Part shown: positions 1 through 64,000 of the stretch, one piece after another
Numbering within the stretch: position 1 is the stretch's first letter
How the letters are laid out: every line of letters begins with the position of its first letter
NCBI GenBank assembly: GCA_039621445.1
Contig: CP154954.1
Coordinates: 8,310,634-8,374,633 of the forward strand
Origin: Euglena gracilis
Lineage: Eukaryota
Length of the DNA: 64,000 bases
Reading direction: 5' to 3'
The notes under the pieces: generated by a model
What the model saw: the letters and a program-made list of their open reading frames with translations, nothing else
Databases searched by the model: none
Told to the model about the DNA's origin: nothing
Made by a program: the position numbers and the translations under genes

Positions 1-3000
1 GTGGTGCGTGGTGCGTATTTGGCTGAGGCGATCGCCGCCCCCCGCGGGCAAAGGATTTGGTTGCCGGGGGGTGTTGGGTTCCAGCGGGGAGGGAGGGGGG
101 GGGCAGAATGTTTGTTGTTGTGTGCTGCCGGTGAAAGAGCTCCACATTTATCCTGCCTGCTTTTTCCCCCCGCTTTGCGGTTTGTGTGACAAGAGTTACG
201 CCGGTTATGGGGTGGGAAAATGCATGCACCAAACCGATTTTTGAGCATGCCCCACGCAGCTTGCCAATGCACTTCAATCTGCAGCTCATTCTCGACGATG
301 ATGCCATGGCAATTCTGCCAACACCAGTGTTTGTTATTAATAGTTTGGCCACCGGTAGGGACAGAAGGAAAAGGTGGCGGGCCCGCTGGGGGAGATTTTG
401 GGTCGCAGAAGCCCAGATTCAGGGAAAGCCAGCCCCGAGGGTTGTCAGCGGGAGTGGCTGCGAGGACAAGCAGCAATTCATTTCTATTTTGGGGTGCAGT
501 AGAAGGGGGTTGGGGTGAGGATTCTCTGGGACAGCATACTCTCTCCAGAATGCGGTGTCCCGGCGGATGTGGTTGCGGCGCGCCGTTTGGACCCAAAAGC
601 AGTGGCTGGGCGTCGTGTCTGGTGCCCATCCATTTGTTGCAGGGGCCGAGATAGCAGCGTGCACACCGCGGAACCCTCCACTTCTCGGAAACCCCACAGA
701 ATGCGGTGTCCCGGCGGATGTGGTTGCAGCGAGCCGTTTGGACCCAAAAGCAGTGGCTGGGCGTCGTGTCTGGTGCCCATCCATTCGTTGCAGGGGCCGA
801 GATAGCAGCGTGCACACCGCGGAACCCTCTGCTTCTCGGAAACCCCACAGAATGCGGTGTCCCGGCGGATGTGGTTGCAGCGAGCCGTTTGGACCTAAAA
901 GCAGTGGCTGGGCGTCGTGTCTGGTGCCCATCCATTCGTTGCAGGGGCCGAGATAGCATCGTGCACACCGCGGAACCCTCCACTTCTCGGAAACCCCACA
1001 GAATGCGGTGTCCCGGCGGATGTGGTTGCAGCGAGCCGTTTGGACCTAAAAGCAGTGGCTGGGCGTCGTGTCTGGTGCCCATCCATTCGTTGCAGGGGCC
1101 TAGATAGCAGCGTGCACACCGCGGAACACTCCACTTCTCGGAAACCCCACAGGAAGTCAGGGTCGGCGTGGTGCGTGGTGCGTATTTGGCTGAGGCGATC
1201 GCCGCCACCCGCGGGCAAAGGATTTGGTTGCCGAGGGGTGTTGGGTTCCAGCGGGGAGGGAGGGGGGGGGCAGAATGTTTGTTGTTGTGTGCTGCCGGTG
1301 AAAGAGCTCCACATTTATCCTGCCTGCTTTTTCCCCCCGCTTTGCGGTTTGTGTGACAAGAGTTACGCCGGTTATGGGGTGGGAAAATGCATGCACCAAA
1401 CCGATTTTTGAGCATGCCCCACGCAGCTTGCCAATGCACTTCAATCTGCAGCTCATTCTCGACGATGATGCCATGGCAATTCTGCCAACACCAGTGTTTG
1501 TTATTAATAGTTTGGCCACCGGTAGGGACAGAAGGAAAAGGTGGCGGGCCCGCTGGGGGATATTTTGGGTCGGAGAAGCCCGGATTCAGGGAAAGCCAGC
1601 CCCGAGGGTTGTCAGCGGGAGTGGCTGCGAGGACAAGCAGCAATTCATTTCTATTTTGGGGTGCAGTAGAAGGGGGTTGGGGTGAGGATTCTCTGGGACA
1701 GCATACTCTCTCCAGAATGCGGTGTCCCGGCGGATGTGGTTGCGGCGCGCCGTTTGGACCCAAAAGCAGTGGCTGGGCGTCGTGTCTGGTGCCCATCCAT
1801 TTGTTGCAGGGGCCGAGATAGCAGCGTGCACACCGCGGAACCCTCCACTTCTCGGAAACCCCACAGAATGCGGTGTCCCGGCGGATGTGGTTGCAGCGAG
1901 CCGTTTGGACCCAAAAGCAGTGGCTGGGCGTCGTGTCTGGTGCCCATCCATTCGTTGCAGGGGCCGAGATAGCAGCGTGCACACCGCGGAACCCTCTGCT
2001 TCTCGGAAACCCCACAGAATGCGGTGTCCCGGCGGATGTGGTTGCAGCGAGCCGTTTGGACCTAAAAGCAGTGGCTGGGCGTCGTGTCTGGTGCCCATCC
2101 ATTCGTTGCAGGGGCCTAGATAGCAGCGTGCACACCGCGGAACCCTCCACTTCTCGGAAACCCCACAGGAAGTCAGGGTCGGCGTGGTGCGTGGTGCGTA
2201 TTTGGCTGAGGCGATCGCCGCCACCCGCGGGCAAAGGTTTTGGTTGCCGAGGGGTGTTGGGTTCCAGGGGGGAGGGAGGGAGGCAGAATGTTTGTTGTTG
2301 TGTGCTGCCGGTGAAAGAGCTCCACATTTATCTTGCCTGCTTTTTCCCCCCGCTTTGCGGTTTGTGTGACAAGAGTTACGCCGGTTATGGGGTGGGAAAA
2401 TGCATGCACCAAACCGATTTTTGAGCATGCCCCACGCAGCTTGCCAATGCACTTCAATCTGCAGCTCATTCTCGACGATGATGCAATTCTGCCAACACCA
2501 GTGTTTGTTATTAATAGTTTGGCCACCGGTAGGGACAGAAGGAAAAGGTGGCGGGCCCGCTGGGGGAGATTTTGGGTCGCAGAAGCCCAGATTCAGGGAA
2601 AGCCAGCCCCGAGGGTTGTCAGCGGGAGTGGCTGCGAGGACAAGCAGCAATTCACTTCTATTTTGGGGTGCAGTAGAAGGGGGTTGGGGTGAGGATTCTC
2701 TGGGACAGCATACTCTCTCCAGAATGCGGTGTCCCGGCGGATGTGGTTGCGGCGCGCCGTTTGGACCCAAAAGCAGTGGCTGGGCGTCGTGTCTGGTGCC
2801 CATCCATTTGTTGCAGGGGCCGAGATAGCAGCGTGCACACCGCGGAACCCTCCACTTCTCGGAAACCCCACAGAATGCGGTGTCCCGGTGGATGTGGTTG
2901 CAGCGAGCCGTTTGGACCTAAAAGCAGTGGCTGGGCGTCGTGTCTGGTGCCCATCCATTCGTTGCAGGGGCCGAGATAGCAGCGTGCACACCGCGGAACC

Positions 3001-6000
3001 CTCCGCTTCTCGGAAACCCCACAGAATGCGGTGTCCCGGCGGATGTGGTTGCGGCGAGCCGTTTGGACCCAAAAGCAGTGGCTGGGCGTCGTGTCTGGTG
3101 CCCATCCATTCGTTGCAGGGGCCGAGATAGCAGCGTGCACACCGCGGAACCCTCCACTTCTCGGAAACCCCACAGAATGCGGTGTCCCGGCGGATGTGGT
3201 TGCAGCGAGCCGTTTGGACCCAAAAGCAGTGGCTGGGCGTCGTGTCTGGTGCCCATCCATTCGTTGCAGGGGCCTAGATAGCAGCGTGCACACCGCGGAA
3301 CCCTCCACTTCTCGGAAACCACAGAATGCGGTGTCCCGGCGGATGTGGTTGCAGCGAGCCGTTTGGACCTAAAAGCAGTGGCTGGGCGTCGTGTCTGGTG
3401 CCCATCCATTCGTTGCAGGGGCCTAGATAGCAGCGTGCACAGCGCGGACCCTCTGCTTCTCGGAAAACCCACAGCATGCGGTGTCCCGGCGGATGTGGTT
3501 GCGGCGAGCCGTTTGGACCCAAAAGCAATGGCTGGGCGTCGTGTCTGGTGCCCATCCATTCGTTGCAGGGGCCTAGATAGCAGCGTGCACACCGCGGAAC
3601 CCTCCACTTCTCGGAAACCCCACAGAATGCGGTGTCCCGGCGGATGTGGTTGCGGCGAGCCGTTTGGACCCAAAAGCAATGGCTGGGCGTCGTGTCTGGT
3701 GCCCATCCATTCGTTGCAGGGGCCTAGATAGCAGCGTGCACACCGCGGAACCCTCCACTTCTCGGAAACCCCACAGAATGCGGTGTCCCGGCGGATGTGG
3801 TTGCGGCGAGCCGTTTGGACCCAAAAGCAGTGGCTGGGCGTCGTGTCTGGTGCCCATCCATTCGTTGCAGGGGCCTAGATAGCAGCGTGCACACCGCGGA
3901 ACCCTCCACTTCTCGGAAAACCCACAGCATGCGGTGTCCCGGCGGATGTGGTTGCGGCGAGCCGTTTGGACCCAAAAGCAGTGGCTGGGCGTCGTGTCTG
4001 GTGCCCATCCATTCGTTGCAGGGGCCTAGATAGCAGCGTGCACACCGCGGAACCCTCCACTTCTCGGAAACCCCACAGCATGCGGTGTCCCGGCGGATGT
4101 GGTTGCGGCGAGCCGTTTGGACCTAAAAGCAGTGGCTGGGCGTCGTGTCTGGTGCCCATCCATTCGTTGCAGGGGCCTAGATAGCAGCGTGCACACCGCG
4201 GAACCCTCCACTTCTCGGAAACCACAGAATGCGGTGTCCCGGCGGATGTGGTTGCAGCGAGCCGTTTGGACCTAAAAGCAGTGGCTGGGCGTCGTGTCTG
4301 GTGCCCATCCATTCGTTGCAGGGGCCTAGATAGCAGCGTGCACACCGCGGAACCCTCCACTTCTCGGAAACCACAGAATGCGGTGTCCCGGCGGATGTGG
4401 TTGCAGCGAGCCGTTTGGACCTAAAAGCAGTGGCTGGGCGTCGTGTCTGGTGCCCATCCATTCGTTGCAGGGGCCTAGATAGCAGCGTGCACAGCGCGGA
4501 CCCTCTGCTTCTCGGAAAACCCACAGCATGCGGTGTCCCGGCGGATGTGGTTGCGGCGAGCCGTTTGGACCCAAAAGCAGTGGCTGGGCGTCGTGTCTGG
4601 TGCCCATCCATTCGTTGCAGGGGCCAAGATAGCAGCGTGCACACCGCGGAACCCTCCACTGCTCGGAAATCCCACAGCATGCGGTGTCCCGGCGGATGTG
4701 GTTGCAGCGAGCCGTTTGGACCCAAAAGCAGTGGCTGGGCGTCGTGTCTGGTGCCCATCCATTCGTTGTAGGGGCCAAGATAGCAGCGTGCACACCGCGG
4801 AACCCTCCGCTTCTCGGAAACCCCACAGAATGCGGTGTCCCGGCAGATGTGGTTGCAGCGAGCCGTTTGGACCCAAAAGCAGTGGCTGGGCGTCGTGTCT
4901 GGTGCCCATCCATTCGTTGCAGGGGCCAAGATAGCAGCGTGCACACCGCGGAACCCTCCACTGCTCGGAAACCCCACAGAATGCGGTGTCCCGGCGGATG
5001 TGGTTGCGGCGAGCCGTTTGGACCCAAAAGCAGTGGCTGGGCGTCGTGTCTGGTGCCCATCCATTCGTTGCAGGGGCCGAGATAGCAGCGTGCACACCGC
5101 GGAACCCTCCACTGCTCGGAAACCCCACAGAATGCGGTGTCCCGGCGGATGTGGTTGCGGCAAGCCGTTTGGACCCAAAAGCAGTGGCTGGGCGTCGTGT
5201 CTGGTGCCCATCCATTCGTTGCAGGGGCCGAGATAGCAGCGTGCACACCGCGGAACCCTCCACTGCTCGGAAACCCCACAGAATGCGGTGTCCCGGCGGA
5301 TGTGGTTGCGGCGAGCCGTTTGGACCCAAAAGCAGTGGCTGGGCGTCGTGTCTGGCGCCCATCCATTCGTTGCAGGGGCCGAGACAGCAGCGTGCACAGC
5401 GCGGAACCCTCCACTTCTCGGAAACCCCACAGGAAGGCGTGGTGCGTGGTGCGTATTTGGCTGAGGCGATCGCCGCCACCCGCGGGCAAAGGATTTGGTT
5501 GCCGAGGGGTGTTGGGTTCCAGGGGGGAGGGAGGGAGGCAGAATGTTTGTTGTTGTGTGCTGCCAGTGGAAGAGTCCCACACCTATCGTGCTTGCTTTTC
5601 CCCCCGCTTTGCAGTTTGTGCGACAAGAGTTACGCCGGTTATGGGGTGGGAAAATGCATGCACCAAACCGATTTTTGAGCACGCCCCAACCAGCTTGCCA
5701 ATGCGGGTCTTTGACGATGTGGTTGCACGAGCGTTTGGAACCTAAAAGCAGTGGCGGGGCGGCGTGTCTGGTGCCCATCCATTCGTTGTAGGGGCCGAGT
5801 AGCAGGGCGTGGGCACAGCCGCGGAACCCGCCACTTCTCGGAAACCCCACAGAAGTCGGGTCGGCGTGGTGCGTTGGTGCGTCTGTGGCGAGCGATCGCC
5901 GCACCCCGCGGTCAAAGGGTTTGGGGTGGCAGTGGGGGGTTGGGTTCCATGGGGACGGGGGGGCAGAAATTTTGTTGTTGTGTGCTGGCATGGAGAGTCC

Positions 6001-6228
6001 CACACCTATCGTGTTTGCTTTCCCCCCCCCGCTTTTGCGTTTGTGCGACAAGGTTCGCCGGTTATGGGTGGGAAAGGCACGCCCAAACCGATTTTGAGCA
6101 TGTCCCCACGCAGCTTGCCAATGCCTTCAATCTGCAACTCATTCATCGACGATGATGCCATGGCATTCTGCCAACAAACAATGTTTGTTATTACAGTTTG
6201 GCCACCGGAGGGACAAGGGAAAGGTGCG
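1..6228. repeat. Higher-order tandem satellite: 151-bp monomer in blocks of 4, 3 and 18, separated by a ~555-565-bp spacer; degenerate at the right end
   Basis: Monomer GAATGCGGTGTCCCGGCGG...GAAACCCCACA starts near 548, 699, 850, 1001; 1715, 1866, 2017; then ~2722-5431. Spacer copies at 1-547, 1152-1714, 2168-2721, with partial or degraded copies at 5432-6228. Confidence 0.95.
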
Positions 6229-6716
6229 GCTAGCGTGGTTGTGCGCTGTCTGCAGGGAGTAAAATTGTATTCAGATGGATCCGTACGCAGATTTGTTCGG
6301 TGACTTGCAACTGTAGCGGGAGTGGTACAGCAACGTTGCCAAGGGTAATTCCTTTGGTTCATCTGCCCCTCATATGCTTATGTTCCGCATCCTCGAAACC
6401 ACATCAATTCGGTGCACAGCTCGAATTTAAGGGCAGTCAAACAACAGGCAGGCCATACGCGATGAGTCCTTCAACATCAATGCACGTGTCATCCCTGGGA
6501 TGAGCATGGGAAGGAACTCCTTACAGAAATAGAGACACAGCCCTTCCAAGGTCAAACCAATTTGTGTTTGATTGAGTGTCAAGCCTGAAGGATGCGCACC
6601 TGTGCATTTTTGGAAGCCTCCAAAAATGCGCAGGTGCGCATTATTGGAATGGACACAGGCTATGGGAAGGGGAAATGCGCATCGGTGAACACCAGGTGGG
6701 ACACCCAGGTCCTGGG

Positions 6717-7968
6717 CAGGCACCTATGCCAACCGCAGCCGACCGCAGCCGACCGCAGCCGACCGCAGCCGACCGCAGCCGACCGCGGGTTTCAGGACTG
6801 TCATAGGTGGGGTGCCGACCGCAACCGACCGCAGCCGACCGCAGCCGACCGCAGCCGACCGCGCAACTTTTTTTCTAATTGATGTCAATTTTTTAGTGAG
6901 AATGAGGAATTAGGCTCATTTTTATCCCAGATGTTGAGATTTTTCTGGCTCATCTGGCTCATGTTGTCACTTTTGGCCACTTTTGGCCATTTTTGGTCGC
7001 TTTTGTCCCCTTTTGGCCCATTTGTCACCATAATTCACCCATTTTGACCTATTTTGACATTTTTTTTTGGCCACTTTTTCCCCACTTCTTGTAATTTTGG
7101 GCCATTTTGTCCTGCTCTTGGGCCATTTTGTGCCATTTGGGCCATTTTTGACCATTTAAAGCCATTTTCGACCTTTTCTTTTGTTATTTTTGCCATTTTT
7201 TGGTCTCTTTTTGGTCCAATTTGACCATTTTGAGCATTTTGCGCCAGTTTGTTGCCAAAAGTGAACAAAAGCTGCTAAAATGACCCAAATTGGCCAAAAG
7301 CAGGGTCATTTTGGGCCATTTTTGGCTTTTTTGGACCACTTTGGGCATTTTTTTGTTATTTTTGCCTGCTTTTGGAACTTTTGGCCATTTTAACCATTTT
7401 TTGCCACTTTTAGGCCATTTTTAGGTCACGTTTGACTGCTCTTCATGTCAAAAGCAACAAAAAGACGTTTAAGGTGGCCTGAAAGTGGCCAGAAGTGGGT
7501 AAAAATGGCCAACAGCAGAGAAAAGTGGTCAAAAGTGGGTCAAAGAGGGCAAAAGTGGTCAAAAGAGGTCAAAGCAAAGCAAAAGCTGGCCAAAAGCAGC
7601 CAAATCCCAGCAAAAAGTGGGCAAAAGCAACAAAAGTGACCAAAAGAAAGCAAAAGGCAGGAAAAAATGGGCAAAGGCAGCAAAAATCGACCAAAAGTTG
7701 GCAACAGTGGCCAAAAGCAGTCCAAAAGCATCAAAAACTGGCCAAAAGCAGCGAAAAGTGGCCAAAAGTCGGCAACAGTGGATTGTGTGATTGTGATATA
7801 TGCTCATTTTTTGTTGGCCTGCCCCCCACCTACGGCCAACTATTTTGCTGACCGCTGCCGACCGCAGCCGACCGCTGCCGACCGCAGCCGACCGCAGCCG
7901 ACCGCAGCCGACCGCGGCCGACCGCAGCCGACCGCGGGCTAAAATTTGGAATCTGTCATAGGTGCTTG
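6717..7968. mobile_element. Non-autonomous hAT-like (foldback) DNA transposon
   Basis: TIRs CAGGCACCTATG / CATAGGTGCTTG; perfect 8-bp TSD GTCCTGGG (6709-6716, 7969-7976); subterminal GACCGCAGCC 10-mer arrays; internal TTTTGGCC-rich half mirrored by a GGCCAAAA-rich half. Confidence 0.85.
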
Positions 7969-8467
7969 GTCCTGGGCTTCCGTAATGCGCAGATGCGCAT
8001 TTTCATTCAAACTGCCTGATTTTTGTGGCTCAACAAGAAAGGTGCATTCCTTGGCCGTCTAAGTCTTTATTTTTATTTATTTATTTATTTGTTTATTTAT
8101 TTTTGGCGTGTTGTTTTCTGGCCACTGGTGCACACGGGATTTCTTAAGCCGGAGGGGAGCAAGCTGCCCAGCTCACGTATCCCTGCATTTTTTTTTTCCT
8201 CATCACAGCTTCCTCGACCTCAATGTTCAGCCTTGATCTAGGTCCATCCATCAAAATGTCGAGAAGGCAAAATGTTTTAGAAAATTTTGTTTTTTTCATC
8301 GACCCAGCCCTGCACAACCCCCTCCAGCCCCAGACCCCCCCCTCCCCCCCATCCCCCCGGGGGGGGTCCAGCCAGCTGCTCGTTTCCAGCCAGCAGCCTT
8401 TTTTCCAGCCAGAGGCTATCCCCCCCCCCCCGAGTCGCAACATTCTGCTCCCCTTGACCCCCCCCAG

Positions 8468-8590
8468 GGCGGCGCCGGGCGGGTGATGGTCATCGGCAGC
8501 TGCCACATGTTCGAGGACGCGTGGCTGGACAAGGAGGAGAACGCCAAGCTGCAGGAGGTGCTCTTCGACTGGCTGATGCGCTCCCCAAAG
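8468..8590 (+). CDS. IFT52: IFT52 internal exon (first visible exon; 5' exons not in window)
   Basis: cag| GGAGRVMVIGSCHMFEDAWLDKEENAKLQEVLFDWLMRSPK |gtgtgt; matches the IFT52 motif GSxHMFxDxxLDKEEN. Confidence 0.9.
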
Positions 8591-9719
8591 GTGTGTGCAG
8601 GGTGGACCCCCAGGGCAGGGCAGAACGGGAATCGGCCGAACCGCCAGGGTGGTGGGTGGGGGGGGGGTCGACCACCCCCCCCCCCCACCTCTTCCTGTAT
8701 TTCCGGGAGAACCAATTTTTGGACCCGAAAAAATTTTTCGCCTTCGGCGCCGGGTGTTTTTTTGACCCATGTTGGGACCCATACCGGGGCCCCCCCCCCC
8801 CCGAAAACCACCCAAAACCCCATTTTTTCACACCTTTCAAAAATTCGACATTTTCTCAAAATGTTGATTTTGAGAGGTTTTTGAAGCAAAAAAATGCCAT
8901 TGAAAGTCCAAAAAAGTTCAACAAGAAAAAATGTCAGTAAAATTTGATTTGATTGTGCCAAAATGTTGTCCACTTTTTTTGAGCTTCGATTTTTTCACCC
9001 CCCCTCCTGAAAAGTACCAGTTTTCAGGACGGAAAATTTTGAGATTTTTTGTGACAAGCCAATTGTGAGGGACAAAAATTTTATGCGCGGTGTTTGCCCT
9101 GGGCCTGAAATCGGTCACCCGCACTGGCCATTGTTCCCGGGGCCCGACCCCACCTGATTTTATATTGAACCCTGATCCCCCCCAGGTCTCTCCAAACAGC
9201 CGTGCCCACACATCGATTCCGACCGCCTGCAATTTTTTCCGTGTTGGGGGGGGGGAAGGTCAACAGTTGGTTGTGTAATGCTCAAATGCTAAGAGATGCA
9301 CAAGTTTTTGTAAATTGCTGATTGTTAGACTTTTTTCACTGCCTGGATACTTCTGGGTACGGTTCTCTCCCCAACTCTGGCATGGCCTCAGCTGGCGAGG
9401 AGGAGGGTACCATGAGGACAATATGGGGGGGGGTCGACCAGCATCTTTTTCCCAGCTAGCCAAGTCTTCCAGCCGGAATCCTTGGGGAAGCCAATAAGCA
9501 ACTCTGTGGTGCAGAACGGTTGAATTGCCAAAGGAGCTGAAATGTTCACATCCCTTTTCAAGAGTTTCATCGGATCATGGAGGTTTTTTTTTGATGTTGA
9601 AATCCCGGCCAAACTCTCAGTCTGGGCATTTTGCCAAGGCACTCCACTCCGGCGCCGAAAAATGCCCAGAAGAGGCCTTCTTTGGGCCTGTTTCGGGCCT
9701 GTTTCGGGCACGCCAGGCC

Positions 9720-10171
9720 CAGGGTTCGATATAAGGAGGGCGTGCGTGGTTTAGGTGGGGGGGTGTCCCCCCCCCCACCTCCTGGCCCACACAGGGGGAT
9801 CCGGACCGACCCCGGGGGGGGGGATACCCGGGACCCCCAAAAGGTTAATTTTTTCCCCCGGCGCTTTGCGCCGGAGTTTTGGTATTTTTTGTTGCAACAG
9901 CCAAATGTTTTCTTTCGGCTCCCTGCACTGCCAGTTTATTTGCTTGTTCTTTTGCAGCTGATGTCTCGCCAGCTTCCTTTGTTTATGTGCTGCTTGCGCC
10001 TTGATTTCGCTGGATGTCAAACTTTTGGCCTGGCGCTTTGCGCCGGGCCAAAAATCGGTCACCCGGACCGCGCCACTGTTTAGGTGGGGGGGTCCCCCCC
10101 CACCCCTCCCTCCTGGCCCGCAGGGGGGGGGGGTCCAGACCACCCCCCACCTGTCCTTATATCGAACCCTG
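9720..10171. mobile_element. hAT-like MITE in IFT52 intron
   Basis: TIR CAGGGTTCGATATAAGG / CCTTATATCGAACCCTG; 8-bp TSD gccaggcc / accaggcc (7 of 8). Related termini near 9160-9174, 10700-10715 and 18880-19116. Confidence 0.8.
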
Positions 10172-10783
10172 ACCAGGCCCCAGGGATCGATGTTCTGAAG
10201 GTGTGCTGGGAAGAGGAGGGAGGTGTCCCCCATCCCTCCTGGATGGGGGGGGCAGACCACCCCCATGGCCAAATGGGGTCCAAACCGTTTCCTGGGGGTA
10301 CCCGGGACCCCCCAAAAGGTAATAATTTTCTTTCAGGTGCTTCACTTTGCACCAATTTTTTTTAAAAAAATTAACAAATTTTGCCCAAAAAGTGCACTTT
10401 GGGTCGATTTTTGGTCTTGCGCTTTGCGCTGTGACGAAAATTGGTCACCTACACCGTGCTCCTGTTTAGAGTTTAGGGGGCATCCCGGAAAAGGTCATTT
10501 TCAATGAAAATTTTCTTGGTACCCCCGGACTCCACCGGGGGGTGTGCCTGCTGGGGACAGGCACCCTATAGCGGTTCCCGGATCTGGCCTGGGGGGGGGT
10601 AGTGGGCCTACCCTGGGGTCGGCCCAATACGACCCTAGGGTCGCTAAGGTCCCCCCCCCTTTCTGGACAGGAGGAGGGATCTGACCCCCCCACCAGCCTT
10701 TATGTCGAATCCTGGCTGGCCCTCTGAGACCCCTCCCCTCTGGGGTCGGTCAAGGTTCAGCCCGGTCGGGCGTGCTCTCGCAG

Positions 10784-10984
10784 GTCAAGCTGAACCAGAT
10801 CGACGCGGAGGACCCCGAGATCAACGACTACCACTACCTCCCCGACACCCACGCGCTGGCGGAGCGACTGCGGGTCTGCGTGGAGGAGCGGGAGGAGCTG
10901 CCCCGCGACTTCACCGCGATGTTCGACCTGACGATGTTCAAGTTCGACACCAACCTCATCCCGGAGGCGGTGGAGCTGTACAAG
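10784..10984 (+). CDS. IFT52: IFT52 exon
   Basis: cag| VKLNQIDAEDPEINDYHYLPDT...LPRDFTAMFD...EAVELYK |gtgtgg; 201 nt, phase 0/0. Confidence 0.92.
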
Positions 10985-13900
10985 GTGTGGCCGGAGGGGG
11001 GTCTGGCTTATTGTCAATGTCTCAAAAACCTCTTTTGGGATGCTTTTCTTTGTCCAGCACATCCTCAAAAAACGCGACCCAAAAAAACCCGCAAAAAAAC
11101 CGCATGTTGCATATACATTCCCCCTGACCTGCAACCCCCTGGACTGGGGGGTCGTTGTTTAGGGGTGGTCGGTGGGCAAAGGGGGGGGGGTAGGAAAGCT
11201 TTTGGCTCCTCCAGGAAAATTTTCCATTTTGCAAAAATGAGCATATTGTTGACCAAAAAAAGTGCAAAAATGACAAAAAAAATTGACATAATTTTAGGTC
11301 TCAGGGAAAATTAGGACCAAAACGAGGAATTTCAAAGGAGGAGTCAAAAAAAATCTCCCAGCAAAAAAATCCAAAAATCGCCAAGGAAAAAATGCAAAAA
11401 GAATAAAAGAACATAAAAACACAAATTCTGCCAAAATCGAAAAACGGTTAAAAACACAATTTTTTTTTGTGTTTTATCCCCCCTGCTTTAACCCCCCCAA
11501 AAGGATTGTTCCTTTGTGGAAATGCACAAAAGAGCACCAAAAAAACTGAAATGCGAGACTGCTGCCTAAATCCATATGATTTCCTGAACATTATTTTACC
11601 AAGTTTTTGATCCAAGCTGTGCTCTTTGTTGAGGAAAACTTTTGGTCATTGCCAATTGCCAACATTTAAATACATATTAAGAATAGCCTGGGGAAAAAAC
11701 AGCGGCGAACTTGCAAAAAAAACAACAAATTTTGGCAAGATTGAGAAACTGTGAAAAAATGCTTGGAAAAAAGTGCAAAAATGAAAAAAAAATGGAAATA
11801 AGTGAAAAAAAATGGAAAGGTGGTTTGGGCATTGGGGGGGTTGTCATATGCTCATTCTTTTTCAAAACTGTGATTTGCAGGTCATTTTTTTGGCAATTGT
11901 CCGATTTCGCCCCCCCCCCCCCGAGGGAAGGTGGGCTAGCCAGCCCAAATTTCTAGCCCTAGCCCAGCAACCATCCGGGTCTTTACAGAGGTGCATGGAT
12001 CCAACCATTTCATTTTGCAAGTTTACAGCACATTTTCCTTTGGCGTTGCATTTTGGGTCAGGCGAACTTTTTATGTCCTCTCCAGCAGCCGGGGAGCTCC
12101 TAAAGGAACTTACTTGCAACTTGCATTTTTTGCATTGCATATTTTGCGGAGCCTTGCTGCATATTCAGGGGGGTGGGGGTGCGGATTACATCATCCCGCA
12201 TGATCCCACATAATTTGCTTTTTTGGGAAAATTTGAAAAACGAAAGGCCCAGAAAAGCATTCAAAACAAATGCCTTCTGTTTCAGAGATCATTTTGGATC
12301 ATTTTTGGATCATTTTCCCCATAGAACTTACAATTGAGCATTATGCACGGGTGAGAAATTTTGACTGCATAATCCCGCATAAATTTCATGGTCAAAGTCT
12401 GACCCAAAAAAACCCATCAGGCCCCCAGGTGCTTTTTTTTTGTAGTTTCAGACTTCTTCAGTACTTTCTACAGTAAATGCTCTTTTTTCCTCTCACAATT
12501 GCATCCATTTTGTGATTTATCCAATGTTCTTGTTGAATTATCTTCTTAGTTTGTTTGGCTCATTGAAGTGCAGAGGAGGGGGTTGTTGTTTGGCAGTCAA
12601 AGTTGGTCCTGAGAGCGGGAGGTCACCCTACCTTTTCACCTCAAAAATTAGGCTGAAAAATCGAACCCAGCTGGATTTGGGCTTTTTGCCTTTTTTTGGG
12701 GGGGGTGCCGGACCCACCCCTCCGGATCCCCATCTCCATGGGGAGGGGGGATCCAGATATCAGCTTTTTTCAGCCTGGAACCCTCCCCCCCTCTGGTACT
12801 TCAGAAATTCCCTGATCGGGCTTCCTTTTGAGGTACGCGAATACCAACACAAATACCATTTTCTGGGGAAAAAACATCAGCTTTGAGGAAAAAAATACCC
12901 ATGTACACACCATCTATTTCCCAGTTTCTCCATGTGGTTGGTGCACGCATTTGCGCGGACAAACAAGTTTCATTTGTGGGCGCATTTGCGCGCAAGGACA
13001 TGTCATTTTAATTTCGACATTTTGCGTTGTGCGTGCCGACAAACAAAATTTGTTTGTGCGCACAAATGCGCGCACAAACACAGGTCAGTTGCGCGTGTTT
13101 GGCTGGGGAACACATGTAGTATGTTGTGTAATATCCTTTCGTTCCTAACGGGCGGCTGCACCCTGGCCAGTTTGAGGCACCACGTCAGCATCAGTGCCAA
13201 TTGTCGTCACAGTGGGTGTGTGTTTCCCTCCTGTTTGACATCCGAGAGCACCAATCTCATCCTCGGCCCCCTCGCGTCACTCGGTGAGAAACATGTGTAC
13301 CAAACCACCTGGCATTACAGCCCAGTTACAGTTGCAGCCCTCCAATACCGGGTTGCAGCAAAGTCCGAATTTGGTCACTCAAGGTGTCTTAACCTTCTTT
13401 TTAATTACAGCAATTTCCCGTGTTATTTGCAGCACAAATGCAGCAAATCCCGTGCCTGCAATGATCATTTTCGCAATTGCTCACGTGTTCCGTTGTGCAA
13501 TTGCGCAAAGGAACATTTCTTGTTGCGCATTTTCAAAGAGGAACCATTTCCAGGATTGTGGGAACGGTCCGTTTGAGCAGTTGTGCAAATGGAACGTTCC
13601 CGCGGTTGCACCAACAGTCTCTATGTGCAGTTGTGCAACTGGTTCCTTGGCGCGATTGCGCAAAGGAACCCCCAATTTTCTAAAGTCAAAGTGCCATTGT
13701 GCTGGGTTCGGTGTCATCTGCCCTGTTTTTTTCCCCCAACAACATCCCCAGTTGATGAGGCATCCTTTGAAAGATTCCCAAAGACACGTGGTAGGCGCAC
13801 ACAGACGTGCTCCAGGGTACCCTAATTTTCTAATTCCTCATATCTCCCCCTTGCGGTCACCAGACCACATCCCAACCACATTTTATGGGTCGCGTTCCCA

Positions 13901-14561
13901 GTATTAGGGATTTCAGGAACAAGGCACCTTTGCGCAAAGGCACAAAGGAACAAGCCAATGTGTCAAGTGTGAGCGCCGCCGCCTAACTTGGTCCTGTTGA
14001 GTATTTTTTAAAAAGGGGGATTAGTTGGTGGGCAGAGAAAATGTTGCTCAAAAAACCGACCTCAAAATTGCCCGCCGCAAATTATGGCAAATGACATTTT
14101 CCGTGACCCTCAGGCAGGAACCACAATCTTGTAGTTGGTCAAAGACAGTTTGGCGGACCACGCAAACCATGTGCATCCTGGGTGGCAGATGGGAAGCGGT
14201 CGCCGTTCAATAGAAGGTGGGTGTCTGGGGTTTACAGTGTCAAAAATCATGGGAGACAAAAAATACGGAGGGAAAAAACAGGTGGAAATTTATTGGAAAA
14301 TTTTCAAATATGAAAAAAATTTGAAAAATGGTATTTTTAATAATGGGAAAGTTTTAGCTTTTTGAAACCAATGAGGGGACATTTTTGGGGCTCTTTTTGC
14401 AAAGTATTTTTTCGAAATGGATTGGACGGAAGTACCTCGTGCAGTTTAACCACACCCATTTAGACCATGCCACAGCTCGGTTGTGCTCCACTCCTTGGAC
14501 ACTGTCCATACAGGGGGGATCGACTGTGAAAAAAGCTTTCTACCACTCCTCTGCTCTACAG

Positions 14562-14606
14562 AAGCTTGGAGTGAAGCACGAGGCTCTGTCGCTCATCCAC
14601 CCTCAG
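14562..14606 (+). CDS. IFT52: IFT52 exon
   Basis: cag| KLGVKHEALSLIHPQ |gtgtga; 45 nt, fills the expected LxVKHExLxLIxPQ segment. Confidence 0.88.
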
Positions 14607-14704
14607 GTGTGATCTGACCCTCTATGAAATAACTGGCTCGAAGGAACGTCGATGGCAACAGTTGACAGCACCTGCTTGGTCCACTTTTGCGCAATCTCAT
14701 TGTA

Positions 14705-14969
14705 CCCCCCCCCCCTTGTCGTACAACCACCCCTCATTTACGACCACCCCCGGTCACAGGTTGCAGGTCATGGGGTGTTATGACCACCGCCCCCCCGGTC
14801 ACAGGTTGCAGGTTACGAAAATTTTAGCACCATTTTACCAACGGCCGCCCCCTCATTTACGACCACCCCCCGGTGACACAGGTTGCAGGTTATGGGGGTG
14901 TTACGACCCCCCCCCCCCCTGGTCACAGGTTGCAGGAACCCGGTCGTACGACAAGGGGGGGGGGGCGGG
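14705..14969. mobile_element. TA-flanked MITE with internal GGTCACAGGTTGCAGG repeats (Tc1/mariner-like)
   Basis: TIR CCCCCTTGTCGTAC / GTACGACAAGGGGG, flanked by TA at 14703-14704 and 14970-14971; four internal ~16-20-bp repeats. Confidence 0.6.
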
Positions 14970-16243
14970 TAAGTGGAAATTCGCCTGTTTGGAACTCTCT
15001 TGTCCAATGAACATCCCCGGTTGGCATTTGCCATAACTTGTTTTTGGGTGGCCGGCCAGGATTGAAAGTGATGGGTGTCACTGCAGGGTTTGGGGTTCGA
15101 AAAAGGAGGGTGTGCGGGGGTGGCCCCCCCCCCCTCCACAAGAGGTGGGCCCAGACCACAACCTGCCAAGGTGGTCCGGACCGCCCCGGGGCCCTGCCCC
15201 CCAAAAAGGGTAAAGTTTCCCTCTGGCATTTTATGCCAAAAATTTTGGGCATGCTTGACAAATTTCGCCCAAAAAGGTCCCCAAAGAGAAAGGGCATTTT
15301 TGGCCGATTGGGAGGGCAGAACTTTCGGTCCAGCGCTTCGTGCGGACCAAAAATGGGTCAGCCAGACCGTGCCACTGTTCAGGTGGCGTTTCCCCCCCCC
15401 CCACTACTGGACTGGGGGGGCATCCAACCCCCCCCCCCCCCCTGCCCTTATTGCAGGGCCTGAGAAGGTCGGGAAACTCATTTTTGAGGTTTTGCCTGTC
15501 CTAGGATGCCGGAAACCATTTCCCCCCCTGATATCAGCCTCTTTTTTTTGCCAAAATATGGCCATTTTTTGGCAGTTTTTTTGTGAGATTGTCATTGAAT
15601 GTGCTGGGACCAGGGGTCCAGCAAACAGCTCCCAGCCAGGCTGGGGGGGGGGGGTCCACTGAAATAAAGTTTGGGCCAGCGCAGCCACACTGAGCAGAAA
15701 AGGCATGGACACAAAGAACTGGAGAAATATTTTCAAAAAAATGGTGTCAAAATGGCTGAAAAAAATGGTGTTCTTGAAGGTTTTCTGGGTTTGAAGGTTT
15801 TCAAATCCTCAAAGTTTCAGCTGAGAATTTCAGTTCCAGCCCAGCTGGATTTGATTTCCTGCCACAATTTGGGTGCAGTCGGGTCCAGCCTGGCAGCCAA
15901 TTTGACCTCTCCCAATTTGGAACCCCCGCCCCCTGGGGGGGGGTGATCCAGCCAGTATTTTTTTCCCCAGTCAGCACATTTTTTTCCAGTCAGGATGTTC
16001 GCCCCCCCCCCCCAAGAAAACCACTGGCTGACATTTATTTTATATATGCTCAAGTACCCCCCTGCTTTCATGTTGGGGGAAAAAAAACCTGCCCCACCCA
16101 AGTTGGCTGTTTCTTTTTGTATTTCCAACCGGCTCAGCACCACAAGTGACTTCGAGGCGGGGGGGGTGTAACGACAACAACACGTTTCACATTTCAGGCG
16201 GTGGTTTGTTGGTTGCCGATCCTCTCGCCTCCCTCTCCGTCAG

Positions 16244-16295
16244 TTCGAGACCCCACTGCCGCCATTGTACCCTTCGGTGTTTCCGCCCACACACC
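16244..16295 (+). CDS. IFT52: IFT52 exon, followed by a non-conventional intron
   Basis: cag| FETPLPPLYPSVFPPTH+c; IFT52 FETPLP..PxVFPP motif. Confidence 0.85.
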
Positions 16296-17143
16296 GCGCA
16301 AGGCTTGTCAATGTGAAAACATTCCCCTCACTCCCATTCCCTTGTTTGAGAACCCCCATCCCAAAAATGGCCCGAAATGATTTGGGGTCCAAAAATCATT
16401 TAAATCGCTGGAAATGCCTTAAAATGCCTGAAATGGAAATTTCCGTGGCCCGAAATTATTTGCGTTTTTATGACCAATCCTATGTTCAAAGTTTTGTTTT
16501 CATCATGACAATCAGGATGTGTGGTGTGTAGGCTTCTTTTTGAGAAAGATTGTACCCCCTGGGGGGGGGTATTATGGGCAGGCAGGGGGTAGGGCACGTT
16601 CGAGCCCCCCCCCCCCCCCCGGGAGGTTTGGGGGTTTGGCCCCAACCGGCCTCTACCAGCCCCTCTACCGGCGCCGAAGGCTCCAGGGGCCCGAAAATGG
16701 CTAATTTCAAGAGAAGTTTGGACTTTGCCTGGGTTGGCAGGCACCGGGGTCCGACCCCTCCCCCGGGTGTGCCTGTGATGGGCAGGCACCCAATAGCACA
16801 AGGCACCCTCCCTCCCCCCAGGGTTGGTAAAAAGAAGCCGGGTGGTGTGTGGGTGTGTGTGTTTCCTTAGAAGCCAGGTTGAGAAAGAGCTCCTATCCGC
16901 AAGCACCTTAAGTAAGCTTGGGTCAGGTCAGATACAGTTTGTTCTCTGAAATTGAGCAATCAAGCATTTCCCAATTTTGGGCAGTTGATGCACTGATCAT
17001 TTTGTATCTTATTTCCATTGAAAATGTTCCCAAAATTTTTCATTTCCCATATTTTTTTGTTTGGATTATATTGGCGAAAGAGAAGCAATTGTGTCTGATT
17101 CCAAAAGCCCCCAACGGGAACTCTAACGAAGAGCCTTGGCATT
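16296..17143 (+). other. Euglenid-type non-conventional (non GT-AG) intron
   Basis: Ends GCGCAAGGCTT...GAGCCTTGGCATT; +4..+6 CAA pairs with -8..-6 TTG within an 8-bp stem; starts with a purine and ends with a pyrimidine; removal gives in-frame PPTH-R-EPPPPALDLF. Confidence 0.85.
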
Positions 17144-17233
17144 GTGAGCCGCCGCCGCCAGCATTGGACCTCTTTGATTTGGATGAGCATTTCGCCACGG
17201 AGAAGGCGCGGTTGGCATACCTGACAAATAAAT
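17144..17233 (+). CDS. IFT52: IFT52 exon
   Basis: (R)EPPPPALDLFDLDEHFATEKARLAYLTNK+t |gtgtgt. Confidence 0.9.
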
Positions 17234-17756
17234 GTGTGTTTGTTGTGAGTTGGGGGCAGGGGCTACCCCGGGTCCAGCCAGCCAGCCAGCATTTTTTTTC
17301 GGCCAGCACCTCTCAGCCGGGCTGCAGGCCCCCCCACCTGAACCCCCTACTCCCCAGGGGGGGGGGGGGGTCCGGCCAACACCTTTTTCCAGCCAGCACC
17401 TTTTTCCAGCCAGCACCTTTTTCCAGCCGGCCCCCGGGACCCCTCAGGGGTCTTTAAGAAACGCCCTGGTTGCGGGATATTTGATTTAATGGTGTTTGTT
17501 CAAAGATCATTCTATTAATTATGAGACAATATGACAATATGCAAAGCAATTATGTTCTGCCAGTTACCGCTTATTCGCATTTTTCATACCAAAATTTACC
17601 TAAAATATTCGGATTCCTTGGCAAATCTCCCTGTTTTTTTTTTAAATTTGGAATTTTCCGACAACCCACCCACCCACCCATTTCCCTCTCCCCCGACCCT
17701 CATATATGCACACACATCCACATACATCCACACCCACAACCTCAAAACCCCAACCC

Positions 17757-17968
17757 CACACACCACCCACTCACACACCCACACACCCACCCACCCACAC
17801 ACACACGCACCAACCCACCCACCCACCCACACACACAACACAAACGCGCGCACACACACAACACAACACAACACAACACAGCACAGCACAACACAACACA
17901 ACACAACACAACACAACACAACACAACACAACACAACACAACACAACACAACACACACACACACACAC
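17757..17968. repeat. (CA)n/(ACACA)n microsatellite
   Basis: Direct inspection. Confidence 0.95.
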
Positions 17969-18360
17969 CAAGGTGTAAGCTTTAGAGAATTTGACCCCAC
18001 CCCCTGGGTGGTTCAAGCTAGCCAGCAGCCTTTTTCCAGCCCCGGACCCCCTCCCCCCATGAAAAATACCAGCAATAATTAAATAATAAATAAATTCTTT
18101 GTTTGTTTGTTTCCAGCCACCCTTTGGGCGGCTGGAAATAAATGATTTTTGCTTTTGGGGATACAAAAATGGGCAAAAATAGGTCAGATTTGGCCGGCCA
18201 GGAAGAATTTGTGGGTCAAAAAAAAATCGTTTTTGGGCATTTTTGCATTTTCGATTTTTTTTGGTTCCCGGTTCGGCCCGGGGCGGGGGGTCGGCCAGCA
18301 GCCTTTTCCAGCCAGTCCAAGTTTTCCAACCCCCGCGGGGAGTCGTTAAAAAATTCCCTG

Positions 18361-18379
18361 ACACACACACACGCGCACG

Positions 18380-18456
<77 letters not shown>

Positions 18457-18458
18457 GC
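18361..18458. repeat. (CA)n microsatellite
   Basis: Direct inspection. Confidence 0.95.
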
Positions 18459-20056
18459 ATATCCCCCCCCCAAATTCCCCCACCCACACCCACCCACACA
18501 CCCATGGGGATGTATGGGAATTGTGGGAGGTCCCTACCATCACCCCACCCCTGAGGGGTGAGGTGGTGGGGGGAGGTCTGGACCCCCCCCCCTTGGATGC
18601 TGGGAGGGGCTATCCAGACCATGCCATTGCTCAAGGTGCACAATATGCTCAAAATGAGGGAAAACAGCATTTTTTTTGCATTTTCCGGCGCACAGCACAG
18701 CACACAGTGCCGGAAAGATTTTTCGCCATTTTTAGAACCTGCCCAAAGGGGGGGGGGCAGGGGGACCTGGACCCTGCCATTTCTCACTGACCCCCCAGGG
18801 GGAGGGGGTCATTTTCCATTTTCAAAAAACAGTCAGTCACTTTTTTGAAAACCAGTCACCCACTTCCTATCCAGGGGGCGGGCTTCGATGTAAAGGCAGG
18901 TGGGGGGGGGTCAGCCCCCCCCTCTGGTCCACAGGGAGACACCCCCACCTCTACAGTGGAACGTAGAGGTTTCTGGGAAATCAAAAAAAATGCAAAAAAA
19001 TTTCGGCACAAAGCGCCGGAAAGAACAATTTGACCTGTTGGGGGGTCCCAAGTAACTCCCCCTTCCTGGACCGGAGGGGGGAGTTATATCGAACACCCTC
19101 CTTATATCAAACCCTGGGTGGGCACTCAGCCAAAAATGTCCAAAAATCGAAGGATTCTGGCCAAAAACCAAAAAACCCCGGCGGCATGGCCGGGGGATTA
19201 TCCGGAGGCTTCAGCAGCAGGTGGCCATTCCCCCCCCCCGGGAGGTCTGGAGCCAAATACCAGTCAGTCACTCCGAAAAAAAAAACCAGTCAGTCACCGG
19301 GGGTCGGACGCAGTTGATTTGGTGTTTTCCATTTGAATTACAGAGTTTTCAAAACATTCGGGAATTGCAATGGCGTTTTTGGATGTCCAGCCTTTTGACT
19401 GTCCACAGAACCGAAAAGATTTCCGGCCCCATCGCCGTTTTGAGTAGAGGTGGTGGTGTCCGACCCCCCCCCCCCCATAATGGGAGGGGTCCGGACCCCC
19501 CCCCCCCGGGCTTCCCAAGCATTTTTTCCATCCCCTCCAGCTCAAGCACAGCACAGGGGGGCTCAAACGCCATGCAGTCAAGCCTCCTCGGGAGAGGGAG
19601 GCTGCGAACCCTTAAGCAGGAGGGTGACCCAAACATGCAGGGTTAGCTTATTAATTATTCATGGCACCAAATCCTCTGAAATACCCCCCCCCCCGTCCAA
19701 ATTTGGCCAGTGGACATCCAACTGGACCCTCCCCCAGGGGGGGTTCTGCTTGGGGGTGGCTGGTGCATTTTTTTTTGACCCCCCCAAATGGCCAGGAATG
19801 CCCATTTTTGGGCATTTTTAGGGATTTTAGGAATTATTGGAACAAAAAGAAAACAAAATAAATACCATTTCCACCTCGGCACGCAGCGCCAAAGAAAAAA
19901 AATTCCAGTTCAGGGTCCCCGGAGGGGCGGTCTAGCCGGCTGGTGGCTTATTCCAGTGGCTCGTAAAACGGCTACTGGACAATCGTTAAAATTTGTCGAT
20001 GGAAGGTGAGTCCCCTCCCACCCACACCCAACAACACCAACCCTCCCCACCCAACC

Positions 20057-20390
<334 letters not shown>

Positions 20391-20847
20391 CAGGCATTTG
20401 CTTAAGGGATTGCAGTACCCCCCCGGGGGGGGGGCTGGACTGCAGCTAGTCCAAATTTGGCTAGTGGGTTTTCTAGCAGACCCCCCCCCCCCGGGGGGGG
20501 TCTGCTAGCAGGGCTAGCTAGTGGGAAAAATTTTTCCAGTGACCGGCGCGAAGCGCCGAAAATTTTTTTTGGGACCCCCAAAAATGGCCAAAAATGCCCG
20601 TTTTTGGCCATTTTTGGAAATTTTTGGAACAAAATCAGCCAAAAACCTATTAAAAACCTCATTTTTCCTCCGGCGCGCAGCGCCAGAGGAAAATTTTTTT
20701 TTCAGTCCGGGGGACCCCCAGACCCCCCCCCCCCCCCCCCCCCCCCCGGGGGGGAGGGGGGGGTCTAGCTAGTCCACTTTTTCCAGTGTCTAGCCGATTG
20801 GCTAGCCAGTACCCCCCCCCCCCCGGGGGTCCTTAAGCAAAAGCCTG
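20391..20847. mobile_element. hAT-like MITE inserted in a microsatellite
   Basis: TIR CAGGCATTTGCTTAAGG / CCTTAAGCAAAAGCCTG; perfect 8-bp TSD CCACCCAC (20383-20390, 20848-20855). Confidence 0.85.
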
Positions 20848-22010
20848 CCACCCACGCACGCACCCACGCACGCACCCACGAACGCACCCGCGCACCCGCA
20901 CACACACGCACACACACGCACACACACACACACACACCAACACACCACCCACACCCAAACCTCTGCTTGATATATTTTGCCTGATGCCTGATTTTGAGTG
21001 CCAGTGGGTGCAGTCTGGAAGCTGGTGGGACCCCCCACCCCCGGACCCCACCCCCCAAGGGATGGTGTCCAGCCAGCACCTTTCTTCCAGCTTCTTTTCC
21101 AGCCAGCTGGCTAGCTGGACCTCCCTCTCCCATCAAATCTTCACATTTCTTCTGTTTGAAGCGTGGCTGGACGGTAATGGATTTTCTGCTTTTGTGGTCA
21201 ACTCTGGACAAGTGGTCAAAATTGGCCAGAATGATTTTCCCGAAAGGTATGAGGAAAACCAAGTTTGTGGCAGCGAGGGGTTTGGCTTTCAGTTCTTTCC
21301 GAAAGAAGTGTCCATGCTGAAAATTCCCCAATTCCCTGTCTGGAGCAGATGATTCATCAATGGTGCCTTCAACATGGATTATGAGCAAAGAAACAGTTTG
21401 CATTTGATTTATTTGCTTTTGAGGAGGGTCATTTTTTTCAATTGCAAATAAAAGTCAAACTCATTGAAGACACTCTGTCATTTCTGTCTTTTTTGTGAAG
21501 TTTCTGGCGCTGTTGGTGGCAGAGAATTTCAAAAACTAGAGGTCCCCCTGGAGAGGTCGCTTTTTAAAATTGGGGTCGGTTCGGCAAAGCTGGGCTGGAA
21601 ATAATTTCTGTGTCTTGCATTATGCAACATTGGTGTGGAGCCTGTGCTTGTGCCTGTGCGCATTTTTTTTTAATAAAATAACACCAGATATCTTATTTTT
21701 CTGTAGTTTTGGGAATTCACCTGTCAGCCAAATTCAAAAATGACCAAAATTTGATGAAAAGTTTGGTGTCAGATGAATCTGGTCCTGAGCAGGGCAAGTT
21801 GATATCATTTGCCAGAAAAAAAATCTGAACAAGGAACAAAAAGGCCAAAATTTACAAAGTTTTCTATAAGCCAAGTTATGCGATAAACTAACTATCGATA
21901 AGTTGTGAGAAAAACGCTGGCTTTTCACCCCCATCAAGGACTTTTCACCCCCATCAAGTAATGGCCAGAACTCATCCCATCATGAATTGCTTGCCGCTGT
22001 GGATCAACAG

Positions 22011-22117
22011 GTGAGAATGACGATTTGGAGTATTATATATGTGAGGCAGGAGAGGCGCTGGGGGTGACCAAAAAGTTGAAGAAGGACCAGGCCGACAATG
22101 CGAAAGCCATTCTGGAG
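22011..22117 (+). CDS. IFT52: IFT52 exon
   Basis: cag| (C)ENDDLEYYICEAGEALGVTKKLKKDQADNAKAILE |gtgttg; phase 1 matches the previous exon. Confidence 0.9.
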
Positions 22118-23005
22118 GTGTTGTCAGCTCAAATGTTCTATTCCAAACAAATGATTTGGCGGCTGGTGATGAATTTTCACTGATCGCCCTCCAAGTCCTC
22201 CAAATAAGCTATTCATTATTTGAGAGATTTGATGTTTTCGCTATTAATTCTGATTTTTTGCCGTCATTTTGATCGGACTCAGATGGTACCGCTTTTTACC
22301 TTTCTTCTCCTTGTTCTTCCACCTGTTTTTTCCTTCACCTCATTTCAGAAAGGAGGGGGATGTCATTCATCTTTTGTGGGTGATGTCAAAAAGAAAACCT
22401 TGGTGTGGACAAACAGCAGGAGACAAAGATTACAGGGGAAAAAATATGGGGTTATTCAGAAGGGAAAAAAAGATGGACAATTTCAACCATTTGAGAAAAA
22501 ATGCTGGTAATTGATAATTTATTGATTGGTTTCTATTGTTTTTTTTTGTTTTTTGCACATTATTTTGTTTTTTTTTCTTCGGTTGTACCCCCCCCCCCCC
22601 CGTTTTTGCCCACTGACCACCCATACCAAGCGCTCCCTGGTTGGGGGTCAGGGGGGTCAGGGGGGTGCTGATCACCTGAGAGTGGATTTTTTTTGGAACC
22701 TGGTCGTGCAACCAACTCCCTGGTCAGGGGGTGCACCCCCCCCCCCCCGTTGTCAGGGGTTGTTGGGCACCTGGTCGGTGGGCAAGGGGGTGCGGGTTTA
22801 AGGGGGAGAATGGTCAAAATTGTCTTTACAAATGACAAACTATTTGCAATTTAGCAAAAGTCCAAAAAAAAACTGGCCAAAAAAAAACAGCTGGTGGTGG
22901 GAAACACAATTTGATGAACTGATTCATTTGACTCAGGGAATGATCCCTGTCTCCCGAAATTATAGAAGGGCACATCCTGCACCACCACCGCACCGTCTTT
23001 TGCAG

Positions 23006-23128
23006 TACATTTTCAAGCAGATTGTGCAATTTAAGAAACTCAACCACGAGTTCACCCAGAAGGCACCCAAGTCCAAGCCCAACAGCCCTGTGGATGGAAT
23101 GTTCTCGGCAATGGGAGAACATCTGTAA
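23006..23128 (+). CDS. IFT52: IFT52 terminal exon
   Basis: tgcag| YIFKQIVQFKKLNHE...GEHL TAA; IFT52 C-terminal FKKLN motif. Confidence 0.9.
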   Translation, partial: YIFKQIVQFKKLNHEFTQKAPKSKPNSPVDGMFSAMGEHL

Positions 23129-23304
23129 TAGTCCGCCACCTGTATCCAAAAAGAATTGTGTGCATTGTTCACTGACCCTGTGCATTTTTCGTCTCCCTCT
23201 TTTGACTTTGACCGACCTGACCTGTGTGTTTATCTTGTTTTGCACTATTTCACCTCCACACCGACGTGATGTTGTTTTGACCTTTGAGATTGGTTGTTTT
23301 TTGA

Positions 23305-23312
23305 ACACACAC

Positions 23313-23401
<89 letters not shown>

Positions 23402-23402
23402 G

Positions 23403-23433
<31 letters not shown>

Positions 23434-23466
23434 ACACACACACACACATAACACACACACACACAC
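23305..23466. repeat. (CA)n microsatellite 3' of IFT52
   Basis: Direct inspection. Confidence 0.95.
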
Positions 23467-24878
23467 TCGTCACTCATTCACTCATTCACACACCCACCCA
23501 TCTTCCCCCTGCTCCCCAGGTCCACAGGAAAATGGGGTCCACAGGATTTTGGGGAGGGGTGAAGAAATTCTACAGGCTGGCGGACTAATCTAGGCGGGGG
23601 GGGGATGCAAACCCAGTTTGTGTGTGTGTGTGTGTGTATTATGTATTTGCATTTTTTGGATAAATTTGCATTTTGGGTTCTTTTTTGTTTTTTTTGTGTG
23701 TTTTTGTGTGTTTTTTGTGTGATTTTTTTTCCAGCAATTTTTGGGATTTTTGCTGACACCTAAAATTTTCTCAAATTTTTGGCATTTTTGCATTCTTTCA
23801 AGTTCTCCCCAGTGAAAAGTGTGCCTCCCGGAGGAGCTCCTGAAGGAATTTTCATGAAATTTGAGTTTGTTTATATTTTTTTGAATTTTATTTTGCGAGG
23901 GTCCATGTTGCATTTCCTCTGCATGTCTGGGTGGGGAATCTGGGGTGAGAGAGGGTCCCACCCACACCCACCCACACGAACACAGCCACACCACCACACA
24001 TACCTCACACAAACATGCACGTGCACACGCGCGCGCGCGCGCGCACACACACACACCCACGCACGCAAGCACTGCTGGAGTGCAAGAACTAGAAGCACTG
24101 GACTGCACGCAAGAACGTCCCCCAAACGCACAAACACCCACACCCACCCACCCCATCCACCTCAAAACATCCACACCCACAAAACCGTCACCCCCCCACC
24201 CCCCACACACATTAATTAGGACGAATTTTTCAGGGTGAAGGGGCGGGTGTTCAGGAGAGCGGGGTGTCCCCGAGGTGTGCTCGACCCATCCCCGCACACC
24301 TGAACGTGGCGTCGCGCTGCCATTTTTTTCAACGGGGCCTAAAATAAGACCCTGTCACCTCCTTGAAGCCTGTCTTTCCTCAGCGGCCATCCTCCGGTTT
24401 GGGCCTTTTTTTTTACTCGCGTTCGGGCTTCCGCCAAGCCTGGGGTTGGCCTCGAGGAGGGCTTTTATGCCAATGAGGTGGGTGCCGCCCGCCGCTCTGC
24501 CCCACAGCTCCAGAGGGCGCTTGGGCCTTCACCTCGTCCCCCGTGGACTTGGTCTCCTCTGGGGCACCTCGGGCTTTGTGCTTCGCTCGTACTCCCTCGA
24601 GGAAAACCGACAAGGGAGGAAGGGACACCGAGGGCGAAGCACAAAGACCTTGTGAGGCCATGCCTTGCTCGCCGGCGGTGTTGTGTGGATTGTGACGCGT
24701 TGGGTTAGGAGTCTCTGCTTAGTGCCGCCTCGCCGGAGTTGGCTGACGATGCTGCTCCGACTGGGCGACGTGGCTTCTTGTCCCTGGGGGGTGTCCCCCC
24801 CCTCCCCCCCCCCTGGCCCCCACTGTCTGACCGAGGGCTTTTGAACACAAATTTTCTTTTACGGGTGGGGGGGTCGGG

Positions 24879-24984
24879 CTCACAAGGTCTTTGTGCTTCG
24901 CCCTCGGTGTCCCTTCCTCCCTTGTCGGTTTTCCTCGAGGGAGTACGAGACACCTCGGGCTCCGCACTTTGCCCTTGTGAGGCC
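24879..24984 (-). repeat. DIRS internal complementary region (ICR)
   Basis: First part is the reverse complement of the 3' terminus (24586-24657). Second part (CACCTCGGGCTCCGCACTTTGCCCTTG) is complementary to the 5' terminus at ~29070-29101. Confidence 0.88.
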
Positions 24985-24989
24985 AGATT

Positions 24990-25930
24990 GTGCACTGAAA
25001 TTAAGGGGGCCAGGGCATTTTCTAAGGCACCTTGGGCACCAAGTCTTTGATAATGGGCTGTAAAAGCCTCCACCCCCCTCCACTAGCCAATTTCGCAAAC
25101 TTCTTGGGCTGAAAGGCCCAATTTTTTGAGTAAACCAACCCCTGCTCCTCTGGTGGAGTGGGCCCCCCACACCTGGGGGGTCACCCCATGCTTGGCCAAA
25201 AAATCTTTTGTGATAGAAGCAATGGTGTCTGCACTTATGGCCCTGAAGGGGGTTTTAATGAAATCAGGAGGGGGCCCCCCGGTCTGACGAATGAACGTGT
25301 GGCAGCCACATAACACATCATTAAATGAAATGGGCTTATTTGGGGACACTGGGGTATGGACACAACCCTTTCCCACTTATGGAATTTCTGTCCTTTACGC
25401 TTAATTTTGATGTAGGGTGCCCTACCCAACACACTGGTGGTTCGTTTGACTTGTGATAAGTCTGAGGATCGGTATAAACAGAGGATTCGTGAGCAAAAAA
25501 TCAGTTGTGTACGCAATGTACAAATATCAGTGGGCATAGGCGCCTTTGCCAGCCCCAGGAGGATTGGGAGGGGGTCCCAAAATGCACCATACTTCTCCAG
25601 GTTTTGGTTCCAAAGCCTCTTGTAGGGGGTTAACAGGGTGTGGAATCTCAGCCCACCAAACCCAGGAATCAAAAGCATTGCACTATATGCATTACGGGCT
25701 TGGGCCTTGGAAAATTGAAATAATTGAATTAAAGCGTCAGCCACCTGGTCTGTGGTGGCTTCAGGGGGGGGCACCCCCATTTTCTCCAAAATAACCCACA
25801 GAAGTGAAAAGGCACTTTGATAACGCCTTAAGCTTGGATTTCTCACCAGGAAATCGTTAATGGTTGCAATTTGTACTTGCTTCCCCTCCAAAATTTTCCT
25901 GAGCAAATCATGCAAAACAGGGGCCATCTG
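24990..25930 (-). pseudogene. DIRS tyrosine recombinase (frameshifted)
   Basis: LYRSSDL in the C-terminal part of ORF 25235..27712, GAHSTRGAG in 25083..25376, and AHY near 25050, in different frames. Confidence 0.85.
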
Positions 25931-27771
25931 GGGGGTGGCATTTGCTCCCCCCTGCAGTTGCTGAACATGCCCTTGTAGGGGGTGATTTTCAGGCAGGGGG
26001 TCCCTGGAACTTTCATTTTTATTAATTGGGGCCACCATGTGGCTGAATCCCAGTAGGGGGTGACCATCAAAACTTTGGTCTGGGGAAACATTTTCAACCT
26101 GGGAAGAAATTGTTGAATTATTGACCAGGGGGGGTTTGCATAAAGATCCCCCATGTTGTCCAGTGGACATTGTAATGCATTTACTGCTGTGGCTTCCCAA
26201 TGTGGCCACCTGGCCACAAAACTGGGCAGTTTTTTGTTGCCTGGGGAGGCAAATAAATCTGTTTCCAGATTTATAAAATCTTTGAATTGCTGTCTGAGCC
26301 ATTGAAAAAGTTGGGGGTCTAAAGAATAATCCCCCCTGTATATTTCCCATCTGCTGATGGGGTCTGCCAGGCCTTCTTTTGAAGGCACCCAGTTGACTTG
26401 GAGGTTTACTTGTTTTTCCATGCACCATTTGAAAAATGGTCTCAGCATTTTGTTGAAGGGGTCCTTTCTGCCCCCACCTTTTGTTAGGTAAAAGTAAATT
26501 ACCTGGTTGTCCACAGACAAAGAAACGGTTTCTCCAGGTTTGCTCAAACTTTTCACAGTGTTGATTGCTGCACTGAGCTCCTTTACGTTGATGTGCAAAA
26601 TGGAGTCCTTTCTCCAAAATTCCTGCACAATTTCTCCTGTGTGGATGTCTAGCCCCCCCCAGGCATGGGTGCTGCTGTCTGAGTGCAATACTCTGGTTGC
26701 ATTGTGGGGGAAGGGTCTGCCCCCCCAGGTGTCCAGCAGAATTTTTATTTCCCTTAATTGGGCCTTGATTTCCTGGGAAATGGGGTGTTTCGAGTCCCAG
26801 GGGGCTGTGGACTTTGCCACCAAAAATTTTGCCAGGGCATCCGTAAAAGCCCTTAAAAAGGGCAGGGCCATTAGGTTGCATCTTATTTGGCCCAAAATGG
26901 CAGCCAATTGCCTTTTTGACATGTAATCTTTTTTCACAATTTTTCCCAGCTCCTTTTTTATGGTTTTGATTTTCTGGGGGGGCACCTGCAACTTTCCCTC
27001 CTGGAAGTTCAATTGAAAACCCAGATGGGTTACCACTTGGGTGGGCTGGAGGGTGGACTTTTTCACATTGATTTTGAATCCAGAATCCAGCAAATCGTTG
27101 ACAACTGTTTTCAGGTGATTTTGTAAAATGTTCTGGGTGGGGGCCACCAGCAAAATGTCGTCCAGGTAAATAAACACCTGGATGCCCCTTTTTCTCCACA
27201 GTTTTTCGAAGGTTTTCATCACTGACATGAAAATTTGGGGCATTACATTTAGCCCAAAGCAGCCTGTTTGAAATTCCCAGGTCTGCCCCCCTATCTGATG
27301 CCTTAAAAAGGGCCTTAGGCCTGGACTTACTGGAATATGAAAATAGGCATCTTTCAGGTCTATTTTTGCTGCCCAGTGGCCTTTTTCCAAAACTGGAAAA
27401 ATGTGCTGGACATGATCCAGCTTGAATGGTTTTACTTGAAACTGCTGATATATTTCTCTGCAGTCGCTGATCATTCTCCATTTGGTTGTTCCCCCTTCTG
27501 GTTTTGAAATTAAAAACCATGGGATCAAATGTTGGGTTTCTGAATCCCAAACTCGTTTCACTGATCCAGTTTTTTCGTAATCCTGCAGAATTTTTTCTGC
27601 CTGGTTCAGGTCTAGGTTGGCTCTGGGTTTTGGGTGGGTGGACAATTTTGGGGGATTCACCCATGGGGGTTGAATTCCCTTTTTTATCAATTGACATGTT
27701 GCTGGGGGGCATTTTTTGTCCACCATTTTAGACTTTTTTGAAGTCTGTGGTACAGGGGGGTGTCTCCCCAT
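25843..27771 (-). CDS. DIRS pol: reverse transcriptase, RNase H and N6-adenine DNA methyltransferase domain
   Basis: Uninterrupted 642 aa: KIDLKDAYFH, CFGL, YLDD (RT); SDSS..WG, HINVKEL, VDN, ADPISR (RH); DLFAS..N and YANPPW (DAM-like). Confidence 0.93.
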   Translation of the reverse strand: MGRHPPVPQTSKKSKMVDKKCPPATCQLIKKGIQPPWVNPPKLSTHPKPRANLDLNQAEKILQDYEKTGSVKRVWDSETQHLIPWFLISKPEGGTTKWRMISDCREIYQQFQVKPFKLDHVQHIFPVLEKGHWAAKIDLKDAYFHIPVSPGLRPFLRHQIGGQTWEFQTGCFGLNVMPQIFMSVMKTFEKLWRKRGIQVFIYLDDILLVAPTQNILQNHLKTVVNDLLDSGFKINVKKSTLQPTQVVTHLGFQLNFQEGKLQVPPQKIKTIKKELGKIVKKDYMSKRQLAAILGQIRCNLMALPFLRAFTDALAKFLVAKSTAPWDSKHPISQEIKAQLREIKILLDTWGGRPFPHNATRVLHSDSSTHAWGGLDIHTGEIVQEFWRKDSILHINVKELSAAINTVKSLSKPGETVSLSVDNQVIYFYLTKGGGRKDPFNKMLRPFFKWCMEKQVNLQVNWVPSKEGLADPISRWEIYRGDYSLDPQLFQWLRQQFKDFINLETDLFASPGNKKLPSFVARWPHWEATAVNALQCPLDNMGDLYANPPWSIIQQFLPRLKMFPQTKVLMVTPYWDSATWWPQLIKMKVPGTPCLKITPYKGMFSNCRGEQMPPPRWPLFCMICSGKFWRGSKYKLQPLTISW

Positions 27772-28975
27772 TTTTCCTCCATGGAATTTATTTCCAAATT
27801 AGATGATTTTCTGGGAGTTGGGTGGGGGGTGTTGGACATTGCACCCCTGGTGCCCCTGGGGAATGAGCTTTCTCTAAAGGTGGCTGGGGGGGTGTGCATG
27901 CTCTGCTCACAGTCTCTCTGATTCTCCACTTTGTCATTGGTGTTGTCGATTGACATACCATAGGGGCCCCTTTTTGGGTCTCCCCCTTGTTTTGGTTTGC
28001 CCCTGCCATGGGCACTGACAAAGAATGTTGAGGGGGGGTTGCCCCCTTGTCCTCCACTGCCCCTGTGGGGGCATCCTCCTGGGGCTGCCACCGTACATTT
28101 AAACCCCCTGCTGGGGGACAGCTTTTTAGCTTCTGGGGGTTTCCCCCTTCTGATAATTGATGGCCCCATTGGCCTTGAAATTGTTGATGATGGAGTTGAT
28201 AATTCTGGCCCCACTGGCCCTCTTGTTGTTTGGATAGTCCCCATTGACTTCTCTTTGATCTTGGGCGCCATGCCCATTGATAATCTTGGGGGGCCTCTGG
28301 GGGCCAACCCTTTTCCCCTGATGGGGTTTGAGATGATGAATTGGGTGGGGGGGTGTTGTGGACCTGTCCTGCCCCTGCCACTGGGCATCTGTTTGTGGAA
28401 TCGGCCACCATGGCCTTGGTAATGTTGGCCACCCTGGCCTTGATATTGCTGGCCGCCCTGGCCTTTGTCCCATTGGCCACCATGGCCTTTGCTGTTGTGG
28501 CCGCCATGGCCCAGCTTGCTGTTTTGGCCGCCATGGCCCAGCTTGAACAATGTATTGGTGTAACTGGGATATGGGCCTCCATGGCCCTTGCCGTTATGGC
28601 ATGACAGTTGCCTTGGCCTTGGTGTCCGTCGGGTTTTTCTGACCACTGTCTGCCAAAGTCTGTGGCTGTCACTGGGTGGGTTTTTAGAAACTTTTTCTGG
28701 GGGGGAAGGGACAGCCACGGTTCGCCACGGTTGCACTGCGCCGTCAGGTCGTCCAGCTGTGGCTGCAGGAAGTTCTTCTTGTTCAGCAACGGTCTTCTTT
28801 GTGTTGTCAATTGCATTTCTCATTGAAATCTTGTTGTGTCAACAAAATTGGATTTGATATTCTCCACGAGTGTCACTTTCTGGATAATTCGATTGATTCA
28901 ACTCTTTGATATTCAACTGTCAAGCTTCTTGAATTGAAGTTCCTTTCTTCTGGGTTGTCGAAGGGCAAATTAAGA
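27690..28975 (-). pseudogene. DIRS gag-like ORF1 (disrupted)
   Basis: Lies between the 5' ITR and pol; homologous to the + strand copy at 30095-31320 (FPFDPEERSFN / LPFDNPEERNFN). Confidence 0.6.
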
Positions 28976-29164
28976 ATCAGCCAACTCCGGCGAAAAAAGG
29001 CACTAAGCAGAGACTCCTAACCCAACGCGTCACAATCCACACAACACCGCCGGCGAGCAAGGCATGACCTAACAAGGGCAAAGTGCGGAGCCCGAGGTGT
29101 CCCTCGGTGTCCCCTCCTCCCTTCCTGGTCTGCCTCGAGGGACCTCGGCGAACAAGGCATGGCC

Positions 29165-29500
29165 TCACAATGGCAAAGTGCGGAGCCCGAGGTGTCTCCG
29201 CCACCTCGGGCGCCGCTTCCAAGAGGCTCTGTAGGGGGCAAAATCGGCCTTCAGTAAGTCCACGCCGCTGATCTGGAACAGCCGCTTTGATGCTTTTCCT
29301 GTCGACAAACCTGCTCCAGTAAACTTCAATCCAGCGTGCAAGATGGCGATGACGACGTTCTTCTCCAGGTCGTGTAGCATCCTTAGTTGCTCCAAGTTGA
29401 AAATGAACTCGGTCCACGATTGTTCGAAGAGCGGTCCTTCCTCGGTGAGCTGGGCAATGTGATTATTCTCCACGTCCATCTTGCATTGGATTGATTGCAA
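29165..29500 (-). CDS. Unknown ORF fragment, probably from a further truncated element
   Basis: Non-repetitive, protein-like 111-aa ORF between the two DIRS copies; no motif recognised. Confidence 0.25.
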   Translation of the reverse strand: MQSIQCKMDVENNHIAQLTEEGPLFEQSWTEFIFNLEQLRMLHDLEKNVVIAILHAGLKFTGAGLSTGKASKRLFQISGVDLLKADFAPYRASWKRRPRWRRHLGLRTLPL

Positions 29501-29966
29501 TCTTCACCAATTATGGATCTTGTTGGTACTTGTTGATCTTGCTTGCTTTGTTGTGCGATAGCTTGTGATAGCTTTCATTTATAGCAGGGCTACGTCAGCC
29601 AACTGCTGGCGCGAAAAGCGGTAAGGAGAAGACGCAAGGCAAGAAAAACAAAGCACAATAGCCGGCGAGGGAAAGGCAGGTCCCATCGAGCCAAAGTGTG
29701 GAGCAAGGGTGGTCCGCCCACCCTTGTCACGGAAAGCCTGCGGGCCCTTTTTTATTTTAAAAAACCACCAGCCTTCTTGGGCTTTTCCGGCTGGCCCCGT
29801 CCTCTTTTGGCCGCCATCGCGTCCGTCCTGGGTGGGCTCCCCGCCAAAGCAAATTCAAGGTCAGCCCCGAAAAGCCCGGCTTTGTCGAAGATTTTTCCGT
29901 GCGAACGCAGTCGCAGGTACTCTTTTTTCTGGAAAGCGAGGGGTAGCGCCGAAAACCACCTCGGGC

Positions 29967-31321
29967 CACCTCGGGCTCCGCACTTTGCCCTTGTGAGGCC
30001 ATGCCTTGTTCGCCGGCGGTGTTGTTTGGATCGTTCGTTGTGCGTTGGGTTAGGAGTCCCGCTTAGTGTCTTTTTTCGTCGGAGCTCGCTTATTATTAAT
30101 TTTCCCTTCGACCCAGAAGAAAGGAGCTTCAATACAAGAACCCTGACAATTGGATATCAAAGGATAGGTCAACTAAATTATCCGGAAAGCGACCCTCGTG
30201 CAGAATATAAAATCAAATTTTGTCGACAAATTAAAGATTTAAATGAAATATGGAATTCCAAAGACAAAGAAGAGCACCTGTGGACTACAAGAACTGGCTG
30301 CCGCTGCAGCTGGACGACCTGACAGTGTGGTGCAGTCGTGGAGAATCGTGGCTGTCCCTCCCCTCCCAGAAAAAAATTCTGATCACCCACCCAGCGACAG
30401 CCACGGACTGTGGCAGACAGTGGTCAGAAAACCCCGAAGGACACAAAAGGAAAGACAACTGTCAGGCCACTGCGGCCAAGGCCATGGAGGCCTATATCCC
30501 AGTCACACAACTACATCGTTCAAGCTGGGCCATGGAGGCCACAAAAGCAATGACCACATGGAACAAAGGCCAGGGTGGCCAACAGTATCAAACCCACGGA
30601 GGCCGACTCCACAAGCAGATGCCCAGTGGCAGGGGCAGGACAGGTCCGGAACACCCCCCAACCAGTTCTTCATCACAACCCCTTTCAGGGGCAAAGAAGT
30701 GGCCCCCAGAGGCCCCACAAGATTTTCAATGGGAATGGCGTCGCAGAACAAAGAAAAGTCAATGGTGACTTTCAAAGTTTCAAGAGAATTATTCTCATCC
30801 AGGCCCCCGGACCCCTCATCATGCTCAAGTCCAACAGTTTCCTCAAACCCCTTCAGGGGTAAATGAGTGGCCCCCAGAGGCCCCCCAAGATCTTCATTGG
30901 GCATGGCGTCCCAGAACAAAGACAAGTCCATGGGGTTTGTCAAAATTTCAAAAGGCGGGTGGACTCAACACCAAGAGTGCCAGTGGGGCCAGGATTTTTG
31001 TCAAGGCCACTGGGGCCAGCATTATTCTCATCAACCTGGCCAAGACCAACAATTTCAAGGCCATTGGGGCCATCAATTATCAAAAGGGGGAAACCCCCAG
31101 AAGCTAAAAGGCTGTTCCGGCAAAATGGGAATTCAATATACTGTGGCAGGCCTGGGAGGAAGCCCCAAGAGGGGCAGTGGATGACAAGTTCTTCAACGCC
31201 CATGGCAGGGGCAAACCAAAGCAAGGGGGAGACCCTCAAAGTGGCCTCTACGGAATGTCAATTGACAACCCCAACGACAAAGTGGAGGATCAAAGAGCCT
31301 GTGAGCAGAGCATTCACCCCC
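29967..31321 (+). mobile_element. DIRS copy 2, 5' part (ITR and gag-like), head-to-head with copy 1
   Basis: Starts CACCTCGGGCTCCGCACTTTGCC; colinear with the reverse complement of 29100-27895; breaks at 31321. Confidence 0.85.
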
Positions 31322-32481
31322 TGTAACGGGGTCCTAACCCAAAAATTGGCCAAAATTTGCCTTAGTGGGGCTGAAAATCGCTGAAATTCCATTTTTTTGG
31401 TTTTCAGTCGAATTTAACCTAGAGAAAACATTATTATGGTTCGGCTTGAAGGCCTGAACTCAATTTTTGACCTTGCAGGGCCGATTCTTGGAAGTTTTCA
31501 AGACCGGCTGACCAATTTTCCACAGTAGTTTTTTCCATTTTTCCTAATTAACCTAAGAAAGTCCCCACTCGAACCCACCAATTTCAAACTCAATCTCACA
31601 CACAGGGGTTTTTGCCCACACCATGCACTGGTACAAAATACAAAAAAACAATTGTTTTTGTATGCAAGAACCATATTTGATAAAAAAAATGTATTTCAAA
31701 ATTTAATTGAAAAGGCTCAAGAGCAAAAAGGAAATATTTGAATATTTTGATTTCGAATCCCAGCGGCTGCCTCGGAAAACAGCCAAGGCCGAAGGATCCT
31801 CAAAAACTTCGAACCAAGGTCGGGGTTTCATGGAGTTCCTACCCGAGTCCTCAGGCCAAAGCGAGGCTCGCCCGGCAGCTGAAGCGGAAGCAAGACAAGG
31901 AAGAAAGACAAGAAGAAAGATTGAAGCAGAAGTTACAACAAAGACATCGTTGAAGCCGCGCGGTATAGAAGCTGGTGGACCTCAACAGGCGGACACATAC
32001 AACACATGACAATGGTGTGCCACATACAACCACCAACCACAGCCATAAGGCTTCTAAACAGCCCGAAGAATTGTAGACATTCAGAAGTGTCAGGTGGGAG
32101 AATTTCAGTGCCACAATGCATTCCATTTGCAGATTTTCCAGAAAGATTTTCCTACCACATTTACTTGTCGCGTGACCACAGTTTTTCCAGAAAAGTCAAT
32201 TCCCAGCAGATTTTCATGGGTTGCCACATGATTTTCAGCCCCGAGAAGGTTTTTCACAATCAACTTGGCCAATTTCAGCACAAATGACGATGGGGACACA
32301 GAATTTTCTGGAATTTCATCAAGACGGCCACAGTTTTTGCCAACGGCATGCATTTTCAGAAATATTTATTGTGGGGGGCAGGGTCCCATTTACAAAGTGG
32401 CACGTATTTTCTCCCACAAAAAAACCCAGGTGTTGTCTCACCCAAGGATCTTTCAGTTTTCAAGTGAAAAAAGTGAACTTT
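31322..32481 (-). mobile_element. Highly decayed element fragment (possibly DIRS-like RT), left part of the sequence interrupted by element A
   Basis: Contiguous with 54012-55977 across A's TSD; only weak RT-like remnants (GRLDEI, NLLGIDF). Confidence 0.35.
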
Positions 32482-32912
32482 AGTGTACGTCCCACCCCGG
32501 CTTTTCTACTTATGCTTTCGTCCCGGAAAGCCCGTGGGGGGAGTAACGATAAAATTTGCTTCCCTTTTCCCCTTTTGAATGCAAAGCACACAAGCAGAAA
32601 ATTTGGTGGGACCGCAGTCCCTTAGATGAAAGTGACTTTTGCTCTTTCGAGGTTTGTAAAAGAAAGAAAAAAACTTGTATTCAAATGGGACTTCGTCCTC
32701 AGAATTCTAAAACAGAATTGCAAAGCACCAAACCCAATAACCTTGAATTAGGAACCAGTTACTTTCGCTAAGCTTTCGCTAGCTCTGAGATTCTCTCTTT
32801 GTCTTATGGTTTAACCATGCCACTGTGTACAGCCCGGCCGTAGCCAGCTTGTAGGCCGTAGCCCATTGTATCTGGTACACAGTGCCATGGCAGAATGGCC
32901 GCCTGGTACACA
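32482..32912 (-). repeat. 3' LTR of element A
   Basis: Direct repeat of 53582-54011; PPT GAGGGGGA immediately adjacent (32913-32920). Confidence 0.93.
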
Positions 32913-32999
32913 TCCCCCTCACAGGGCTCTGCCCGATTTCTCTTCTGGACCAGGCCAGTCGGGATGCCAGGCACAGTCCCAGGTTCAGGGAGACAGCAC

Positions 33000-35900
33000 C
33001 AGGATACCATGGTCTGGTTCCCAATTACGGTTACCGTGTTTGGAGCACGAAGCACAAAAGAATTCTGGCGCGCATGCTGTGCTTCGTGCGTCTTCTTACT
33101 TGACACCGTAGTGTCTTTGTGGTCTTGAATTTTCGCGATTAACGTGATATCCACCGAACTTAAGGTGATTCCGCCATTGTGTCTTGAAACGGTGTTGAAC
33201 ACGATGATGAAGTGCGTATTCACGCTCGAGACTTCGCTCAATATGCGGGACTACACCCATTTCAGCCGTAACTGATTGTACGATATAGGAAACCCTCAAC
33301 GTTTGCGGGTTTCCTTGAAATAATCACCCATATGTGGGTCTTGTACCAAGGTCATTTCAGTTGGACGTAAGTCTAGGATATCCTTGTCAGGATCATCCAT
33401 GTTGATCCGTGGGATAACCCAACTTTTGACTTCTTGTATTTCCTTGGGCAGTTTCAGCTCTCGGAAAAACTCTCGGAAAAGTTGCAGGCCATATGTAATA
33501 GTTCCATCTTGGATGGTTTGCTGGTACCTGTGGTGGCATCCCAGGCAGAGCGTTGAAATCAACGTTGTGCGCTCGGGATGCACAGGCACAGCGGGTTATG
33601 TGTGGTTTCAGAATGGTGCCAACCCATTCTGAGTAATGTTCGTAACCATGTCGTTCAGGTGGATAGTCAGGCAATAACCATCGTTGTGTGGTTTCCGAAA
33701 CCGTTGAAGGCTTTGTAAAGAGTGGGTAAATGACTCGTTTCCAGTCGTCATCATTGAAGAGTAAGGGCAATCGCGCTTTTGTACATTCCACAGCAAGTCT
33801 GATTCCGCCGGAATCAGTTTGGAAGTCAAAGGCGATTCCGCCGCGGTCAAAAGCCTCAGCTTTCTTGAAACTTTTGTGTTGGTACATTTGTCGTTTTGTT
33901 TTGTAGAAATTGAGGAAATCTTCCAGAACGTCCTCGCTTCCGGGTACGATCGATCTTGAGATTTCCGCCGTCTGCGGGCAAATATATGTCTGCCCGTAGG
34001 CAGTTGACACAGAAAACTGGTACGTCACGGTCTCTGTCCTCTTCCGACCACCGGGAGTTGTTCAGTTTTCTCCAGACAAGGATGCAATCACCACAAATCA
34101 AAGCGGCTGTTTTTGGAACGAATTCATTGTGATGGAAATTTTTCTGTTTGTTGTCAGCATAACAGACATGCACAGCCGGCATGCTGTTACGAATGTTGTG
34201 ACAGACCGTACAGAGCCAGGTTGTTTGGCCATTCGGCCTATTGTCAAACAAGAAGGTTTCCCCAAGGTATTCGGCAAACACTCTTGGTGATCTCGCATTG
34301 TAGAATCGCCAAATATGGCGAACATAATAATTGTACTTTTGTTCGTTGAAAAACAATGGTTCAATCCACTTGTTCAACAACATTCCGCGTTCGCGAACTG
34401 ATTTTATCATGGCAATGCGTTCTTCGACGCTCGGCAGGTTGGAAATAATGTCCTCTTGCCAAAGAGTGGCATTATCGTCAACGGGCATGTTTTCCTCTTG
34501 CGAGGTCTCAGACATTGTATCTTGTCGAGTTCTACCTCGGAGGGTAGAAGTGACCCGGCTTTTCCTGGCCACTTCGGTATATGTTGGTGCTGGTGTGGTA
34601 GCAGCTCGGGTCTTCGCCCGCTTTCCTGATTTGCTACCACTCCCAGGTGGAGGTGGTTTTGGTTCGTTGTGTCGTTCAGCAGGTTTGAACGGTTCTGCAG
34701 GCTGTGGTTTAGCCTTAGGTTTACAGCCTTTCTCTTTCCGCTGTGGCGGAAGGGGGCGTTCTGCAGGCGACTTTGGAGCAGGTTTGACCGTTGATGTGGT
34801 GGTAGGTGGTACGTCAGAAGCCGTCGGTACCACCTGTTCAGGTGTGTGTACCACTACGGGTGTTGTGTCATGTGGTGGCGTTTGTTCGACCGTAGTCGAT
34901 TCAGTTGTTGTCACCACTTCCAGTGTTTGGACATCAGGAGTAGAGCTGGCCGCGTCTGCTGCCAGTGCTGTGGTGGGAGCTGTAGCTTCTTGTGTTGGTT
35001 TCTCGCCAATTCCCGTGTCACCTCGATCGCACCATTGCAACCATCGAGGCTACGCCACTTCGGACGCTTCCGAGGACGCGTTCTGCAGCGCGTCCAACTT
35101 GTGGTGGTATGAGTATAAAGTCGTCTGGGTCTTGGTATCTGTCGATACCTTCTCGTTGTTGTCTTGTGATCAGTTCGCGAAATGCGATTATCTCAGCATC
35201 AGTTACTTCGTGTCCAGCTTCCGCATGTGCGGGAGTAGGTGGAACCACTTCCGTCGAAGGCGCTGCGGCCGTTGTGGAGTCTACAGGCACTTCGGCCATT
35301 GTAAATTCTGCAGGCGCGTCAGGTTCCGCGTCTGGCAATGGTGTTTGTGGTCGTGTTTGAGCAGTCGTTGTAGCTGGCACTTCGGCCCTTAGAGCGTGTT
35401 GTACGCCGGCGTTGTCGGGTTCAGACTCGACAGATGCGGAGGAGACGGAGCGTGTACTGTGTTCATTGTCTGTCCCTTCTTCCATTTCCTCATCGCTGGA
35501 TGACCCAGAAGAGGAAACAGACGAAGAGTCTGAAGAGTGTACGGGAGTGTGTTCCACAGATATGGTAGGTGTAGTTGGAGGTTGTGGCAAACCTTCTTCC
35601 GAACGTTTGGTTGCAGGCTTCGCTGCTGCTTTGGCTGTTGAAGTTGTAGATGTTGCAGCCGTTGGAGGTTGTTCAACTGCAGACTGCGCTGCTTCGGACT
35701 CCGCCGGCTGAGGTTCAGGGAGTTTTATACGTGGTCGCAGACGGAAGTTTTGCCATCCGACAAATTTGTTTCCTCCCGATCCGCGAGGAAGCCAGTCCAG
35801 TATTGGGATGTCCACCCATCCTTATTTGTACGTTTGCCCTTGAAAAATGGGGCAAAGTCCTCTTTTCGGAGGGTTTCGCCAAACAGGCGTTTGATGTACT

Positions 35901-38900
35901 TCCCTTTTCCGTCTTCGTCCCATTCAGGTCGAAGAGGGAGGTATTCTTGTGGGAGTTGTTGTTTAGGGTTGAATATATTGTAGATTTCCAGAGCATAGGA
36001 CACCCATGCTCTCCATTGGAATGTCTGCATGTGCAGAAGCATTTGTCGGTGGTTTCGTCTGGCGTATCCGATTTCCCTGACTTCGAGGCGATTGTGGTAG
36101 ATGTGTCCAAGTAGTCTTCGTTGTTGTTGGGCCTCCGCCCATTCGCGTTGGTGGGGCTGCGCCCTTTGTGCGTTTGGGCGGTCGGTTGTCCGACCGCGCA
36201 CGCCAAAGCCCCAGAAGTCCACGGGGAACTTGTGGTGGCAGTGGGTGCACCAAAGCACGAATTTTTGTGGGTATGTCAGGTCGATTCCGACCACTTGGAA
36301 GTTGGGGCCGTAGTGTTCGTTGAGGAACATTTGGTAGTTGTAACATAACATTTCGTGTGCCACCAATTGTATATCCTTTGGAAGAGGGAATACTTCCCAT
36401 TGTATGCCTTGTGGTCCGATTTCTCGGATATTGTCGAACATTGTCTTCAGTGCGTCAAGGAACGATTATCATCCGTATTGTAGCTTTGGATATGGCAAGT
36501 AGTGCGCTTGGCTGGCGGGCATTGCAAATGAACCGAAGTTCATGCAATGAAATCCGAGCCAGAAAAGTAGTTGCCAGAAACCCGGCAAATTGTCGATGCC
36601 ATCCTGGCTTTCGTAACAGGAGATTGTACCGTCGAAGAAAAAGCCACGGGCTTTTTCCTTGTAGAGTTTGACCATGTTGTGATGTACTTCAGGAGCAACA
36701 ACCCAAGGGTGTTGTTCCTCATACTACTTGTGCATAATTGTATCACATCCGTCTGAGATCCAGAACAGATGGTCAATCATAAATTGTACGTCCAGGTCGT
36801 AACCCGGTTGTGAGCCTTCGCTCTTTCCTTTGCCTTTCTGGCCTTTTCTGTCCTTTTGCGACTTCGCGCTCTTGTTCGTTCCAACGGTATGCACCGTCTT
36901 TTCGGTATGCTCGAGTTTTTCTCCACATTGTAACAGTTACACCTGCGGTGTAGTGTCCAGGAATGTCATCAGAGGGTTTGTCTGGTCGCATTTGATGATA
37001 GATTTCTTGTAATGATCGTTGAACGTTGGACGGGATCGGCAAGCCATCATTGTCCTGACGATCACGTTGCGCCTGCGCGCTTTGTGGATCGTCGTCCAAA
37101 CGACGACGTTGTGTGTCTGGCGTTGGACGTGTTTGTGGTGGTGTCGCAAACTCCGGTCCACGTGGACGTTTGCGCGCGTCAACGTTGTATGGTTTTGCTG
37201 GGGCCGTCAAATGTTGTAGAGCTTCCTTGTAGGTGGCGCGTTGTGCTGGCGACTCAAACCTGGGTTGACGTCGAGAAAGGTTGTCCCGGTTCAACAGGTG
37301 GTTGTGTCTGTCCAGCCGAAGCCGGTTGTGAAGGTGTTGTGACAGGAGGTGCTCGAACAGGAATTGTAGATTGTGCGGGTGCATTTGCACGTGCCGACTG
37401 CGCGTCTTGAGCAGGGGGTCCTGTTCGTTGTATAGGTACAGGTTGGTTTGAACCTGCTGCCGATGCGGCAGGCGGAATAGATGTTGATTGTGCAGTCGAA
37501 ACTGCTTGTACCGGTTTTGTTTGTGGTGCCGGAGTAGGTTGAGCTACTGGCGGCACGAGATTTGACGCCGAAGCGAGTTGTTCCATTGGACCAGGTGGAT
37601 GTGGTGGCGCATTCACACGCAAAACTTCGGGTAGTGCCCAGGTGGGTATACCCAAAATTTTGGAGTTTGGACCAATGCCATCCATTATCACTCCTTTCAC
37701 GTTGATGGCTCCCTAATGGGATCCAAGTTCGTAAATTTTGTCAAGGGGAAGGTACTGTTCTCCTTTGGTTGTGTAAGCGAAATCCGCAGATTGTGGTACT
37801 CGTTCATAGTGAATATTGTCCACTACGGGACGCAGGGGATTTTCTCCGACAACCCGTATCGCTGTCGGTTCCGGCAGCGGCACGGCGGGAGTTGTCGGTG
37901 GTTGCGGTTGAGATTGTACCGATGGTTGAGTTTGTACGGGTTGTAGTGGTTGGGGAGCTGGCTGAGGTTGTTCGTCAGTTTCCATGGTAGACTCCGGCTC
38001 TGGTTCTGCCGTTGTATACTCGTCATAAGGCTCTTCGGCCATCTCGTCGGGATAGTTGTCGTATGACTCTTCGGCCTGCATAGCGTACTGTGATTGCATA
38101 CCAGCCTCCCAGTTCCGGGCAGGTGGCATGTGTGGGGGAGAGGAAAAACGTTGTTGTGGTAAGTATATTGGTTCTTGCATTTGTACATCACCCATCTCAC
38201 TTTCTGTGAGTTCAGGAGTATAACGGCGCATGTGTTCGGCGTAAGCACCCACGGGGTGCACTCCGCGGAGCACAGGCGGGACCAGGACTCCCAGGTCCCT
38301 GAGGGTTACGTTGTCTGGAAATCCGGATTCACCGGGTTTGAAGAAGATTCTACCCGCTATCGTACTCTGGGACCACATGTCCCAGGTGGCGATAGGCTTG
38401 TTGGCGATTGCAAGCAATTGTCGGCAGTACGAATCCCACATCACTCGGATGAAGGGATCCGGTCTGTCCTCTGCGCACATGCGCAGAGCGTTACGAATTG
38501 TATCTGTTGAAGCCGTTGTCAGTTCACCCATGTACTTGGGGAACCGAGGCATAACGGGAGCGGCATACTGCCTTTGTGGAGGTTCTGGTTGTGTGGCATA
38601 CTGCCCTTGTGAGGGTTGTGCGGTTTACTGCCCTTGAGGAAGTTGTGCGGCATACTGCCCTTGTGGCGGTTGTGTGGGGTAATAATGACTACGTAGTTGT
38701 TCAGCCCATTGTCGTTGTTCAGATTGGATATATTGTTGTTCTACCGCCGCAAAAGCAGCGCGTTGGCTACTGCTACTGGCCAGATCGTATCTCCTTGGGG
38801 CCGCTGTTGCGGCACCGCAAACTGTTCACAGGCAGATTCCGTTTGTTGTGGAATCCTAGGTTGAGATTGTATGCCACCAAGTGTCGTTTGTTCTGGAGCA

Positions 38901-39169
38901 ACATGCGGAACCGCATGTTGAGTCACAGGGGGCTTTGCCACTACGGACCTTGCTGCCGGAGCAGCTTGTAACGGAGGGGCTGCCACTACGGGCCTTGCTG
39001 CCGAAGCAGCTTGTACATGCCGAACAGGGACTTGCTCTCCACGAGGGAGTGCAAGTCCTCGTCCTCCCGAAGGAGGTTGTGGGTGAGGGGGTCCTCCCGT
39101 AGGAGGTTGTCCAGGGGGAACATACGGTTGGGAGGATGGAGGACCAGGTCCCCTTCCTCCAGCATCCAT
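33000..39169 (-). pseudogene. Element A large extra 3' ORF (Pro/Gln-rich with Cys/His motifs; frameshifted)
   Basis: Near-continuous chain of sense-strand ORFs from MDAGGRGP (39169) to near the PPT; includes CTVC..HVC..H..CGDC..CVNC. Confidence 0.65.
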
Positions 39170-39496
39170 CTTGAAAAAAAAGTAGATAGTAGCAAGTGCT
39201 GAGCTGTGGGGAAACAGAGAAATAAGGCATTGTACGGTAACATTGTACGCATGCAACGAAGTGCACACAAACACAAAAATATTTGCATGTGTGCAATAAT
39301 TGTAAACGAAAATTGCAGCTCCCAGTGTAAAAATCGGTTTTCGCTAAAGGACCGTAGTCCTTTAGCGAAAAGTCCTTCGCTAGGGACAAAATGGTTTGGC
39401 ATTCGCCCATTGTACATTTTCGCATCCGCCCATTATACATTTTGTCGAAAGTCCATGCTATGGACAAAATCTTGGACATCTTTGTATATCCTTCCT

Positions 39497-39594
39497 TAGA
39501 AGGTATTTACAGAAATGTTAATGTTGTCTCGTTTGTTCCATAGCTTCCAGTCTTGCTGGATGTAACCAACAAAACTAGTTGCTGGTTCCCAAGT
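39497..39594 (-). pseudogene. Element A chromodomain C-part and pol stop
   Basis: TWEPATSFVGYIQQDWKLWN...TAA; completes WKGYGPEEG|TWEP. Confidence 0.85.
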
Positions 39595-41134
39595 TGTGGC
39601 ATTGGACATGTCCCTACCTTTCAGATAAATTAGGACTGAGTGCGCGCGCTGCACACTGTAAATTCTGTTTTTTCTGTTCAGTCAAACCTCATGAGTTGAT
39701 TGCTGGGCCGTTGGGTCGTGGCCCCCTGGCATATATCTGTACCATGGGACTGACTGGGGATTTGGAGATTTGAGTTTTGCGCTGTGGTTGAAGTTTGAAA
39801 ATTTGAAGTGGAATTGGCCTGCCAATGGGGCGGAAGGCAAAGCCCAAGGCAAAGGCAAAACCCAAGGCGAAGCCGCAGCCAGCCAAACAGGGGGCCCGGG
39901 GTCGGGCGGCAGAAAAGGTGTGGATTGCGAAGAGAGCCGCCACCCCGGCGCCGCCCCTGTTTCACAATCAACTCGCCTGTGACGACCAGTCAGATGACAC
40001 AGTGGAGCATGCTGGACTGGTGCATGCACCAGTGGGACATTCTGGCGCTGGAATTGGTCAACATGTTCAAGATGTACATTCCGGTCATTTGGGCCATGCC
40101 GCAGATGCACATGGGGTGCATGCTGCAGATGCCGCAGATGCACATGGGGTGCATGCTGCAGAGGCCTCACATGCACATGGGGTGCATCTTGGGGGTGGCC
40201 TGACTGGAGATGCAGATGACAGAGGTGTACATGCAATGGCGGCCAGGTCAGGGCAGATGGTGGATGCCCTGGCCCGGCATGCTGAAGTTGGGCATGAGGG
40301 GGGCACGACCCGGCCATGTACAACCGCTCAGGGTTTGGCCACTCAGAAAGCCGGTTGTGCTTCGGCCGCCGAGAAAGGGTCCCCCAGCAGAGCTTAGGCC
40401 GCTGTGGGGACATGCAGCATTGAGCATGAAGGCATTGCGCATTACGACATTGGGCATTCCGACATCGAGGATGACGGCATTGGGAATGTCGACATCGAGG
40501 ATGACGGCATGGGACATGCAGCTGCAGACCCCAACAGTGCTCCGGCCGTTCGGGCGATGGAGATACAAACCGCCAGCCGCGCTGCGGCCGCTGGGGTCCC
40601 TAGGTTCTCCAATGTGGGTGATGGTGATGTACCGATGGAGATCCAAACCCCCAGCTGTGCTTCGGCCGCGGGGGTCCCTGAGTTCTCCGTCCTGGCGTGA
40701 TTGGGGTCCCGCCTGGAGAAGGACGGAAGTGTGATGGATTTTGCTGGGCTGATCTTGGATGCCACTGTGGGGTGAGTGGCGGCCAGCCCAATCTGGGAGG
40801 CCAAGACATCTCCGAAGGACCAGCTGGAAGCAGTGCATCGTCGCCGAGGGCGGAGGCTACGCCGGCGGCAGTGGATGAGTCCATAGCGGAGTCTCGACGA
40901 CTGGCCGTGCGGTACGAGCGAGAAGCCCGAGTTCGACACAGGGATGCGCTGTCGGAGATGAGGCCGCTGACGGAGACGGAGAAGCAAAAGAGGCGGAAGG
41001 ACCGCCTGCTCCACCACCAGGGACGGTGGGAGTGAGGAGGAGTGGCCGAACCGAAGAGGCGGCCCGGGTAACGGGCGAAGAGTCCGCCCCGCCAGCCCTC
41101 CCGTTTAGAGTTGGCCTGCATTTTGGGTTCCCCT

Positions 41135-42210
41135 CCTGGTGGGTTACGACCCCAGGTTGGGGGTGATGCGGGTTTTGGGGAATTACGAGTGACAAATGAC
41201 CCATCTGGTGTGTTTCGACCCCAGGTGGGGGGGGTTATTGTTTCGTATGTTGAGTGTGATAAATGACCCATCTGGTGTGTTTCGACCCAGGTTGGGGGGC
41301 ACATTACTGTTTCCGGCATGAGATGAGATGACCCATCTGGTGTGTTTCGACCCCAGGTTGGGGGGGCACATTACAGTTTTCGGAATGAGATGAGATGACC
41401 CATCTGGTGTGTTTCGACCCCAGTTTGGGGGGTACATTACCATTTTGGGAAGGAGATGAGATGACCCATCTGGTGTGTTTCGACCCCAGGTGGGGGGGTA
41501 CATTACCGTTTTTTGGCCCCTGGTGAGTTACGACCCCAAGGGACGCCTGGCCCGGTGACATTGTTGGTTTGATGGTCGAAGGTGTCCCGTCCTCCCCCTT
41601 GGCTGTAATGCCCTGGTGGGAATGTTGGAGGCCTGCCCTGGAAGTGGTGGGTTTGTTTTGACGGTTCAAGTTTCGACATTGGACATTACCATATTTTGAC
41701 ATTGGACCACGATCGTTGCCTTATCGCCTTTGTTTTTCAGCCTGGAACCCAGTGAGTCTCGACCCTGGGGGTGGGAGGCTTTTAGATTCGGAGAGAGTGC
41801 GAGAGTTTTGTGGGTTCATGGCCCCAGGCCCCTCACCCGCTGAGTTTCGACCGCGGGGTGGGGGGGTATTTCCAGTTTTGAGTTTTCTTTTTTTTCAGAG
41901 AATTCCAACCCGGACCTGTCACCCGCCGAGTTTCGACCGCGGGGGGGGGGGCAGCCTTCTTTTTGATGATGTTCGGGTTGGAGCCTTTCCATTCGAATTC
42001 CATTCATGGGGGGTTTTGGGCCCGAGCCCCCACCCGCTGAGTTTCGACCGCGGGGGGGGGCGTTTTCAGTTTTGGAATTTTCAGTTTTCAGTACAAGGCC
42101 CTGGGGCCCCCGCCCGCCGGTTTCGACCGCGGGGGGGGGGGCAGATTTATGTTTTCGGTGCGCTTTGGCCCCGGTGGCCCCCCAGTTGAGTTTCGACCAC
42201 GGGGTGGGGG
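41135..42210 (+). repeat. Array of ~13 related stem-loops in element B
   Basis: Core TGWGTTTCGACC enclosed by complementary flanks; five ~63-bp tandem units followed by dispersed copies. Confidence 0.85.
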
Positions 42211-42480
42211 GGTGGAGGAGGACATGTCCAACGACCAAGGGAGTCAAGTATGGAGACTGGGTCTCCTTTTGGGAAGGGGAGTGTGGCATTGGACATGTCC
42301 CTACCTTTCAGATAAATTAGGACTGAGTGCGCGCGCTGCACACTGTAAATTCTGTTTTTTCTGTTCAGTCAAACCTCATGAGTTGATTGCTGGGCCGTTG
42401 GGTCGTGGCCCCCTGGCATATATCTGTACCATGGGACTGACTGGGGATTTGGAGATTTGAGTTTTGCGCTGTGGTTGAAG

Positions 42481-43471
42481 TTCCTCTGCATGGATTTTCT
42501 TGAACTTGAACCTTGCAAAGGAACAGATGACGAAATTTACGATTACGTTCTTGTTGTCGTCTGTCGGCTGAGTCGGTACATTGTAGCCATTCCATGCCAC
42601 AAAGCAGGGTTGACAGCACAAGTTTTAGCACAAATGTTTTTAGAAAGATGCATTTGCCTCATGGGTTTACTGAATTGAATCGTGAGTTATCAAGACCATT
42701 TGATTTCTTCTCGATTTTTTACAACTCTTTGCGGTTTACTCGGAATTGAGCAGCATTTTTCTATCATTTATCGTCCAAAAGGCAATGGTCGCGCTGAATC
42801 GGCAGTGAAAGCTGTAGTCAACATGCTACGACTTCAACTGGCCGAATCGCACAATGCCTGGCTACAAGTATTACCCTGGTGTTTGTTTTATATTAACACT
42901 TTACCGGGGGTGGTACTACAATACTCACCGTACAAGATCGTCTTCGGACGTGATCCCCCAGCCATTGGCGACATCCCGTGAGAACGACCTGCTCGTTCTA
43001 GCGTGAGTTGCGAAACATGGTTCTCTGAAGTAGAATCATTGCGCACGGATGTGCAAAAGCGCGTAGTCGCTATACACTTACAAAAACAAAAACAATTCTT
43101 ACAGGATTGCAAATCACCGATATACAACCCAGGTGACCGCGTGTGGGTTAGGAACACTAGAACCCGCATGCAATCCACGAAGTTGGACCCCCTCTGGATC
43201 GGACCATGCGAGATCCTCGATCGGTTGAGTACAAGTGGGCGCTACAAAGTCGCTTTACCCAACGGTGTCGAGGATGTGCACATGGATGACTTTAAACCAT
43301 ACCTGACTCCACCAAACGGTAAAGCCATACCCTGTCTCTACTTCAAACCAAGGTCAAAACTGCCTGAGACAGATGATTTTGTCGTTGACAAAATCCTCGA
43401 CCACAAAGTAGACAGAGGTATACATTACTGGAAAGTACGGTGGAAAGGATATGGTCCCGAAGAGGGCACTT
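42481..43471 (+). pseudogene. Element A integrase core, GPY/F-like region and chromodomain N-part, inverted relative to the rest of A
   Basis: CMDFLEL, YRPKGNGRAE, KLDPLWIGP, FVVDKILDHK..YWKVRWKGYGPEEG. Confidence 0.9.
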
Positions 43472-43632
43472 TGAAACAGGGGCGGCGCCGGGGTGGGGGC
43501 TCTCTTCTCAATCCACAGCTTTTCTGCCGCCCGACCCCGGGCCCCCTGTTTGGCTGGCTTCGGCTTCGCCTTGGGTTTTGCCTTTGCCTTGGGCTTTGCC
43601 TTCCGCCCCATTGGCAGGCCAATTCTACTTCA

Positions 43633-43944
43633 TTTGGTACGGGGAAGAAGTCCATCGTACCAGGGGGGGCTACCTCTGCGCGGATTCACAGCTTGGCAAA
43701 TTTGGCACCGTTGCGAAATTTGTAAACAGCGCTTATACAGACCTTTTTTGGTCAGGGTTGTACAGTACCTGCGACCCACCAAAGAAAGAAGTTTGGGGGC
43801 CCCAGGGTGACCTTGGTTGTGATAACATAAAAGTACGTCATCAACCAAGTCACAGGGTATGCAGTACTGGTAACCGGTACCATTCCAAAAAATCAAACGT
43901 AAAGGCGACAAGGTATAATTCGTAACCAATTCACCATTACGCAA
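43633..43944 (-). pseudogene. Element A integrase zinc-binding (HHCC) domain
   Basis: HNQGHPG...CQICQ. Confidence 0.85.
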
Positions 43945-44064
43945 TCTTTGTACGACAGCATTGTAAAAATCATCTTCGAAAAAAGAGAGGGGATGGAGAT
44001 TCTGATCGCGTGACCCGGCGGGGGCCCGGCATTCTGCCGCGTTGTCATTTTCCCCGTACGGGGG

Positions 44065-45640
44065 CTATTGACATCCGCCGCCAAATCCGCGAGACAGGAA
44101 AATTGTCAAAAGTAGGTTGTCAGCGGCGTCTGCGCGTCTTGCGTATTCGTCGGCTTCGCGACTTCCGTGGAACGTGGCATCACCCTCGTCAGGGTTACCA
44201 GGGTAATGCCAGGGTGCACGTGAAAGTGGGTCTGCGACTTTTTGAGTATGACCTGGTGTGTAAGCTACCACCAGGTTGAATTGACTCAAAAATTCGTGCC
44301 ATCGGCATCCTCGGCCAACTGAGGACACGGCTTTGTTCAAGTCTTCGGTTAGCAGTGTTGGAGAGACTCATGGTCTGTCAACACTAGTATTTGTACGAGT
44401 GAACTGGCGACCCAACTTCGGAATTTTTGTAGGATAAGGACAATGGCATACGTCTCCTTTTCTCGTATGCTCCATTTGACTTGTTTCTCTTCCGTCTTCA
44501 CCTTGTAGCTTTCTGCTGAAGAATGCTACAGGGCGCAGTTCATTGGACGAGTTATGTTGACTCAACACACCGCCGACAGCATAGTCACTGCTGTCCACCT
44601 CAAGTACGTATGGTTTGTACGGGTCGGCAATGTCAAGTACAACGTTGTCCAACATCAGTTGTTTAATTGTCGTTAGTGATTCTCTCATTGTATCATCCCA
44701 TTGTATCTTTGTGTTGTCAGGAGCGCGATTTTTGAGTTGCCGCGTCAGAGGTACCGCGATTTTCGCGAAATCCTTCATGTAAATCGCGTAATACTGCGCT
44801 AAACCCAAAAATCCTTTTAAATGGGTGATTGTGTTGATTTTTTCAGGTGTCCACGTCTTTATAGCTTCGAGTTTGCTTGGAGATGCTCTCCTTTGTCCGT
44901 TACTAAGAATGTGTCCACAAAATTTTATCGTTTCGCGAAACAAATGCATTTTCGCACCTTTGACGAAAAGCAAATGTTTTTGAAATGTTGTCAGTACGGA
45001 ACGGATATCGCGGTAGTGAATATCAAGGATATCACTACCCGAATTTGTAAGTGGAGGCGGTGTGCCTATCAGCACGTCATCAATGTATACCATTGCAAAC
45101 GGTGAGTCTCGCAAAATCCATTGTATCATTCTTTCGAACATGGATGGGCCATTCTTAACACCCATTGGTAACACCGTCCATTGGTAAACTCCACGAGAGG
45201 TTACAAATGCGGTGTATGGTTGTGAGTCAGGGTGTAAGTGCATCTAATGAAAACCACCTTCTAAGTCGAAAATCGACCAGAGGCGGTTTTCCACTTGTTT
45301 TGTAATCAGGTCTTCGATAAGCGGTAACGGAAATGGATCGTCTTTTGTCTGTGAGTTCAAGTATCGGTAATCCAGCACAAGTCTCCACTTCTTCTCTCCA
45401 GAAGCATCGGGAGGCTTGGGTACAACAAAAGCTTGTGAGGTCCACTCGCTTTTGAGGGTATGATCCATTTTCGTTCAATCAGTTTTTTGATCATTGTATT
45501 GAGAGCTTGTTCTCTTTCGCCTGAACAGCGAAAGAGTTTTCGGTGCATGGGCTGTGCACCTTCTTTGAGTTCGATTTTACAGACACCAAAAGGTCCGCGA
45601 ATTGCAGGATCTATGTCATGGGCATAGATAGGATGTTCTA
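44065..45640 (-). pseudogene. Element A reverse transcriptase and RNase H (disrupted)
   Basis: WRLVLDYRYLN, FDLEGGFH, LPMGVKNGP, YIDD, VDSSDYAVGGVLSQ, VADPLSR. Confidence 0.93.
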
Positions 45641-45819
45641 AATCATCACTGAATTCGCGATTGATCTTTGTACATAGTTCTTGTGATTTGGGATGTTGAC
45701 CACCGCTTTCTATCACTGCGGATAGTTGGTATATTTGGTCATTCTGACCTTTATCTCGTAGGAATTTGTCAATGTGGTCTTTTTCCCGTAGGAATTTGGC
45801 AGTGTGGTCGACAGTTCCG

Positions 45820-46165
45820 AATGCATCAAAGAAACAAACACGAAAAACGATTTCTTTCAATGGTGGTAACATGACACCGCAAAAATCTTCAAACAAAGGG
45901 GTATCATTCGGTAAATCCCACCACTGAAAAGTGACATACGTCAATTGTTGGAACCATTCCGCTTCGGGATTTATAGCAATCAGTAGCACACCGCGTGCTT
46001 GATCCCGAAGGATCTTGTCAACGACAAGACGGTTAAGTTTCAGAGGTGGATGTAGCCACAGGACCACATCACCCCAAAACTCATCAAACACATTTGTATG
46101 GCTTGACCAGTAATTGGATAATCGAGAATGTGCTTTGGACGAAAATGTCCATCGACTTCGCGATT
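45820..46165 (-). other. DAM-like N6-adenine methyltransferase domain within gypsy pol
   Basis: VD.FSS..HSRL..YWS...NVF..FW....LWLHPP...LVVDKI..DQARGVLL......WFQQL aligns by eye to the DIRS MT domain (DLFAS..N..L..F...YANPPW..I...L.....LMV.P.W...WWPQL). Confidence 0.7.
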
Positions 46166-47129
46166 TGTGCGATTTTGGAAAACCAGGTTTCCAAAATGCG
46201 GTATTGTCCAAAATTGAACGCATTTCAGATGCGGTTCGCGACAACTGTTGCGGTTTCAGTCCTATGGAGGGTTGAAACACAGTTTACCGAGCCACATCGG
46301 TAATACGTGGTGTCCGAAGACACTTCATCAGGCATTATACCAGGTGTATCAGGTGTATTGTGTAGAGGACAATTGTCGTTGGCATTCTGCCAGTTGTATG
46401 CAGGGACATTGGAGGGGTTGGCATTCTGCCATTCGGGGTCAGAGAGATTGGCTTTCTGCCATTGGACGTCCTGTTGTGCGATTCTCGCGATTCCGAACAG
46501 GGACGCGATTCCGCGTTTGTCCAATTGTTGATGTACTTCAACACACAACGGGTAACAACCCGGTGTGTTGTGTTCTCGTTCAGCGGCCAGGGTAAACTTG
46601 GTACCGGTTCCGGTATCAAGTATCCTCTTGTTGTTGTGTAAAGCGATTAGTTTGGAAGGTTCAACAATACATCCACAGTCGAAATCAGGTTGTGTGGAAA
46701 TTCTCCGGCAATGTGCGCATTGGTAGAAAGTGTCGGTCTGGTAATACCTGTCAGTCACGTGTAGTGTGTTCATGGGGGTGTTGGAAGTTGTAGCTGCTGG
46801 GGGGTGTACAGGGGTGTCCGAAATCGACGCACGTTGTGCAGCTGGGCGGCTACTCGACACCAAATTTGTTCAGGTCTTTGGGCTTTCGCCTTGGAACCCA
46901 GTGAAACGTGGGGGGTTAAGCTACTCGATTCCCCTACCGCATGGGAAACGTGCGGTATAAGTGTGATGGGCAGGGGGGCAGCTTTCTCTTTACCCCTAGG
47001 GTAGGAACCGGTGTTTTCGGTTGTAGAAAATGTTGTGGCCAGGCGGGGGGACATCTGGGGAGATGTCATGGGGGAGAAGTTCGGTGGTGTGGGTTGTGTG
47101 CGTGAAGTAGTGCGCAAACCGAGGGAGGG

Positions 47130-47708
47130 GCAATCCACAATAAGGCGGTTCTGAACCAAGAACGGAAAACCCAAAATTACGTCAGAGCCGCGAATACCCG
47201 ATTCGTAACTCCAGGTACCCAGAAAATTTTGTATGTGCGGGGGGTGTGAGTGGTGCTTGGGGATGATGGGGAGGAGTATGTCCAAAAAGCATCCCAAGTC
47301 ACCACCACACATGGGGCTGTTGTCAGCAGTCATAATTTTGATGGGGTACTTGGCTTTCACCAAGAGGGAGTTGGGAATTAATCACGTTCGAAAGAGAAGG
47401 GGGATTCGACACCCTGTGTTGACCAAAATTTTGCATTTGGTAGAAAAATTTTGTGTTCGGATTTCCGCTTGGACTAAAAGTTCCATGGGGGGTACGCGAA
47501 GTGCAGGATCCGGTGTAAAATTGTTGTCTCTCCAACTATTCCAGGATCCTGTTCCTACTTTGCTCAGCATCCCAGGCAGAAATTTGGAGTGGGGGGTGGG
47601 GGACCCGAAAATTTTCCGGGCACCGACCAAAAAGGCAGATGGGCAGGGTAAGTAAGGTTGATCAGGTCCTACTTCCGTCTGTTCATCAGCCCAGAGGTCC
47701 GTGCCCAC
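47130..47708 (-). pseudogene. Element A aspartic protease
   Basis: ILVNTGC (ILVDTGC in element C) and DVILGFPFL. Confidence 0.85.
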
Positions 47709-49170
47709 AGACCTCGGGCTCCCCTCCTCAAGTCCGAATCAGCACTTCGCCTGTTTATCGTTTTCTTGTGTGAGTAGATAGCGCGCAATGCGCGGACCGC
47801 ATTGCGGTCATCCTCCAACGAGGATTCGGAGTTCTCATCCCCCTCCCTGCCTGAAGCCGGGGTTCCCTCCTCCAAAGAGGAGATTTTGAACCCGACCTTG
47901 TGTTTGTTGTTGTGTTTTGTATCACTGTGGTGACGTTGGTTCGGGCGGGGAGAGCGAGACTGGAACATTTGGAGGAATGGTGGTTGTGTGATCCACAAAG
48001 GGAACACTTTTGTCGGTTTTGTTACTGTTGTCAGTTTTGTGATGGGCTTTCACCCCTTGGAGGTCTTGGTGAACGGAATCCCGTTCGACCACGGTCGTTG
48101 TAACCCGGTTTCCCGGATGACGATCTCGAAGAAGATGATCCACTTCGCGAACGTGATCGCGATGAGTCGCGATTTGTATCACGTTTGTAAGGGGGTCGGG
48201 GTGATCGACCACGAGGTGCGTGATTGCGTCCGCGATCGCGGAACGGTGATCGGGACCTTTGTCGATATCCCGAAGATTGTGATTGTCCAGATTTGTGCGA
48301 ATATCCGGAGGAGCGCGAGCTCTGCGAGGATTGTGAACCCCTTGGTCTCTGATACCGCTTTCGCGTATCAGGGTGGGGGCAGTCACGGGACGTATGTCCC
48401 GCTTTGTTGCACAAAAAGCAAGTTTTGTCAGAAGATTGGTCAGATGAGCGCGGATAGCGCGTTTTTGTATCTCCCCTTGGGGAGTTTGTATGTTTACCAA
48501 ATCCCCTTGGGGATTTTGGTGATTTTGGAGAAGAAGCCTTTTGTAGGGCACTTACCGTACCGCTAGGGAGACCAGCGGTAGGGTGGTGGGTGTAAGCCGA
48601 TTGTATCTGTCCCAAAAGTTGTGAGGTTTTTATTTGTTTGGAAACATAGTTCCATCGTTGTTCAAGTGTGAGTTTGTTGTCCGCGAGTTCCTCGCGGTGG
48701 ATGTCTTTGATAATTGTAGGAATGAAATGGAGGAGAACCGCATCGAATTGTTCCTTCGTTTGGTTCTCTCCCAGTTCATCAACTTCAGAAGCCAATCCCA
48801 ACCATTTGGAATACCAAAGGTCGATTGACTTCCATTTACGGTCACTGGGCGCGAATTGTCGCAATTTCTTCTCCAGCGTAATTCGCGAAATGAGGCTTGA
48901 ACAGGTTGACGCATATTGGTCAACCAGTTCCTCAAAAGTAATCCGATTCCGGATCACAAGTTGTCGGGCGCGTTCTTTTTCTTCCTTGGGGAGGCAATCA
49001 ATGAATTACATCTTGATTACCTCAGGGTTCCCGTCTTGGGTTGGACCCTTCAAGTCCCAGTCCTAGTCGTCGCGCCAAAATTGTTTCCAAGTTGTGGGAT
49101 AGCCGTCCCATGGTGGCATACCCTTGTTGGCAATTGTAATGTACCTTTGAAATTGCGTTGTGGACCGTGA
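47669..49170 (-). pseudogene. Element A gag core with two CCHC zinc knuckles and an RS-rich linker
   Basis: CFLCNKAGHTSRDC and CSLCGSHNHHSSKC; capsid-like helical region in ORF 48031..48957. Confidence 0.85.
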
Positions 49171-49199
49171 TTTCCATCGTAATGTTGGGGTGTTGTGTT

Positions 49200-49990
49200 T
49201 TTGGTGGGGGGGGGGGGGCGAGCGATGCCAATGAAAAGAAAGTAATTGGGACTTCGTTGTTTTTGGATTTTTTGGTTGAGTTCGGAAAAGATTCCCCCTT
49301 CTTTGTGGCATATTGAATCGCCTTTGTTTCCCCCCCCCAAGTTTTCATTACCGCACATTCCCCCTTTTTCTTTTGCACTTTTTGTTGTTTCATCCTTCTT
49401 CCGCCAATACTTATCACCTTGGAGTTTTTTTGTCCCGTTTAAATCCGGGATTGTCTCCGGCGCAGGGAAAAAGGAATGATCATCCGAACATGCTTATGAA
49501 CTCTTTTTTCCATTTTCTCTTTTTTTCTTCCTTTTCTCTTGCCACTCTCTTTTTCTCCTTTTTTTTCGTTCTTTTTTCAGCCCTTCTTACCTTCTTTTTT
49601 TTTTCCTTTTTTGATTTTTCATTTTTCCCCTTTTTCCACCTCCCTCCGTTTTTTTTGCTGTTCCCAGAAATTCTCCAAATAATATGGGGTTCCGGCATTG
49701 GGGAAAATTTTTGTCCGGGGAGGATTTTCCTGAAAATGTAGCGTAAAAAATAACAATTCTCCTGCCACAACAAAAACAATGGACTTTTCGGCCATCTACC
49801 TCCCTGGAAATTTTCCCAAGACCACAAGTGCGAAGACCCCAAAGTCCCGGGTTGGGTGCCATGGGGTTTCGGGACGGGGAAAATCGTGACATTTTTGGAA
49901 AAAAATAAAAAAATACAATCCCTTGTTTTTGGCCGGGACTTCGGGCGTAAACCTGGGGGTATTATGGGGGGGGGGGACCATGGGCACATT
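49200..49990. mobile_element. Low-complexity insertion within element A (boundaries approximate)
   Basis: T/C-rich, homopolymer-rich block with no counterpart in element C; interrupts the reading frame. Confidence 0.45.
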
Positions 49991-49999
49991 TTCTTGGTA

Positions 50000-52900
50000 C
50001 ATCGCAATTCCGCGGTTGTATGGTTGTGGTTCGCGATTCCGCGATTCGGATTGTAAAGGGTCGCGATTCCGCGATTCGGGTTGTTGGCAAATACCAGGGG
50101 GGGTAGGAATTCCTGTTGTTCACCCGCAAATCGGGGAACCGCGGTAAATTCCGTGTTTCGCATTCGCGATCCATGGCCAATACCCGGGGTAGGGGTATTG
50201 CTCATACCGCGAATCAGTCCCGATTCGCGAATTTCCTGTTGTAAAACCGGAGGATTCACGGTTTTTGTGGTAAAAACCGGTTCCTCATCCGAAGATTCAC
50301 CCTTAGGGGGTGAATCTTACGTTGTGGTATAAACGGGCGATTGTAATCGCGACTGTAGGCCTGTTCACGACCATGTGCATCCGTGGATGCTTGTAGGGCA
50401 TGCGCACCCGAAGTTGCTGGTAGGTGTGCGCATACTGCGCTTTTGGAAGGATTGGCATCCAACGAATCGCGAATTTGATGCACAAAGTCGCGAGTTGGAC
50501 GTAGGGCATCCGAAGATGCTTCGGTTGATGCGCGAAAAGTGCGTTGTGAGCTGGAAGTTGCATTTTGACCACCGAAAACACGGTTTTCAGGGGCAAAGTG
50601 CGGGGGGTTGCGGGATTTTGCATGAATCTCGTCCAAACTCGATGCAAAATCTTGGATACTTTGTTCCAATGAACCAACCACTTGGAAAAGGTCCGAAATT
50701 CGTTCAACATCACCCTGCAAACGCTTAATACGTTTGCGGAATGATGGTAACTCATCCAAAAGTGGTAATTTGTCAACAATGGAGTCAAAATCCGCGGAAA
50801 GCTTTGGAAAAGTGGTGTCCAAGAATTGGACCCGATTAACCAAAGTTTCCATTGCGGTTGTAAGGGTGTTCAACCGATTCTTGGTTTGTGGGGTTGTGGT
50901 ACCCAACGTGGGTTTAGGTACCCCTACCGCATTTTCAGCGGTTTTGTCGTCCATTATTGTAGAAAGTCGGTTCTCCAACACCGAAATTTGTCGTTTTAGT
51001 GTGAGAACTTGTTGGGTGACCGAATTTTCGGTCCTCTTCAACGTTTCACAAAATTCTTGTAAGTTTTCCTGATTTTTCGCAAGCATTTGGTCGTAAAATG
51101 TACGAAAATCAAGGGGTAGTTCGACTTCGCGAACCGTTTGTCCATCCGAGGATGGTTGGAGTCCGGAGACCCTTATAGAAAGTGTTTGTACGCGTTTTTG
51201 TAAATGGGAAGTGGTGGATTGTAAGGTTTTGTGTTGGGTATTCAAATACGCAAGTGCGGTTTCAATGCCGGTGACATCCGGAATTGATTTTTGAATACCG
51301 TTGCACCGTTTGTGCAAATCCGCAAACGCGGATTCGATCTTGTTCACATCCGCTTGTAACTGATTTTGAAAATCGGTTACAGTGCATCGTAATGCTCCCA
51401 TACTGGGATTTTTGGTGGAAATTTCTGCAAAGCGGCGTTGTAAGTCCGCAATTGCAGTTTGTAGTCCCGAAACATCCGCACAAGCGGTTTTCAGGTCTGC
51501 AAACGCAATTTGGAGGTCCGCATTCGCGGTTTGGATGGTAGTTATGACCGTTTCTCGGTCTTGGAGTTCCGCATTCACAGTTTGTAAGCTAAGAATAACC
51601 GCATCGCGGGATTGGAGTTCCGCCGTAGCGGTTTGTAGCGCATTGGAAGCAGTTTCAAGTTTTTTTTATATCGTTTTGCCACTTTTCATGGAGGAAATCT
51701 TGCCGATGGGCGATCTCCGCCACTTGAGTGTGCAATGTGGTCAAATTGTGGGAAACTTCACCGCATTTGCAGGAAGTTTGTTCCAAACGAGCAATCCGCT
51801 CTTCCAGTTGTTGCGCAAAAGCTCTTTGTACATAGTTTTCGCGTATTTGTATAAAATTTTGATGAAAACTCGCGTTGTCATTACCCAAACACAAAATGTG
51901 TTCTTGGGAGTGTTGTACAACATTGGACAGGGTTGAGAAGTTGAGAAGTGCTCATTTGAGACATATGAGCCAAGTTCCGCACCCGTAGGCGCTTTATCCC
52001 GTTGTTGTAGGCGGGACTGCATATCTTGCATTGTATAAGAAACGTTTTCCAGTTGTGTGAACAATTGTTGTACATTTTGTTGTAAATGTGAAAATTTTGC
52101 GTTATTCCGTGATTCCGCGGTGTGGAGGGTCTCTTGTACCTGTTGGAAGTTGTGTACCAAGGTGTTGCGCAAAAATGCGTCAAAACCTTGGTGGATGTTC
52201 TGGAGTTCCATGGTAGTGGAGTTGAAATTCTTTTGGCAAATTGTCCAAATTCTTGGACATATTCCCAAATGAAATCCAGCTTGACGAAAACGGCCTTGTG
52301 ACTGTCTTCATCAAATTGTAGGACTTGGTTCAGTGTTTTAGCGCAATTTTGGACACATGCTTCGATGTGTCGAAATTTCTGTTGTAGTGGGTGGTTCTCC
52401 GGTAAATTTGCGACTACGCGCTCAACGGTATTACTGGAGAACGAATCCCGGTCTTCCTCGGGGTCATTGTCCATGGGAACAATGACACCGGCAGTGTCCG
52501 GGACCACCAACCGCATTTCAGGCGGACCAAGGTAGTTCTGGTATTTCTCCAAATTGTGGAGGGGGGGCAAGTCCCGAATGGGGCTTACCAGTGGTAGGGC
52601 CGGGGGGGTTGGAAAAAAAAGGTGTTTCCAACCCGTCCTCGGAAGGGGGGGGCTCTCTAGGCAATTGGGTGCCAAAAGGCACTAATTGCCAGTCCCGTTC
52701 GGGCATTCTGCCCACTTGTGAGTGAGACTCCGCAGAAGCGGAGGGGGTCCGTAGACCCATTGTAGGGTTATGTTGCACCGCAAGTGCGGCTATTTTAACG
52801 GTGGGTCCGCGAATCCGGGTTGGGTCCGTAGACCCTTGGAGGGGGAGGGGACCGCCAAAGCGGCTTGGGTCCGAAGACCCTTGGAGGGGGGGGGGCACCG

Positions 52901-53282
52901 CCAAAGCGGCTTGTGTCCGAAAACCCTTGTAGGGGGTGGGGCACCGCAAAAGCGGCTTGTGTCCGAAGACCCTGGGAGGGGGGGGGGCACCGCCGAAGCG
53001 GCTTGGGTCCGAAGACCCTTGGAGGGGGGGGCACCGCCGAAGCGGCTTGTTGTAGGGGGGGGGGCACCGCTAATGCGGTTTGGGTTCGAAAACCCAGTTG
53101 TGGGGGGGGGGTACCGCCGAAGCGGCTTGGGCGTCCGCCCCTTGTACGGAAACTTTTTCCACCGCAGAAGCGGCTTGGGCATCCACCCCTTGTGGATAAA
53201 AATTTTCTGTCGCTAAAGCGACTTGGGCATCCGCCCCTTGTAAGGAAAAATTTCCTGTCGCCGTAGCGACTTCGTCTGCATT
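50000..53282 (-). pseudogene. Element A coiled-coil ORF or Gag N-terminal extension (frameshifted)
   Basis: Chain of ORFs 52518-52949, 51881-52675, 51741-52268 and 50256-51578 with heptad-like L/Q/E repeats; homologous to element C 61450-63100. Confidence 0.65.
52730..53270 (-). repeat. ~46-48-bp tandem repeat built from paired hairpins, in the leader of element A
   Basis: Alternating CCGC-NNNN-GCGG and GGGTC-NNNN-GACCC units. Confidence 0.85.
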
Positions 53283-53563
53283 CTGCAGTCCACGAAACGA
53301 ACCTATTAACAAAGCATAGTTAATAGGTGCGTTTCCAGTGTGTGCATGTGCACTTTGCATTTCAGATGAAAAATTGGGAAAATTTTTGTGAGAATCTCAA
53401 AAATTGTAAACATTGTAAAAATTTGTGTGAAAAGACCCAAAAGGATAAGCAAACGTGGGGGCTCAGAGGCTTTGTGATGCAGCCGTAGCCACTTGTTCCC
53501 CTGAGACACCTCGCCCATGCTTAGGCGCCTTTTTCTGAGTTTTGATTTGGTCGTTCCACCGTT

Positions 53564-53581
53564 AAACCTATTCTGCTACCA
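53564..53581 (-). promoter_or_regulatory. Primer-binding site, initiator tRNA-Met type
   Basis: TGGTAGCAGAATAGGTTT directly after the LTR; TGGTAGCAGA is complementary to the 3' end of eukaryotic tRNAi-Met. Confidence 0.8.
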
Positions 53582-54011
53582 AGTGTACGTCCCACCCTGG
53601 CTTTTCTACTTATGCTTTCTTCCCGAAAAGCCCGTGGGGGGAGTAACAATAAAATTTGCTTCCCTTTTCCCCTTTTGAATGCAAAGCACACAAGCAGAAG
53701 AATTGGTGGGACCGCAGTCCCTTTTATGAAAGTGACTTTTGCTCTTTCGAGGTTTGTAAATGAAAGAAATAAAACCTGTATTCAAATGGGTCTTCGCCCT
53801 CAGAATTCTAAGCAGATTTGCACAGCACCAAACCCAATGACCTTGAATTAGGAACCAGTTACTTTCGCTAAGCTTTCACTAGCTCTGAGATTCTCTCTTT
53901 GTCTTATGGTTTAACCATGCCACTGTGTACAGCCCGGCCGTAGCCAGCTTGTAGGCCGTAGCCCATTGTATCTGGACACAGTGCCATGGCAGAATGGCTG
54001 CCTGGTACACA
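53582..54011 (-). repeat. 5' LTR of element A
   Basis: Sense termini TGTGTAC...GTACACT; PBS abuts it. Confidence 0.93.
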
Positions 54012-55977
54012 ACTTTCCCTTTCCACGTCACATAAATTTCCTGTGCCTTGGCAGATTTTCAGCCAAAACGGTCGGATATGGGTGACATCCTCCGTACGGG
54101 ACAACTTCCCCTGGTGCCACAGATTTTTGCTGTGGTTTTCACATTTTTTTCATCCAATTTTTGTCGGAGATGGGTGGAATCCTCCGTACGAGAAATTTTT
54201 CCATTTTGCCCCGCAGGCTGGGAGTGGGCACGGATCAGCCTTTATGTCTGGTGGAGGAGAAACGGGAACTGTCCTCCTCACACAATTTTTAGTCCCCCCT
54301 GTGGAAATGGAGATGGAGAGGGGAAACAAAGATGCTCGGGAAGAACGTGCAAGGAGGAGAGTGCACGAAATGATTCAGTTTGGGGTGCTGGGCGAATAAT
54401 GCTTTCAAATTCACTGGGCAGAGTTGGAAAAAACTTCAGACCAACCAGATCCAAAAATGGAAACCGCTTTGGTAAAAAGTGGTCAAAATTGAGCGGGATT
54501 CCAGCCCAATTTAACTTTGGACAACAGCGCCAAAAGGCAAGAACTTTTTGACGAGAAACTACCAGTTTGGGTTTGAAAAACTCAAATCAAACACCGTTTC
54601 AGGCAGTTCTGGTGAAAATTCAAGTGTTTGTAGAAAGTTACACTTTGGTTATGGGGATTGAGCGAAGCTATTCTCAATTGGAGGGTCTCAGAAATTTCAA
54701 ACGGACACAGTCCTAGTTTCTTGCGGAAGGGGGTCAAAGTGGACAGTTTTTTCCCCCTGCCCAGATCACTGCCCACAAATTTTGCTTTCACACCTGGAAA
54801 GGGAGACCCAAAACCCCGGCGTCGCTGTGGTGGCGGCGTCCCGGGGCCCACTCCCCACACACCGCTGCGGTGGCGGTACATGGGGGCCCAGCAGCAGCCA
54901 GCACAACGAGCACAACTCCACCCAGGAGCAATGTGTTGGGACAGGGGAGAGGGACTGCCACCACCTATTTCTTCTTTTGCCACACTTAATAAACATTGCA
55001 CGTCAACCAGCTGTTTTGTCACAGCCTTGTCTCTCTCAAGCAGGGACACGTAATATTTCTCAAAAAGGGTGTCAAGGTCAAAACACCAACCTCGGACAGT
55101 TTTGTCAATTTGTGCAACTCGTGATTCAATCCTCTGACGCCAAACAGTCAGAGGAAGTCCCTCAAGATGACTGGGCTCACGCTGGTTGAATCCTTCCTCA
55201 AAATTTTCACTGTCAGAATCCTCAAAAACAGCAGGATGGTCATCTGTTTCCGTTTCACCATTCAGAGTTGAAGAACCTCATTCAAGATTGGAACAGATTC
55301 TGCTAACAATGTTGGGGGGTTCTGATTTGTCATCAACCGAAAGTAAAAATTCTTCACTGACAGAGTCAGTGAAGCAACCTCTGCGTACCATGTTGGGGGG
55401 TCCGGAGGATCCTCGCCGCCTGGGGGGGCTGCTTTCGCTGGGGCGACAAATTCCTTTTTCTGGCACTGGTGGGCTCAGGCCAGGGCCTTTGGCAAGTTGG
55501 GCCCGGTTTTCAAACAAATCAACAGGCGGTAATGGGGGTGAGGTGTGCCCCCCCGACCCAGGTCCCCCTGTCTCCCCGCGTAGGATCGTTTTTAGCCTCC
55601 ACTGTTTTGCCTTTTCGAACATTTGGATCAAAAGGTGAACAAAGAAAAAACCAACCCTCCTACTTGGAAGCACACAGCAGAGCACAACAAATCTGGATGG
55701 AGAGAGTTGGTGAGTACCTTTGAGTTCAGGTGTTGAGTGGGAAAAATAATACGGAAATGAATGCTTGATTTCCTTTGATAATTCAATTGATCTTCAATTA
55801 TTTCAATTCTCAAATGACTTTTCTGCTTTTCTGCTTCTCAAATCGAACTCTCAAATTCTTCCTGTAATTTGCTGGGTTTACAATTCCACTCGCGTGGCGG
55901 TTGACTTGCTCTGGTTATTCTTACCGGGGGTTTTTGGGAATTTTTGGGAAATTTTTGGCTGCCGACGCCAGCGCCAG
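54012..55977 (-). mobile_element. Decayed element fragment, right part of the sequence interrupted by element A
   Basis: Joins 31322-32481 through the ACTTT TSD; broken ORFs, identity uncertain. Confidence 0.35.
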
Positions 55978-58900
55978 CCGACATAATTCTCTCTAGAGCT
56001 TCACAAATATCTGTGTCCCATTTAATTTTTGTATTCTCGGGTGCACGATTTTTGAGCTGCCTCGTTAGAGGTATCGCAATTTTCGCGAAATTTTTCATGT
56101 AAGGCGCGTAGTATTGGGCAAATCCAAAAAATCCCTTCAAATGGGTGATGGTCTTGATCACCTCAGGTGTCCATTCCTTGCTAGGCGCCGCTCGGCGTTG
56201 GCCATTATTAAGAATGTGACCACAAAACATTATAGTTTAGCGAAACAAGTGCATTTTAACACCTTTGACAAAAATTATAAGCTTAAGAAATGCGGTTTAT
56301 ACCGCGCGAACATCACGATAATGAATATCGAGAATATTCTCGTGTGTATTCGCTGAAGAAGGGGGGTACCAACCAAAACATCATCAATGAATACCAGCGC
56401 AAATGGTAAATCCCGTAAGACCCATTGGATCAATCTCCGAAACATTGCTGGTTCATTCATAACGCCCATTGGTAAAACCGTCGATTGGTAAACACCTCTG
56501 GATGGTACAAAAGATGTATAGGCCTGCGAATCGGGATCCAGATGCATTTGGTGGAAACCATCCTCCAGGTCGAAAACTGACCACAAGCGGTTATCCGCCT
56601 GTTTTGTGATGAGGTCCTCTATGAGAGGTAGCGGGAATGGGTCATCCTTAGCTTGTGAGTTTAACTACCGATAATCCAGTACCAGCCTCCACTTTTTCTA
56701 ACCTAACGGGTCTGGGGCCTTAGGGACCACAAAACCTTGGGAGGTCCATTCACTTTTGGAAGGGATGATCCACTTCCGCGCTATGAGCTTTTCAATCATT
56801 TCATTGAGAGCTAGCTCTCTTTCTCCTGAACAACAGAAAAATTTCCGATGCATTGGCTTTGTGCCTTCTTTAAGCTCAATCTTACAAAAACGGGATCTAT
56901 ATCGCAAGTGTAAACAGGATTCTCCAAAGCACCAGAATATTCGCCACTGACACGCGTACAAAATTCTGCTGAATTGGGGTGCTGTCCTGCACTATCAATG
57001 ACACCGGGAACCTGTTTATGGGTCATATAAACCATAGGTGGGGCTGAACGGTGATGCCTATCGGCAGTATGGAGAAAAGCCGTATCGGCCCCCACACGCT
57101 CGGTATGATCCAACACAATAACATTCGGGGAGGTATTTAGGGAAACATTAAAAGCATTAAAGAAACAAACGCGAAAAATGATTTCTTGAAAAGATGGTAA
57201 CACTACTCCACGGAAATCCTCGAATAGAGGAACATCGTTTGGCAGGTCCCACCAGTAAAAGGTGACATAAGTCAAATGTTGAAACCATTCCGTTTCGAGA
57301 TTCACAGGAACAAGTAATGTGCCTCGTGCCTGATCTCAAAAAATATCATCTACAACAAGCAGGATACGTTTCAGGGGGGTGCATCCATAAGATTGTGTCT
57401 GCCGAAAACTTATCAAAAGCGTTAGAATGTTGCGACGAATGTCGCGGTAATCGCGAATGCCCGTTGGAAGAGAATGCATCAATTTCAAATCAAAGGAATC
57501 CCCCATATCGGCATTTTTTGAAGAAAAAATGTTTCAAAATTCGATATTAACCAAACCGAAAAGCATTCCAGGTGTCCTTGGTGTACTTGCAAATCTGCTC
57601 CACATCCTGAAGGGGGGGAAAAAACTGTAAAACAGAACAACGGAATTGTGAATTATCCACACACATCTCCATAGGACTCGACCAAGGGGTGGGCATGGGT
57701 GGGTTGGGCATATACCCAGTCATCGGTGATACGCGATAGAGCGGAATGCACGATGCGCAGAATTGGCGCTATGTGCGGGCAGCGTGATATGCGCAGGGAG
57801 TGTGGAGAGCGCCATAAGTGCACGGGAGGCACTATGCGCAAAACTGAAAAGAGAGGCTATGCCTTTGCACTGTAGTGCTCGATTCACATCCGCGAATTGC
57901 GAAGGACTGCTAGGTAAATGTTGAAATGTGATAAACTACCACGTGTACCGCTGGGTGTACAACCCTTTGTACCCTAGCTATCTACATTTTGGTTATTTTT
58001 TAAATCAGTACCAACTGTACCACTACCAAGTGTAACGGTTTGGGTAGGGGATGAAATTTCCTGGTTGCGGGATCAAATTGGATTAGTTTGGGAAATTCAA
58101 AAAGACACCCACAATCAACATCATGGTAGGCAGAAATTCTCCGACAGTGAGTACATTGGTAGGAAGGTTGGTGCTTGTGGTGCGCGTTTGTGTGGGTGTC
58201 AGTGCATAAGTTGGTGTCGGTTGGGGTAGCTGTTGGGGGGTGTACAGGGGTGTCTGCAGTCGACACACCTGGTGGAAAACGGAAAAATTGTGCAGCCGGC
58301 CGGCTACTCGACACCGTAATTACTTCAGGCATTTGGGCTTTCGCGTCGGAACCAGCGAAACGTGCGGGGTTAAGCTACTAGCTTTCCCTACTGCATGTGA
58401 AACGAGCGGTAAAAGTGCTGTGGGTAGGGGGGCAGCTTTCTATTTACCCCTAGGGTAGAAAACGGTGTCTTCGGTTGTGGGAACGTTATGGAAATGCGGG
58501 GGGACGTCCTGGATGACGTCACAGTGAACAAGTTTGGGGGGTTTGGTGTGTGTGCGGAGGGAAGTGCGCAAACCGTGCGAAGGACAATCCACCACCAATC
58601 GGGGTTGTCATAGGAATAGAAAACCCAGTATGACATCTGACCCGGCGATATTCGCCTCGAAAGCCCAAGTGCCCAGAAATTTTTGGAATTGTGGGGAGTG
58701 TGTGTGGTGCTTCAGGATAACGGGTAGGACTATGTCCAAAATGCATCCCAAGTCACCACCGCACATGGGGCTGTTGTCAGAGGCCATAATTTTGATGCGA
58801 TTCTTGGCATGAACCAAGACGGTGGTGGGTATAAATCCTTTGCGGAAAAGAAGGGGGATTCGACACCCTGTGTCGACTAAAATTTTGGCTTGTGCACAAA

Positions 58901-61900
58901 CATTTTGGGTTTTGATTTTCGCTAGGACCAAAAGTTCCATGGGAGGTACGCAAAGCGAAGGGTCGGGTGTAAAATTGTTGTCGCGCCAACTGGTTCATGA
59001 CCCTTTGCTTACTTTGCTCATCATTTCAAGCAAAAATTTGGCGCGGGGAGTGGCGGACCCGAAAATTTTCCCGGTAAACCCCCCCAAATAATAACCCCCC
59101 CCGGTTTATTTCTTAGACACCAGAATTAAGGGTCCAGGGGGGTTTATTTTTTTGGGGGGGTTATTATTTGGGGAAAAATTTCGAAGGCAAAATTGGCCCG
59201 AAAGCCCTTCCACAGCCCCCAATGGTCACTTTTTTGGCATTTTTGGGCTTTTTGAAAATTAGGTGCTTTTTTGGCGTATTCTCCGCACCAGTTTGATCCA
59301 TTTTTGTGATTTTTTTGCAACATTCCAGCAAATTTTTTACTCTTTTTTCTCTGCCGGATTTATTACTTGGGGAGGTTATTATTTGGGCAAAATTTTCGAA
59401 GGCAAAAAATGGCCCGAAAACCCCTCCACAGGCCCCAATGGTCACTTTTTTTCTTTTTTGGGCTTTTTTGAAATTGGGTGATTTTTTAGCACATTTTCTG
59501 CACGAAGTTTTCCTTTTTTTGTGATTTTCGGCAACATTTGTGTTAATTTTTGACTCTGTTTTTCTTTGGCTTCACACCCGCCGGAGGGGGGGTTTATTAT
59601 TTGGGCGGCCGAAGTCGGTCCTCAGGGGTATTGTTTGGGGGGGTTCTTATTTGGGGAGGGTTTATTATTTCGGGGGGGGGGATTATTTGGGGAGGTTTTA
59701 TTACTAAGGGGGGTTGCCCACCACAAAGACCGATGGGCAGGGGGGGCAGGGGTGATCAGTTCCTACCTCCATCTGTTCATCAGCCCAGAGGTCCGTGCAC
59801 TCAGGCCTCGCGCTCCCCTACTCCATATCGGAGTCGGCCTTTTTCCTAGAGTAAATTGCGCGTATCGCATGAATCGTATTGCTGTCTTTCGCCAACTCAT
59901 CCTCGGTGCTCTCATCCCCCTCCCTGCCCGAATACAGTTTTTTTTCCTCGATGGAGGATATTTTGAAACAAACCCGCTGCCTATTGGCAGAACCGCGATT
60001 GGAATCACGACGACCCTGGATAGGGTGAGGAGAACGGGAACGGGGGCACTTGTATGAGTGGTGGTCTTTAGACCCACAAACGGAGCAACGGTTTTGCGAT
60101 TGCGAGTGCCTTTTGGCATCGTTGCGACGCGGGGAGCGGATATCCGCTCGACCGCGGTCGATCGCGAAGAGGATGATCCACTTCGCGATCGAGATCACGA
60201 AGAATCGCCATTCGCATCCCGATTGCGGGTAGGGGGTGGGGTGGCCGACCTCGCGGTGTGAAACCCCGTCCGCTACTGCAGTGGGCTGAACGGAACCGTG
60301 GTCTACCGTCACTCCATCGGTATCCCGACCGCTGGGAACGCGCAGATCGCGAAGAACGTGAACTCCCAGAAGAGAGGGATCCCCGTGGGCTCTTAATGCG
60401 CTTTCGCGCTTGGAGGTTCGGACATTCGCGAGACACATGTCCCGATTGGTTACACAAAAAAAACACACTTTGTCCGAAACTTGATCAGAAGAGCGTGAAT
60501 AGCACGGTTTGGAACCTCGTGTGGGGGATTTGGGGTTTGAGCGCGGACAGAGTGTTTTAGAATCACTCGATGCGGTGGGGTGGTGTTGGTATTCTGATTC
60601 AATGTGTCCCAGAAGTTGTGATAACTTCATTTGTTCGGAAACATAATTACATCTCTCATCGAGAGTCAAAATGTGTCCCCAGTTCCTCGCGGTGAATTTC
60701 CTTGATGTGTTTGAGGATGTAGTGCAGTAATACTGCATGAAATTGTTCTTTTATTTGCTTTTCCCCTAACTCATCAATTTCGGCTGCCAACCCGAGCCAT
60801 TTGGAGTACCAGAAGTCTATCGACTTCCAGTTGCGGTCCGGTGGGGGGCAACTTGCCGCCACTTGTTTTCCATACTGATTCTGGAAACCAATATGAGCAT
60901 GATGAAGAATATTGCTCAACTAAATCCTCAAAAGAAATGCGTCCGCGAATGACACATTGTCTGGCGCGTTCTTTTTCTTCACTTTGGAGGGAATCAATAA
61001 ACTCCATCTCGATTACCTCCGGGTTGTCATCCTGGATTCGTCCCTTCAAATCCAAACAGTATTCCAGTCGCGGAAAAAATTTTTCCATGTGGTGGGGTCA
61101 CCGTCCCGTTGGGGCTTCACCTTGTTCGCGATGGCGATGGTGCCTTTGAAATCTTTCTGAGAGACTCGTGGCGATTCGGTGGTATTCATGGGTGGGTGGA
61201 CGCGGGTGCAAAATCACGCCATGTGCAAGTACTCCGGTGGTTGCACCAAGGGTTTTGTTCGTCTGCGAATGCGCATGTAACATACCACTCAGTGTACATT
61301 AAGTACCGTGCAGGTTTGGGGAATCGCGAATGCGCGAATGGTGATGCGGTTGTGCATGTGGGGGTGAGGTGTCACATGGTTGCACCATCGGTGCTACTAA
61401 GCGAATTTGGGAGGTATGACGAATACCTCGTGTGGGGATGCGGCTGATACCGCGAATTAGTTCGGATTCCCGAATCTCTTAATTTAAGAGGGTGGTGGGC
61501 CTGGTTTTCACTTGAAAACCTGACTCATCATCCGAAAGCTCGTCCATTGGATAATGCTAAGGTGGGAACCACCGCATGAGTGGGAACGCGGTGTTTCCTG
61601 TGGACTCGAGGACTGGTCCGCGAATAGCGGTTTTTGAGCTGGAAGATGCGGCAAGTGTGCCAATCATAGCCGATTGCGGATTGTGGTGAATGGAACACAG
61701 TATTGCTTGAATTTGGACCAAATTTGTTGCAAACTCATGCACACTTTGCTCCAAATGGTCAACAACCTGCCAATTGTCGGTTATCGGGCCCACATCCTCC
61801 TGCAAACGCTTAATCCGCCTACGGTATGAGGGTAACTCATCCAAAAGCGGTATTTCGTGGGAAATCGACGGGAAATCTTACGAAGTTTCACCAAACCCAG

Positions 61901-63866
61901 TGTCCAATTCCTGTAATCTTACCGCTAAAGTGCGAATCGCACTAGAAATGGCATCCTATTGTGGACATGTCTTGGTGGGTTTGTCCGAATGCAGATCTTT
62001 GACTTTTTCAGCCACTGGCTGTTCTTTCAACACTAAAACTTGCGCGGATAGCGCGGTAAGGTTATTTTGCAGTTTTGTGACATCCTACTTCACCGTTTTC
62101 TCGGTGTTCGTGAGACTATAACACAATCCTTGCATTATTTGATCTTTTTCCGCACTCATTTCAGCGCAAAACTGCTCCAAATTTGTGGGTATGGATGTGG
62201 GTGTGGGTGTTGGCGGTGGTAATGTGCCTTGGGTTGGTGATTGCACCTGAAGCACTTTTGGGCTCAATTCTTGCACGTTTTTGTGCAAATCCGATATCAC
62301 GGTTTGAATGCCGGTCACATCCGGGATACTACCGGCTACTTCCGCATTGCGGGCAAGATTTCTGCTCCAGTCGAGAAAGTCTCTCCTCAAATTGGTACAC
62401 ATACGTGCGGGAGGCAAAACTTTTGTTTCCTTGGGAATAAAAATGGCAAAATTCGCGGAATCAACGCCCAACTGGAAAATGCGCTGTTGCACTTCCTGGA
62501 ACGCCGTTGCAAGTGCGTAGAATTGCTCCAATGTGATAAATTGTCGCAAATCGGGATTTTTGATCGGGGTTCATGCAACTTTTGCTGCAACTGTAAAAAA
62601 ATTGCCGTAATTTGCTCCAATGTATGGGATAAAGCTTGCAAACTATGTTGCATGTTGGAGAAAAGCACATCATTGCAGGATTGTGTTTCACACACGGCTT
62701 CACTCACTTTTTGGAAGTGTTGTGAAAAATGTGCCTGCAAGTGTGTCTCCAAACCTTGACGCAAAGTAGCTACGTCCACATTGGTGGATTGAAAATTCGT
62801 TTGGCAACATTCGCCAACGTCACACACATAACTCCAGAGGTAGCCCAGCTTGTTTTCTACAAACTTTTTGTTGTTTTCATCAAATCCTAAACCTTGTTAA
62901 GCGTCATAGCGTAATCCACTACAGTGGCCATGAAAGATTTTCCGCATAAGCAGGTGGTCCACTGGAAGATTTGCGACTATGCGCTGAATCACGGTAACGG
63001 GATGAAGGGAAATTTTTTCCGACTCTTCCACTGACTCACGATGGGAAGGAGGAATACCTGAACGCTTGAGTACCCCTATGGGGTTGAGAATGCTCATTAC
63101 AGCTGGTCAATGATGCCGCAGGTTCAAGTCCTCGAAGTGAACCAATCAATGCAGCGTAGTCAATGGCTGTTGGTGTTGTGCTCCGCATTTTTGCAGGGAA
63201 AACACAAAAACCAAGTGTAGATTGAAATGTAAATTGCAGAAATAAGTGTAAGAAGAGAGGATTGTATTAAAATAAGCAGAGACCTGAACTCTGAGGGTTG
63301 AGACAGGGTATACTGCGAACCGTCAGAGGACGTGTCCGTGTCCGGCTTTGGCCAGAAACGGCTTGTAGTGCCTGTGGTCGCCTATAGGCGGGGCACCACA
63401 CGACCGTTTGTGGTCAAAAGGATCGAAAACCTAAACTGCTACCAGGTGTACGTCCAACCTTTCCTTGTTTTCGCCCTTGGGTGCGCAAAAAGGTAAAAGT
63501 TGGAGTAACAGAAAAAAAAATATAAAAAATTGAAAGCCCTTTTCCCCCAAAAAGAGGCAGAGCACAAAGCAGGTGAAGGAGCCCTATGCACTGCAACAAA
63601 GAATGCCAAGTGACTTGGCTGTCCTTTCCGGATTTTTGAAAACAAACCAAACTTGAAATCAAGTGAAGTCAAGAATAATAAAAAAGAATATAATACCACC
63701 TGTGGAGAGTTTTGCTCTATGGAGCTAGGTATTCCTAATTCAGGCCGTTGGCCATCTTTAGGAATACCACCTAGCATAATACTGTGTATGGGGCTCAGAA
63801 CTATATCTGACCGTAGGCTTATACCTACATACACAGTACCATGGCCTTAAGGCTGCCTGGTGCACA
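55978..63866 (-). mobile_element. Decayed, 3'-truncated relative of element A (element C)
   Basis: LTR 63445-63866 with termini similar to A; PBS TGGTAGCAGTTTAGGTTTTCGATCC (63420-63444); coiled-coil region, gag, ILVDTGC protease, DAM-like domain (57150-57490) and RT (FIDD), broken at ~55978. Confidence 0.9.
59071..59718. mobile_element. MITE-like insertion in element C
   Basis: Absent from the homologous site in A; imperfect inverted ends made of CCCCAAATAATAACCCC / GGGGTTATTATTTGGGG motifs; internal duplication. Confidence 0.65.
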
Positions 63867-64000
63867 ACCAGCCCGTAATACATACAGCGCTACGCTTTGA
63901 TAGGTTTTGGTGCGCTGAGATTCTACACCCTGTTAACCCTAACAAGATGCTTTGGAACCAAAATCTGGAGAAGTATGGGGCATTTTGGGCTCCGCTCCCA
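63867..64000 (+). mobile_element. DIRS YR fragment (likely continuation of copy 2)
   Basis: Translates, with indels, to ARNTYSA..GFGALRFYTLL..LWNQNLEKYGAFW, near-identical to the copy-1 YR segment. Confidence 0.85.

Follow-up and report, generated by a model that had tools for sequence, protein, structure and literature searches.

A nonconventional intron in the IFT52 gene of Euglena gracilis is likely an old hAT-type MITE insertion

The nonconventional intron of the Euglena gracilis IFT52 gene is likely an old insertion of a hAT-type MITE, and splicing would remove the element together with one 8-base duplication and thereby give back the coding sequence as it was; we put the probability of this reading at about three in four. 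The intron itself is real: RNA confirms 16296..17143 as a euglenid nonconventional intron. As evidence for a transposon origin the single locus is weak. That this particular intron arose as a hAT-type MITE insertion is nevertheless probable from the behaviour of the class to which it belongs, and hAT MITEs are very likely a major source of euglenid nonconventional introns.

Results

The window is the whole stretch of DNA analysed here, 64,000 nt of the forward strand of contig CP154954.1 (8,310,634-8,374,633; assembly GCA_039621445.1), and positions below are in window numbering. It contains the 3' half of IFT52 on the plus strand (8468..23128), with seven exons (8468-8590, 10784-10984, 14562-14606, 16244-16295, 17144-17233, 22011-22117 and 23006-23128) that were placed with RNA joints, Pfam matches and a transcript-derived protein; the 5' exons are located upstream of the window. 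Pfam matches identify the gene as IFT52, and the transcript-derived IFT52 protein EG_transcript_9433 is 100% identical across the queried exon. With its help the gene structure could be resolved into 12 introns, 11 of the GT-AG type and one nonconventional. Searches of the genome (2.37 Gb, 46 contigs) revealed two more copies of the locus, 96% identical across the first query.

Several other features of the locus were observed. The G+C content at third codon positions of IFT52 is 0.98-0.99 in the first two exons and 0.63-0.73 in the last five (8468-23128). A 151-bp satellite array (395-5860) lies within the 13-kb GT-AG intron and is far longer in the two sister copies, one of which has a repeat unit of about 160 bp. 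At 24500-31400, long inverted repeats (27890-31321) lie next to a decayed minus-strand stretch that resembles reverse transcriptase, in which a YLDD motif was seen by eye near 27150-27175; this region may be a DIRS-like retroelement that carries an inverted duplication. Further downstream (39804-43632), a 161-nt inverted repeat (97%) bounds a 3.5-kb segment with coding-like stretches.

RNA reads from about 5% of each raw run were aligned to 8300-17650, and the strongest joints were listed. Exon 16244..16295, placed with RNA joints and protein, is connected to exon 17144..17233, placed with RNA, protein and a partial Pfam match to Itf52_C below the cut-off. The joint 16295|17144 was covered by 79 reads in run X23, 77 reads in run X24 and one contig in X11; run X15, which is likely DNA, had 0 reads at this joint. 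Three GT-AG joints upstream of the nonconventional intron were likewise supported by RNA. The residues THRE span the joint in seven of the nine closest homologues listed, and THRE or THRD in eight of them.

The 848 nt removed from the plus strand start with GC and end with TT, are slidable by 1 and consist of an 840-nt stem-bounded core plus 3 and 5 nt. The left stem arm CAAGGCT (16299..16305), a putative decayed terminal inverted repeat (TIR), pairs with the right arm AGCCTTG (17132..17138) in a short stem of only 7 bp, all Watson-Crick pairs, with partial pairing beyond; the full intron folds with both ends together (z -2.4, 20 shuffles). The donor spacer is GCG (3 nt), the acceptor spacer GCATT (5 nt), and the downstream exon begins with G; thus, the RNA joint gives exactly the distances of 3 nt and 5 nt between paired ends and splice sites that had been claimed from the sequence. 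With ends that are neither GT-AG nor GC-AG, with these spacers, a purine at exon position +1 and a terminal stem, the intron has the features of the euglenid nonconventional type. Its ends CAA..TTG fail the CDG..CH'G code but fit the CA/TG core.

The 8-mers flanking the stem are putative copies of a target-site duplication (TSD), a status that derives from the class test described below. The left one, ACACCGCG (16291..16298), comprises the final 5 nt of the exon, which would be positions 1-5 of the duplication, and the donor spacer; the right one, GCATTGTG (17139..17146), comprises the acceptor spacer and the first 3 nt of the next exon. Stem arms, coordinates and 8-mers were found as the first-pass annotation had given them, with 4/8 identical positions and four differences that are all transitions. 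An identity of at least 4/8 is reached by 26% of mismatched donor/acceptor pairs, and the 4/8 of the IFT52 intron is therefore not significant. A purine/pyrimidine match at 8/8 positions, as seen here, occurs in 1.2% of mismatched pairs, a mildly unusual value for a measure chosen post hoc. An ancestral 8-mer can be constructed that would make all four differences GC-to-AT changes, of which two are synonymous; this construction, also post hoc, was not counted as evidence.

Genome searches with the intron ends returned matches only in the gene's own three copies and no repeat family, and a 14-mer pattern of the ends had 6 matches in the genome, with about 18 estimated by chance. The ends are low-copy; only a nested interior segment (16650..16850) is repeat-derived, as judged from local BLAST coverage, read depth and genome searches. 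An empty site for the intron was not found, both sister copies being filled. With no related sequence outside the gene's own three copies and no empty sister copy, the intron must be old if it is a MITE. Among 351 nonconventional introns of dynein genes (see below), its CAA/TTG end type is present in only three. The earlier description of the intron as a decayed hAT MITE thus gains its 3+5 geometry from RNA, while the similarity of the 8-mers is at chance level and the searches yielded neither a family nor an empty site. A hAT family starting with CAAGGCT was considered as the parent of the intron and rejected, with a 7-bp TSD and a different right end.

The expectation that donor and acceptor of nonconventional introns resemble each other from -5 to +3 was borne out in a sample of 19 dynein heavy-chain gene regions of 40-50 kb each, which represents one gene family in one genome. 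Protein searches found no E. gracilis dynein protein, and the dynein junctions were predicted from protein profiles with a spliced aligner whose scores for nonconventional introns ignore the spacer letters. Tested against RNA joints with a profile built from 45 less closely related IFT52 homologues, the aligner placed three of four joints exactly, including that of the IFT52 nonconventional intron, and one GT-AG acceptor 6 nt off. Pass 2 yielded 967 gap-free junctions. The flank-score filter retained 853 of them: 334 conventional ones, 398 with 3+5 spacers (a stem being present in 351), 39 with 3+6 spacers (24 of them stem-bearing) and 82 that were signal-free.

In the 351 predicted nonconventional introns, donor and acceptor are more often identical than in permuted pairs at all eight positions of the interval -5 to +3 (z 3.0-6.3), and there is no excess at 19 positions outside this interval, six of which are set by the motif. 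The mean identity is 3.54 of 8 against 2.69 (2.71 when permuted within genes), which was reached in 0 of 5000 permutations. Eight introns are identical at 8/8 positions where 0.1 were expected, and 14 at 7/8 where 0.9 were expected; the excess persists in the 329 introns under 7/8 (3.29 vs 2.67) and is replicated by the 217 introns that were new in pass 2 (3.45 vs 2.70). The 334 GT-AG controls showed no excess (4.10 vs 4.07, exceeded in 1164 of 5000 permutations). Shuffling the spacers in 11 of the 19 genes left 258 of 259 calls the same yet lowered the mean to 2.77, and thus the aligner does not create the 8-nt signal. Removal of the element plus exactly one 8-bp TSD, as the first-pass annotation had suggested, is hereby supported as a property of the class.

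The signal is weak in the 24 stem-bearing introns of the 3+6 type (3.25 vs 2.73 across nine positions, 91 of 5000 permutations), and in the weaker-flank set of pass 1 (n=35) the mean is not significantly raised (3.00 vs 2.82, p=0.19). Of the 82 signal-free introns 63 bear a stem, and 8 is the commonest spacer sum among these (19/63). Base pairing from spacer to spacer was considered as the cause of the signal and rejected, no excess being seen. On average about 16% of the 8-nt identity is retained in the predicted dynein introns, a value that does not fix the share of introns with a hAT MITE origin; retention is higher at third codon positions, contrary to expectation (0.21 vs 0.14 and 0.11). 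On the exon side, the 351 introns favour T at -4 (0.29 against 0.15) and A at +2 (0.46 against 0.23), which resembles the target sites of MITEs. This target pattern, nTnnnnAn, marks the Ac branch of hAT. The intronic spacer bases are skewed to G/C relative to the mirrored exon bases, which suggests a biased decay of the duplication.

Introns with an identity of 7-8/8 should be young, and 12 of these 22 have ends in common with other repeats in the sampled DNA, compared with 8 of the 329 introns below. Three young predicted dynein introns (L039:7655-7910, L103:8747-9219 and L064:1654-1918) match dispersed CAGG-ended MITEs end to end, with matches that stop at the stem ends; the whole intron is in each case a copy of a dispersed TIR family with a TSD. 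In the genome-wide searches for copies, the best 40 of 3307, 3082 and 1077 candidates were scored, and a TSD of 7-8/8 was present in 20/27, 12/27 and 15/17 copies of the three families, some of which are sister copies of one insertion. Repeats of lengths from 2 to 12 other than 8 were at background around these copies. The predicted ends of the three introns are nonconventional and not of the GT-AG type. Colinear in-frame joins, lengths that are not divisible by 3, the presence of two of the introns in all copies examined and the fit to the published code suggest that they may be spliced as predicted. No parent transposase emerged for the three MITE families, and the dynein insertions were presumably moved by hAT transposases.

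Two of the three introns are present in all gene copies examined. The other one is absent from one of four gene copies, where a single 8-mer remains as an exact empty site; in this copy the five introns that follow are kept, as is the end of the one before. Intron gain is a simpler reading of the empty site than exact loss. A comparison with another gene copy was possible for 81 of the 351 introns (18 of them young), and the intron was missing in two cases, once from a sister copy and once from a paralogous gene. The latter case concerns L110-L113 (offset 19710), where a predicted nonconventional intron (5/8) is absent from the same site in the paralogous gene copies L233 and L235.

The three MITEs described earlier in the window exist, and all of them lie inside GT-AG introns of IFT52, none being itself an intron. 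The MITE at 6717..7968, within the 13-kb intron, has the TIRs CAGGCACCTATG / CATAGGTGCTTG and the TSD GTCCTGGG (8/8), and one sister copy has an empty site with a single 8-mer left. Its 12-nt ends agree at 11/12 and 12/12 positions with the ends of a nonconventional intron of 77 nt predicted elsewhere. The MITE at 9720..10171 has a 17-bp TIR, a TSD of 7/8 and other copies elsewhere. The third (20391..20847) has the TSD CCACCCAC (8/8), but this lies inside a microsatellite; the MITE was not found in the two sister copies of the locus. None of the three is related to the IFT52 intron, and the statement that both ends of the process appear in one locus was therefore too strong.

The MITE at 20391 shares both ends with L214, with an identity of 91% across 185 nt and of 95% across 114 nt. 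L214 is a CAGG-ended element of 2940 bp that has a hAT dimerisation domain (PF05699, E 7.6e-10), and its 8-bp TSD is perfect. The profile search with PF05699 gave a match in all 150 best of 1518 candidates, and 20 regions were then examined. These 20 regions include L214 and three CATAG-ended elements of 3.0-3.6 kb, which likewise combine a hAT dimerisation domain with a perfect 8-bp TSD. CAT/ATG occurs as an end type among introns as well (12 of the 351 dynein nonconventional introns). One of the CATAG-ended elements, L198:4357-7703, and its relatives L199 and L200 make up a young hAT family of full-length copies, with CATAG..CTATG ends and perfect TSDs of 8 bp. Flanking repeats of 7 nt were seen by eye in 12/15 of the other hAT-domain regions. 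These families with a 7-bp TSD (L201-L209, L211, L212 and L217) have ends such as TAAGGTT, CAAGGCT and CAGGGTT and copies up to 99% alike, and they offer a natural control for the intron model. A census of TIRs made without motif assumptions detected 63 elements with perfect flanking repeats; 25 of these repeats were of 8 bp, and 17 of those 25 elements start with CAG. CAAG ends like that of the IFT52 intron are known on MITEs with an 8-bp TSD, namely at the right end of the MITE at 6717 and in one element of the census. The proposal that hAT MITEs generate nonconventional introns is thus supported by the introns that belong to MITE families, by one empty site and by the ends that L214 shares with a MITE of the window.

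Discussion

Based on these data, an intron could arise as follows. A hAT transposase would insert an element with CAG..CTG ends and duplicate 8 bp, an insertion pattern seen for the MITE families of this genome, with the enzyme as the presumed part. The terminal inverted repeats would then pair in the pre-mRNA, and the nonconventional machinery would cut 3 nt before and 5 nt after the stem. For the IFT52 intron this cut geometry is given by the RNA junction, and 3+5 is the published code. Such a cut would retain bases 1-5 of the left copy and bases 6-8 of the right copy and hence, by the arithmetic of 5+3, restore one intact target site, which matches the empty site. Later the intronic halves of the duplication and the body of the element would drift with the stem alone being kept, a step that is visible statistically for the class and that we assume for the IFT52 intron.

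Repair of a double-strand break also leaves short direct repeats, and the IFT52 intron might be such an insertion with a chance stem. An 8-nt repeat at the recently gained gapC intron has been published and was interpreted as break repair (PMC4770533), and the IFT52 intron has no repeat family. We nevertheless regard this origin as very unlikely: break repair would not set a length, yet the excess begins abruptly at -5 and ends abruptly at +3, the young introns are complete copies of dispersed TIR families, and the published 8 nt equal the hAT length. It is even less likely that the similarity of the ends is selected for slip-tolerant splicing, or that the 3+5 code predates the transposons and is exploited by pre-adapted hAT families. 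In PMC12501133, 84% of the introns can slide and splicing tolerates an acceptor spacer of 5-6 nt, and the present data do not order the origins of code and elements. However, synthetic and transplanted introns without the repeat are spliced (PMC12501133), so the repeat is not needed for splicing; in addition, GT-AG introns show no excess, and selection leaves the membership in MITE families and the empty site unexplained. Pre-adaptation as such is compatible with the hAT MITE origin of the young introns.

The strongest competitor, although still improbable, accepts that hAT MITEs make such introns and derives the IFT52 intron from another source, for example a GC-AG or GT-AG intron that gained a stem, with the 4/8 match due to chance. 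The intron starts with GC, has the off-code ends CAA/TTG, is the sole nonconventional one among the 12 introns of IFT52, and its 4/8 match is what chance would give. Against such a conversion stand the RNA joint without an AG acceptor, the exact 3+5 register, a full purine/pyrimidine match for which the chance expectation is about 1%, and the occurrence of CAAG ends on MITEs with an 8-bp TSD. Insertion of a hAT-type MITE remains our preferred origin for the IFT52 intron.

A MITE origin of nonconventional introns has been proposed in general terms in PMC3935182 and repeated in PMC12501133, and is thus already published; TSD-like repeats at these introns have been noted as well (PMC11282704). 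The class-level hAT mechanism presented here is well supported. The accessible text of PMC12501133, PMC3935182 and PMC11170887 names no superfamily and does not tie 3+5 to the length of a TSD, and no link between the 3+5 spacers and the 8-bp TSD of hAT elements was found in the literature searched; subscription papers and supplements may bear on it. Nonconventional introns make up about 70% of the introns in E. agilis, and the code 5'-N3CDG..CH'GN5-6|R was described with CDG..CH'G in 61% of them (PMC12501133), next to a CA/TG core (PMC3935182) and a CCAGG/CCTG consensus (PMC11170887). The IFT52 intron resembles the introns of these three studies in its non-GT-AG ends, terminal stem, 3- and 5-nt spacers and the purine at the exon start, but shares only the CA/TG core of the end code. 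Nonconventional introns have been described as excised in the form of full-length circles (PMC11282704), and the noncanonical introns of diplonemids have paired ends, too (PMC12621601).

MITEs of the hAT superfamily have an 8-bp TSD and TIRs of 5-27 bp (PMC3517528). The MITEs of the window and the three dynein introns are similar to them in their short CAGG TIRs, the 8-bp TSD and the many copies, whereas the IFT52 intron lacks similarity to a family and would have lost half of its putative TSD. Unlike hAT MITEs in general, exonic copies in Euglena are predicted to be excised exactly by a route other than GT-AG. The introners of Micromonas, Fritillaria, Amoebophrya and Polarella (PMC11282704) are also MITE-like transposons that become introns and leave the mRNA unchanged by means of the TSD. 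Those introners use or co-opt spliceosomal signals, while in Euglena no splice dinucleotide would be needed and the TIR stem would be the signal; moreover, both TSD copies would be cut internally, and one code would be fed by a multitude of unrelated families. With their predicted nonconventional ends, the three young dynein introns would work like introners outside the spliceosomal introner families.

The hAT reading names the donor superfamily and explains the otherwise arbitrary spacers of 3 nt and 5 nt. Several ages of the elements are visible, from the element with a transposase through the MITE and the polymorphic intron to the decayed intron. Simple tests follow from it, as well as means to place ambiguous junctions and to date introns, and Euglena would offer an example of introns gained without any spliceosomal signal. 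Somewhat better than even, in our judgement, are the chances that the nonconventional splicing code as a whole is a footprint of hAT transposition, with CAG..CTG as the hAT end, 3+5 as the 8-bp duplication and the purine at the exon start partly as a target preference. The excision machinery would then be an RNA-level system that renders 8-bp hAT insertions silent and is the source of most introns of the organism, with the families that have a 7-bp TSD shut out.

Follow-up and report, generated by a model that had tools for sequence, protein, structure and literature searches.

A large sense-strand open reading frame between pol and the 3' LTR of a giant LTR retrotransposon of Euglena gracilis

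Extra genes in LTR retrotransposons reveal dealings with the host, such as envelope capture, chromatin targeting and counter-silencing. The initial annotation of the DNA analysed here (a whole stretch of 64,000 nucleotides, referred to below as the window) claimed an extra sense-strand ORF of about 6 kb downstream of the pol of such an element, and this raises the questions of whether that ORF is a gene of the element and how it could be expressed. The claim of a large sense ORF in this position is upheld, and we think it fairly probable that what is seen here is a third gene, now decayed, of one 21,530-bp element. In the structural part of this explanation we have high confidence; the proposed route of expression is put forward much more tentatively.

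Boundaries and layout of the element

The element, referred to as element A, is a single LTR retrotransposon of the Ty3/gypsy type that occupies 32482-54011 on the minus strand. Its LTR boundaries were taken from the alignment of the two LTRs, which are 431 bp long and 95.1% identical by self-BLAST (5' LTR at 53582-54011, 3' LTR at 32482-32912), and the 5-bp target duplication AAAGT is present on both outer sides, at 54016-54012 and 32481-32477. A TGG-initiated primer-binding-like site, TGGTAGCAGAA..., adjoins the 5' LTR on its inner side, and there are no tRNA genes in the 64-kb window with which it could be matched. At the other end an untranslated tail (32913-33295, minus strand) finishes with the purine run GAGGGGGA, taken as the polypurine tract, immediately before the 3' LTR. 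The LTR identity, the shared AAAGT, the primer-binding-like site and the purine run speak for one insertion event. Judged by its sequence, element A is a Ty3/gypsy-type LTR retrotransposon that probably bears a chromodomain.

The domain order is gag CCHC, RT, RNase H, integrase H2C2, rve, SH3 and chromo. The gag segment with its CCHC zinc knuckle (48034-49005, minus strand) matches PF00098 at E 4.3e-5, with 23.8 bits against a cut-off of 20.8. The pol segment (protease-like region, RT, RNase H and integrase H2C2; 43633-47738, minus strand) is broken by frame changes and stops, and has Pfam matches to RVT_1 (E 1.6e-13) and RT_RNaseH_2 (E 5.2e-18) at 45243-44371 and to Integrase_H2C2 (E 2.1e-7) at 44064-43633, all on the minus strand, so that the integrase follows RT as in the gypsy order. 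No protease match was given by Pfam in 47738-46773 at E up to 5; an ILVNTGC stretch presumably occupies the place of the protease D[TS]G motif.

Upstream of gag there is an extra coding region (49483-53069, minus strand), for which Pfam gave nothing stronger than weak matches of coiled-coil type, and which includes a coiled-coil-like open stretch of 469 aa at 50259-51665. It is shared with a related element B, which matches it at 61617-62992 by tblastn. The leader of element A carries tandem repeats of 46-77 bp at 52816-53272 (TRF). The Ogre elements of legumes exceed 20 kb, carry a further ORF before gag and contain an internal intron; they are not known to have a chromodomain or a 6-kb sense ORF after pol. 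By this general description of Ogre, element A is like it in being giant, in having extra coding capacity upstream of gag and perhaps in an internal intron, but unlike it in the two features not known from Ogre.

The integrase region (39595-44064) is rearranged. The integrase core, the SH3 domain and the first part of the chromodomain lie at 42483-43632 on the plus strand, in the opposite orientation to the remainder of element A, with Pfam matches to rve (E 5.3e-4), SH3_Tf2-1 (E 8.2e-7) and Chromo (E 2.3e-5), the last at 24.6 bits against a cut-off of 25.1 and covering profile positions 1-32 of 53. The last open stretch of pol (39496-39681, minus strand) reads ...ATTWEPATSF..., and this stretch, with its TWEP motif at about 39590, we take to be the missing second part of the chromodomain; the 61-aa piece by itself is not called by Pfam. 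Between these parts is a GC-rich stretch (39965-42281) consisting largely of tandem repeats with units of 33, 30, 78 and 66 bp, which has no Pfam match on either strand and lies between duplicated junction pieces: 39595-39795 is 100% identical to 42282-42482 over 201 bp, and 39804-39964 is the reverse complement of 43472-43632.

These duplicated pieces could show where two copies were joined, falsely or secondarily, in which case the link between pol and the third ORF would be an artefact of assembly or rearrangement. In favour of this, the 201-bp pair is fully identical although the LTRs differ by 5%, and the duplicates flank both the tandem-repeat block and the inverted integrase segment. 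Nevertheless we consider it very unlikely, since the lower junction continues into the TWEP stretch that would complete the truncated chromodomain and then to the pol stop, and matching target duplications flank the LTR pair; moreover two joined copies would be of the same family, so the third ORF would still follow pol. The position downstream of pol given in the initial annotation is confirmed, with the pol stop (TAA, 39498-39496) 326 nt before the ATG of the third ORF, subject to the caveat that the integrase region upstream is rearranged.

Coding content of the third ORF

The third ORF (ORF3) runs on the minus strand over 33296-39169 and spans 1,957 codons; to read it through takes 7 frame changes and crosses 5 in-frame stops. 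The path was obtained by stop-to-stop reading of open stretches that overlap or abut: 39343-38744, 38825-38628, 38624-37716, 37712-37257, 37543-36776, 36936-36727, 36723-36472, 36465-35728, 35821-35021, 35049-33859, 34061-33396 and 33595-33299. The first ATG of the opening stretch is at 39169. The tiling of sense pieces from this ATG, as first described, stands and is free of gaps, but the end is at 33299 and not at about 33000. Six of the sense stretches are at least 200 aa long (397, 303, 267, 256, 246 and 222), while even one stretch of that length arises in only 8 of 200 mononucleotide shuffles of the 5.87 kb. Because of this, and of the relatives of one block described below, ORF3 is real coding sequence and more than chance.

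ORF3 consists of Pro/Ala/Thr/Gln-rich tracts alternating with globular blocks, and the CxxC motifs reported earlier were located at 36249 (CTHCHH), 34212 (CTVC), 34095 (CGDC), near 34015 (CVNC) and at 33547 (CLGCHH). It had been described as not env-like, and hydropathy analysis agrees: the highest Kyte-Doolittle 19-residue mean is 1.14 across all 11 pieces, which gives no membrane-spanning segment, and the N-terminus, MDAGGRGPGPP..., is Gly/Pro-rich and not hydrophobic, so there is no signal peptide. Pfam gave no qualifying match, with none at E up to 1 for 10 of the 11 pieces and one sub-threshold match for the eleventh, and no methyltransferase match; there were no NCBIfam matches and no significant PDB sequence or fold matches, and the structure models are too weak to name a fold. 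Among the 11 antisense open stretches scanned within 33000-39200 there were no Pfam matches.

Evidence of relationship comes from block 2 (35920-36630, minus strand). A phmmer search of 1.84 billion representatives gave six hits to this block, at E 7.1e-10 to 7.1e-4, and these remote relatives (P0002-P0007) have 23-48% identity and all match the minus strand at 36630-35920 by tblastn. Alignment shows the motifs G[FL]DN..FW, GI.W and YPQ.[FY]...C..C......DFWG to be common to block 2 and its relatives, and in four of the six relatives H[RH]C follows DFWG. Block 2 itself has CTHC and DFWG, with GHIY in the place of H[RH]C after an inserted stretch, as expected for a decayed copy. By sequence similarity block 2 is assigned to a small, unnamed family whose signature, CxxC...H.C, resembles a zinc knuckle, and this CxxC...DFWG family, with six remote relatives among so many representatives, provides a handle for finding more.

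The relatives are unnamed environmental proteins that stand alone; they are 332-689 aa long and lack retroelement domains, and in them Met is followed by a Pro-rich and Lys/Gly-rich lead and then the domain. The same order is seen within ORF3, where a Lys/Gly-rich stretch (36936-36727) precedes the block 2 domain. That complete proteins beginning with Met have this arrangement, and that the ORF3 blocks have no similarity to one another, would fit a row of two to four smaller genes, for example at 39169 to about 37700, about 37300 to 35000 and about 34500 to 33299, with the low-complexity tracts untranslated or separate. Such a row is unlikely, however, as the open stretches overlap or abut at 11 of 11 junctions without an unbridged gap, open reading continues through the linker tracts for 150-270 codons, and the sole AT-rich spacer with acceptor-like motifs is the one preceding 39169. 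If ORF3 is a single gene, its product would be a soluble, non-membrane, modular protein in which long Pro/Ala/Thr/Gln-rich linkers join at least three globular blocks, and it may act for the element as an accessory factor binding nucleic acid or chromatin.

A Cys/His-rich block at 33990-34220 (minus strand) has the spacing CxxC-x12-C-x9-HH-x11-CxxC-x24-CxxC and no Pfam, PDB sequence or NCBIfam match; a zinc-binding role is plausible from the arrangement of these residues. The suggestion that it is RING-like, with an E3 function, was not borne out. RING fingers have a C3HC4 or C3H2C3 cross-brace in which the second pair is C-x1-3-H, and the spacing in this block departs from that pattern. No RING, PHD or U-box family was found by Pfam at E up to 1 in the 397-aa piece, and the RING-type clusters of the Atlas score 0.82-0.85, below the 0.9 line. 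The structure model, at pLDDT 33.7, is unusable for this question.

ORF3 as a probable gene of the element

With regard to codon composition, GC3 is 0.448 in ORF3, 0.467 in pol and 0.457 in gag plus the upstream region, whereas two host IFT52 exons have 0.986 and 0.976; ORF3 thus matches the element and is far from these two host exons. Decay is also similar: ORF3 has 12 disruptions over its 5.87 kb, and gag-pol has at least 8 over 5.4 kb. An unrelated nested element had been named as the outcome that would count against the proposal, and there is no sign of one in repeats or domains: 32900-39700 has no inverted-repeat pairs and no flanking direct repeats, and the ORF3 region has no RT or transposase domain on either strand. 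Given the element-like GC3, the gag-pol-like disruption and the lack of terminal repeats of its own, this copy most likely inserted, as far as its sequence can tell, with ORF3 as an intact gene of the element, about 1,950 codons long. We infer from strand, position, codon composition and shared decay that it has since decayed neutrally.

The alternative is that the 6 kb is foreign to the family and confined to this copy or to a small sub-lineage, whether it was captured as a gene from a host or virus or is an unrelated mobile element nested here. ORF3 is known from a single copy, as element B in the same window is cut off inside RNase H, ahead of the ORF3 position; the neighbouring integrase region is visibly rearranged; and the sole relatives of block 2 are the environmental proteins without retroelement domains, all of which would suit a foreign origin. 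We regard it as improbable in view of the GC3, equal to that of gag and pol, the similar density of disruptions, the absence of terminal repeats, transposase or RT, and the placing of ORF3 on the strand of pol, precisely in the interval from the pol stop to the polypurine tract.

As an element gene ORF3 would be an unusually large example of the known habit of LTR elements of acquiring extra genes; a sense ORF that follows pol, exceeds in length the 5.4-kb gag-pol measured here and belongs to no recognisable family would rank among the largest such additions. Bdelloid rotifer LTR retrotransposons are described as having non-envelope ORF3s, which include a GDSL esterase and a DEDDy exonuclease (Rodriguez, Kenefick and Arkhipova 2017, PMC5408684). 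Element A is like the elements of that account in being of Ty3/gypsy type with a sense, non-envelope third ORF after pol, acquired modularly in the rotifer case, but differs from those with enzymatic families in that its ORF3, of about 1,950 codons, has no recognised family and the element has a chromodomain. The Retand lineage of plant Ty3/gypsy elements is described as having 2.9-6.6 kb from pol to the 3' LTR, with tandem-repeat arrays and extra ORFs (Vicient 2025, PMC11963269), and element A is comparable in its long region after pol (about 6.6 kb), its tandem repeats and its extra coding capacity. However the Retand elements of that description are non-chromoviruses with antisense ORFs and a TRP28 domain, whereas ORF3 is in sense orientation and its homology is on the sense strand. 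Chromodomain LTR elements of E. gracilis and green algae have been reported to carry methyltransferase domains (bioRxiv 10.64898/2026.05.21.726589). Like element A these are chromodomain elements of unicellular eukaryotes with added accessory modules, thought in that report to address host chromatin, but in element A the addition is a separate ORF with no methyltransferase match. As read in one decayed copy, ORF3 is of value as a starting point for a survey across the family.

The spacer before ORF3 and possible expression

The spacer between pol and ORF3 (39170-39495, minus strand; 326 nt) is AT-richer than its surroundings and includes a repeat unit, a pyrimidine tract and a T-run. The pyrimidine tract with CAG noted earlier, TTTCTCTGTTTCCCCACAG, is indeed present, with its final G at 39204 and 34 nt between the tract and the ATG at 39169. 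Under an acceptor rule of at least 14 pyrimidines in 16, one base and then YAG, the sense strand of element A has a single site, that at 39204, while across the 64 kb there are 8 sites on the minus strand and 21 on the plus strand; at the window's rate the chance expectation of the motif in a 326-nt spacer is about 4 to 7 per 100. Of the host acceptors read, 3 of 3 share the form of that at 39204.

We suggest that the ORF3 protein would be made from a sub-genomic RNA of element A, with the pyrimidine tract and CAG at 39204 serving as acceptor either for a donor in the 5' leader or, in a host that trans-splices, for a spliced leader. Splicing at 39204 is a tentative prediction, to which we give rather less than an even chance. 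No convincing donor was found in the leader, where the one candidate, G|GTGTCT at 53510/53509, is similar to the host donors, G|GTGTG. The lack of a better donor favours expression without cis-splicing, by an internal promoter in the spacer or by spliced-leader trans-splicing, to which the site at 39204 would be equally suited; the AT-richness and a 23-bp unit repeated 2.1 times at 39395-39443 also point that way. We find this rather doubtful; the paper titles listed in literature searches included none on an LTR element with a downstream ORF expressed by spliced-leader addition.

Use of the acceptor at 39204, if real, would reveal the means by which a third gene of such an element is expressed in this host. 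The furthest reading, which we hold to be highly speculative, is of a giant chromodomain LTR family in a protist with an accessory scaffold protein of about 2,000 residues, having a previously undescribed zinc-binding domain shared with uncultured eukaryotic or viral sequences and expressed via a spliced leader or a leader exon added at the internal acceptor 34 nt before the start codon. If true, no earlier LTR element would have been shown to handle a downstream gene as trans-splicing hosts resolve polycistrons.

The envelope genes of errantiviruses, such as Drosophila gypsy, are made from a spliced sub-genomic RNA. ORF3 is like them in following pol and in its proposed expression via an acceptor just before the ORF, and unlike them in having no signal peptide or membrane segment and in being about three to four times longer than a typical env gene. 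A second T-run, with AAG, lies immediately upstream of the ORF3 ATG.

ORF3 as a probable gene of element A

ORF3, which lies after pol on the minus strand of element A (39169 to 33299), is genuine, though now decayed, and is most likely this giant Ty3/gypsy-type element's own third gene. Element A itself, 21,530 bp in length, is a single LTR-retrotransposon insertion on the minus strand (32482-54011). Its marks are the LTR pair at 32482-32912 and 53582-54011, with 95.1% identity in self-comparison of the window, both LTRs in minus-strand reading beginning TGTGTACC and finishing GTACACT; the same five bases, AAAGT, outside both ends; and the LTR-adjoining sequences, TGGTAGCAGAA... directly after the 5' LTR and GAGGGGGA directly before the 3' LTR.

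Along the minus strand, inward from the 5' LTR, a leader with 46-77-bp tandem repeats is followed by an extra coding region of coiled-coil character (53069-49483), then gag with a CCHC knuckle, and then the RT, RNase H and integrase H2C2 domains. The plus strand (42483-43632) holds the integrase core, SH3 and the start of the chromodomain (profile positions 1-32 of 53), which are thus inverted with respect to the rest of the element. A GC-rich tandem-repeat block of ~2.3 kb (39965-42281) is flanked by duplicated junction pieces: 39595-39795 and 42282-42482 are 100% identical over 201 bp in self-comparison, and 39804-39964 matches 43472-43632 in reverse complement, with 96.9% identity over 161 bp. 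The lower junction continues into ...ATTWEPATSF... and then TAA at 39498-39496, which from the motif we take to be the missing chromodomain end and the end of pol; the 61-aa TWEP-containing piece on its own gave no Pfam call. ORF3 begins 326 nt past this pol end and stops 383 nt short of the 3' LTR. The position after pol proposed in the initial annotation is thus borne out; however the integrase region upstream is rearranged. There is room for the 39595-44064 arrangement beside ORF3 to be secondary or an assembly join, given that it includes a duplicate pair with 100% identity, but even then the lower junction places ORF3 after a pol 3' end. The ~370 bp separating the two chromodomain halves starts near GT and finishes AAAG, and on sequence this insert could conceivably be intron-like.

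In stop-to-stop reading the minus strand from 39343 to 33299 is covered by twelve open stretches, each overlapping or abutting the next with no gap. From the first ATG, at 39169, to the end of the last stretch, at 33299, the path has 1,957 codons, with seven changes of frame and five in-frame stops. The ORF tiling described earlier is therefore real, the end being at 33299 and not ~33000. Six stretches are of at least 200 aa (397, 303, 267, 256, 246 and 222), and just 8 of 200 shuffles of the 5.87 kb of ORF3 gave one or more stretches of that length.

Four lines of evidence from the one copy examined favour ORF3 as element A's own gene. GC3 is 0.448 in ORF3, 0.467 in pol and 0.457 across gag and the region upstream of it; two exons of the host gene IFT52, also within the window, have values of 0.986 and 0.976 (a small sample of 111 codons). 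Disruptions number 12 over the 5.87 kb of ORF3 and at least 8 over 5.4 kb of gag-pol; neutral decay of the two after a single insertion would produce this, and it agrees with the 5% LTR divergence. Marks of an unrelated nested element, the alternative raised in the initial annotation, were not seen: in 32900-39700 flanking direct repeats are lacking and inverted-repeat pairs number 0, and neither strand of the ORF3 region has an RT or transposase domain. Lastly, the sole homology found for the region is on the minus strand.

Element B, a further member of the family (55985-62992, minus strand), adjoins the 5' LTR of element A, and no LTR belonging to it was found within the window. It is ~72% identical to element A in pol, and has gag, protease, RT and the region upstream of gag in common with it, but ends inside RNase H and so is silent on ORF3. 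The extra coding region upstream of gag (49483-53069 and 61617-62992, both minus strand) includes a 469-aa coiled-coil-like stretch and has 30-52% protein identity between the two elements; it is thus a family feature, whereas ORF3 is visible in one copy.

Blocks of the ORF3 product and their relatives

The conceptual product is 11.0% Pro, 8.3% Ala, 7.5% Thr and 6.9% Gln, with globular blocks at ~38550-37900, ~36720-35750 and ~34500-33300 (minus strand); block-to-block comparisons found no internal duplication. The Cys/His motifs reported earlier are all present, at 36249, 34212, 34095, ~34015 and 33547. We also agree that neither a signal peptide nor a membrane anchor is evident, as the N-terminus is Gly/Pro-rich and no 19-residue window has a mean hydropathy above 1.14 in any of the 11 pieces.

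The globular block that aligns with other proteins is block 2, with a CxxC...DFWG motif. An exhaustive phmmer search with block 2 (its two stops as X) against 1.84 billion representatives gave six proteins, P0002 to P0007, with E from 7.1e-10 to 7.1e-4. All are unnamed (five singleton clusters and one two-member cluster), derive from metagenome or run assemblies, and have no Pfam domain. Their alignment to element A is confined to 36630-35920, where they have in common with block 2 the motifs G[FL]DN..FW, GI.W and YPQ.[FY]...C..C......DFWG, and four of the six have H[RH]C. CxxC...DFWG and H[RH]C together make up a zinc-knuckle-like signature, the last Cys being lost in the decayed element A copy. 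The Lys/Gly-rich lead of the relatives is mirrored in ORF3 by the stretch 36936-36727. In P0004 and P0006 these leads include PPPY-type motifs (PPPPYAP and PPPYEQ), which are similar to the late-domain motifs of viral Gag proteins and give no more than a hint of a viral or retroelement origin for the relatives.

A profile of block 2 with its relatives matched only P0006, already one of its rows, and the best E in a PDB profile search was 0.33. Block 2 was found neither in JGI metagenomes nor in prokaryote genomes, and P0002 was not found in viral contigs. The sole conserved block of ORF3 belongs to a family named in no library searched. The RT piece of the element matched 5 short contigs in JGI metagenomes, whose 30-34% identity makes them too remote to be of use, and none among viral contigs.

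The Cys block (~34220-33990, in the 397-aa open stretch) has the spacing CxxC-x12-C-x9-HH-x11-CxxC-x24-CxxC, for which zinc binding is plausible. The initial annotation read it as RING-like, with a hint of E3 function. It has no RING or PHD Pfam profile match, its RING leads in the Atlas fall short of that tool's threshold, and it does not fit the RING spacing; an E3 role thus lacks support. Nor did the structure modelling suggested for the Cys-rich blocks name a fold. The model of the Cys block has a pLDDT of 33.7 and that of block 2 53.1, with a better-modelled core at residues 85-175; for block 2 the best Z in VIA-align wide was 4.6, for helical hairpins only, and Foldseek against PDB gave no match at E <=0.001.

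For the ORF3 pieces generally, 10 of 11 were without a Pfam match at E up to 1, the eleventh having one sub-threshold DUF match, and NCBIfam gave 0 matches for all 8 pieces. There was no homologue of the 397-aa piece among 4,458 candidates or of residues 20-170 of block 1, the first globular block, among 125, and no usable Atlas match for block 1; the word-indexed homology searches cover a restricted length range. Rfam gave 0 matches, and the window has 0 tRNA genes.

Third ORFs after pol are well known in LTR elements. Bdelloid rotifer elements have varied non-envelope ORF3s (PMC5408684), plant Retand elements have pol-to-LTR regions of 2.9-6.6 kb with antisense ORFs and tandem repeats (PMC11963269), and in Euglena and green algae methyltransferase domains have been added to chromodomain LTR elements (bioRxiv 10.64898/2026.05.21.726589). 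Element A differs in three respects: a sense ORF3 that exceeds in length the 5.4 kb measured for gag-pol, a chromodomain, and an ORF3 whose sole conserved block is in a library-unnamed family.

A possible route of expression

The pyrimidine tract with CAG noted earlier ahead of ORF3 is confirmed, ending at 39204, 34 nt before the ATG. Under one fixed rule it is the sole acceptor-like match in the 21.5-kb element in sense orientation; the same rule gives 8 matches on the minus strand of the window and 21 on the plus strand, and at these rates the chance of one within the 326-nt spacer is ~4 to 7 in 100. A pyrimidine tract with CAG is likewise the form of all three host acceptors examined. The sequence of two host donors is G|GTGTG, and a similar G|GTGTCT is at 53510/53509, 72 nt past the 5' LTR; donor-like sites of this kind are common. 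By analogy, ORF3 may be carried by a spliced sub-genomic RNA with its acceptor at 39204, for which the env genes of errantiviruses provide a precedent. Expression from an internal promoter or through spliced-leader addition would also fit the sequence; a literature search, by titles only, found none describing an LTR element with spliced-leader addition for a downstream ORF.

With regard to sequencing runs, 14 DNA runs of one organism share 0.46-0.53 of sampled words and six possible or recorded RNA runs 0.09-0.23, one of the six being a recorded leaf-litter metatranscriptome at 0.10; these shares are evidence of neither expression nor habitat.

Other features of the window

The host IFT52 gene (8460-17240, plus strand) has short exons with GC3 near 0.98, matching Chlamydomonas and mammalian IFT52 about equally, and GT-AG introns of kilobase size with donors G|GTGTG. 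Its presence marks the host as a eukaryote with flagella or cilia. A tandem array at 1-6226 has a ~151-bp unit and a higher-order period of ~1 kb, with 59-62% GC and copies 95-99% identical. A reverse-transcriptase ORF at 25238-27798 (minus strand; open stretches of 830 and 651 aa, RVT_1 E 3.4e-22) is without integrase and is perhaps a non-LTR element; beside it is a diverged inverted repeat, 27890-29109 and 29957-31321, with 72-76% identity.

What the first reader, a model, noticed from the sequence alone, without database searches (positions are those of the whole stretch)
39595..39980. Element B appears to self-prime reverse transcription (Tf1-like) rather than use a tRNA
Seen: the sequence right after the 5' LTR, CAATCAACTC (39965-39974), lacks the TGG of a tRNA PBS but is the exact reverse complement of GAGTTGATTG inside the LTR (39693-39702). 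The adjoining GGGCCGTTGGGTCGTGGC can pair with GCCACCCCGGCGCCGCCC near the LTR 3' end. Known: Tf1/sushi-group elements prime from the first ~11 nt of their own transcript, supported by an R-U5 stem. Inference: transcription starts near 39692, and an autonomous self-priming partner exists in this genome, in a lineage where I am not aware this has been described.
Basis: partly seen in the sequence, partly recalled or inferred. Interest (0 to 1): 0.78.

Follow-up and report, generated by a model that had tools for sequence, protein, structure and literature searches.

The report
Likely self-priming LTR retrotransposon in a euglenid
A high-copy, non-coding LTR retrotransposon in a Euglena-like genome has, in place of a tRNA-type primer site, a sequence that pairs exactly with a stretch of its own LTR, so it probably starts reverse transcription from its own RNA as the yeast element Tf1 does; the mechanism is known, and only the host lineage appears new.

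Summary
Element B is a real LTR retrotransposon. Its 5' LTR is 39595-39964 (370 bp, TG...CA), with a 4-bp target duplication AAGT and a polypurine tract. Its 3' LTR is split by a local inversion, so only 201 bp repeat directly.

The 10 nt right after the LTR (39965-39974) are the exact reverse complement of 39693-39702. Chance gives this in 109 of 100,000 LTR shuffles and at 0.18-0.54% of window positions. In nearly all related copies in three public DNA runs, 39975 is A. That extends the duplex to 11 bp, the length reported for Tf1. The first TGG lies 39 nt downstream.

If the RNA starts near 39692, the duplex has a predicted pairing probability of 0.95-1.0. A stable U5 hairpin abuts the primer site.

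Not shown: the transcription start, the absence of a matching host tRNA, covariation among copies, and any autonomous partner.

The host is a euglenid, by an IFT52 exon. Self-priming is already predicted in fungi, vertebrates and about 12% of plant LTR elements, so this is a new member of a known kind. Confidence in self-priming is about 0.62.

The parts
39591..39594 (+). Target-site duplication, left copy (AAGT)
   Evidence: Read. The same four bases follow the LTR end on the inverted piece (reverse complement of 43468-43471). Other copies of the host element read straight across a single AAGT (loose ends at 39594 in 18 contigs of X1).
39595..39964 (+). 5' LTR of element B, 370 bp, TG...CA
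   Evidence: Loose ends at 39964 into diverse flanks in 16 contigs of X1.
39659..39664 (+). TATA-like TAAATT, 28-33 nt upstream of 39692 (inferred promoter element, weak)
   Evidence: Read. 39662 is A>T in about half of the family depth, so it is not well conserved. No promoter model for this lineage was available.
39692..39702 (+). Putative self-primer (TGAGTTGATTG), inferred 5' end of the transcript
   Evidence: Exact complement of 39965-39974. Identical in the 3' LTR at 42379-42389. T39692 pairs with the family-majority A at 39975. That this is the 5' end of the RNA is not shown.
39885..39962 (+). U5 hairpin abutting the primer-binding site
   Evidence: -44.2 kcal/mol, z = -2.58, 3 of 200 shuffles as stable. 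The 3' LTR version, which differs at 3 of its bases, folds alike: -42.7 kcal/mol, z = -2.75, 2 of 200.
39965..39975 (+). Primer-binding site without TGG (CAATCAACTC plus G, which is A in 99% of family depth)
   Evidence: Predicted pair probability with 39693-39702 is 0.95-1.0 when the RNA starts at 39692 or 39680, and 0.17-0.18 when it starts at 39660. For the eleventh pair, 39692 with 39975, the values are 0.42-0.76 and 0.12.
39976..42270 (+). Internal region: no recognisable gag or pol, several tandem repeat arrays
   Evidence: 0 Pfam families for the 15 open frames of at least 110 aa overlapping element B (39685-42457). Tandem repeats include a 66-nt unit x 4.8 at 41196-41512. The ORF 39825-40397 has no homologues.
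42271..42281 (+). Polypurine tract (GGGAAGGGGAG) directly before the 3' LTR
   Evidence: Read.
42282..42482 (+). 3' LTR, first 201 bp, 100% identical to 39595-39795
42483..43471 (+). Inverted segment of host element A (integrase core, SH3_Tf2-1, first part of the chromodomain)
   Evidence: Translation. Pfam SH3_Tf2-1 and Chromo (profile 1-32 of 53). The integrase zinc-binding domain continues on the minus strand at 43633-44064.
43472..43632 (-). 3' LTR, last 161 bp, inverted; 5 differences from 39804-39964 (at 39810, 39876, 39918, 39928, 39939)

Best explanation
Element B (39595 to about 43632 in its rearranged form) is a non-autonomous, high-copy LTR retrotransposon that inserted into the chromodomain of a larger chromovirus, element A. 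It most likely starts minus-strand DNA synthesis by self-priming of the Tf1 type.

The inferred steps are these:
1. Its RNA begins at or near 39692.
2. The first 11 nt fold back onto the primer-binding site, which starts at the first base after the LTR.
3. The partner's RNase H cuts after the eleventh base.
4. The freed 3' end is extended from the last U5 base (39964) towards the RNA's 5' end.

What is shown: the anatomy (LTRs, target duplication, polypurine tract), the exact complement and where it sits, its extension to 11 bp in the family majority, the lack of TGG, and the predicted fold.

What is inferred: the transcription start, the cleavage, and the existence of a partner that supplies reverse transcriptase, RNase H and integrase.
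For: (1) Canonical LTR element.
- 370-bp TG...CA LTRs.
- AAGT duplication and a polypurine tract.
- The host chromodomain reads ...WKGYGPEEGT then WEPATSF... across the empty site.
- Empty sites and LTR-end junctions appear in public contigs.

(2) The 10-mer at the first position after the LTR is the exact reverse complement of LTR positions 99-108.
- 109 of 100,000 LTR shuffles contain it.
- The background rate in the window is 0.18-0.54% per position.

(3) 39975 is A, not G, in about 99% of family depth in all three DNA runs: X1 23,664 of 23,832; X6 1,197 of 1,228; X18 311 of 319. This makes T39692-A39975 an eleventh Watson-Crick pair. Tf1 uses its first 11 bases (PMC7175516, passage seen).

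(4) There is no TGG until 40003. Element A in the same window has TGGTAGCAGAATAGG right after its LTR, so tRNA-type sites are recognisable in this genome.

(5) With the RNA starting at 39692 or 39680, the duplex has a predicted probability of 0.95-1.0.

(6) A hairpin of -44 kcal/mol (z = -2.6) ends one base before the two further pairs that extend the duplex. It is kept in the diverged 3' LTR version.

(7) A TATA-like TAAATT lies 28-33 nt upstream of 39692.
Against: - No transcription start data. All runs were contigs, and the one guessed RNA run laid 4 contigs, none informative.
- If the RNA starts at 39660, the predicted duplex probability falls to 0.17-0.18.
- The region as a whole is no more stable than shuffles (z = -0.25).
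- No covariation could be shown. One search prints only 40 of 115 variable places. None lies in 39692-39702 or 39965-39974, but about one would be expected there by chance, so this silence says little.
- The TATA-like motif varies in half of the copies (39662 A>T).
- Host tRNAs and tRNA halves could not be compared. No genome is held and the window has no tRNA gene.
- No autonomous partner was found: nothing else in the window resembles B, and element A is tRNA-primed with a 5-bp duplication.
- The primer-site bases lie inside a 190-aa open frame that begins in the LTR. If that frame were real, coding constraint could also conserve them. However, it has no homologues.
Confidence: 0.62

Rival explanations
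1. The complement is a coincidence. B is primed by an unidentified host RNA: a tRNA fragment, a tRNA without CCA, or another small RNA.
For: Ten-mers with an upstream reverse complement are 5-15 times commoner in this window than random expectation. Half-tRNA primer sites lack TGG and exist elsewhere, in about 2% of plant elements (PMC6317226, passage). Some elements, such as Dictyostelium Skipper and SM-Tcn1, lack both a tRNA match and a self-complement (PMC5006619 and PMC2864245, passages). Host tRNAs could not be checked.
Against: The match sits exactly at the LTR junction (p about 0.001-0.005). It extends to 11 bp in the family majority.
Confidence: 0.18
2. The long-range stem is real but serves another purpose, such as masking the primer site, RNA packaging or dimerisation, or control of translation of the frame that starts at 39825. 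The primer would then be something else.
For: The predicted fold closes the whole R-U5 region into one domain. Long-range 5' pairings with roles other than priming are known in other retroelements; this is recalled and was not checked here.
Against: No alternative primer site is visible within 39 nt of the LTR. The geometry, with the complement ending at the first internal base, is what priming needs and what other roles do not need.
Confidence: 0.15
3. The repeats are not LTRs of a retrotransposon. They would be a segmental duplication or an assembly artefact, so 'primer site' has no meaning here.
For: The 3' repeat is only 201 bp in direct orientation. The inversion could be an assembly error. 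The two LTR parts differ oddly in divergence: 0 of 201 against 5 of 161.
Against: TG...CA ends, a 4-bp duplication, a polypurine tract and an intact host reading frame across the empty site. Hundreds of contigs in three runs match (1,764, 781 and 380 laid), with LTR-end and empty-site junctions.
Confidence: 0.03

Closest known systems
Tf1/Tf2 of Schizosaccharomyces pombe and Tj1 of S. japonicus (self-primed Ty3/gypsy elements)
   Same: The primer-binding site directly after the 5' LTR is complementary to a stretch of the LTR taken as the RNA's 5' end. The duplex is 11 bp in the B family majority, as in Tf1 (PMC7175516 passage; PMC4600332 passages). There is no tRNA-type TGG. A stable U5 stem-loop lies next to the site. 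A U5-IR-like structure is named only in the title of Lin & Levin 1998, seen in reference lists; that paper is not held.
   Different: B has no gag or pol, so its relationship to the Tf1/sushi clade cannot be tested. Its target duplication is 4 bp. The host is a euglenid, not a fungus. Transcript start and RNase H cleavage are experimentally shown for Tf1 and not for B.
Predicted self-priming lineages in plants (Tcn1 chromoviruses of mosses and club-mosses; TAR Ty1/copia) and vertebrate sushi-group elements
   Same: They are called self-priming on the same purely sequence-based criteria (PMC6317226 passages). This shows the mechanism is predicted far outside fungi: 12% of surveyed plant elements.
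   Different: Those are autonomous elements placed by Pol phylogeny. B is non-autonomous and from Euglenozoa. The supplementary tables of PMC6317226 that list the primer sites were not opened.
Non-autonomous LTR elements (LARD/TRIM type)
   Same: LTRs, primer site and polypurine tract surround a non-coding, repeat-rich interior of 2.3 kb. Copy number is high.
   Different: TRIMs are defined as under 1 kb with tRNA-type sites (PMC6934838 passage). B is 3.06 kb once the inversion is undone, and it lacks a tRNA-type site.

Membership tests
LTR retrotransposon (non-autonomous) | Two long terminal direct repeats ending TG...CA | tested here: met
   370-bp LTR. The 3' copy is in two pieces (201 bp direct at 100%, 161 bp inverted at 97%), and 8 bp (39796-39803) are lost at the inversion joint.
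LTR retrotransposon (non-autonomous) | Target-site duplication and an intact empty site | tested here: met
   AAGT on both sides once the inversion is undone. The host chromodomain frame is continuous. Empty-site contigs are seen.
LTR retrotransposon (non-autonomous) | Polypurine tract before the 3' LTR | tested here: met
   GGGAAGGGGAG at 42271-42281.
LTR retrotransposon (non-autonomous) | No gag or pol of its own | tested here: met
   0 Pfam families in the 15 open frames of at least 110 aa overlapping B. The ORF 39825-40394 has no homologues. Short or very diverged gag remnants are not excluded.
Tf1-type self-priming elements | Sequence immediately after the 5' LTR is complementary to a sequence within the LTR | tested here: met
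   10 of 10 in this copy, 11 of 11 in the family majority. Chance is 109 of 100,000 shuffles.
Tf1-type self-priming elements | The complementary LTR sequence is the 5' end of the transcript | not testable with these tools
   Only contigs were available. The TATA-like motif at -28 to -33 is a weak hint.
Tf1-type self-priming elements | No tRNA complementarity at the primer site | tested here: inconclusive
   No TGG within 38 nt. The host tRNA set is unavailable.
Tf1-type self-priming elements | RNase H cleavage after base 11 creates the primer | not testable with these tools
   Biochemical feature (PMC7175516 passage).
Tf1-type self-priming elements | Supporting RNA structure (U5-IR-like stem-loop) | tested here: inconclusive
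   A stable hairpin at 39885-39962 (z = -2.6 and -2.75 in two LTR versions) abuts the site. Whether it corresponds to Tf1's structure could not be checked, because the papers are not held.
Tf1-type self-priming elements | Primer and site co-vary or stay matched among copies | tested here: inconclusive
   No listed variant in either segment, and the majority state at 39975 improves the match. However, only 40 of 115 variable places were printed.
Tf1/sushi clade of chromoviruses | Pol (RT-RNase H-integrase) groups with Tf1/sushi | not testable with these tools
   B has no pol and no partner was found. Element A's pol belongs to a different, tRNA-primed element.

The most novel reading that the evidence does not exclude
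Euglenids harbour an as yet unidentified autonomous LTR retrotransposon lineage that self-primes like Tf1 and makes 4-bp target duplications. It has amplified a non-coding passenger family to very high copy number. If that lineage lies outside the Tf1/sushi clade, self-priming arose independently in Discoba. If it lies inside, the clade is far older or more mobile between kingdoms than thought.
Probability: 0.35. Interest if true: 0.55.

Novelty: new member of a known kind. Interest (0 to 1): 0.4.

Why it matters
Self-priming is the main known alternative to tRNA priming in LTR retroelements. It has been demonstrated experimentally only for fission-yeast elements and is otherwise inferred from sequence.

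A clear sequence-level case in a euglenid would extend its known range to Discoba. In that genome LTR elements make up a fifth to a third of the DNA (PMC11252322 passage). It would also give a simple, testable marker, the 11-nt primer/site pair, for finding the autonomous partner and for sorting Euglena's largely unclassified repeats.

It does not change what is known about the mechanism itself.

Tried and rejected
- **Whole genome:** none is held, so no genome-wide copy alignment, tRNA set or partner search was possible.
- **Earlier findings:** three look-ups found nothing.
- **Metagenome scan** with the U5-end motif: 1 hit, a bacterial coding sequence unrelated to B.
- **Viral contigs** scanned with the U5/primer-site motif: 0 hits.
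- **Sequencing runs:** all 24 listed are contigs. The guessed RNA run X20 laid only 4 contigs. One of them (182 nt, 39807-39989) crosses the U5/primer-site junction, and one matches only a 40-nt low-complexity stretch. None bears on a start site.
- **Depth profile:** the bin 39679-39709 is 2-3 times deeper than its neighbours in all three DNA runs. The tool states that contig depth cannot rank parts of a stretch, so I do not use this.
- **B's ORF 39825-40394:** searched against 5.8 billion proteins with 'longer' and 'near' lengths, no hit.
- **Protein atlas:** two look-ups gave no lineage or family lead.
- **Bacterial-type promoter and terminator scan**: irrelevant to a eukaryote.
- **Direct repeat as the whole LTR:** I first read the 201-bp direct repeat as the whole LTR, which would have put the 10-mer 170 nt inside the element. 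The inverted 161-bp piece overturned that.
- **Levin-lab primary papers and review** (PMC1369541, PMC109269, PMC1563812, PMC6388632): not held. Details of Tf1's RNA structure are therefore recalled or taken from titles.

Full report
**1. What is in the sequence**

CAATCAACTC occupies 39965-39974, and its exact reverse complement GAGTTGATTG occupies 39693-39702.

Whether 39965 is "right after the LTR" needed work. The direct repeat shared with the downstream copy is only 201 nt (39595-39795 = 42282-42482, 100% identical). On that evidence alone the 10-mer would lie 170 nt inside the element.

The remaining 161 nt (39804-39964) are present, but inverted, at 43472-43632 (97%). Between the two pieces lies the integrase core, SH3 and first half of the chromodomain of another element, read on the plus strand. 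That element's integrase zinc-binding domain, RNase H, RT and gag zinc knuckle all lie on the minus strand to the right.

The simplest reading is an inversion of about 42483-43640. One break is in B's 3' LTR (8 bp, 39796-39803, are lost) and the other in the host element's integrase.

**2. The element with the inversion undone**

- The LTR is 370 bp and runs TG...CA.
- It is flanked by AAGT on both sides.
- GGGAAGGGGAG precedes the 3' LTR.
- The host chromodomain reads ...WKVRWKGYGPEEGT, then WEPATSFVGYIQQDWKLW..., across a single AAGT.

Public contigs agree. At 39594, 18 contigs of run X1 continue with the uninterrupted host sequence. At 39964, 16 contigs leave into unlike flanks.

**3. Is the complement more than chance?**

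- 109 of 100,000 dinucleotide-preserving shuffles of the LTR contain the 10-mer.
- This window is rich in inverted and simple repeats. A 10-mer has an exact reverse complement in the preceding 370 nt at 346 of 63,620 positions (0.54%).
- With a complexity filter and a distance of at least 100 nt, the count is 91 of 49,286 (0.18%). More than half of these come from one long inverted repeat.

For one fixed position this gives p of about 0.001-0.005.

There is a further point. In the three DNA runs laid on the region, 39975 is A rather than G in about 99% of the depth (X1 23,664 of 23,832; X6 1,197 of 1,228; X18 311 of 319). The family majority therefore has an 11-bp Watson-Crick duplex, TGAGTTGATTG with CAATCAACTCA. 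The G in this copy looks like a later change. The 5' LTR also departs from the family majority at 39876 and 39939, where the 3' piece keeps the majority state.

**4. Primer site and fold**

There is no TGG before 40003. Element A in the same window has TGGTAGCAGAATAGG directly after its LTR, and a 5-bp duplication AAAGT. Classic tRNA-type sites are thus easy to see in this genome, and B's lack of one is real.

Predicted probability of the 10 pairs 39693-39702 with 39965-39974 depends on where the RNA starts:

| RNA start | Pair probability (10 pairs) | Eleventh pair, 39692 with 39975 |
|---|---|---|
| 39692 | 0.95-1.0 | 0.42-0.44 |
| 39680 | 0.97-1.0 | 0.76 |
| 39660 | 0.17-0.18 | 0.12 |

After a one-base bulge, the duplex continues for two more pairs into the last two LTR bases. 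A primer ending at G39702 would therefore be extended from A39964, the last U5 base, which is what defines an LTR end.

A hairpin at 39885-39962 abuts the site. It folds at -44.2 kcal/mol (z = -2.58; 3 of 200 shuffles as stable). The 3' LTR version, which differs at three of its bases, folds the same way (-42.7 kcal/mol, z = -2.75).

It loses to this hairpin (arms -45.6 kcal/mol), and its largest pair probability is 0.0008.

The region as a whole is no more stable than shuffles (z = -0.25).

**5. What could not be shown**

- **Transcription start.** All 24 runs found are contigs, which cannot show RNA ends.
- **Host tRNAs.** No genome is held, and the window has no tRNA gene.
- **Covariation.** One search prints 40 of 115 variable places. 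None lies in either 11-mer, but about one would be expected by chance, so this is weak.
- **Independent copies.** Scans of metagenome and viral contigs gave only one chance hit.
- **An autonomous partner.**
  - Nothing else in the window resembles B.
  - B's interior has no Pfam domain.
  - Its one long frame (39825-40397, beginning inside the LTR) has no homologue.
  - Three majority variants at 39830, 39831 and 39839 would be synonymous in that frame (my reading).

**6. Lineage**

Exons of IFT52 lie at about 8.4, 10.8 and 16.3 kb. A 67-residue exon peptide is 100% identical to a EukProt entry named EG_transcript_9433, and 94% identical to a UniRef protein of Eutreptiella gymnastica. The window is therefore from a euglenid, most likely a Euglena; my reading of the "EG" prefix is recalled.

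A published Euglena gracilis assembly reports LTR elements at 22-33% of 2.37 Gb (PMC11252322, passages).

**7. Comparison with what is known**

- Tf1's first 11 bases pair with its primer site, and RNase H cuts between bases 11 and 12 (PMC7175516, passage).
- Tj1 is called self-priming on the same sequence logic (PMC4600332, passages).
- Self-priming is predicted for fungal and vertebrate Tf1/sushi elements, plant Tcn1 and TAR lineages, and 12% of surveyed plant elements (PMC6317226, passages; its supplements were not opened).
- Elements lacking both a tRNA match and a self-complement also exist (PMC5006619 and PMC2864245, passages). So lack of TGG alone proves nothing.
- Searches for Euglena with "LTR retrotransposon", "primer binding site" or "self-prim" found no paper on priming in euglenid elements. 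A 2026 preprint on Euglena LTR elements has no occurrence of either term.

**8. Verdict**

B works like a Tf1-type self-primer with a confidence of about 0.62. Membership of the Tf1/sushi clade cannot be tested without a Pol.

It is a new member of a known kind, in a lineage where I found no prior report. Interest is moderate (0.4).

Noticed in passing
window 42483-43640: A local inversion joins B's 3' LTR (after LTR position 201) to the integrase of host element A. The two LTR parts differ in divergence from the 5' LTR: 0 of 201 against 5 of 161 mismatches. It may be a real rearrangement or an assembly error.
   Followed up: partly
window 32482-54011 (minus strand): Element A is a 21.5-kb LTR element: 431-bp LTRs 95% identical, 5-bp duplication AAAGT, and primer site TGGTAGCAGAATAGG. 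It carries a gag zinc knuckle, RT/RNase H, integrase and a chromodomain. A 469-aa frame with weak coiled-coil-type Pfam matches lies upstream of gag (50259-51665). About 6.6 kb of long minus-strand frames without Pfam hits lie between the chromodomain and the 3' LTR. A 2026 preprint describes Euglena LTR elements with extra methyltransferase domains; none was detected here at E <= 0.001.
   Followed up: partly
window 56278-61858 (minus strand): A second, diverged relative of element A (64-76% identical to 46645-50773), with a gag zinc knuckle and an RT fragment. Its 5' LTR probably lies beyond the window end.
   Followed up: no
window 546-5432 (to about 6226): A 151-bp satellite in three blocks (4.0, 3.0 and 18.0 copies, 97% matches) with GC about 60%, followed by a diverged 416-bp-period repeat.
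   Followed up: partly
window 8237-16528 (plus strand): Exons of the host gene IFT52 (GIFT and central domains), with AG/GT splice borders at the one exon checked. One exon is 100% identical to a euglenid transcript-derived protein.
   Followed up: partly
window 25846-31321: A 651-aa frame with an RT domain (minus strand), next to inverted repeats 27890-29109 and 29957-31321 (72-76% identical). It may be a DIRS-like or other non-LTR-type retroelement.
   Followed up: no
window 39825-40397 (plus strand): A 190-aa open frame starts inside B's LTR with a lysine- and alanine-rich N-terminus and runs through the primer site. Three family-majority variants near its start would be synonymous, yet it has no homologue in the protein collection.
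   Followed up: partly
window 40096-42211: B's interior is largely tandem repeats (33-, 30-, 78- and 66-nt units), plus dispersed copies of a motif ending in a G-run (...GTTTCGACC(C/G)...GGGGGG).
   Followed up: no

Follow-up and report, generated by a model that had tools for sequence, protein, structure and literature searches.

Element B, a non-autonomous LTR retrotransposon (TRIM/LARD-like) of Euglena gracilis, carries a string of hairpin modules whose arms change in sequence while their pairing is kept, and whose heads are conserved between spacers no more alike than random sequence. The element is one copy of a multi-copy family and was analysed within a stretch of 64,000 nucleotides, hereafter the window, whose numbering is used throughout (Table 1). 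Each module has an outer stem of at least 5 bp, free in sequence but not in pairing. Above this stem we model an invariant G-C pair with a single-base bulge (N) on either side of it in the 5′ strand, then another G-C pair that is likewise invariant, a Y-R pair and the UNCG tetraloop, and this is presumably how the RNA folds in the cell. The hairpin-array motif looks to be new, and no paper describing it was found in the literature.

Table 1. Positions of element B, its hairpins and the surrounding element H in the window
Feature	Position	Strand	Remarks
5′ LTR of B	39595..39964	+	370 bp, TG...CA ends (TGTGG start, TTTCA end)
Stretch inside B LTR, GAGTTGATTG	39693..39702	+	exact complement of the 10 nt past the LTR; presumed transcript 5′ end (self-primer)
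Presumed self-priming PBS of B, CAATCAACTC	39965..39974	+	directly 3′ of 5′ LTR
PPT of B, GGGAAGGGGAG	42271..42281	+	adjoins 3′ LTR; read directly
3′ LTR of B, first 201 bp	42282..42482	+	identical to 5′ LTR
3′ LTR of B, last 161 bp	43472..43632	-	displaced by inversion of 42483-43632
Left TSD, AAGT, 4 bp	39591..39594	+	in antisense chromodomain of host element H
Right TSD, ACTT (AAGT on -)	43468..43471	+	flank now inverted
Array of 13 hairpins	41135..42203	+	c02-c06: tandem expansion (66 bp), young
Hairpins c01-c05	41135-41156, 41204-41225, 41271-41291, 41336-41357, 41403-41424	+	
Hairpins c06-c10	41469-41490, 41519-41540, 41748-41769, 41836-41857, 41922-41943	+	
Hairpins c11-c13	42033-42054, 42113-42133, 42182-42203	+	
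Starts of the 13 heads	41141, 41210, 41277, 41342, 41409, 41475, 41525, 41754, 41842, 41928, 42039, 42118, 42188	+	
Upstream hairpins u1-u5	40351-40372, 40384-40405, 40531-40552, 40573-40594, 40651-40672	+	
Degenerate 14th head, GTTTCGAC	41670..41677	+	without pairing arms, without G-run
Giant chromovirus H	32482..54011	- (sense)	LTRs 53582-54011 and 32482-32912

Covarying hairpins with a conserved head

The initial annotation had placed about 13 copies of a conserved head between 41135 and 42210, enclosed by stems that change in a compensatory manner, and in these respects it proved correct. The word GTTWCGACC has 14 matches in the window, 12 of them within 41143-42198 and all on the + strand, far above the 0.75 expected for the whole window and the highest count of 4 in 100 shuffles; copy 8, whose head is the variant GAGTCTCGACC, raises the number of same-strand copies to 13. 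Five further hairpins with the head NGNGC-UNNG-GCC lie 5′ of the array (40351-40672), giving a total of about 18. The array contains a tandem unit of 66 bp (4.8 copies, 84% matches), while its older repeat units are decayed. Heads of the old copies are 0.87 identical, as compared with 0.46, the shuffled level, for their spacers, which agrees with the earlier description of the spacers between the later copies as unrelated. By eye, however, a G-run recurs among the spacers, as does a short stretch resembling GTTTT(C/G)RG. Runs of 5-11 G follow every array hairpin except c07 (12 of 13), while c07, with 3 G, and the five upstream copies have runs of 3-5 G; the G-runs contain C and T interruptions, and some of their residues pair with the 5′ arms. 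At 9-13 bp the stems are longer than first given, as the G-runs offer partners to the C-rich flanks on the 5′ side.

Covariation was counted on hairpins picked by their head and not by the pairing of their arms. With all 18 hairpins taken together (15 of the rows being distinct), pairing in register was found in 93.3% of cells, as compared with 77.7% for shuffled partners (none of 500 shuffles reached the observed value) and 26-53% when the partners were slid by 1-3 columns. Four of the eight pairs vary on both sides (22 cells), the pair types being CG/UA/AU/GC, GC/AU, CG/GC/UA and UA/CG. These counts are uncorrected for kinship among copies and, since the copies are related by duplication, correspond to about 7 independent compensatory events rather than 22. 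All four arm types named beforehand, CCTGG/CCAGG, CTGG/CCAG, CCCAG/CTGGG and CCCGC/GCGGG, were recovered. A sixth type, CCCCGT/ACGGGG, would be present in copy 13 if position 42184 is taken as C, the letter that prevails within the family in three public runs (in run X1, 8868 of a depth of 8955), which mends the broken pair of this copy. Likewise, the family majority letter at 41293, a G, makes the 3′ arm of copy 3 equal to that of copies 2 and 6.

The head behaves as the short helix below a UNCG tetraloop that had been proposed for it. The pair adjoining the loop is U-A at 13 sites and C-G at 4, mixed combinations being absent, and it is never G.U-like or C.A-like; counted over the 18 hairpins, 13 close with U-A and 5 with C-G; in the mini-stem of two base pairs, the switch from U-A to C-G is seen in the upstream copies. 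Most hairpins of element B are thus closed by U-A and do not have the especially stable C-G form. Their loops are UUCG (12), UACG (2), UCCG, UGCG, CUCG and UUAG (1 each), with u1 to u5 reading UUCG, UUAG, UCCG, UGCG and UUCG in this order. All four UNCG variants are represented and only CUCG and UUAG depart from the class, which leaves 16 of 18 loops within it; the variation therefore falls mostly on N, the unconstrained base of UNCG. The opposite strand would offer CGNA loops, a class that is not known to be stable. In copy 12, exactly the base proposed to bulge is missing and the helix runs uninterrupted.

Support for the hairpins comes from this in-register covariation and not from stability. 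When the energies of single hairpins were compared with dinucleotide shuffles, seven of eight z-scores fell between -2.1 and +1.1 and one at -4.0, with no clear gain. Exchanging arms between hairpins was cheap (-16.8 kcal/mol with the own arm, -14.9 kcal/mol with a foreign one); the C-rich and G-rich flanks pair anyway, and this test is not discriminating. Over 41120-42220 the fold energy is -462 kcal/mol for the + strand and -349 kcal/mol for the - strand, a difference that we do not count, as the + strand is G+U-rich and was unshuffled at that length. Nor do the counts of G.U and C.A (about 3 versus 2) fix the strand.

A conserved 11-nt word repeated in a single orientation, with purine-rich 3′ arms and G-runs ahead of the true PPT, might also suggest a signal acting at the DNA level, such as repeated sites for a DNA-binding protein, G-quadruplex runs or extra PPT-like tracts priming plus-strand synthesis in the cDNA. 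We consider this very unlikely: a double-stranded site would give no reason for hairpin-like covariation of its flanks or for a loop that stays UNCG, and the G-runs are interrupted and partly engaged with the 5′ arms as described above.

Two further candidates were rejected. A tRNA origin or tRNA likeness of the module (T-arm, B box) does not fit, since there is no tRNA fold and the loop has 4 nt instead of 7; ARAGORN found no tRNA in the window. Mimicry of the ends of Euglena nonconventional introns (the C-D-G...C-H′-G stem) does not fit either, the CCCGC/GCGGG type being off-code and the units only about 30 nt long. The Rfam comparison recommended with the first description of the motif gave no family match (Rfam 15, none at E ≤ 1 within 38500-43500 and none reaching the gathering score across the whole window). 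Scanning metagenomes with a degenerate pattern of 22 nt, made of head plus arm, gained no relatives: it touched a single site in one contig (L001), about as expected by chance by our own estimate, for which model R2 gave an E of 0.093.

Element B and the variation among its copies

Element B has LTRs, a TSD, a PBS and a PPT and no gag/pol coding region, and it is best explained as a non-coding, probably self-priming LTR retrotransposon of about 3.06 kb that relies on the proteins of another element. This bears out the initial view of the host as a non-autonomous LTR element with a PPT, although the LTR is 370 bp long and not 201 bp as first reported. Its first 201 bp are 100% identical between 39595-39795 and 42282-42482; further on, 39804-39964 matches the inverted piece 43472-43632 at 96.9% identity. 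At the inversion breakpoints, 8 nt of the B LTR and about 17 nt of the H integrase were lost. In public runs, loose ends at 39594 and 42483 are in line with the inversion, and at 39964 the depth is raised and the loose ends are heterogeneous. The insertion lies in the chromodomain of H, which the TSD splits: reverse-complemented, 39480-39594 encodes TWEPATSF...*, and 43351-43470 (+) encodes ...WKGYGPEEGT, with an overlap of ACTT. A 10-nt complement of the bases past the LTR, as expected for self-priming, was present in only 26 of 20000 shuffled LTRs. In Tf1-type elements, RNase H cuts the folded 5′ end and so frees the primer.

The position of the array just upstream of the PPT, as originally noted, holds for its end, which lies about 68 nt before this tract. 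The hairpins as a whole, however, reach back to 40351 and span 40351-42203, taking up about 80% of an internal region 2.3 kb long; they lie 386-2238 nt past the PBS, continuing up to the PPT, and not in the 5′ leader. Thirteen ORFs of element B, taken from both strands, were compared with Pfam at E ≤ 0.01, and none had a match. In an element with LTRs, PBS, PPT and TSD and no protein domain, selection could act only on RNA or DNA signals in cis. One might still think of a peptide repeat encoded on either strand, given that the unit of about 66 bp corresponds to 22 codons and that open frames of 114-256 aa span the array on the minus strand. Besides the negative Pfam result, however, the frames shift along the array, and head-to-head distances of 67, 65, 67 and 66 nt mean that no frame is kept; a coding repeat is therefore rejected, its probability being negligible.

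The family to which element B belongs was seen indirectly, through the reads of public runs. Its copies vary in repeat number, their joints skipping 330, 234 or 229 nt or stepping back by 57, 120 or 313 nt, and in the lengths of their G-runs. In the RNA run X24, sampled to about 5%, there were 0 reads on element B, but the flanking chromovirus, abundant as it is, also had 0, so that the zero for element B carries no weight.

This turnover could mean that the array is a by-product of replication, that is, a hypervariable tandem-repeat zone before the PPT like that of the plant Tat/Ogre elements, generated by RT slippage or abnormal strand transfer, where stalls at hairpins and G-runs seed duplications and where there is neither ligand nor function. 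The location just 5′ of the PPT, the tandem order with its decayed older units and the variable number of units and length of G-runs would all be consistent with such an origin. Zones of this kind and their mechanism are described for Ogre/Tat (PMC7004042, citing Macas 2009), and RNA structure and G-rich sequence promote RT slippage (PMC5737552). A neutral repeat should nevertheless decay evenly, contrary to what the heads and the random-level spacers display; moreover, pairing survives changes on both sides, the head helix covaries too, and the loops are kept within UNCG. Palindrome correction by template switching would explain the matched arms but not a fixed, asymmetric head. We regard an origin as a functionless by-product as doubtful.

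Candidate readers of the hairpins

As a candidate function, we tentatively favour a role of the modules as repeated docking sites for Gag/nucleocapsid on the RNA. The modules, about 18 of which make up most of the internal region of element B, would be read on its sense (+) strand, and they would bind with high affinity the Gag/nucleocapsid of the autonomous partner, Gag/NC being the putative ligand by analogy. Many such sites would act as multivalent packaging signals, and these might allow element B, a parasite of a parasite, to win encapsidation into virus-like particles.

The chromovirus H, into which element B is inserted, has hairpins of its own. Its sense strand carries about 38 hairpins consisting of A-A, a 5-bp stem and UNCG, against about 1.7 expected (counts of 17 and 21 versus 0.63 and 1.09 expected, the opposite strand having 0 and 1). 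An A is found at -1 in 29 of 35 and at -2 in 29 of 35 of them, and the closing pair is C-G in 29 of 35. All three codon phases are represented among them, and they are densest in the 5′ leader, where they form a tandem array at about 52740-53290. Retroviral packaging signals usually lie in the 5′ leader. H also encodes a zinc-knuckle Gag, and the co-occurrence in one element of such a Gag and of UNCG hairpins with an A-A flank speaks for docking. Several observations speak against it: single-hairpin energies do not exceed those of shuffles and arm swaps are cheap; the array of element B extends to the PPT, unlike the usual leader signals; 13 of its 18 closing pairs are U-A and not the especially stable C-G; and in RSV, changing UGCG to UUUG had no great effect on packaging (PMC7291142). 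The autonomous partner of element B is absent from the window. H is probably not this partner, since its PBS is of the tRNA type and a model of its hairpins did not find those of element B (best match at E 3.4); we thus set H aside as an unlikely helper.

Alternatively, a host factor instead of Gag may read the RNA, whether for export in the manner of a CTE/RTE, as a barrier to exonucleases made of a stable hairpin and a G-run, or as a signal for translation or localisation. The modules lie in the 3′ untranslated part beside the 3′ LTR, and retroviral transport elements reside near the 3′ LTR. Multivalence, stable tetraloops and the long G-runs that follow all but one array hairpin would suit a barrier; in yeast, exonucleases are stopped by tracts of poly(G). 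The occurrence of the same kind of hairpin across the whole H RNA, coding parts included, would likewise suit a general RNA-handling factor. Rfam, which includes transport elements, revealed no similarity, however, and the difference between the H and B modules suits element-specific proteins better than a single host factor, so that we judge this alternative unlikely. Even if the modules served export or RNA stability, they would represent a new class of cis-element in Euglenozoa, where RNA handling is unusual.

Returning to Gag/nucleocapsid docking, it is tempting to speculate more broadly that the LTR retrotransposons of this euglenid use family-specific, sharply defined UNCG hairpins as a repeated RNA address label read by their own nucleocapsid, element B being reduced to LTRs around concentrated labels and out-competing its helper for capsids. 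This generalization is possible, though we would not lean on it heavily. If true, the label in H would be A-A, 5 bp and UNCG, repeated about 38 times along an 18-kb RNA, and in element B a bulged variant, repeated about 18 times in 2.3 kb; retrotransposon RNA would then carry a dispersed packaging code, and engineered hairpin-array tags would have a counterpart in nature. How LTR retrotransposons choose RNA for packaging, and how their non-coding hitch-hikers are selected, is poorly understood beyond yeast and the retroviruses. With a candidate signal that is legible from sequence and a cleaner second motif in a neighbour with a zinc-knuckle Gag, the question is open to simple binding and packaging assays and to a genome-wide model search.

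Comparison with known systems

Retroviral CTEs and their relatives (MPMV CTE, IAP RTE, MusD MTE) are structured RNAs just 5′ of the 3′ LTR that work better in several copies. They are long hairpins with internal loops, whereas the modules of element B are capped by tetraloops and have no Rfam match. The H motif resembles the 3′ stem-loop of histone mRNA (the SLBP site) in its A-rich 5′ flank, short stem, 4-nt loop beginning with U and A/C 3′ flank. The histone consensus has a conserved 6-bp stem and a UYUN loop. The H motif has instead a 5-bp stem of free sequence and a UNCG loop, and there was no Rfam match at gathering score in the window.

The tandem repeats of the plant Tat/Ogre elements lie in the 3′ UTR between the coding part and the PPT, have variable monomers and are thought to be born of reverse transcription (PMC7004042). 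Element B, too, has tandem repeats before the PPT with monomers variable in number and sequence. The plant repeats are not reported to contain a covarying conserved hairpin, whereas in element B an 11-nt head is kept and the rest randomised; host and lineage also differ. Self-priming in Tf1, Tf2 and Tj1 involves post-LTR bases complementary to an LTR stretch that is taken as the transcript 5′ end (PMC4600332). The exact 10-nt complement in element B, which is non-coding, may be of the same type; the likeness bears on priming and not on the hairpin array.

Closer in kind is SL-C of RSV (M-Psi/mu-Psi), a retroelement RNA hairpin which, like those of B and H, has a UNCG-type cap (UGCG). An NC zinc knuckle grips the exposed G of its loop, with unpaired adenosines at stem bases aiding recognition (PMC7291142 and PMC7599994). 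The ingredients of the H motif, an A-A flank, a short stem and UNCG, are alike. RSV has, however, a single loop within a three-way junction of the 5′ leader, and this loop is secondary for packaging, whereas element B has about 18 stand-alone modules up to the PPT, bulged and mostly closed by U-A; these candidate binding sites have no sequence similarity to SL-C. Dispersed packaging signals, as described for MS2, STNV, parechovirus and the HBV pregenome (motif e.g. RGAG; PMC6281560, PMC5699041 and PMC7612645), combine variable stems, a shared loop and multivalent coat contacts. There, degenerate motifs are spread across icosahedral genomes; in element B, a sharp motif has been tandemly amplified in the retrotransposon of a protist.

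Element B within a giant chromovirus

Element B is inserted within H, a giant chromovirus on the minus strand. The left flank of B encodes, in reverse, the end of the chromodomain (TWEPATSF...stop), while 43351–43470 encodes its start (...WKGYGPEEGT); the two halves overlap by ACTT, the 4-bp target-site duplication of B. The array region is framed by a 201-bp direct repeat (39595–39795 and 42282–42482, 100% identical). The true LTR is 370 bp with TG...CA ends, since its remaining part, 39804–39964, recurs inverted at 43472–43632 (96.9%, 5 differences). The inverted segment, 42483–43632, carries H from the integrase core through the chromodomain together with the terminal 161 bp of the LTR of B; small sequence losses are found at both breakpoints, and public contigs break off in loose ends at 39594 and 42483, consistent with the inversion. 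Comparison of 39804–39964 with 43472–43632 shows 5 differences in 161 positions between the LTR copies, yet the other part has 0 in 201, a contrast that gene conversion or inversion-associated repair might explain; at position 39876 the family majority letter is on the inverted piece.

The primer-binding site (PBS, 39965–39974) directly follows the LTR and is the exact reverse complement of LTR-internal 39693–39702; a complement of this type occurred in 26 of 20,000 shuffled LTRs. PMC4600332 presents such an LTR-internal complement as the signature of Tf1/Tj1-type self-priming, and B is alike in that its PBS is complementary to a stretch within its own LTR. None of 13 B ORFs tested had a Pfam match. 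Given the LTRs, PBS, polypurine tract (PPT), target-site duplication and lack of Pfam-matching ORFs, B is a non-coding LTR retrotransposon of ~3.06 kb with sense strand +, as anticipated when it was first described as a non-autonomous element with a PPT.

Elsewhere in the window, 1–5700 holds a 151-bp satellite with higher-order blocks ~1.0–1.17 kb apart, copies being 96–100% alike; 25846–27798 (minus) holds an RT ORF whose resemblance to Dam methylase is weak (E 0.0015, below the Pfam cut-off), and 27889–31321 a large inverted repeat of three blocks, 80–85% identical.

Features of element B and of the surrounding chromovirus H
Feature	Position	Strand	Details
Short tandem repeat, B interior	40096–40187		33 bp
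Short tandem repeat, B interior	40417–40519		15/30 bp
Short tandem repeat, B interior	40555–40701		78 bp; unit bears upstream hairpins u4 and u5
Five upstream hairpins of B (u1–u5)	40351–40672	+	heads TGTGCTTCGGCC, AGAGCTTAGGCC, AGTGCTCCGGCC, CGCGCTGCGGCC, TGTGCTTCGGCC
PPT of B	adjoins 3′ LTR		GGGAAGGGGAG
H LTRs	53582–54011 and 32482–32912	minus	95% identical
H features			tRNA-type PBS; zinc-knuckle Gag; RT–RNase H; integrase with chromodomain
UNCG hairpins, H 3′ part		minus	17 (expected 0.63); plus strand 0
UNCG hairpins, H 5′ part		minus	21 (expected 1.09); plus strand 1

A covarying UNCG-capped hairpin module in B

B carries on its sense strand some 18 copies of a conserved, covarying UNCG-capped module, and its autonomous neighbour has a related motif dispersed along its RNA. 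The sequence GTTWCGACC has 14 matches in the window (expectation 0.75; maximum 4 among 100 dinucleotide shuffles), 12 of which lie within 41143–42198, all on the + strand; with copy 8, whose head is GAGTCTCGACC, the array numbers 13 copies, as the initial annotation had estimated. Tandem Repeats Finder detects only the young part (66-bp unit, 4.8 copies, 84% matches, 41196–41512), the remaining copies standing in spacers that can no longer be aligned. Among nine old copies, mean pairwise identity is 0.87 for the 11-nt head and 0.46 for the spacers, the level of shuffled spacers, in keeping with the unrelated spacers first noted; the array is thus an old tandem repeat of which the hairpin part alone has been retained. 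By eye, the whole-unit alignment still reveals a G-run downstream of each hairpin and, in most units, a GTTTT(C/G)RG-like stretch ~10–15 nt past it.

B is a multi-copy family found under two organism labels: 20 public runs, none recorded as RNA, contain 29–46% of its sampled words, and three contig runs searched over 39300–42800 yield thousands of short contigs covering all of B, the flanking chromovirus having 10–50 times its depth. Joints disclose family members with fewer or more 66-bp units, and G-run lengths vary. The hairpins might accordingly be regarded as a replication by-product of a hypervariable zone preceding the PPT, such as PMC7004042 describes, a reading that we consider fairly unlikely. 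Forty majority differences were itemised, with a further 102 existing; 17 of the forty fall in 41123–42218 and none in a head, where our arithmetic expects 2.2, a deficit that is not significant alone. Two of those itemised touch hairpin arms: 41293 T>G makes the 3′ arm of copy 3 identical with those of copies 2 and 6, and at 42184 the A that breaks a pair of copy 13 in the window is replaced by a majority C that mends it (8868/8955 depth in public run X1; X2 and X17 alike).

The loop-adjacent pair is U-A in the array head (TGTGT-TTCG-ACC) and C-G upstream, both sides having changed; the internal region of B holds, on the + strand, 13 GTTNCGAC, 4 GCTNCGGC and no mixed form, which supports the proposed folding of the head around a UNCG loop. 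With the 18 hairpins aligned without forcing and counted on the structure (((((.(.((....)))))))), 93.3% of 119 cells are paired, as compared with 77.7% for shuffled partners (0/500 shuffles attain the observed value) and 26–53% for partners displaced by 1–3 columns, and four pairs have changed on both sides (22 cells), although these counts treat as unrelated copies that descend from one another; we estimate ~7 independent compensatory switches from the pair-type count. The compensatory stem changes reported initially are thus present. Two G-C pairs are invariant. The loops are UUCG (12), UACG (2), UCCG, UGCG, CUCG and UUAG (1 each), and copy 12, which lacks exactly the second bulge base, is predicted to fold as an unbroken helix.

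Single hairpins of B fold no better than dinucleotide shuffles (eight z-scores: −1.47, −1.48, +1.12, −2.08, −1.83, −0.74, −1.49 and −4.00). Arm-swapped chimeras reach −14.9 kcal/mol versus −16.8 for native pairs, and the G-runs and C-rich 5′ flanks pair whatever the combination. The strand fold energies, −462 versus −349 kcal/mol, differ in a manner confounded by base composition; the RNA strand is assigned instead from the orientation of the element (PBS, PPT) and from loops that read UNCG rather than CGNA. The extra stability of UNCG loops is known for RNA rather than for DNA. A signal acting at the DNA level seems improbable, and a coding repeat extremely so.

Built from all 18 hairpins, a covariance model recovers only these in the window at E < 0.001, followed by 42154–42175 (E 0.094) and a metagenome contig (E 0.093). 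The latter has just one site resembling the head, GAGTTTCGACC, at 94–121, flanked by a partial stem and a G-run, and stands at about chance level. Another repeat with B-like heads lies at 14700–14970 on the + strand (GGGGGTGTTACGACC followed by a C-run, and CATTTACGACCACCCCC twice; E 1.6), inside a long-range inverted repeat of C-run/G-run with GTCGTAC. The Rfam scan suggested at the outset gave no match to the module, and searches of open full-text literature found no description of such UNCG hairpin arrays in LTR retrotransposons, those of Euglena and non-autonomous ones included. Judged from sequence, the module may be classed as a candidate cis-acting structured RNA of retroelement untranslated regions.

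UNCG hairpins of the host chromovirus

The motif family of H is cleaner and larger than that of B. Among 197 perfect hairpins outside the satellite (5-bp stem, 4-nt loop), the commonest loops are CGAA (10) and CGTA (8), that is, UUCG and UACG when the minus strand is read, all inside H. When UNCG loops closed by at least 4 pairs are counted, the sense strand of H carries ~38 hairpins (A-A, a 5-bp stem of free sequence and UNCG) versus ~1.7 expected, and the flipped segment has a single match, which falls on the + strand, as expected from the inversion. Of the 15 minus-strand matches in 6301–32481, 12 belong to a 10-bp microsatellite and 2 to simple CG/TG repeats, leaving one of another kind; this microsatellite, (CGGCTGCGGT)n at 6747–7926 (minus), mimics UGCG hairpins in simple scans, an artefact.

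Pair counts on H are circular, its hairpins being selected by pairing, a circularity that does not affect the statistics on shuffles, strand, loops and flanks. In 35 non-redundant hairpins picked by stem and loop alone, each of the two pre-stem positions is A in 29 (background 0.29), the commonest post-stem base is A (19/35) and the closing pair is C-G in 29. Loops are UACG (15), UUCG (15), UCCG (3) and UGCG (2); stem lengths are 5 bp (25 hairpins), 4 bp (5), 6 bp (4) and 15 bp (1). A model of the H hairpins finds further sites in H and nothing convincing outside it in the window.

The hairpins occur in the LTR, in a 5′ leader tandem array (two alternating hairpins and a C-run) and in ORFs, and are densest at 52740–53290, at 36500–39400 and in both LTRs. 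Those within ORFs fall in all three codon phases and encode unrelated peptides. H2, a relative of H at 55–62 kb, is devoid of such hairpins; at one homologous coding site where it has none, that of H arose by substitutions, not insertion. Copy 1 of B (GGGU-UACG-ACCC) and the H hairpin at 36791–36810 have the same 11-mer, which hints at common descent or convergence.

Candidate reader of the module

We infer that a protein recognises the modules in their RNA form. A host factor acting in export or stability is a rather doubtful reader. Our tentative preference, held at somewhat less than even confidence, is the Gag/nucleocapsid of a helper element, for which the modules of B would be candidate RNA docking sites. 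A non-coding element can be selected only for cis signals, namely transcription, packaging, priming and integration, and the densest array of H is in its leader; both points favour Gag/nucleocapsid. So does the precedent of Rous sarcoma virus, in which, according to PMC7291142 and PMC7599994, the NC zinc knuckles contact unpaired adenosines as well as a loop of UNCG type. Dispersed packaging signals, as outlined in PMC6281560, PMC5699041 and PMC7612645, comprise numerous hairpins whose stems are free but whose loop motif is common to all, and the many hairpins of B resemble them in this respect.

Follow-up and report, generated by a model that had tools for sequence, protein, structure and literature searches.

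The window analysed here, a stretch of 64,000 nucleotides of Euglena gracilis DNA (GCA_039621445.1 CP154954.1:8310634-8374633) read 5' to 3' on one strand, contains two copies, A and C, of a Ty3/gypsy chromovirus, which are both decayed, both dead and both on the minus strand, together with a DIRS element. The main coding features of the three elements are located as follows.

48034-49005, minus strand: copy A gag, with a CCHC zinc knuckle at 48379-48420
47157-47426, minus strand: copy A protease, from LVNTGC (47409-47426) to VILGFPFL (47157-47180)
45819-46211, minus strand: copy A Dam-like methyltransferase-fold domain, residues ~25-155 of ORF 45357-46283
44065-45243, minus strand: copy A RT and RNase H, with YIDD at 45070-45087
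43633-44064, minus strand: copy A H2C2 zinc-binding domain of integrase, in an ORF that ends abruptly near 43630
42382-43722, plus strand: copy A inverted tail, with integrase core (rve), SH3 and chromodomain (43378-43513)
58611-58994, minus strand: copy C protease, with LVDTGC at 58863-58880
57150-57480, minus strand: copy C Dam-like domain, with LWMHPP at 57373-57390
55841-56664, minus strand: copy C RT fragments, with FIDD at 56374-56391
24593-29142, minus strand: DIRS element, with inverted repeats 24593-24746 / 28977-29142 (82% identity)
25918-26355, minus strand: DIRS MT (Dam) domain, residues 482-627 of ORF 25846-27798, with the canonical NPPW

From high to low coordinates, copy A encodes gag, protease (PR), a spacer with a Cys4 motif, the Dam-like domain, RT and RNase H, and the zinc domain of integrase. 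NTG replaces DTG in its protease, in which an in-frame TGA is found at 47382-47384, and at least three frameshifts fall among the PR, spacer, Dam and RT ORFs. The rve, SH3 and chromodomain segments are on the plus strand (Chromo PF00385, E 2.3e-5, at 43378-43513), and since by reading they continue the C-terminus of P0003, an intact ORF of 1208 aa on another contig, the tail of copy A is inverted. This inversion is either a genuine rearrangement or an assembly artefact. Copy C (~55.8-63 kb) is colinear with copy A, with 64-76% nucleotide identity over the aligned blocks, and the domain region (45820-46159 versus 57151-57486, repeat family D3) is 69.7% identical. A search for LTRs revealed no direct repeat pair around A or C (40-64 kb); these are rearranged or truncated copies, whose ends may be missing. 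The Ty3/gypsy chromovirus order PR-RT-RNase H-DDE integrase was found in the ORFs of copy A, in P0003 and in a 1677-aa relative, P0179, and a C-terminal chromodomain was found on the tail of copy A and in P0179. Neither A nor C is DIRS1-like, as an H2C2/rve integrase is present and Dam lies upstream of RT.

Several other features of the window were recorded. Upstream of gag in copy A is a coiled-coil ORF of 469 aa, and 50259-51665 and 51884-52681 (minus strand) hold 5' ORFs; their counterpart in copy C is at 61617-62992 (minus strand), where the coiled-coil ORF has 35% amino acid identity to that of A over 262 residues, and a further 5' ORF common to A and C is about 36% identical. It may be that the element carries additional ORFs at its 5' end, or that its 5' region is very long. 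Near the tail of copy A, 39595-39795 and 42282-42482 are a 201-nt duplicate with 100% identity, and 39804-39964 versus 43632-43472 is a 161-nt inverted repeat with 96.9% identity. The elements are flanked by tandem repeats rich in G runs (52795-53272 and 41286-42213), whose periods are 46-48 nt and about 67 nt, and a separate 432-nt repeat is found at 32482-32912 and 53582-54011 (95% identity). In the DIRS element, an 830-aa ORF (25238-27727, minus strand) with no Pfam match at E ≤ 1 overlaps the RT-Dam ORF and is presumably the DIRS recombinase ORF; inverted matches between 27890-29109 and 29957-31321, within 24593-31321, suggest a second, head-to-head partial DIRS copy. The host gene IFT52 (8237-17454, plus strand) has short GC-rich exons, one of which ends at a GT donor, and introns of several kb; an IFT52 exon shares 99% identity with the EukProt record EG_transcript_9433, whose EG_ prefix denotes the Euglena gracilis transcriptome, and 93% with a protein of Eutreptiella gymnastica, which makes the host a euglenid. 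The first 6 kb (3-6126), in which very long ORFs of up to 775 aa occur in several frames on both strands with weak DUF6306 matches only, looks like long internally repetitive sequence.

The chromovirus is very abundant, as 15,303 contigs of the DNA run X1 match 3 kb of the element with at least 85% identity. Contigs of the metatranscriptome run X20 and of three runs guessed to be RNA cover most of the stretch, domain included; they were not taken as expression, because they are mostly less than 95% identical and may derive from DNA.

Common to copies A and C is a domain of ~130 aa between protease and RT, in the place where the preliminary description had put it, and it is in frame at the same place in P0003. 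Its short motifs, and a cysteine motif upstream of it, are located as follows.

46119-46145, minus strand: copy A first motif, FSSKAHSRL, which reads (I/V)DAFSSKAHSRL in the family and DAFAS..N..L in the wider family
46041-46052, minus strand: copy A motif IV, H-P-P-L (CAT CCA CCT CTG), immediately following the predicted strand beta4 (VLWL)
46669-46719, minus strand: copy A Cys4 motif, CAHCRRISTQPDFDCGC, in the PR-Dam spacer
58105-58155, minus strand: copy C Cys4 motif, downstream of the copy C protease

In copy A, ORF 45357-46283 (minus strand) contains the motif string WTFSSKAHSRLSNYWSSHTNVFDEFWGDVVLWLHPPLKLNRLVVDKILRDQARGVLLIAINPEAEWFQQL. Copy C reads DAFSSNGHSRL...NAFDKF...LWMHPP, followed by a 1-nt frameshift immediately 3' of HPP and then by VVDDIF, a stop and DQARGTLLVPVNLETEWFQHL, with the in-frame stop 12 codons after the frameshift (57336-57338). 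The motif string that the preliminary description attributed to both copies is thus present in A and C on the minus strand, with the exception of 'DAF' in copy A, which reads RSRWTFSS: a break at ~46147 disrupts the N-terminal helix and 'DAF' upstream. Contigs of the DNA run X1 depart from the window at this position (46147) into LQLEIDAFSS by hand translation, as in P0003, and since both retain IDAFSS the loss of 'DAF' is private to copy A. The earlier reading of motif IV as HPPL was correct for A and P0003, and for C as far as HPP, directly after which the frameshift falls. The His codon is CAT in A and CAC in C, a synonymous difference; it (46050-46052) is absent from the 40 listed of 385 differences to the DNA run, by which agreement is not proven.

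The Cys4 motif, with the consensus (F/L)xCxxCxR(I/V)(S/T)xQP(D/N)(F/Y)DCGC, precedes the Dam domain by 110-180 residues. Besides A and C, it is carried by P0003, P0005, P0007, P0010, P0011, P0013 and P0074, that is by 7 of the 40 hits with at least 120 upstream residues, compared with a mean of 0.02 after shuffling. Six of these proteins come from the sub-clade of the window and one, P0074, is outside the tree. The motif is possibly a zinc knuckle that forms a pair with the Dam-like domain.

By direct comparison, the window family itself scores below the gathering score of the Pfam Dam family PF05869 (28.1 bits). Copy A reached 12.2 bits (E 0.14) and the whole P0003 protein 19.6 bits, with Dam at 312-383 (E 7.8e-4). 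The P0003 domain alone gave the best score of the family, 24.2 bits, and its E of 3e-5 against 24,736 models amounts to roughly 1e-9 per comparison. BLASTP of the copy A ORF against the DIRS ORF gave nothing significant, the biologically correct alignment having an E of 21. Against the PDB, phmmer returned only RT matches, which come from the C-terminal part of the ORF, and the A1 profile returned no hits at E ≤ 10. In the ESM Atlas, clusters scoring 0.93-0.94 were obtained, one with PF05869 on 14% of its members, and no useful taxa.

The relatives of the domain give a clearer picture. A HMMER search with the 141-aa window domain among 1.84 billion representatives identified 168 proteins at E ≤ 1e-3, 61 of them at E ≤ 1e-10, and when 32 hits were scanned with Pfam, Dam was found at E ≤ 0.01 in 28 and with at least 28.1 bits in 14. 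In the A1 alignment, 36 of the 46 rows match Pfam Dam at E ≤ 1e-3 (best 2.6e-12). Kinship to the MT domain of the neighbouring DIRS element, which the preliminary description had proposed by eye, was borne out by hhalign, as the A1 profile aligns with residues 482-627 of the DIRS ORF over 132 columns (probability 94.6%, E 6.7e-8). With 168 proteins at E ≤ 1e-3 and this DIRS match, the resemblance is well above chance, and since the relatives match PF05869, homology to Dam is established despite the sub-threshold scores of the family itself.

Structure prediction points the same way. The AlphaFold2 model (A1; pLDDT 94.6, pTM 0.87) shows the Rossmann-like fold of class I SAM methyltransferases, and motif IV follows strand beta4, HPP being at positions 58-60 after the strand 54-57. 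The top PDB match by Foldseek is PCIF1/CAPAM (6irw, E 1.3e-3, TMq 0.66), with further methyltransferases of class I ranking next. VIA-align, a structural search independent of Foldseek, gave Z scores of 10.5 for PCIF1 (6irx; rmsd 3.1, 128 aligned), 9.1 for METTL5, 8.7 for T4 Dam, 8.4 for TaqI and 8.2 for EcoDam; 20 chains have Z of at least 8, and all 20 listed are methyltransferases. As modelled, the fold is a compact class I SAM-methyltransferase core.

A full-text literature search found one report of Dam domains in non-DIRS LTR elements, that of Fernandez-Moreno et al. (bioRxiv, May 2026; 10.64898/2026.05.21.726589), who describe 'DAM-LTRs' as repeated Ty3/gypsy captures of DIRS-derived DAM. 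Among these are a clade of DAM-chromoviruses from Chlorophyta and, in Euglena, a DAM-LTR/DIRS group with chromodomains. The combination that defines a DAM-LTR, Dam and a Ty3/gypsy-type RT in one ORF, was found in P0003 and P0179. P0003, which is 93% identical over the domain region and has the domain in frame, shows the order Dam (312-383), RVT_1 (549-720), RNase H and integrase Zn domain; a search for longer homologous proteins with the domain region yielded one match among 82 candidates. P0179, from a close cluster, has the order Dam - RT - RH - IN - SH3 - Chromo, the latter with an E of 1.2e-9 at 1616-1651. Among the 32 hits scanned with Pfam, Dam is upstream of RVT_1 in nine, with a protease-like match (RVP/Peptidase_A3) upstream of Dam in three, and the DIRS order RT-RNase H-Dam was seen in two. 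In a phmmer comparison of 151 hits, Dam is upstream of a gypsy-like RT in 15 and RT upstream of Dam in three, the other 133 being without RT and too short to tell the order. Copia-type RVT_2 adjoins Dam in two relatives, P0109 and P0130; the order integrase - Dam - RT in P0109 agrees with a clade of the preprint in which DAM is between integrase and RT (Fernandez-Moreno et al., 2026). A scan of metagenome contigs with the P0003 domain gave 78 pattern matches, none of which was confirmed by tblastn. The cluster records of 10 close hits, all on single ENA or JGI contigs, were uninformative as to name, nine having none and P0006 only 'hypothetical protein'.

A quick tree was built from 93 domain rows, from which stretches of less than 95 residues and P0095, a false WD40 hit, were excluded. 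The window family is nested in it among PR-Dam-RT elements, far from the DIRS domain of the window, which sits on an end branch of 2.9. The domain was not acquired recently from the neighbouring DIRS element. The distance also bears on the reading of the locus as a chimera, whether produced by nesting of a DIRS fragment within a gypsy element or by faulty assembly. Such a reading could draw on the presence of a DIRS element in the same window, on the inverted tail of copy A and on the caution expressed for nested insertions and assembly artefacts in E. gracilis (Fernandez-Moreno et al., 2026). However, position and frame context are shared by two copies with ~30% nucleotide divergence, the arrangement recurs in P0003 on another contig and in the 15 hits whose Dam precedes a gypsy-like RT, and the domain is flanked by neither a DIRS RT nor a recombinase, so that the probability left to a chimera is next to negligible. 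A Dam-family domain that is integral to the gypsy pol is, in contrast, almost certain.

Between copies A and C, dN/dS over the Dam domain is 0.094 (pN/pS 0.26; 106 codons, Nei-Gojobori), compared with 0.054 for RT (173 codons), 0.38 for PR (189 codons) and 0.77 for the PR-Dam spacer (198 codons), the ratios being computed in the frame of A and codons with gaps or stops being skipped. The same Dam alignment read in the wrong frames gave pN/pS of 0.86 and 1.63. These ratios come from two decayed copies only, with saturated dS (pS 0.71), and post-insertion decay can only raise them. The Dam-like domain is thus very probably under selection. The inference of the preliminary description that a methyltransferase module is retained across this Ty3/gypsy family has withstood both refutations that it had named, lack of a Rossmann-fold methyltransferase match and absence or lack of constraint of the segment, given the in-frame domain of P0003, the dN/dS of 0.09 and the match of the predicted fold to PCIF1 (Z 10.5) and T4 Dam (8.7).

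One might still regard the domain as a functionless relic heading for loss, whose degenerate motif reflects decay, inasmuch as copies A and C are both dead, motif IV is non-canonical and odd tetrads are seen in many related hits. This is very improbable in view of the contrast between Dam (0.09) and spacer (0.77) with wrong-frame controls near or above 1, the synonymous difference between the His codons of A and C, the in-frame domain in ORFs of 1208 aa and, in the relative, 1677 aa, a fold predicted at pLDDT 94.6, and the very high copy number of the family. Purifying selection appears about as strong on the domain as on RT, which argues that the domain would be used in the life cycle of the element.

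What use this might be depends on how the catalytic motif is read. The tetrad (D/N/S)-P-P-(Y/F/W) is absent from A, C and P0003, and the closest relatives carry NPP(I/V/L). A and P0003 form a pair (support 99) within a clade of 17 rows (support 97), in which 11 rows have NPP, three HPP, and one each HPM, NPH and YPP, with a fourth residue that is mostly I, V or L. Within the 17-row clade, then, the His of motif IV is a derived state, and loss of the aromatic residue came before it. Among other clades, one of 12 rows has His throughout and one of eight rows mostly Cys (seven of eight), and the starred branches of the tree force at least two origins of HPP. The second conserved Asn (DAFAS..N) is likewise His in most rows of the window's clade. 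On the other hand, the first motif retains its D in 97 of 104 aligned hits and its F in 100 of 104. In 131 aligned stretches, the first three positions of motif IV are NPP in 67, HPP in 19, CPP in 10 and NAP in eight, and the canonical [NDS]PP[FYW] was found in 49 of the 129 hits with all four positions aligned. These counts, made on predicted proteins of which some probably stem from decayed copies, describe the neighbourhood of the window and not all TE DAMs, because the sample is skewed to relatives of a non-canonical query.

The tetrad (D/N/S)PP(Y/F/W) is generally required for catalysis, and METTL14, with the tetrad EPPL, is regarded as inactive. By analogy with such degenerate MT-A70 partners, the replaced tetrad would impair methyl transfer; with HPPL in motif IV and the second conserved Asn now His, methyl transfer would no longer be efficient. 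By this motif reasoning, we lean slightly towards a domain that is catalytically impaired or non-catalytic.

The principal alternative is that the domain, HPPL notwithstanding, is an active N6-adenine methyltransferase that methylates the cDNA or the RNA:DNA intermediate, so that insertions are 6mA-marked and treated as permissive chromatin. This marking model is the one proposed for DAM-LTRs, which in E. gracilis were reported to carry 6mA at their insertions more often than other LTRs do (Fernandez-Moreno et al., 2026). The RT-like constraint would fit an enzyme with an unusual tetrad equally well, the high-confidence structure prediction shows a full class I methyltransferase fold, the first motif retains its D and F (97 and 100 of 104), and His could in principle hydrogen-bond the adenine N6. 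Nevertheless, motif IV has neither Asn, Asp or Ser nor an aromatic residue, the second conserved Asn is now His, and the changes N to H, N to C and P to A recur across clades, suggesting that catalysis is not the selected trait. In addition, representative TE DAMs expressed in dam-deficient E. coli gave no gain in 6mA (Fernandez-Moreno et al., 2026), and the A/C family may not be among the DAM-LTRs of that study. An active enzyme is decidedly possible, if on the doubtful side.

The reading that we favour, with about evenly balanced confidence, is that of a module which is selected but catalytically impaired, and which would have a binding or adaptor role without efficient methyl transfer. The pol of the A/C family reads PR - Cys4 motif - Dam-like domain - RT - RNase H - integrase - chromodomain. 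Its Dam-like domain belongs to the retrotransposon 'eukaryotic DAM' lineage, shared with the DIRS MT and ultimately of phage or bacterial Dam origin (PF05869), and has been passed on vertically among numerous elements of the PR-Dam-RT type. The domain is translated with Pol and would presumably be present in the particle or in the pre-integration complex. Its role might be to bind nucleic acid, SAM or a host 6mA writer, or to serve as an adaptor for one of them, instead of writing 6mA. Cooperation with the chromodomain, which the preliminary description had raised, is pure speculation.

A bolder extension of this binding reading, which we put forward tentatively and regard as rather unlikely as a whole, concerns the entire chromovirus Dam clade with DAFSS.AH.RL, (N/H)PP(I/V/L) and an upstream knuckle CX2CX11-12CXC. 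That clade would have abandoned methyl transfer, become a strongly selected pseudo-methyltransferase and escaped the DAM-LTR census, because its scores are below standard HMM thresholds. Its domain might bind adenine or 6mA nucleic acid, or dock a host 6mA writer onto the pre-integration complex.

The novelty implied for a Dam domain in gypsy pol is reduced, since DAM-carrying Ty3/gypsy elements, including those with chromodomains and those of Euglena, are already described (Fernandez-Moreno et al., 2026). That screen used hmmsearch at E ≤ 1e-5, a threshold that the A/C family is estimated to fail above about 8,000 sequences, and for this reason the family may be absent from the published set. 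With a sub-cut-off Pfam score and no Asn-Pro-Pro triplet, it is best described as a divergent DAM-LTR variant, and strict-threshold HMM screens undercount DAM-bearing elements.

The idea of a retrotransposon-borne adenine methyltransferase that exploits host 6mA chromatin dates back only a few months, and what chiefly weakens it is the lack of any TE-borne DAM with demonstrated activity. A family in which the fold is kept under RT-like constraint with both key tetrad residues replaced bears on the question of catalysis by TE DAMs. Replacements by H, C or A at the first two tetrad positions recur in neighbouring clades, which suggests that binding or recruitment, and not catalysis, may be what is selected. 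The variants NPPF, NPPI and HPPL constitute a natural comparison set.

The DAM-LTRs are among the known systems closest to the A/C family. Both have a Ty3/gypsy-type pol with a DIRS-related Dam, a C-terminal chromodomain and a euglenid host, and in both the domain is shorter than bacterial Dam and consists of a five-strand sheet with flanking helices. They differ in the catalytic motif, which is His-Pro-Pro followed by Leu in the A/C family and the triplet Asn-Pro-Pro in almost all DAMs of the preprint, and in the upstream Cys4 motif, of which the available preprint text makes no mention (Fernandez-Moreno et al., 2026). No DNMT was seen in the A/C family, which is thus not an 'EpiLTR'. With the MT of DIRS1/PAT elements, the domain shares homology and the motif order DxFAS..N, DAF, (N)PP(F/W), W..P.W...W; in contrast, the DIRS domain follows RT-RNase H and has NPPW or NPPF, whereas that of A/C precedes RT, in an element with a DDE integrase, and has HPPL. 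The available text of the Chlamydomonas v6 paper mentions an MT domain in a DIRS-derived gene only, and not in gypsy elements.

With respect to PF05869 Dam, the relatives reach the gathering score (14 of 32) and cover profile positions ~20-110, including the NPPY region, while the first ~20 and last ~60 positions are unmatched and neither the catalytic Asn nor the aromatic residue is retained. PCIF1/CAPAM (6irw, 6irx) is the best structural match of the A1 model; sequence identity is 9-12%, PCIF1 is a large enzyme of the cell that acts on RNA and includes a helical domain, and a shared fold shows no shared substrate. Catalytically dead partners of adenine methyltransferases, such as METTL14, serve as an analogy only; no active partner subunit is indicated for the A/C domain. 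They resemble it in having a methyltransferase fold with a degenerate, Leu-ending tetrad, which is kept for binding or scaffolding.
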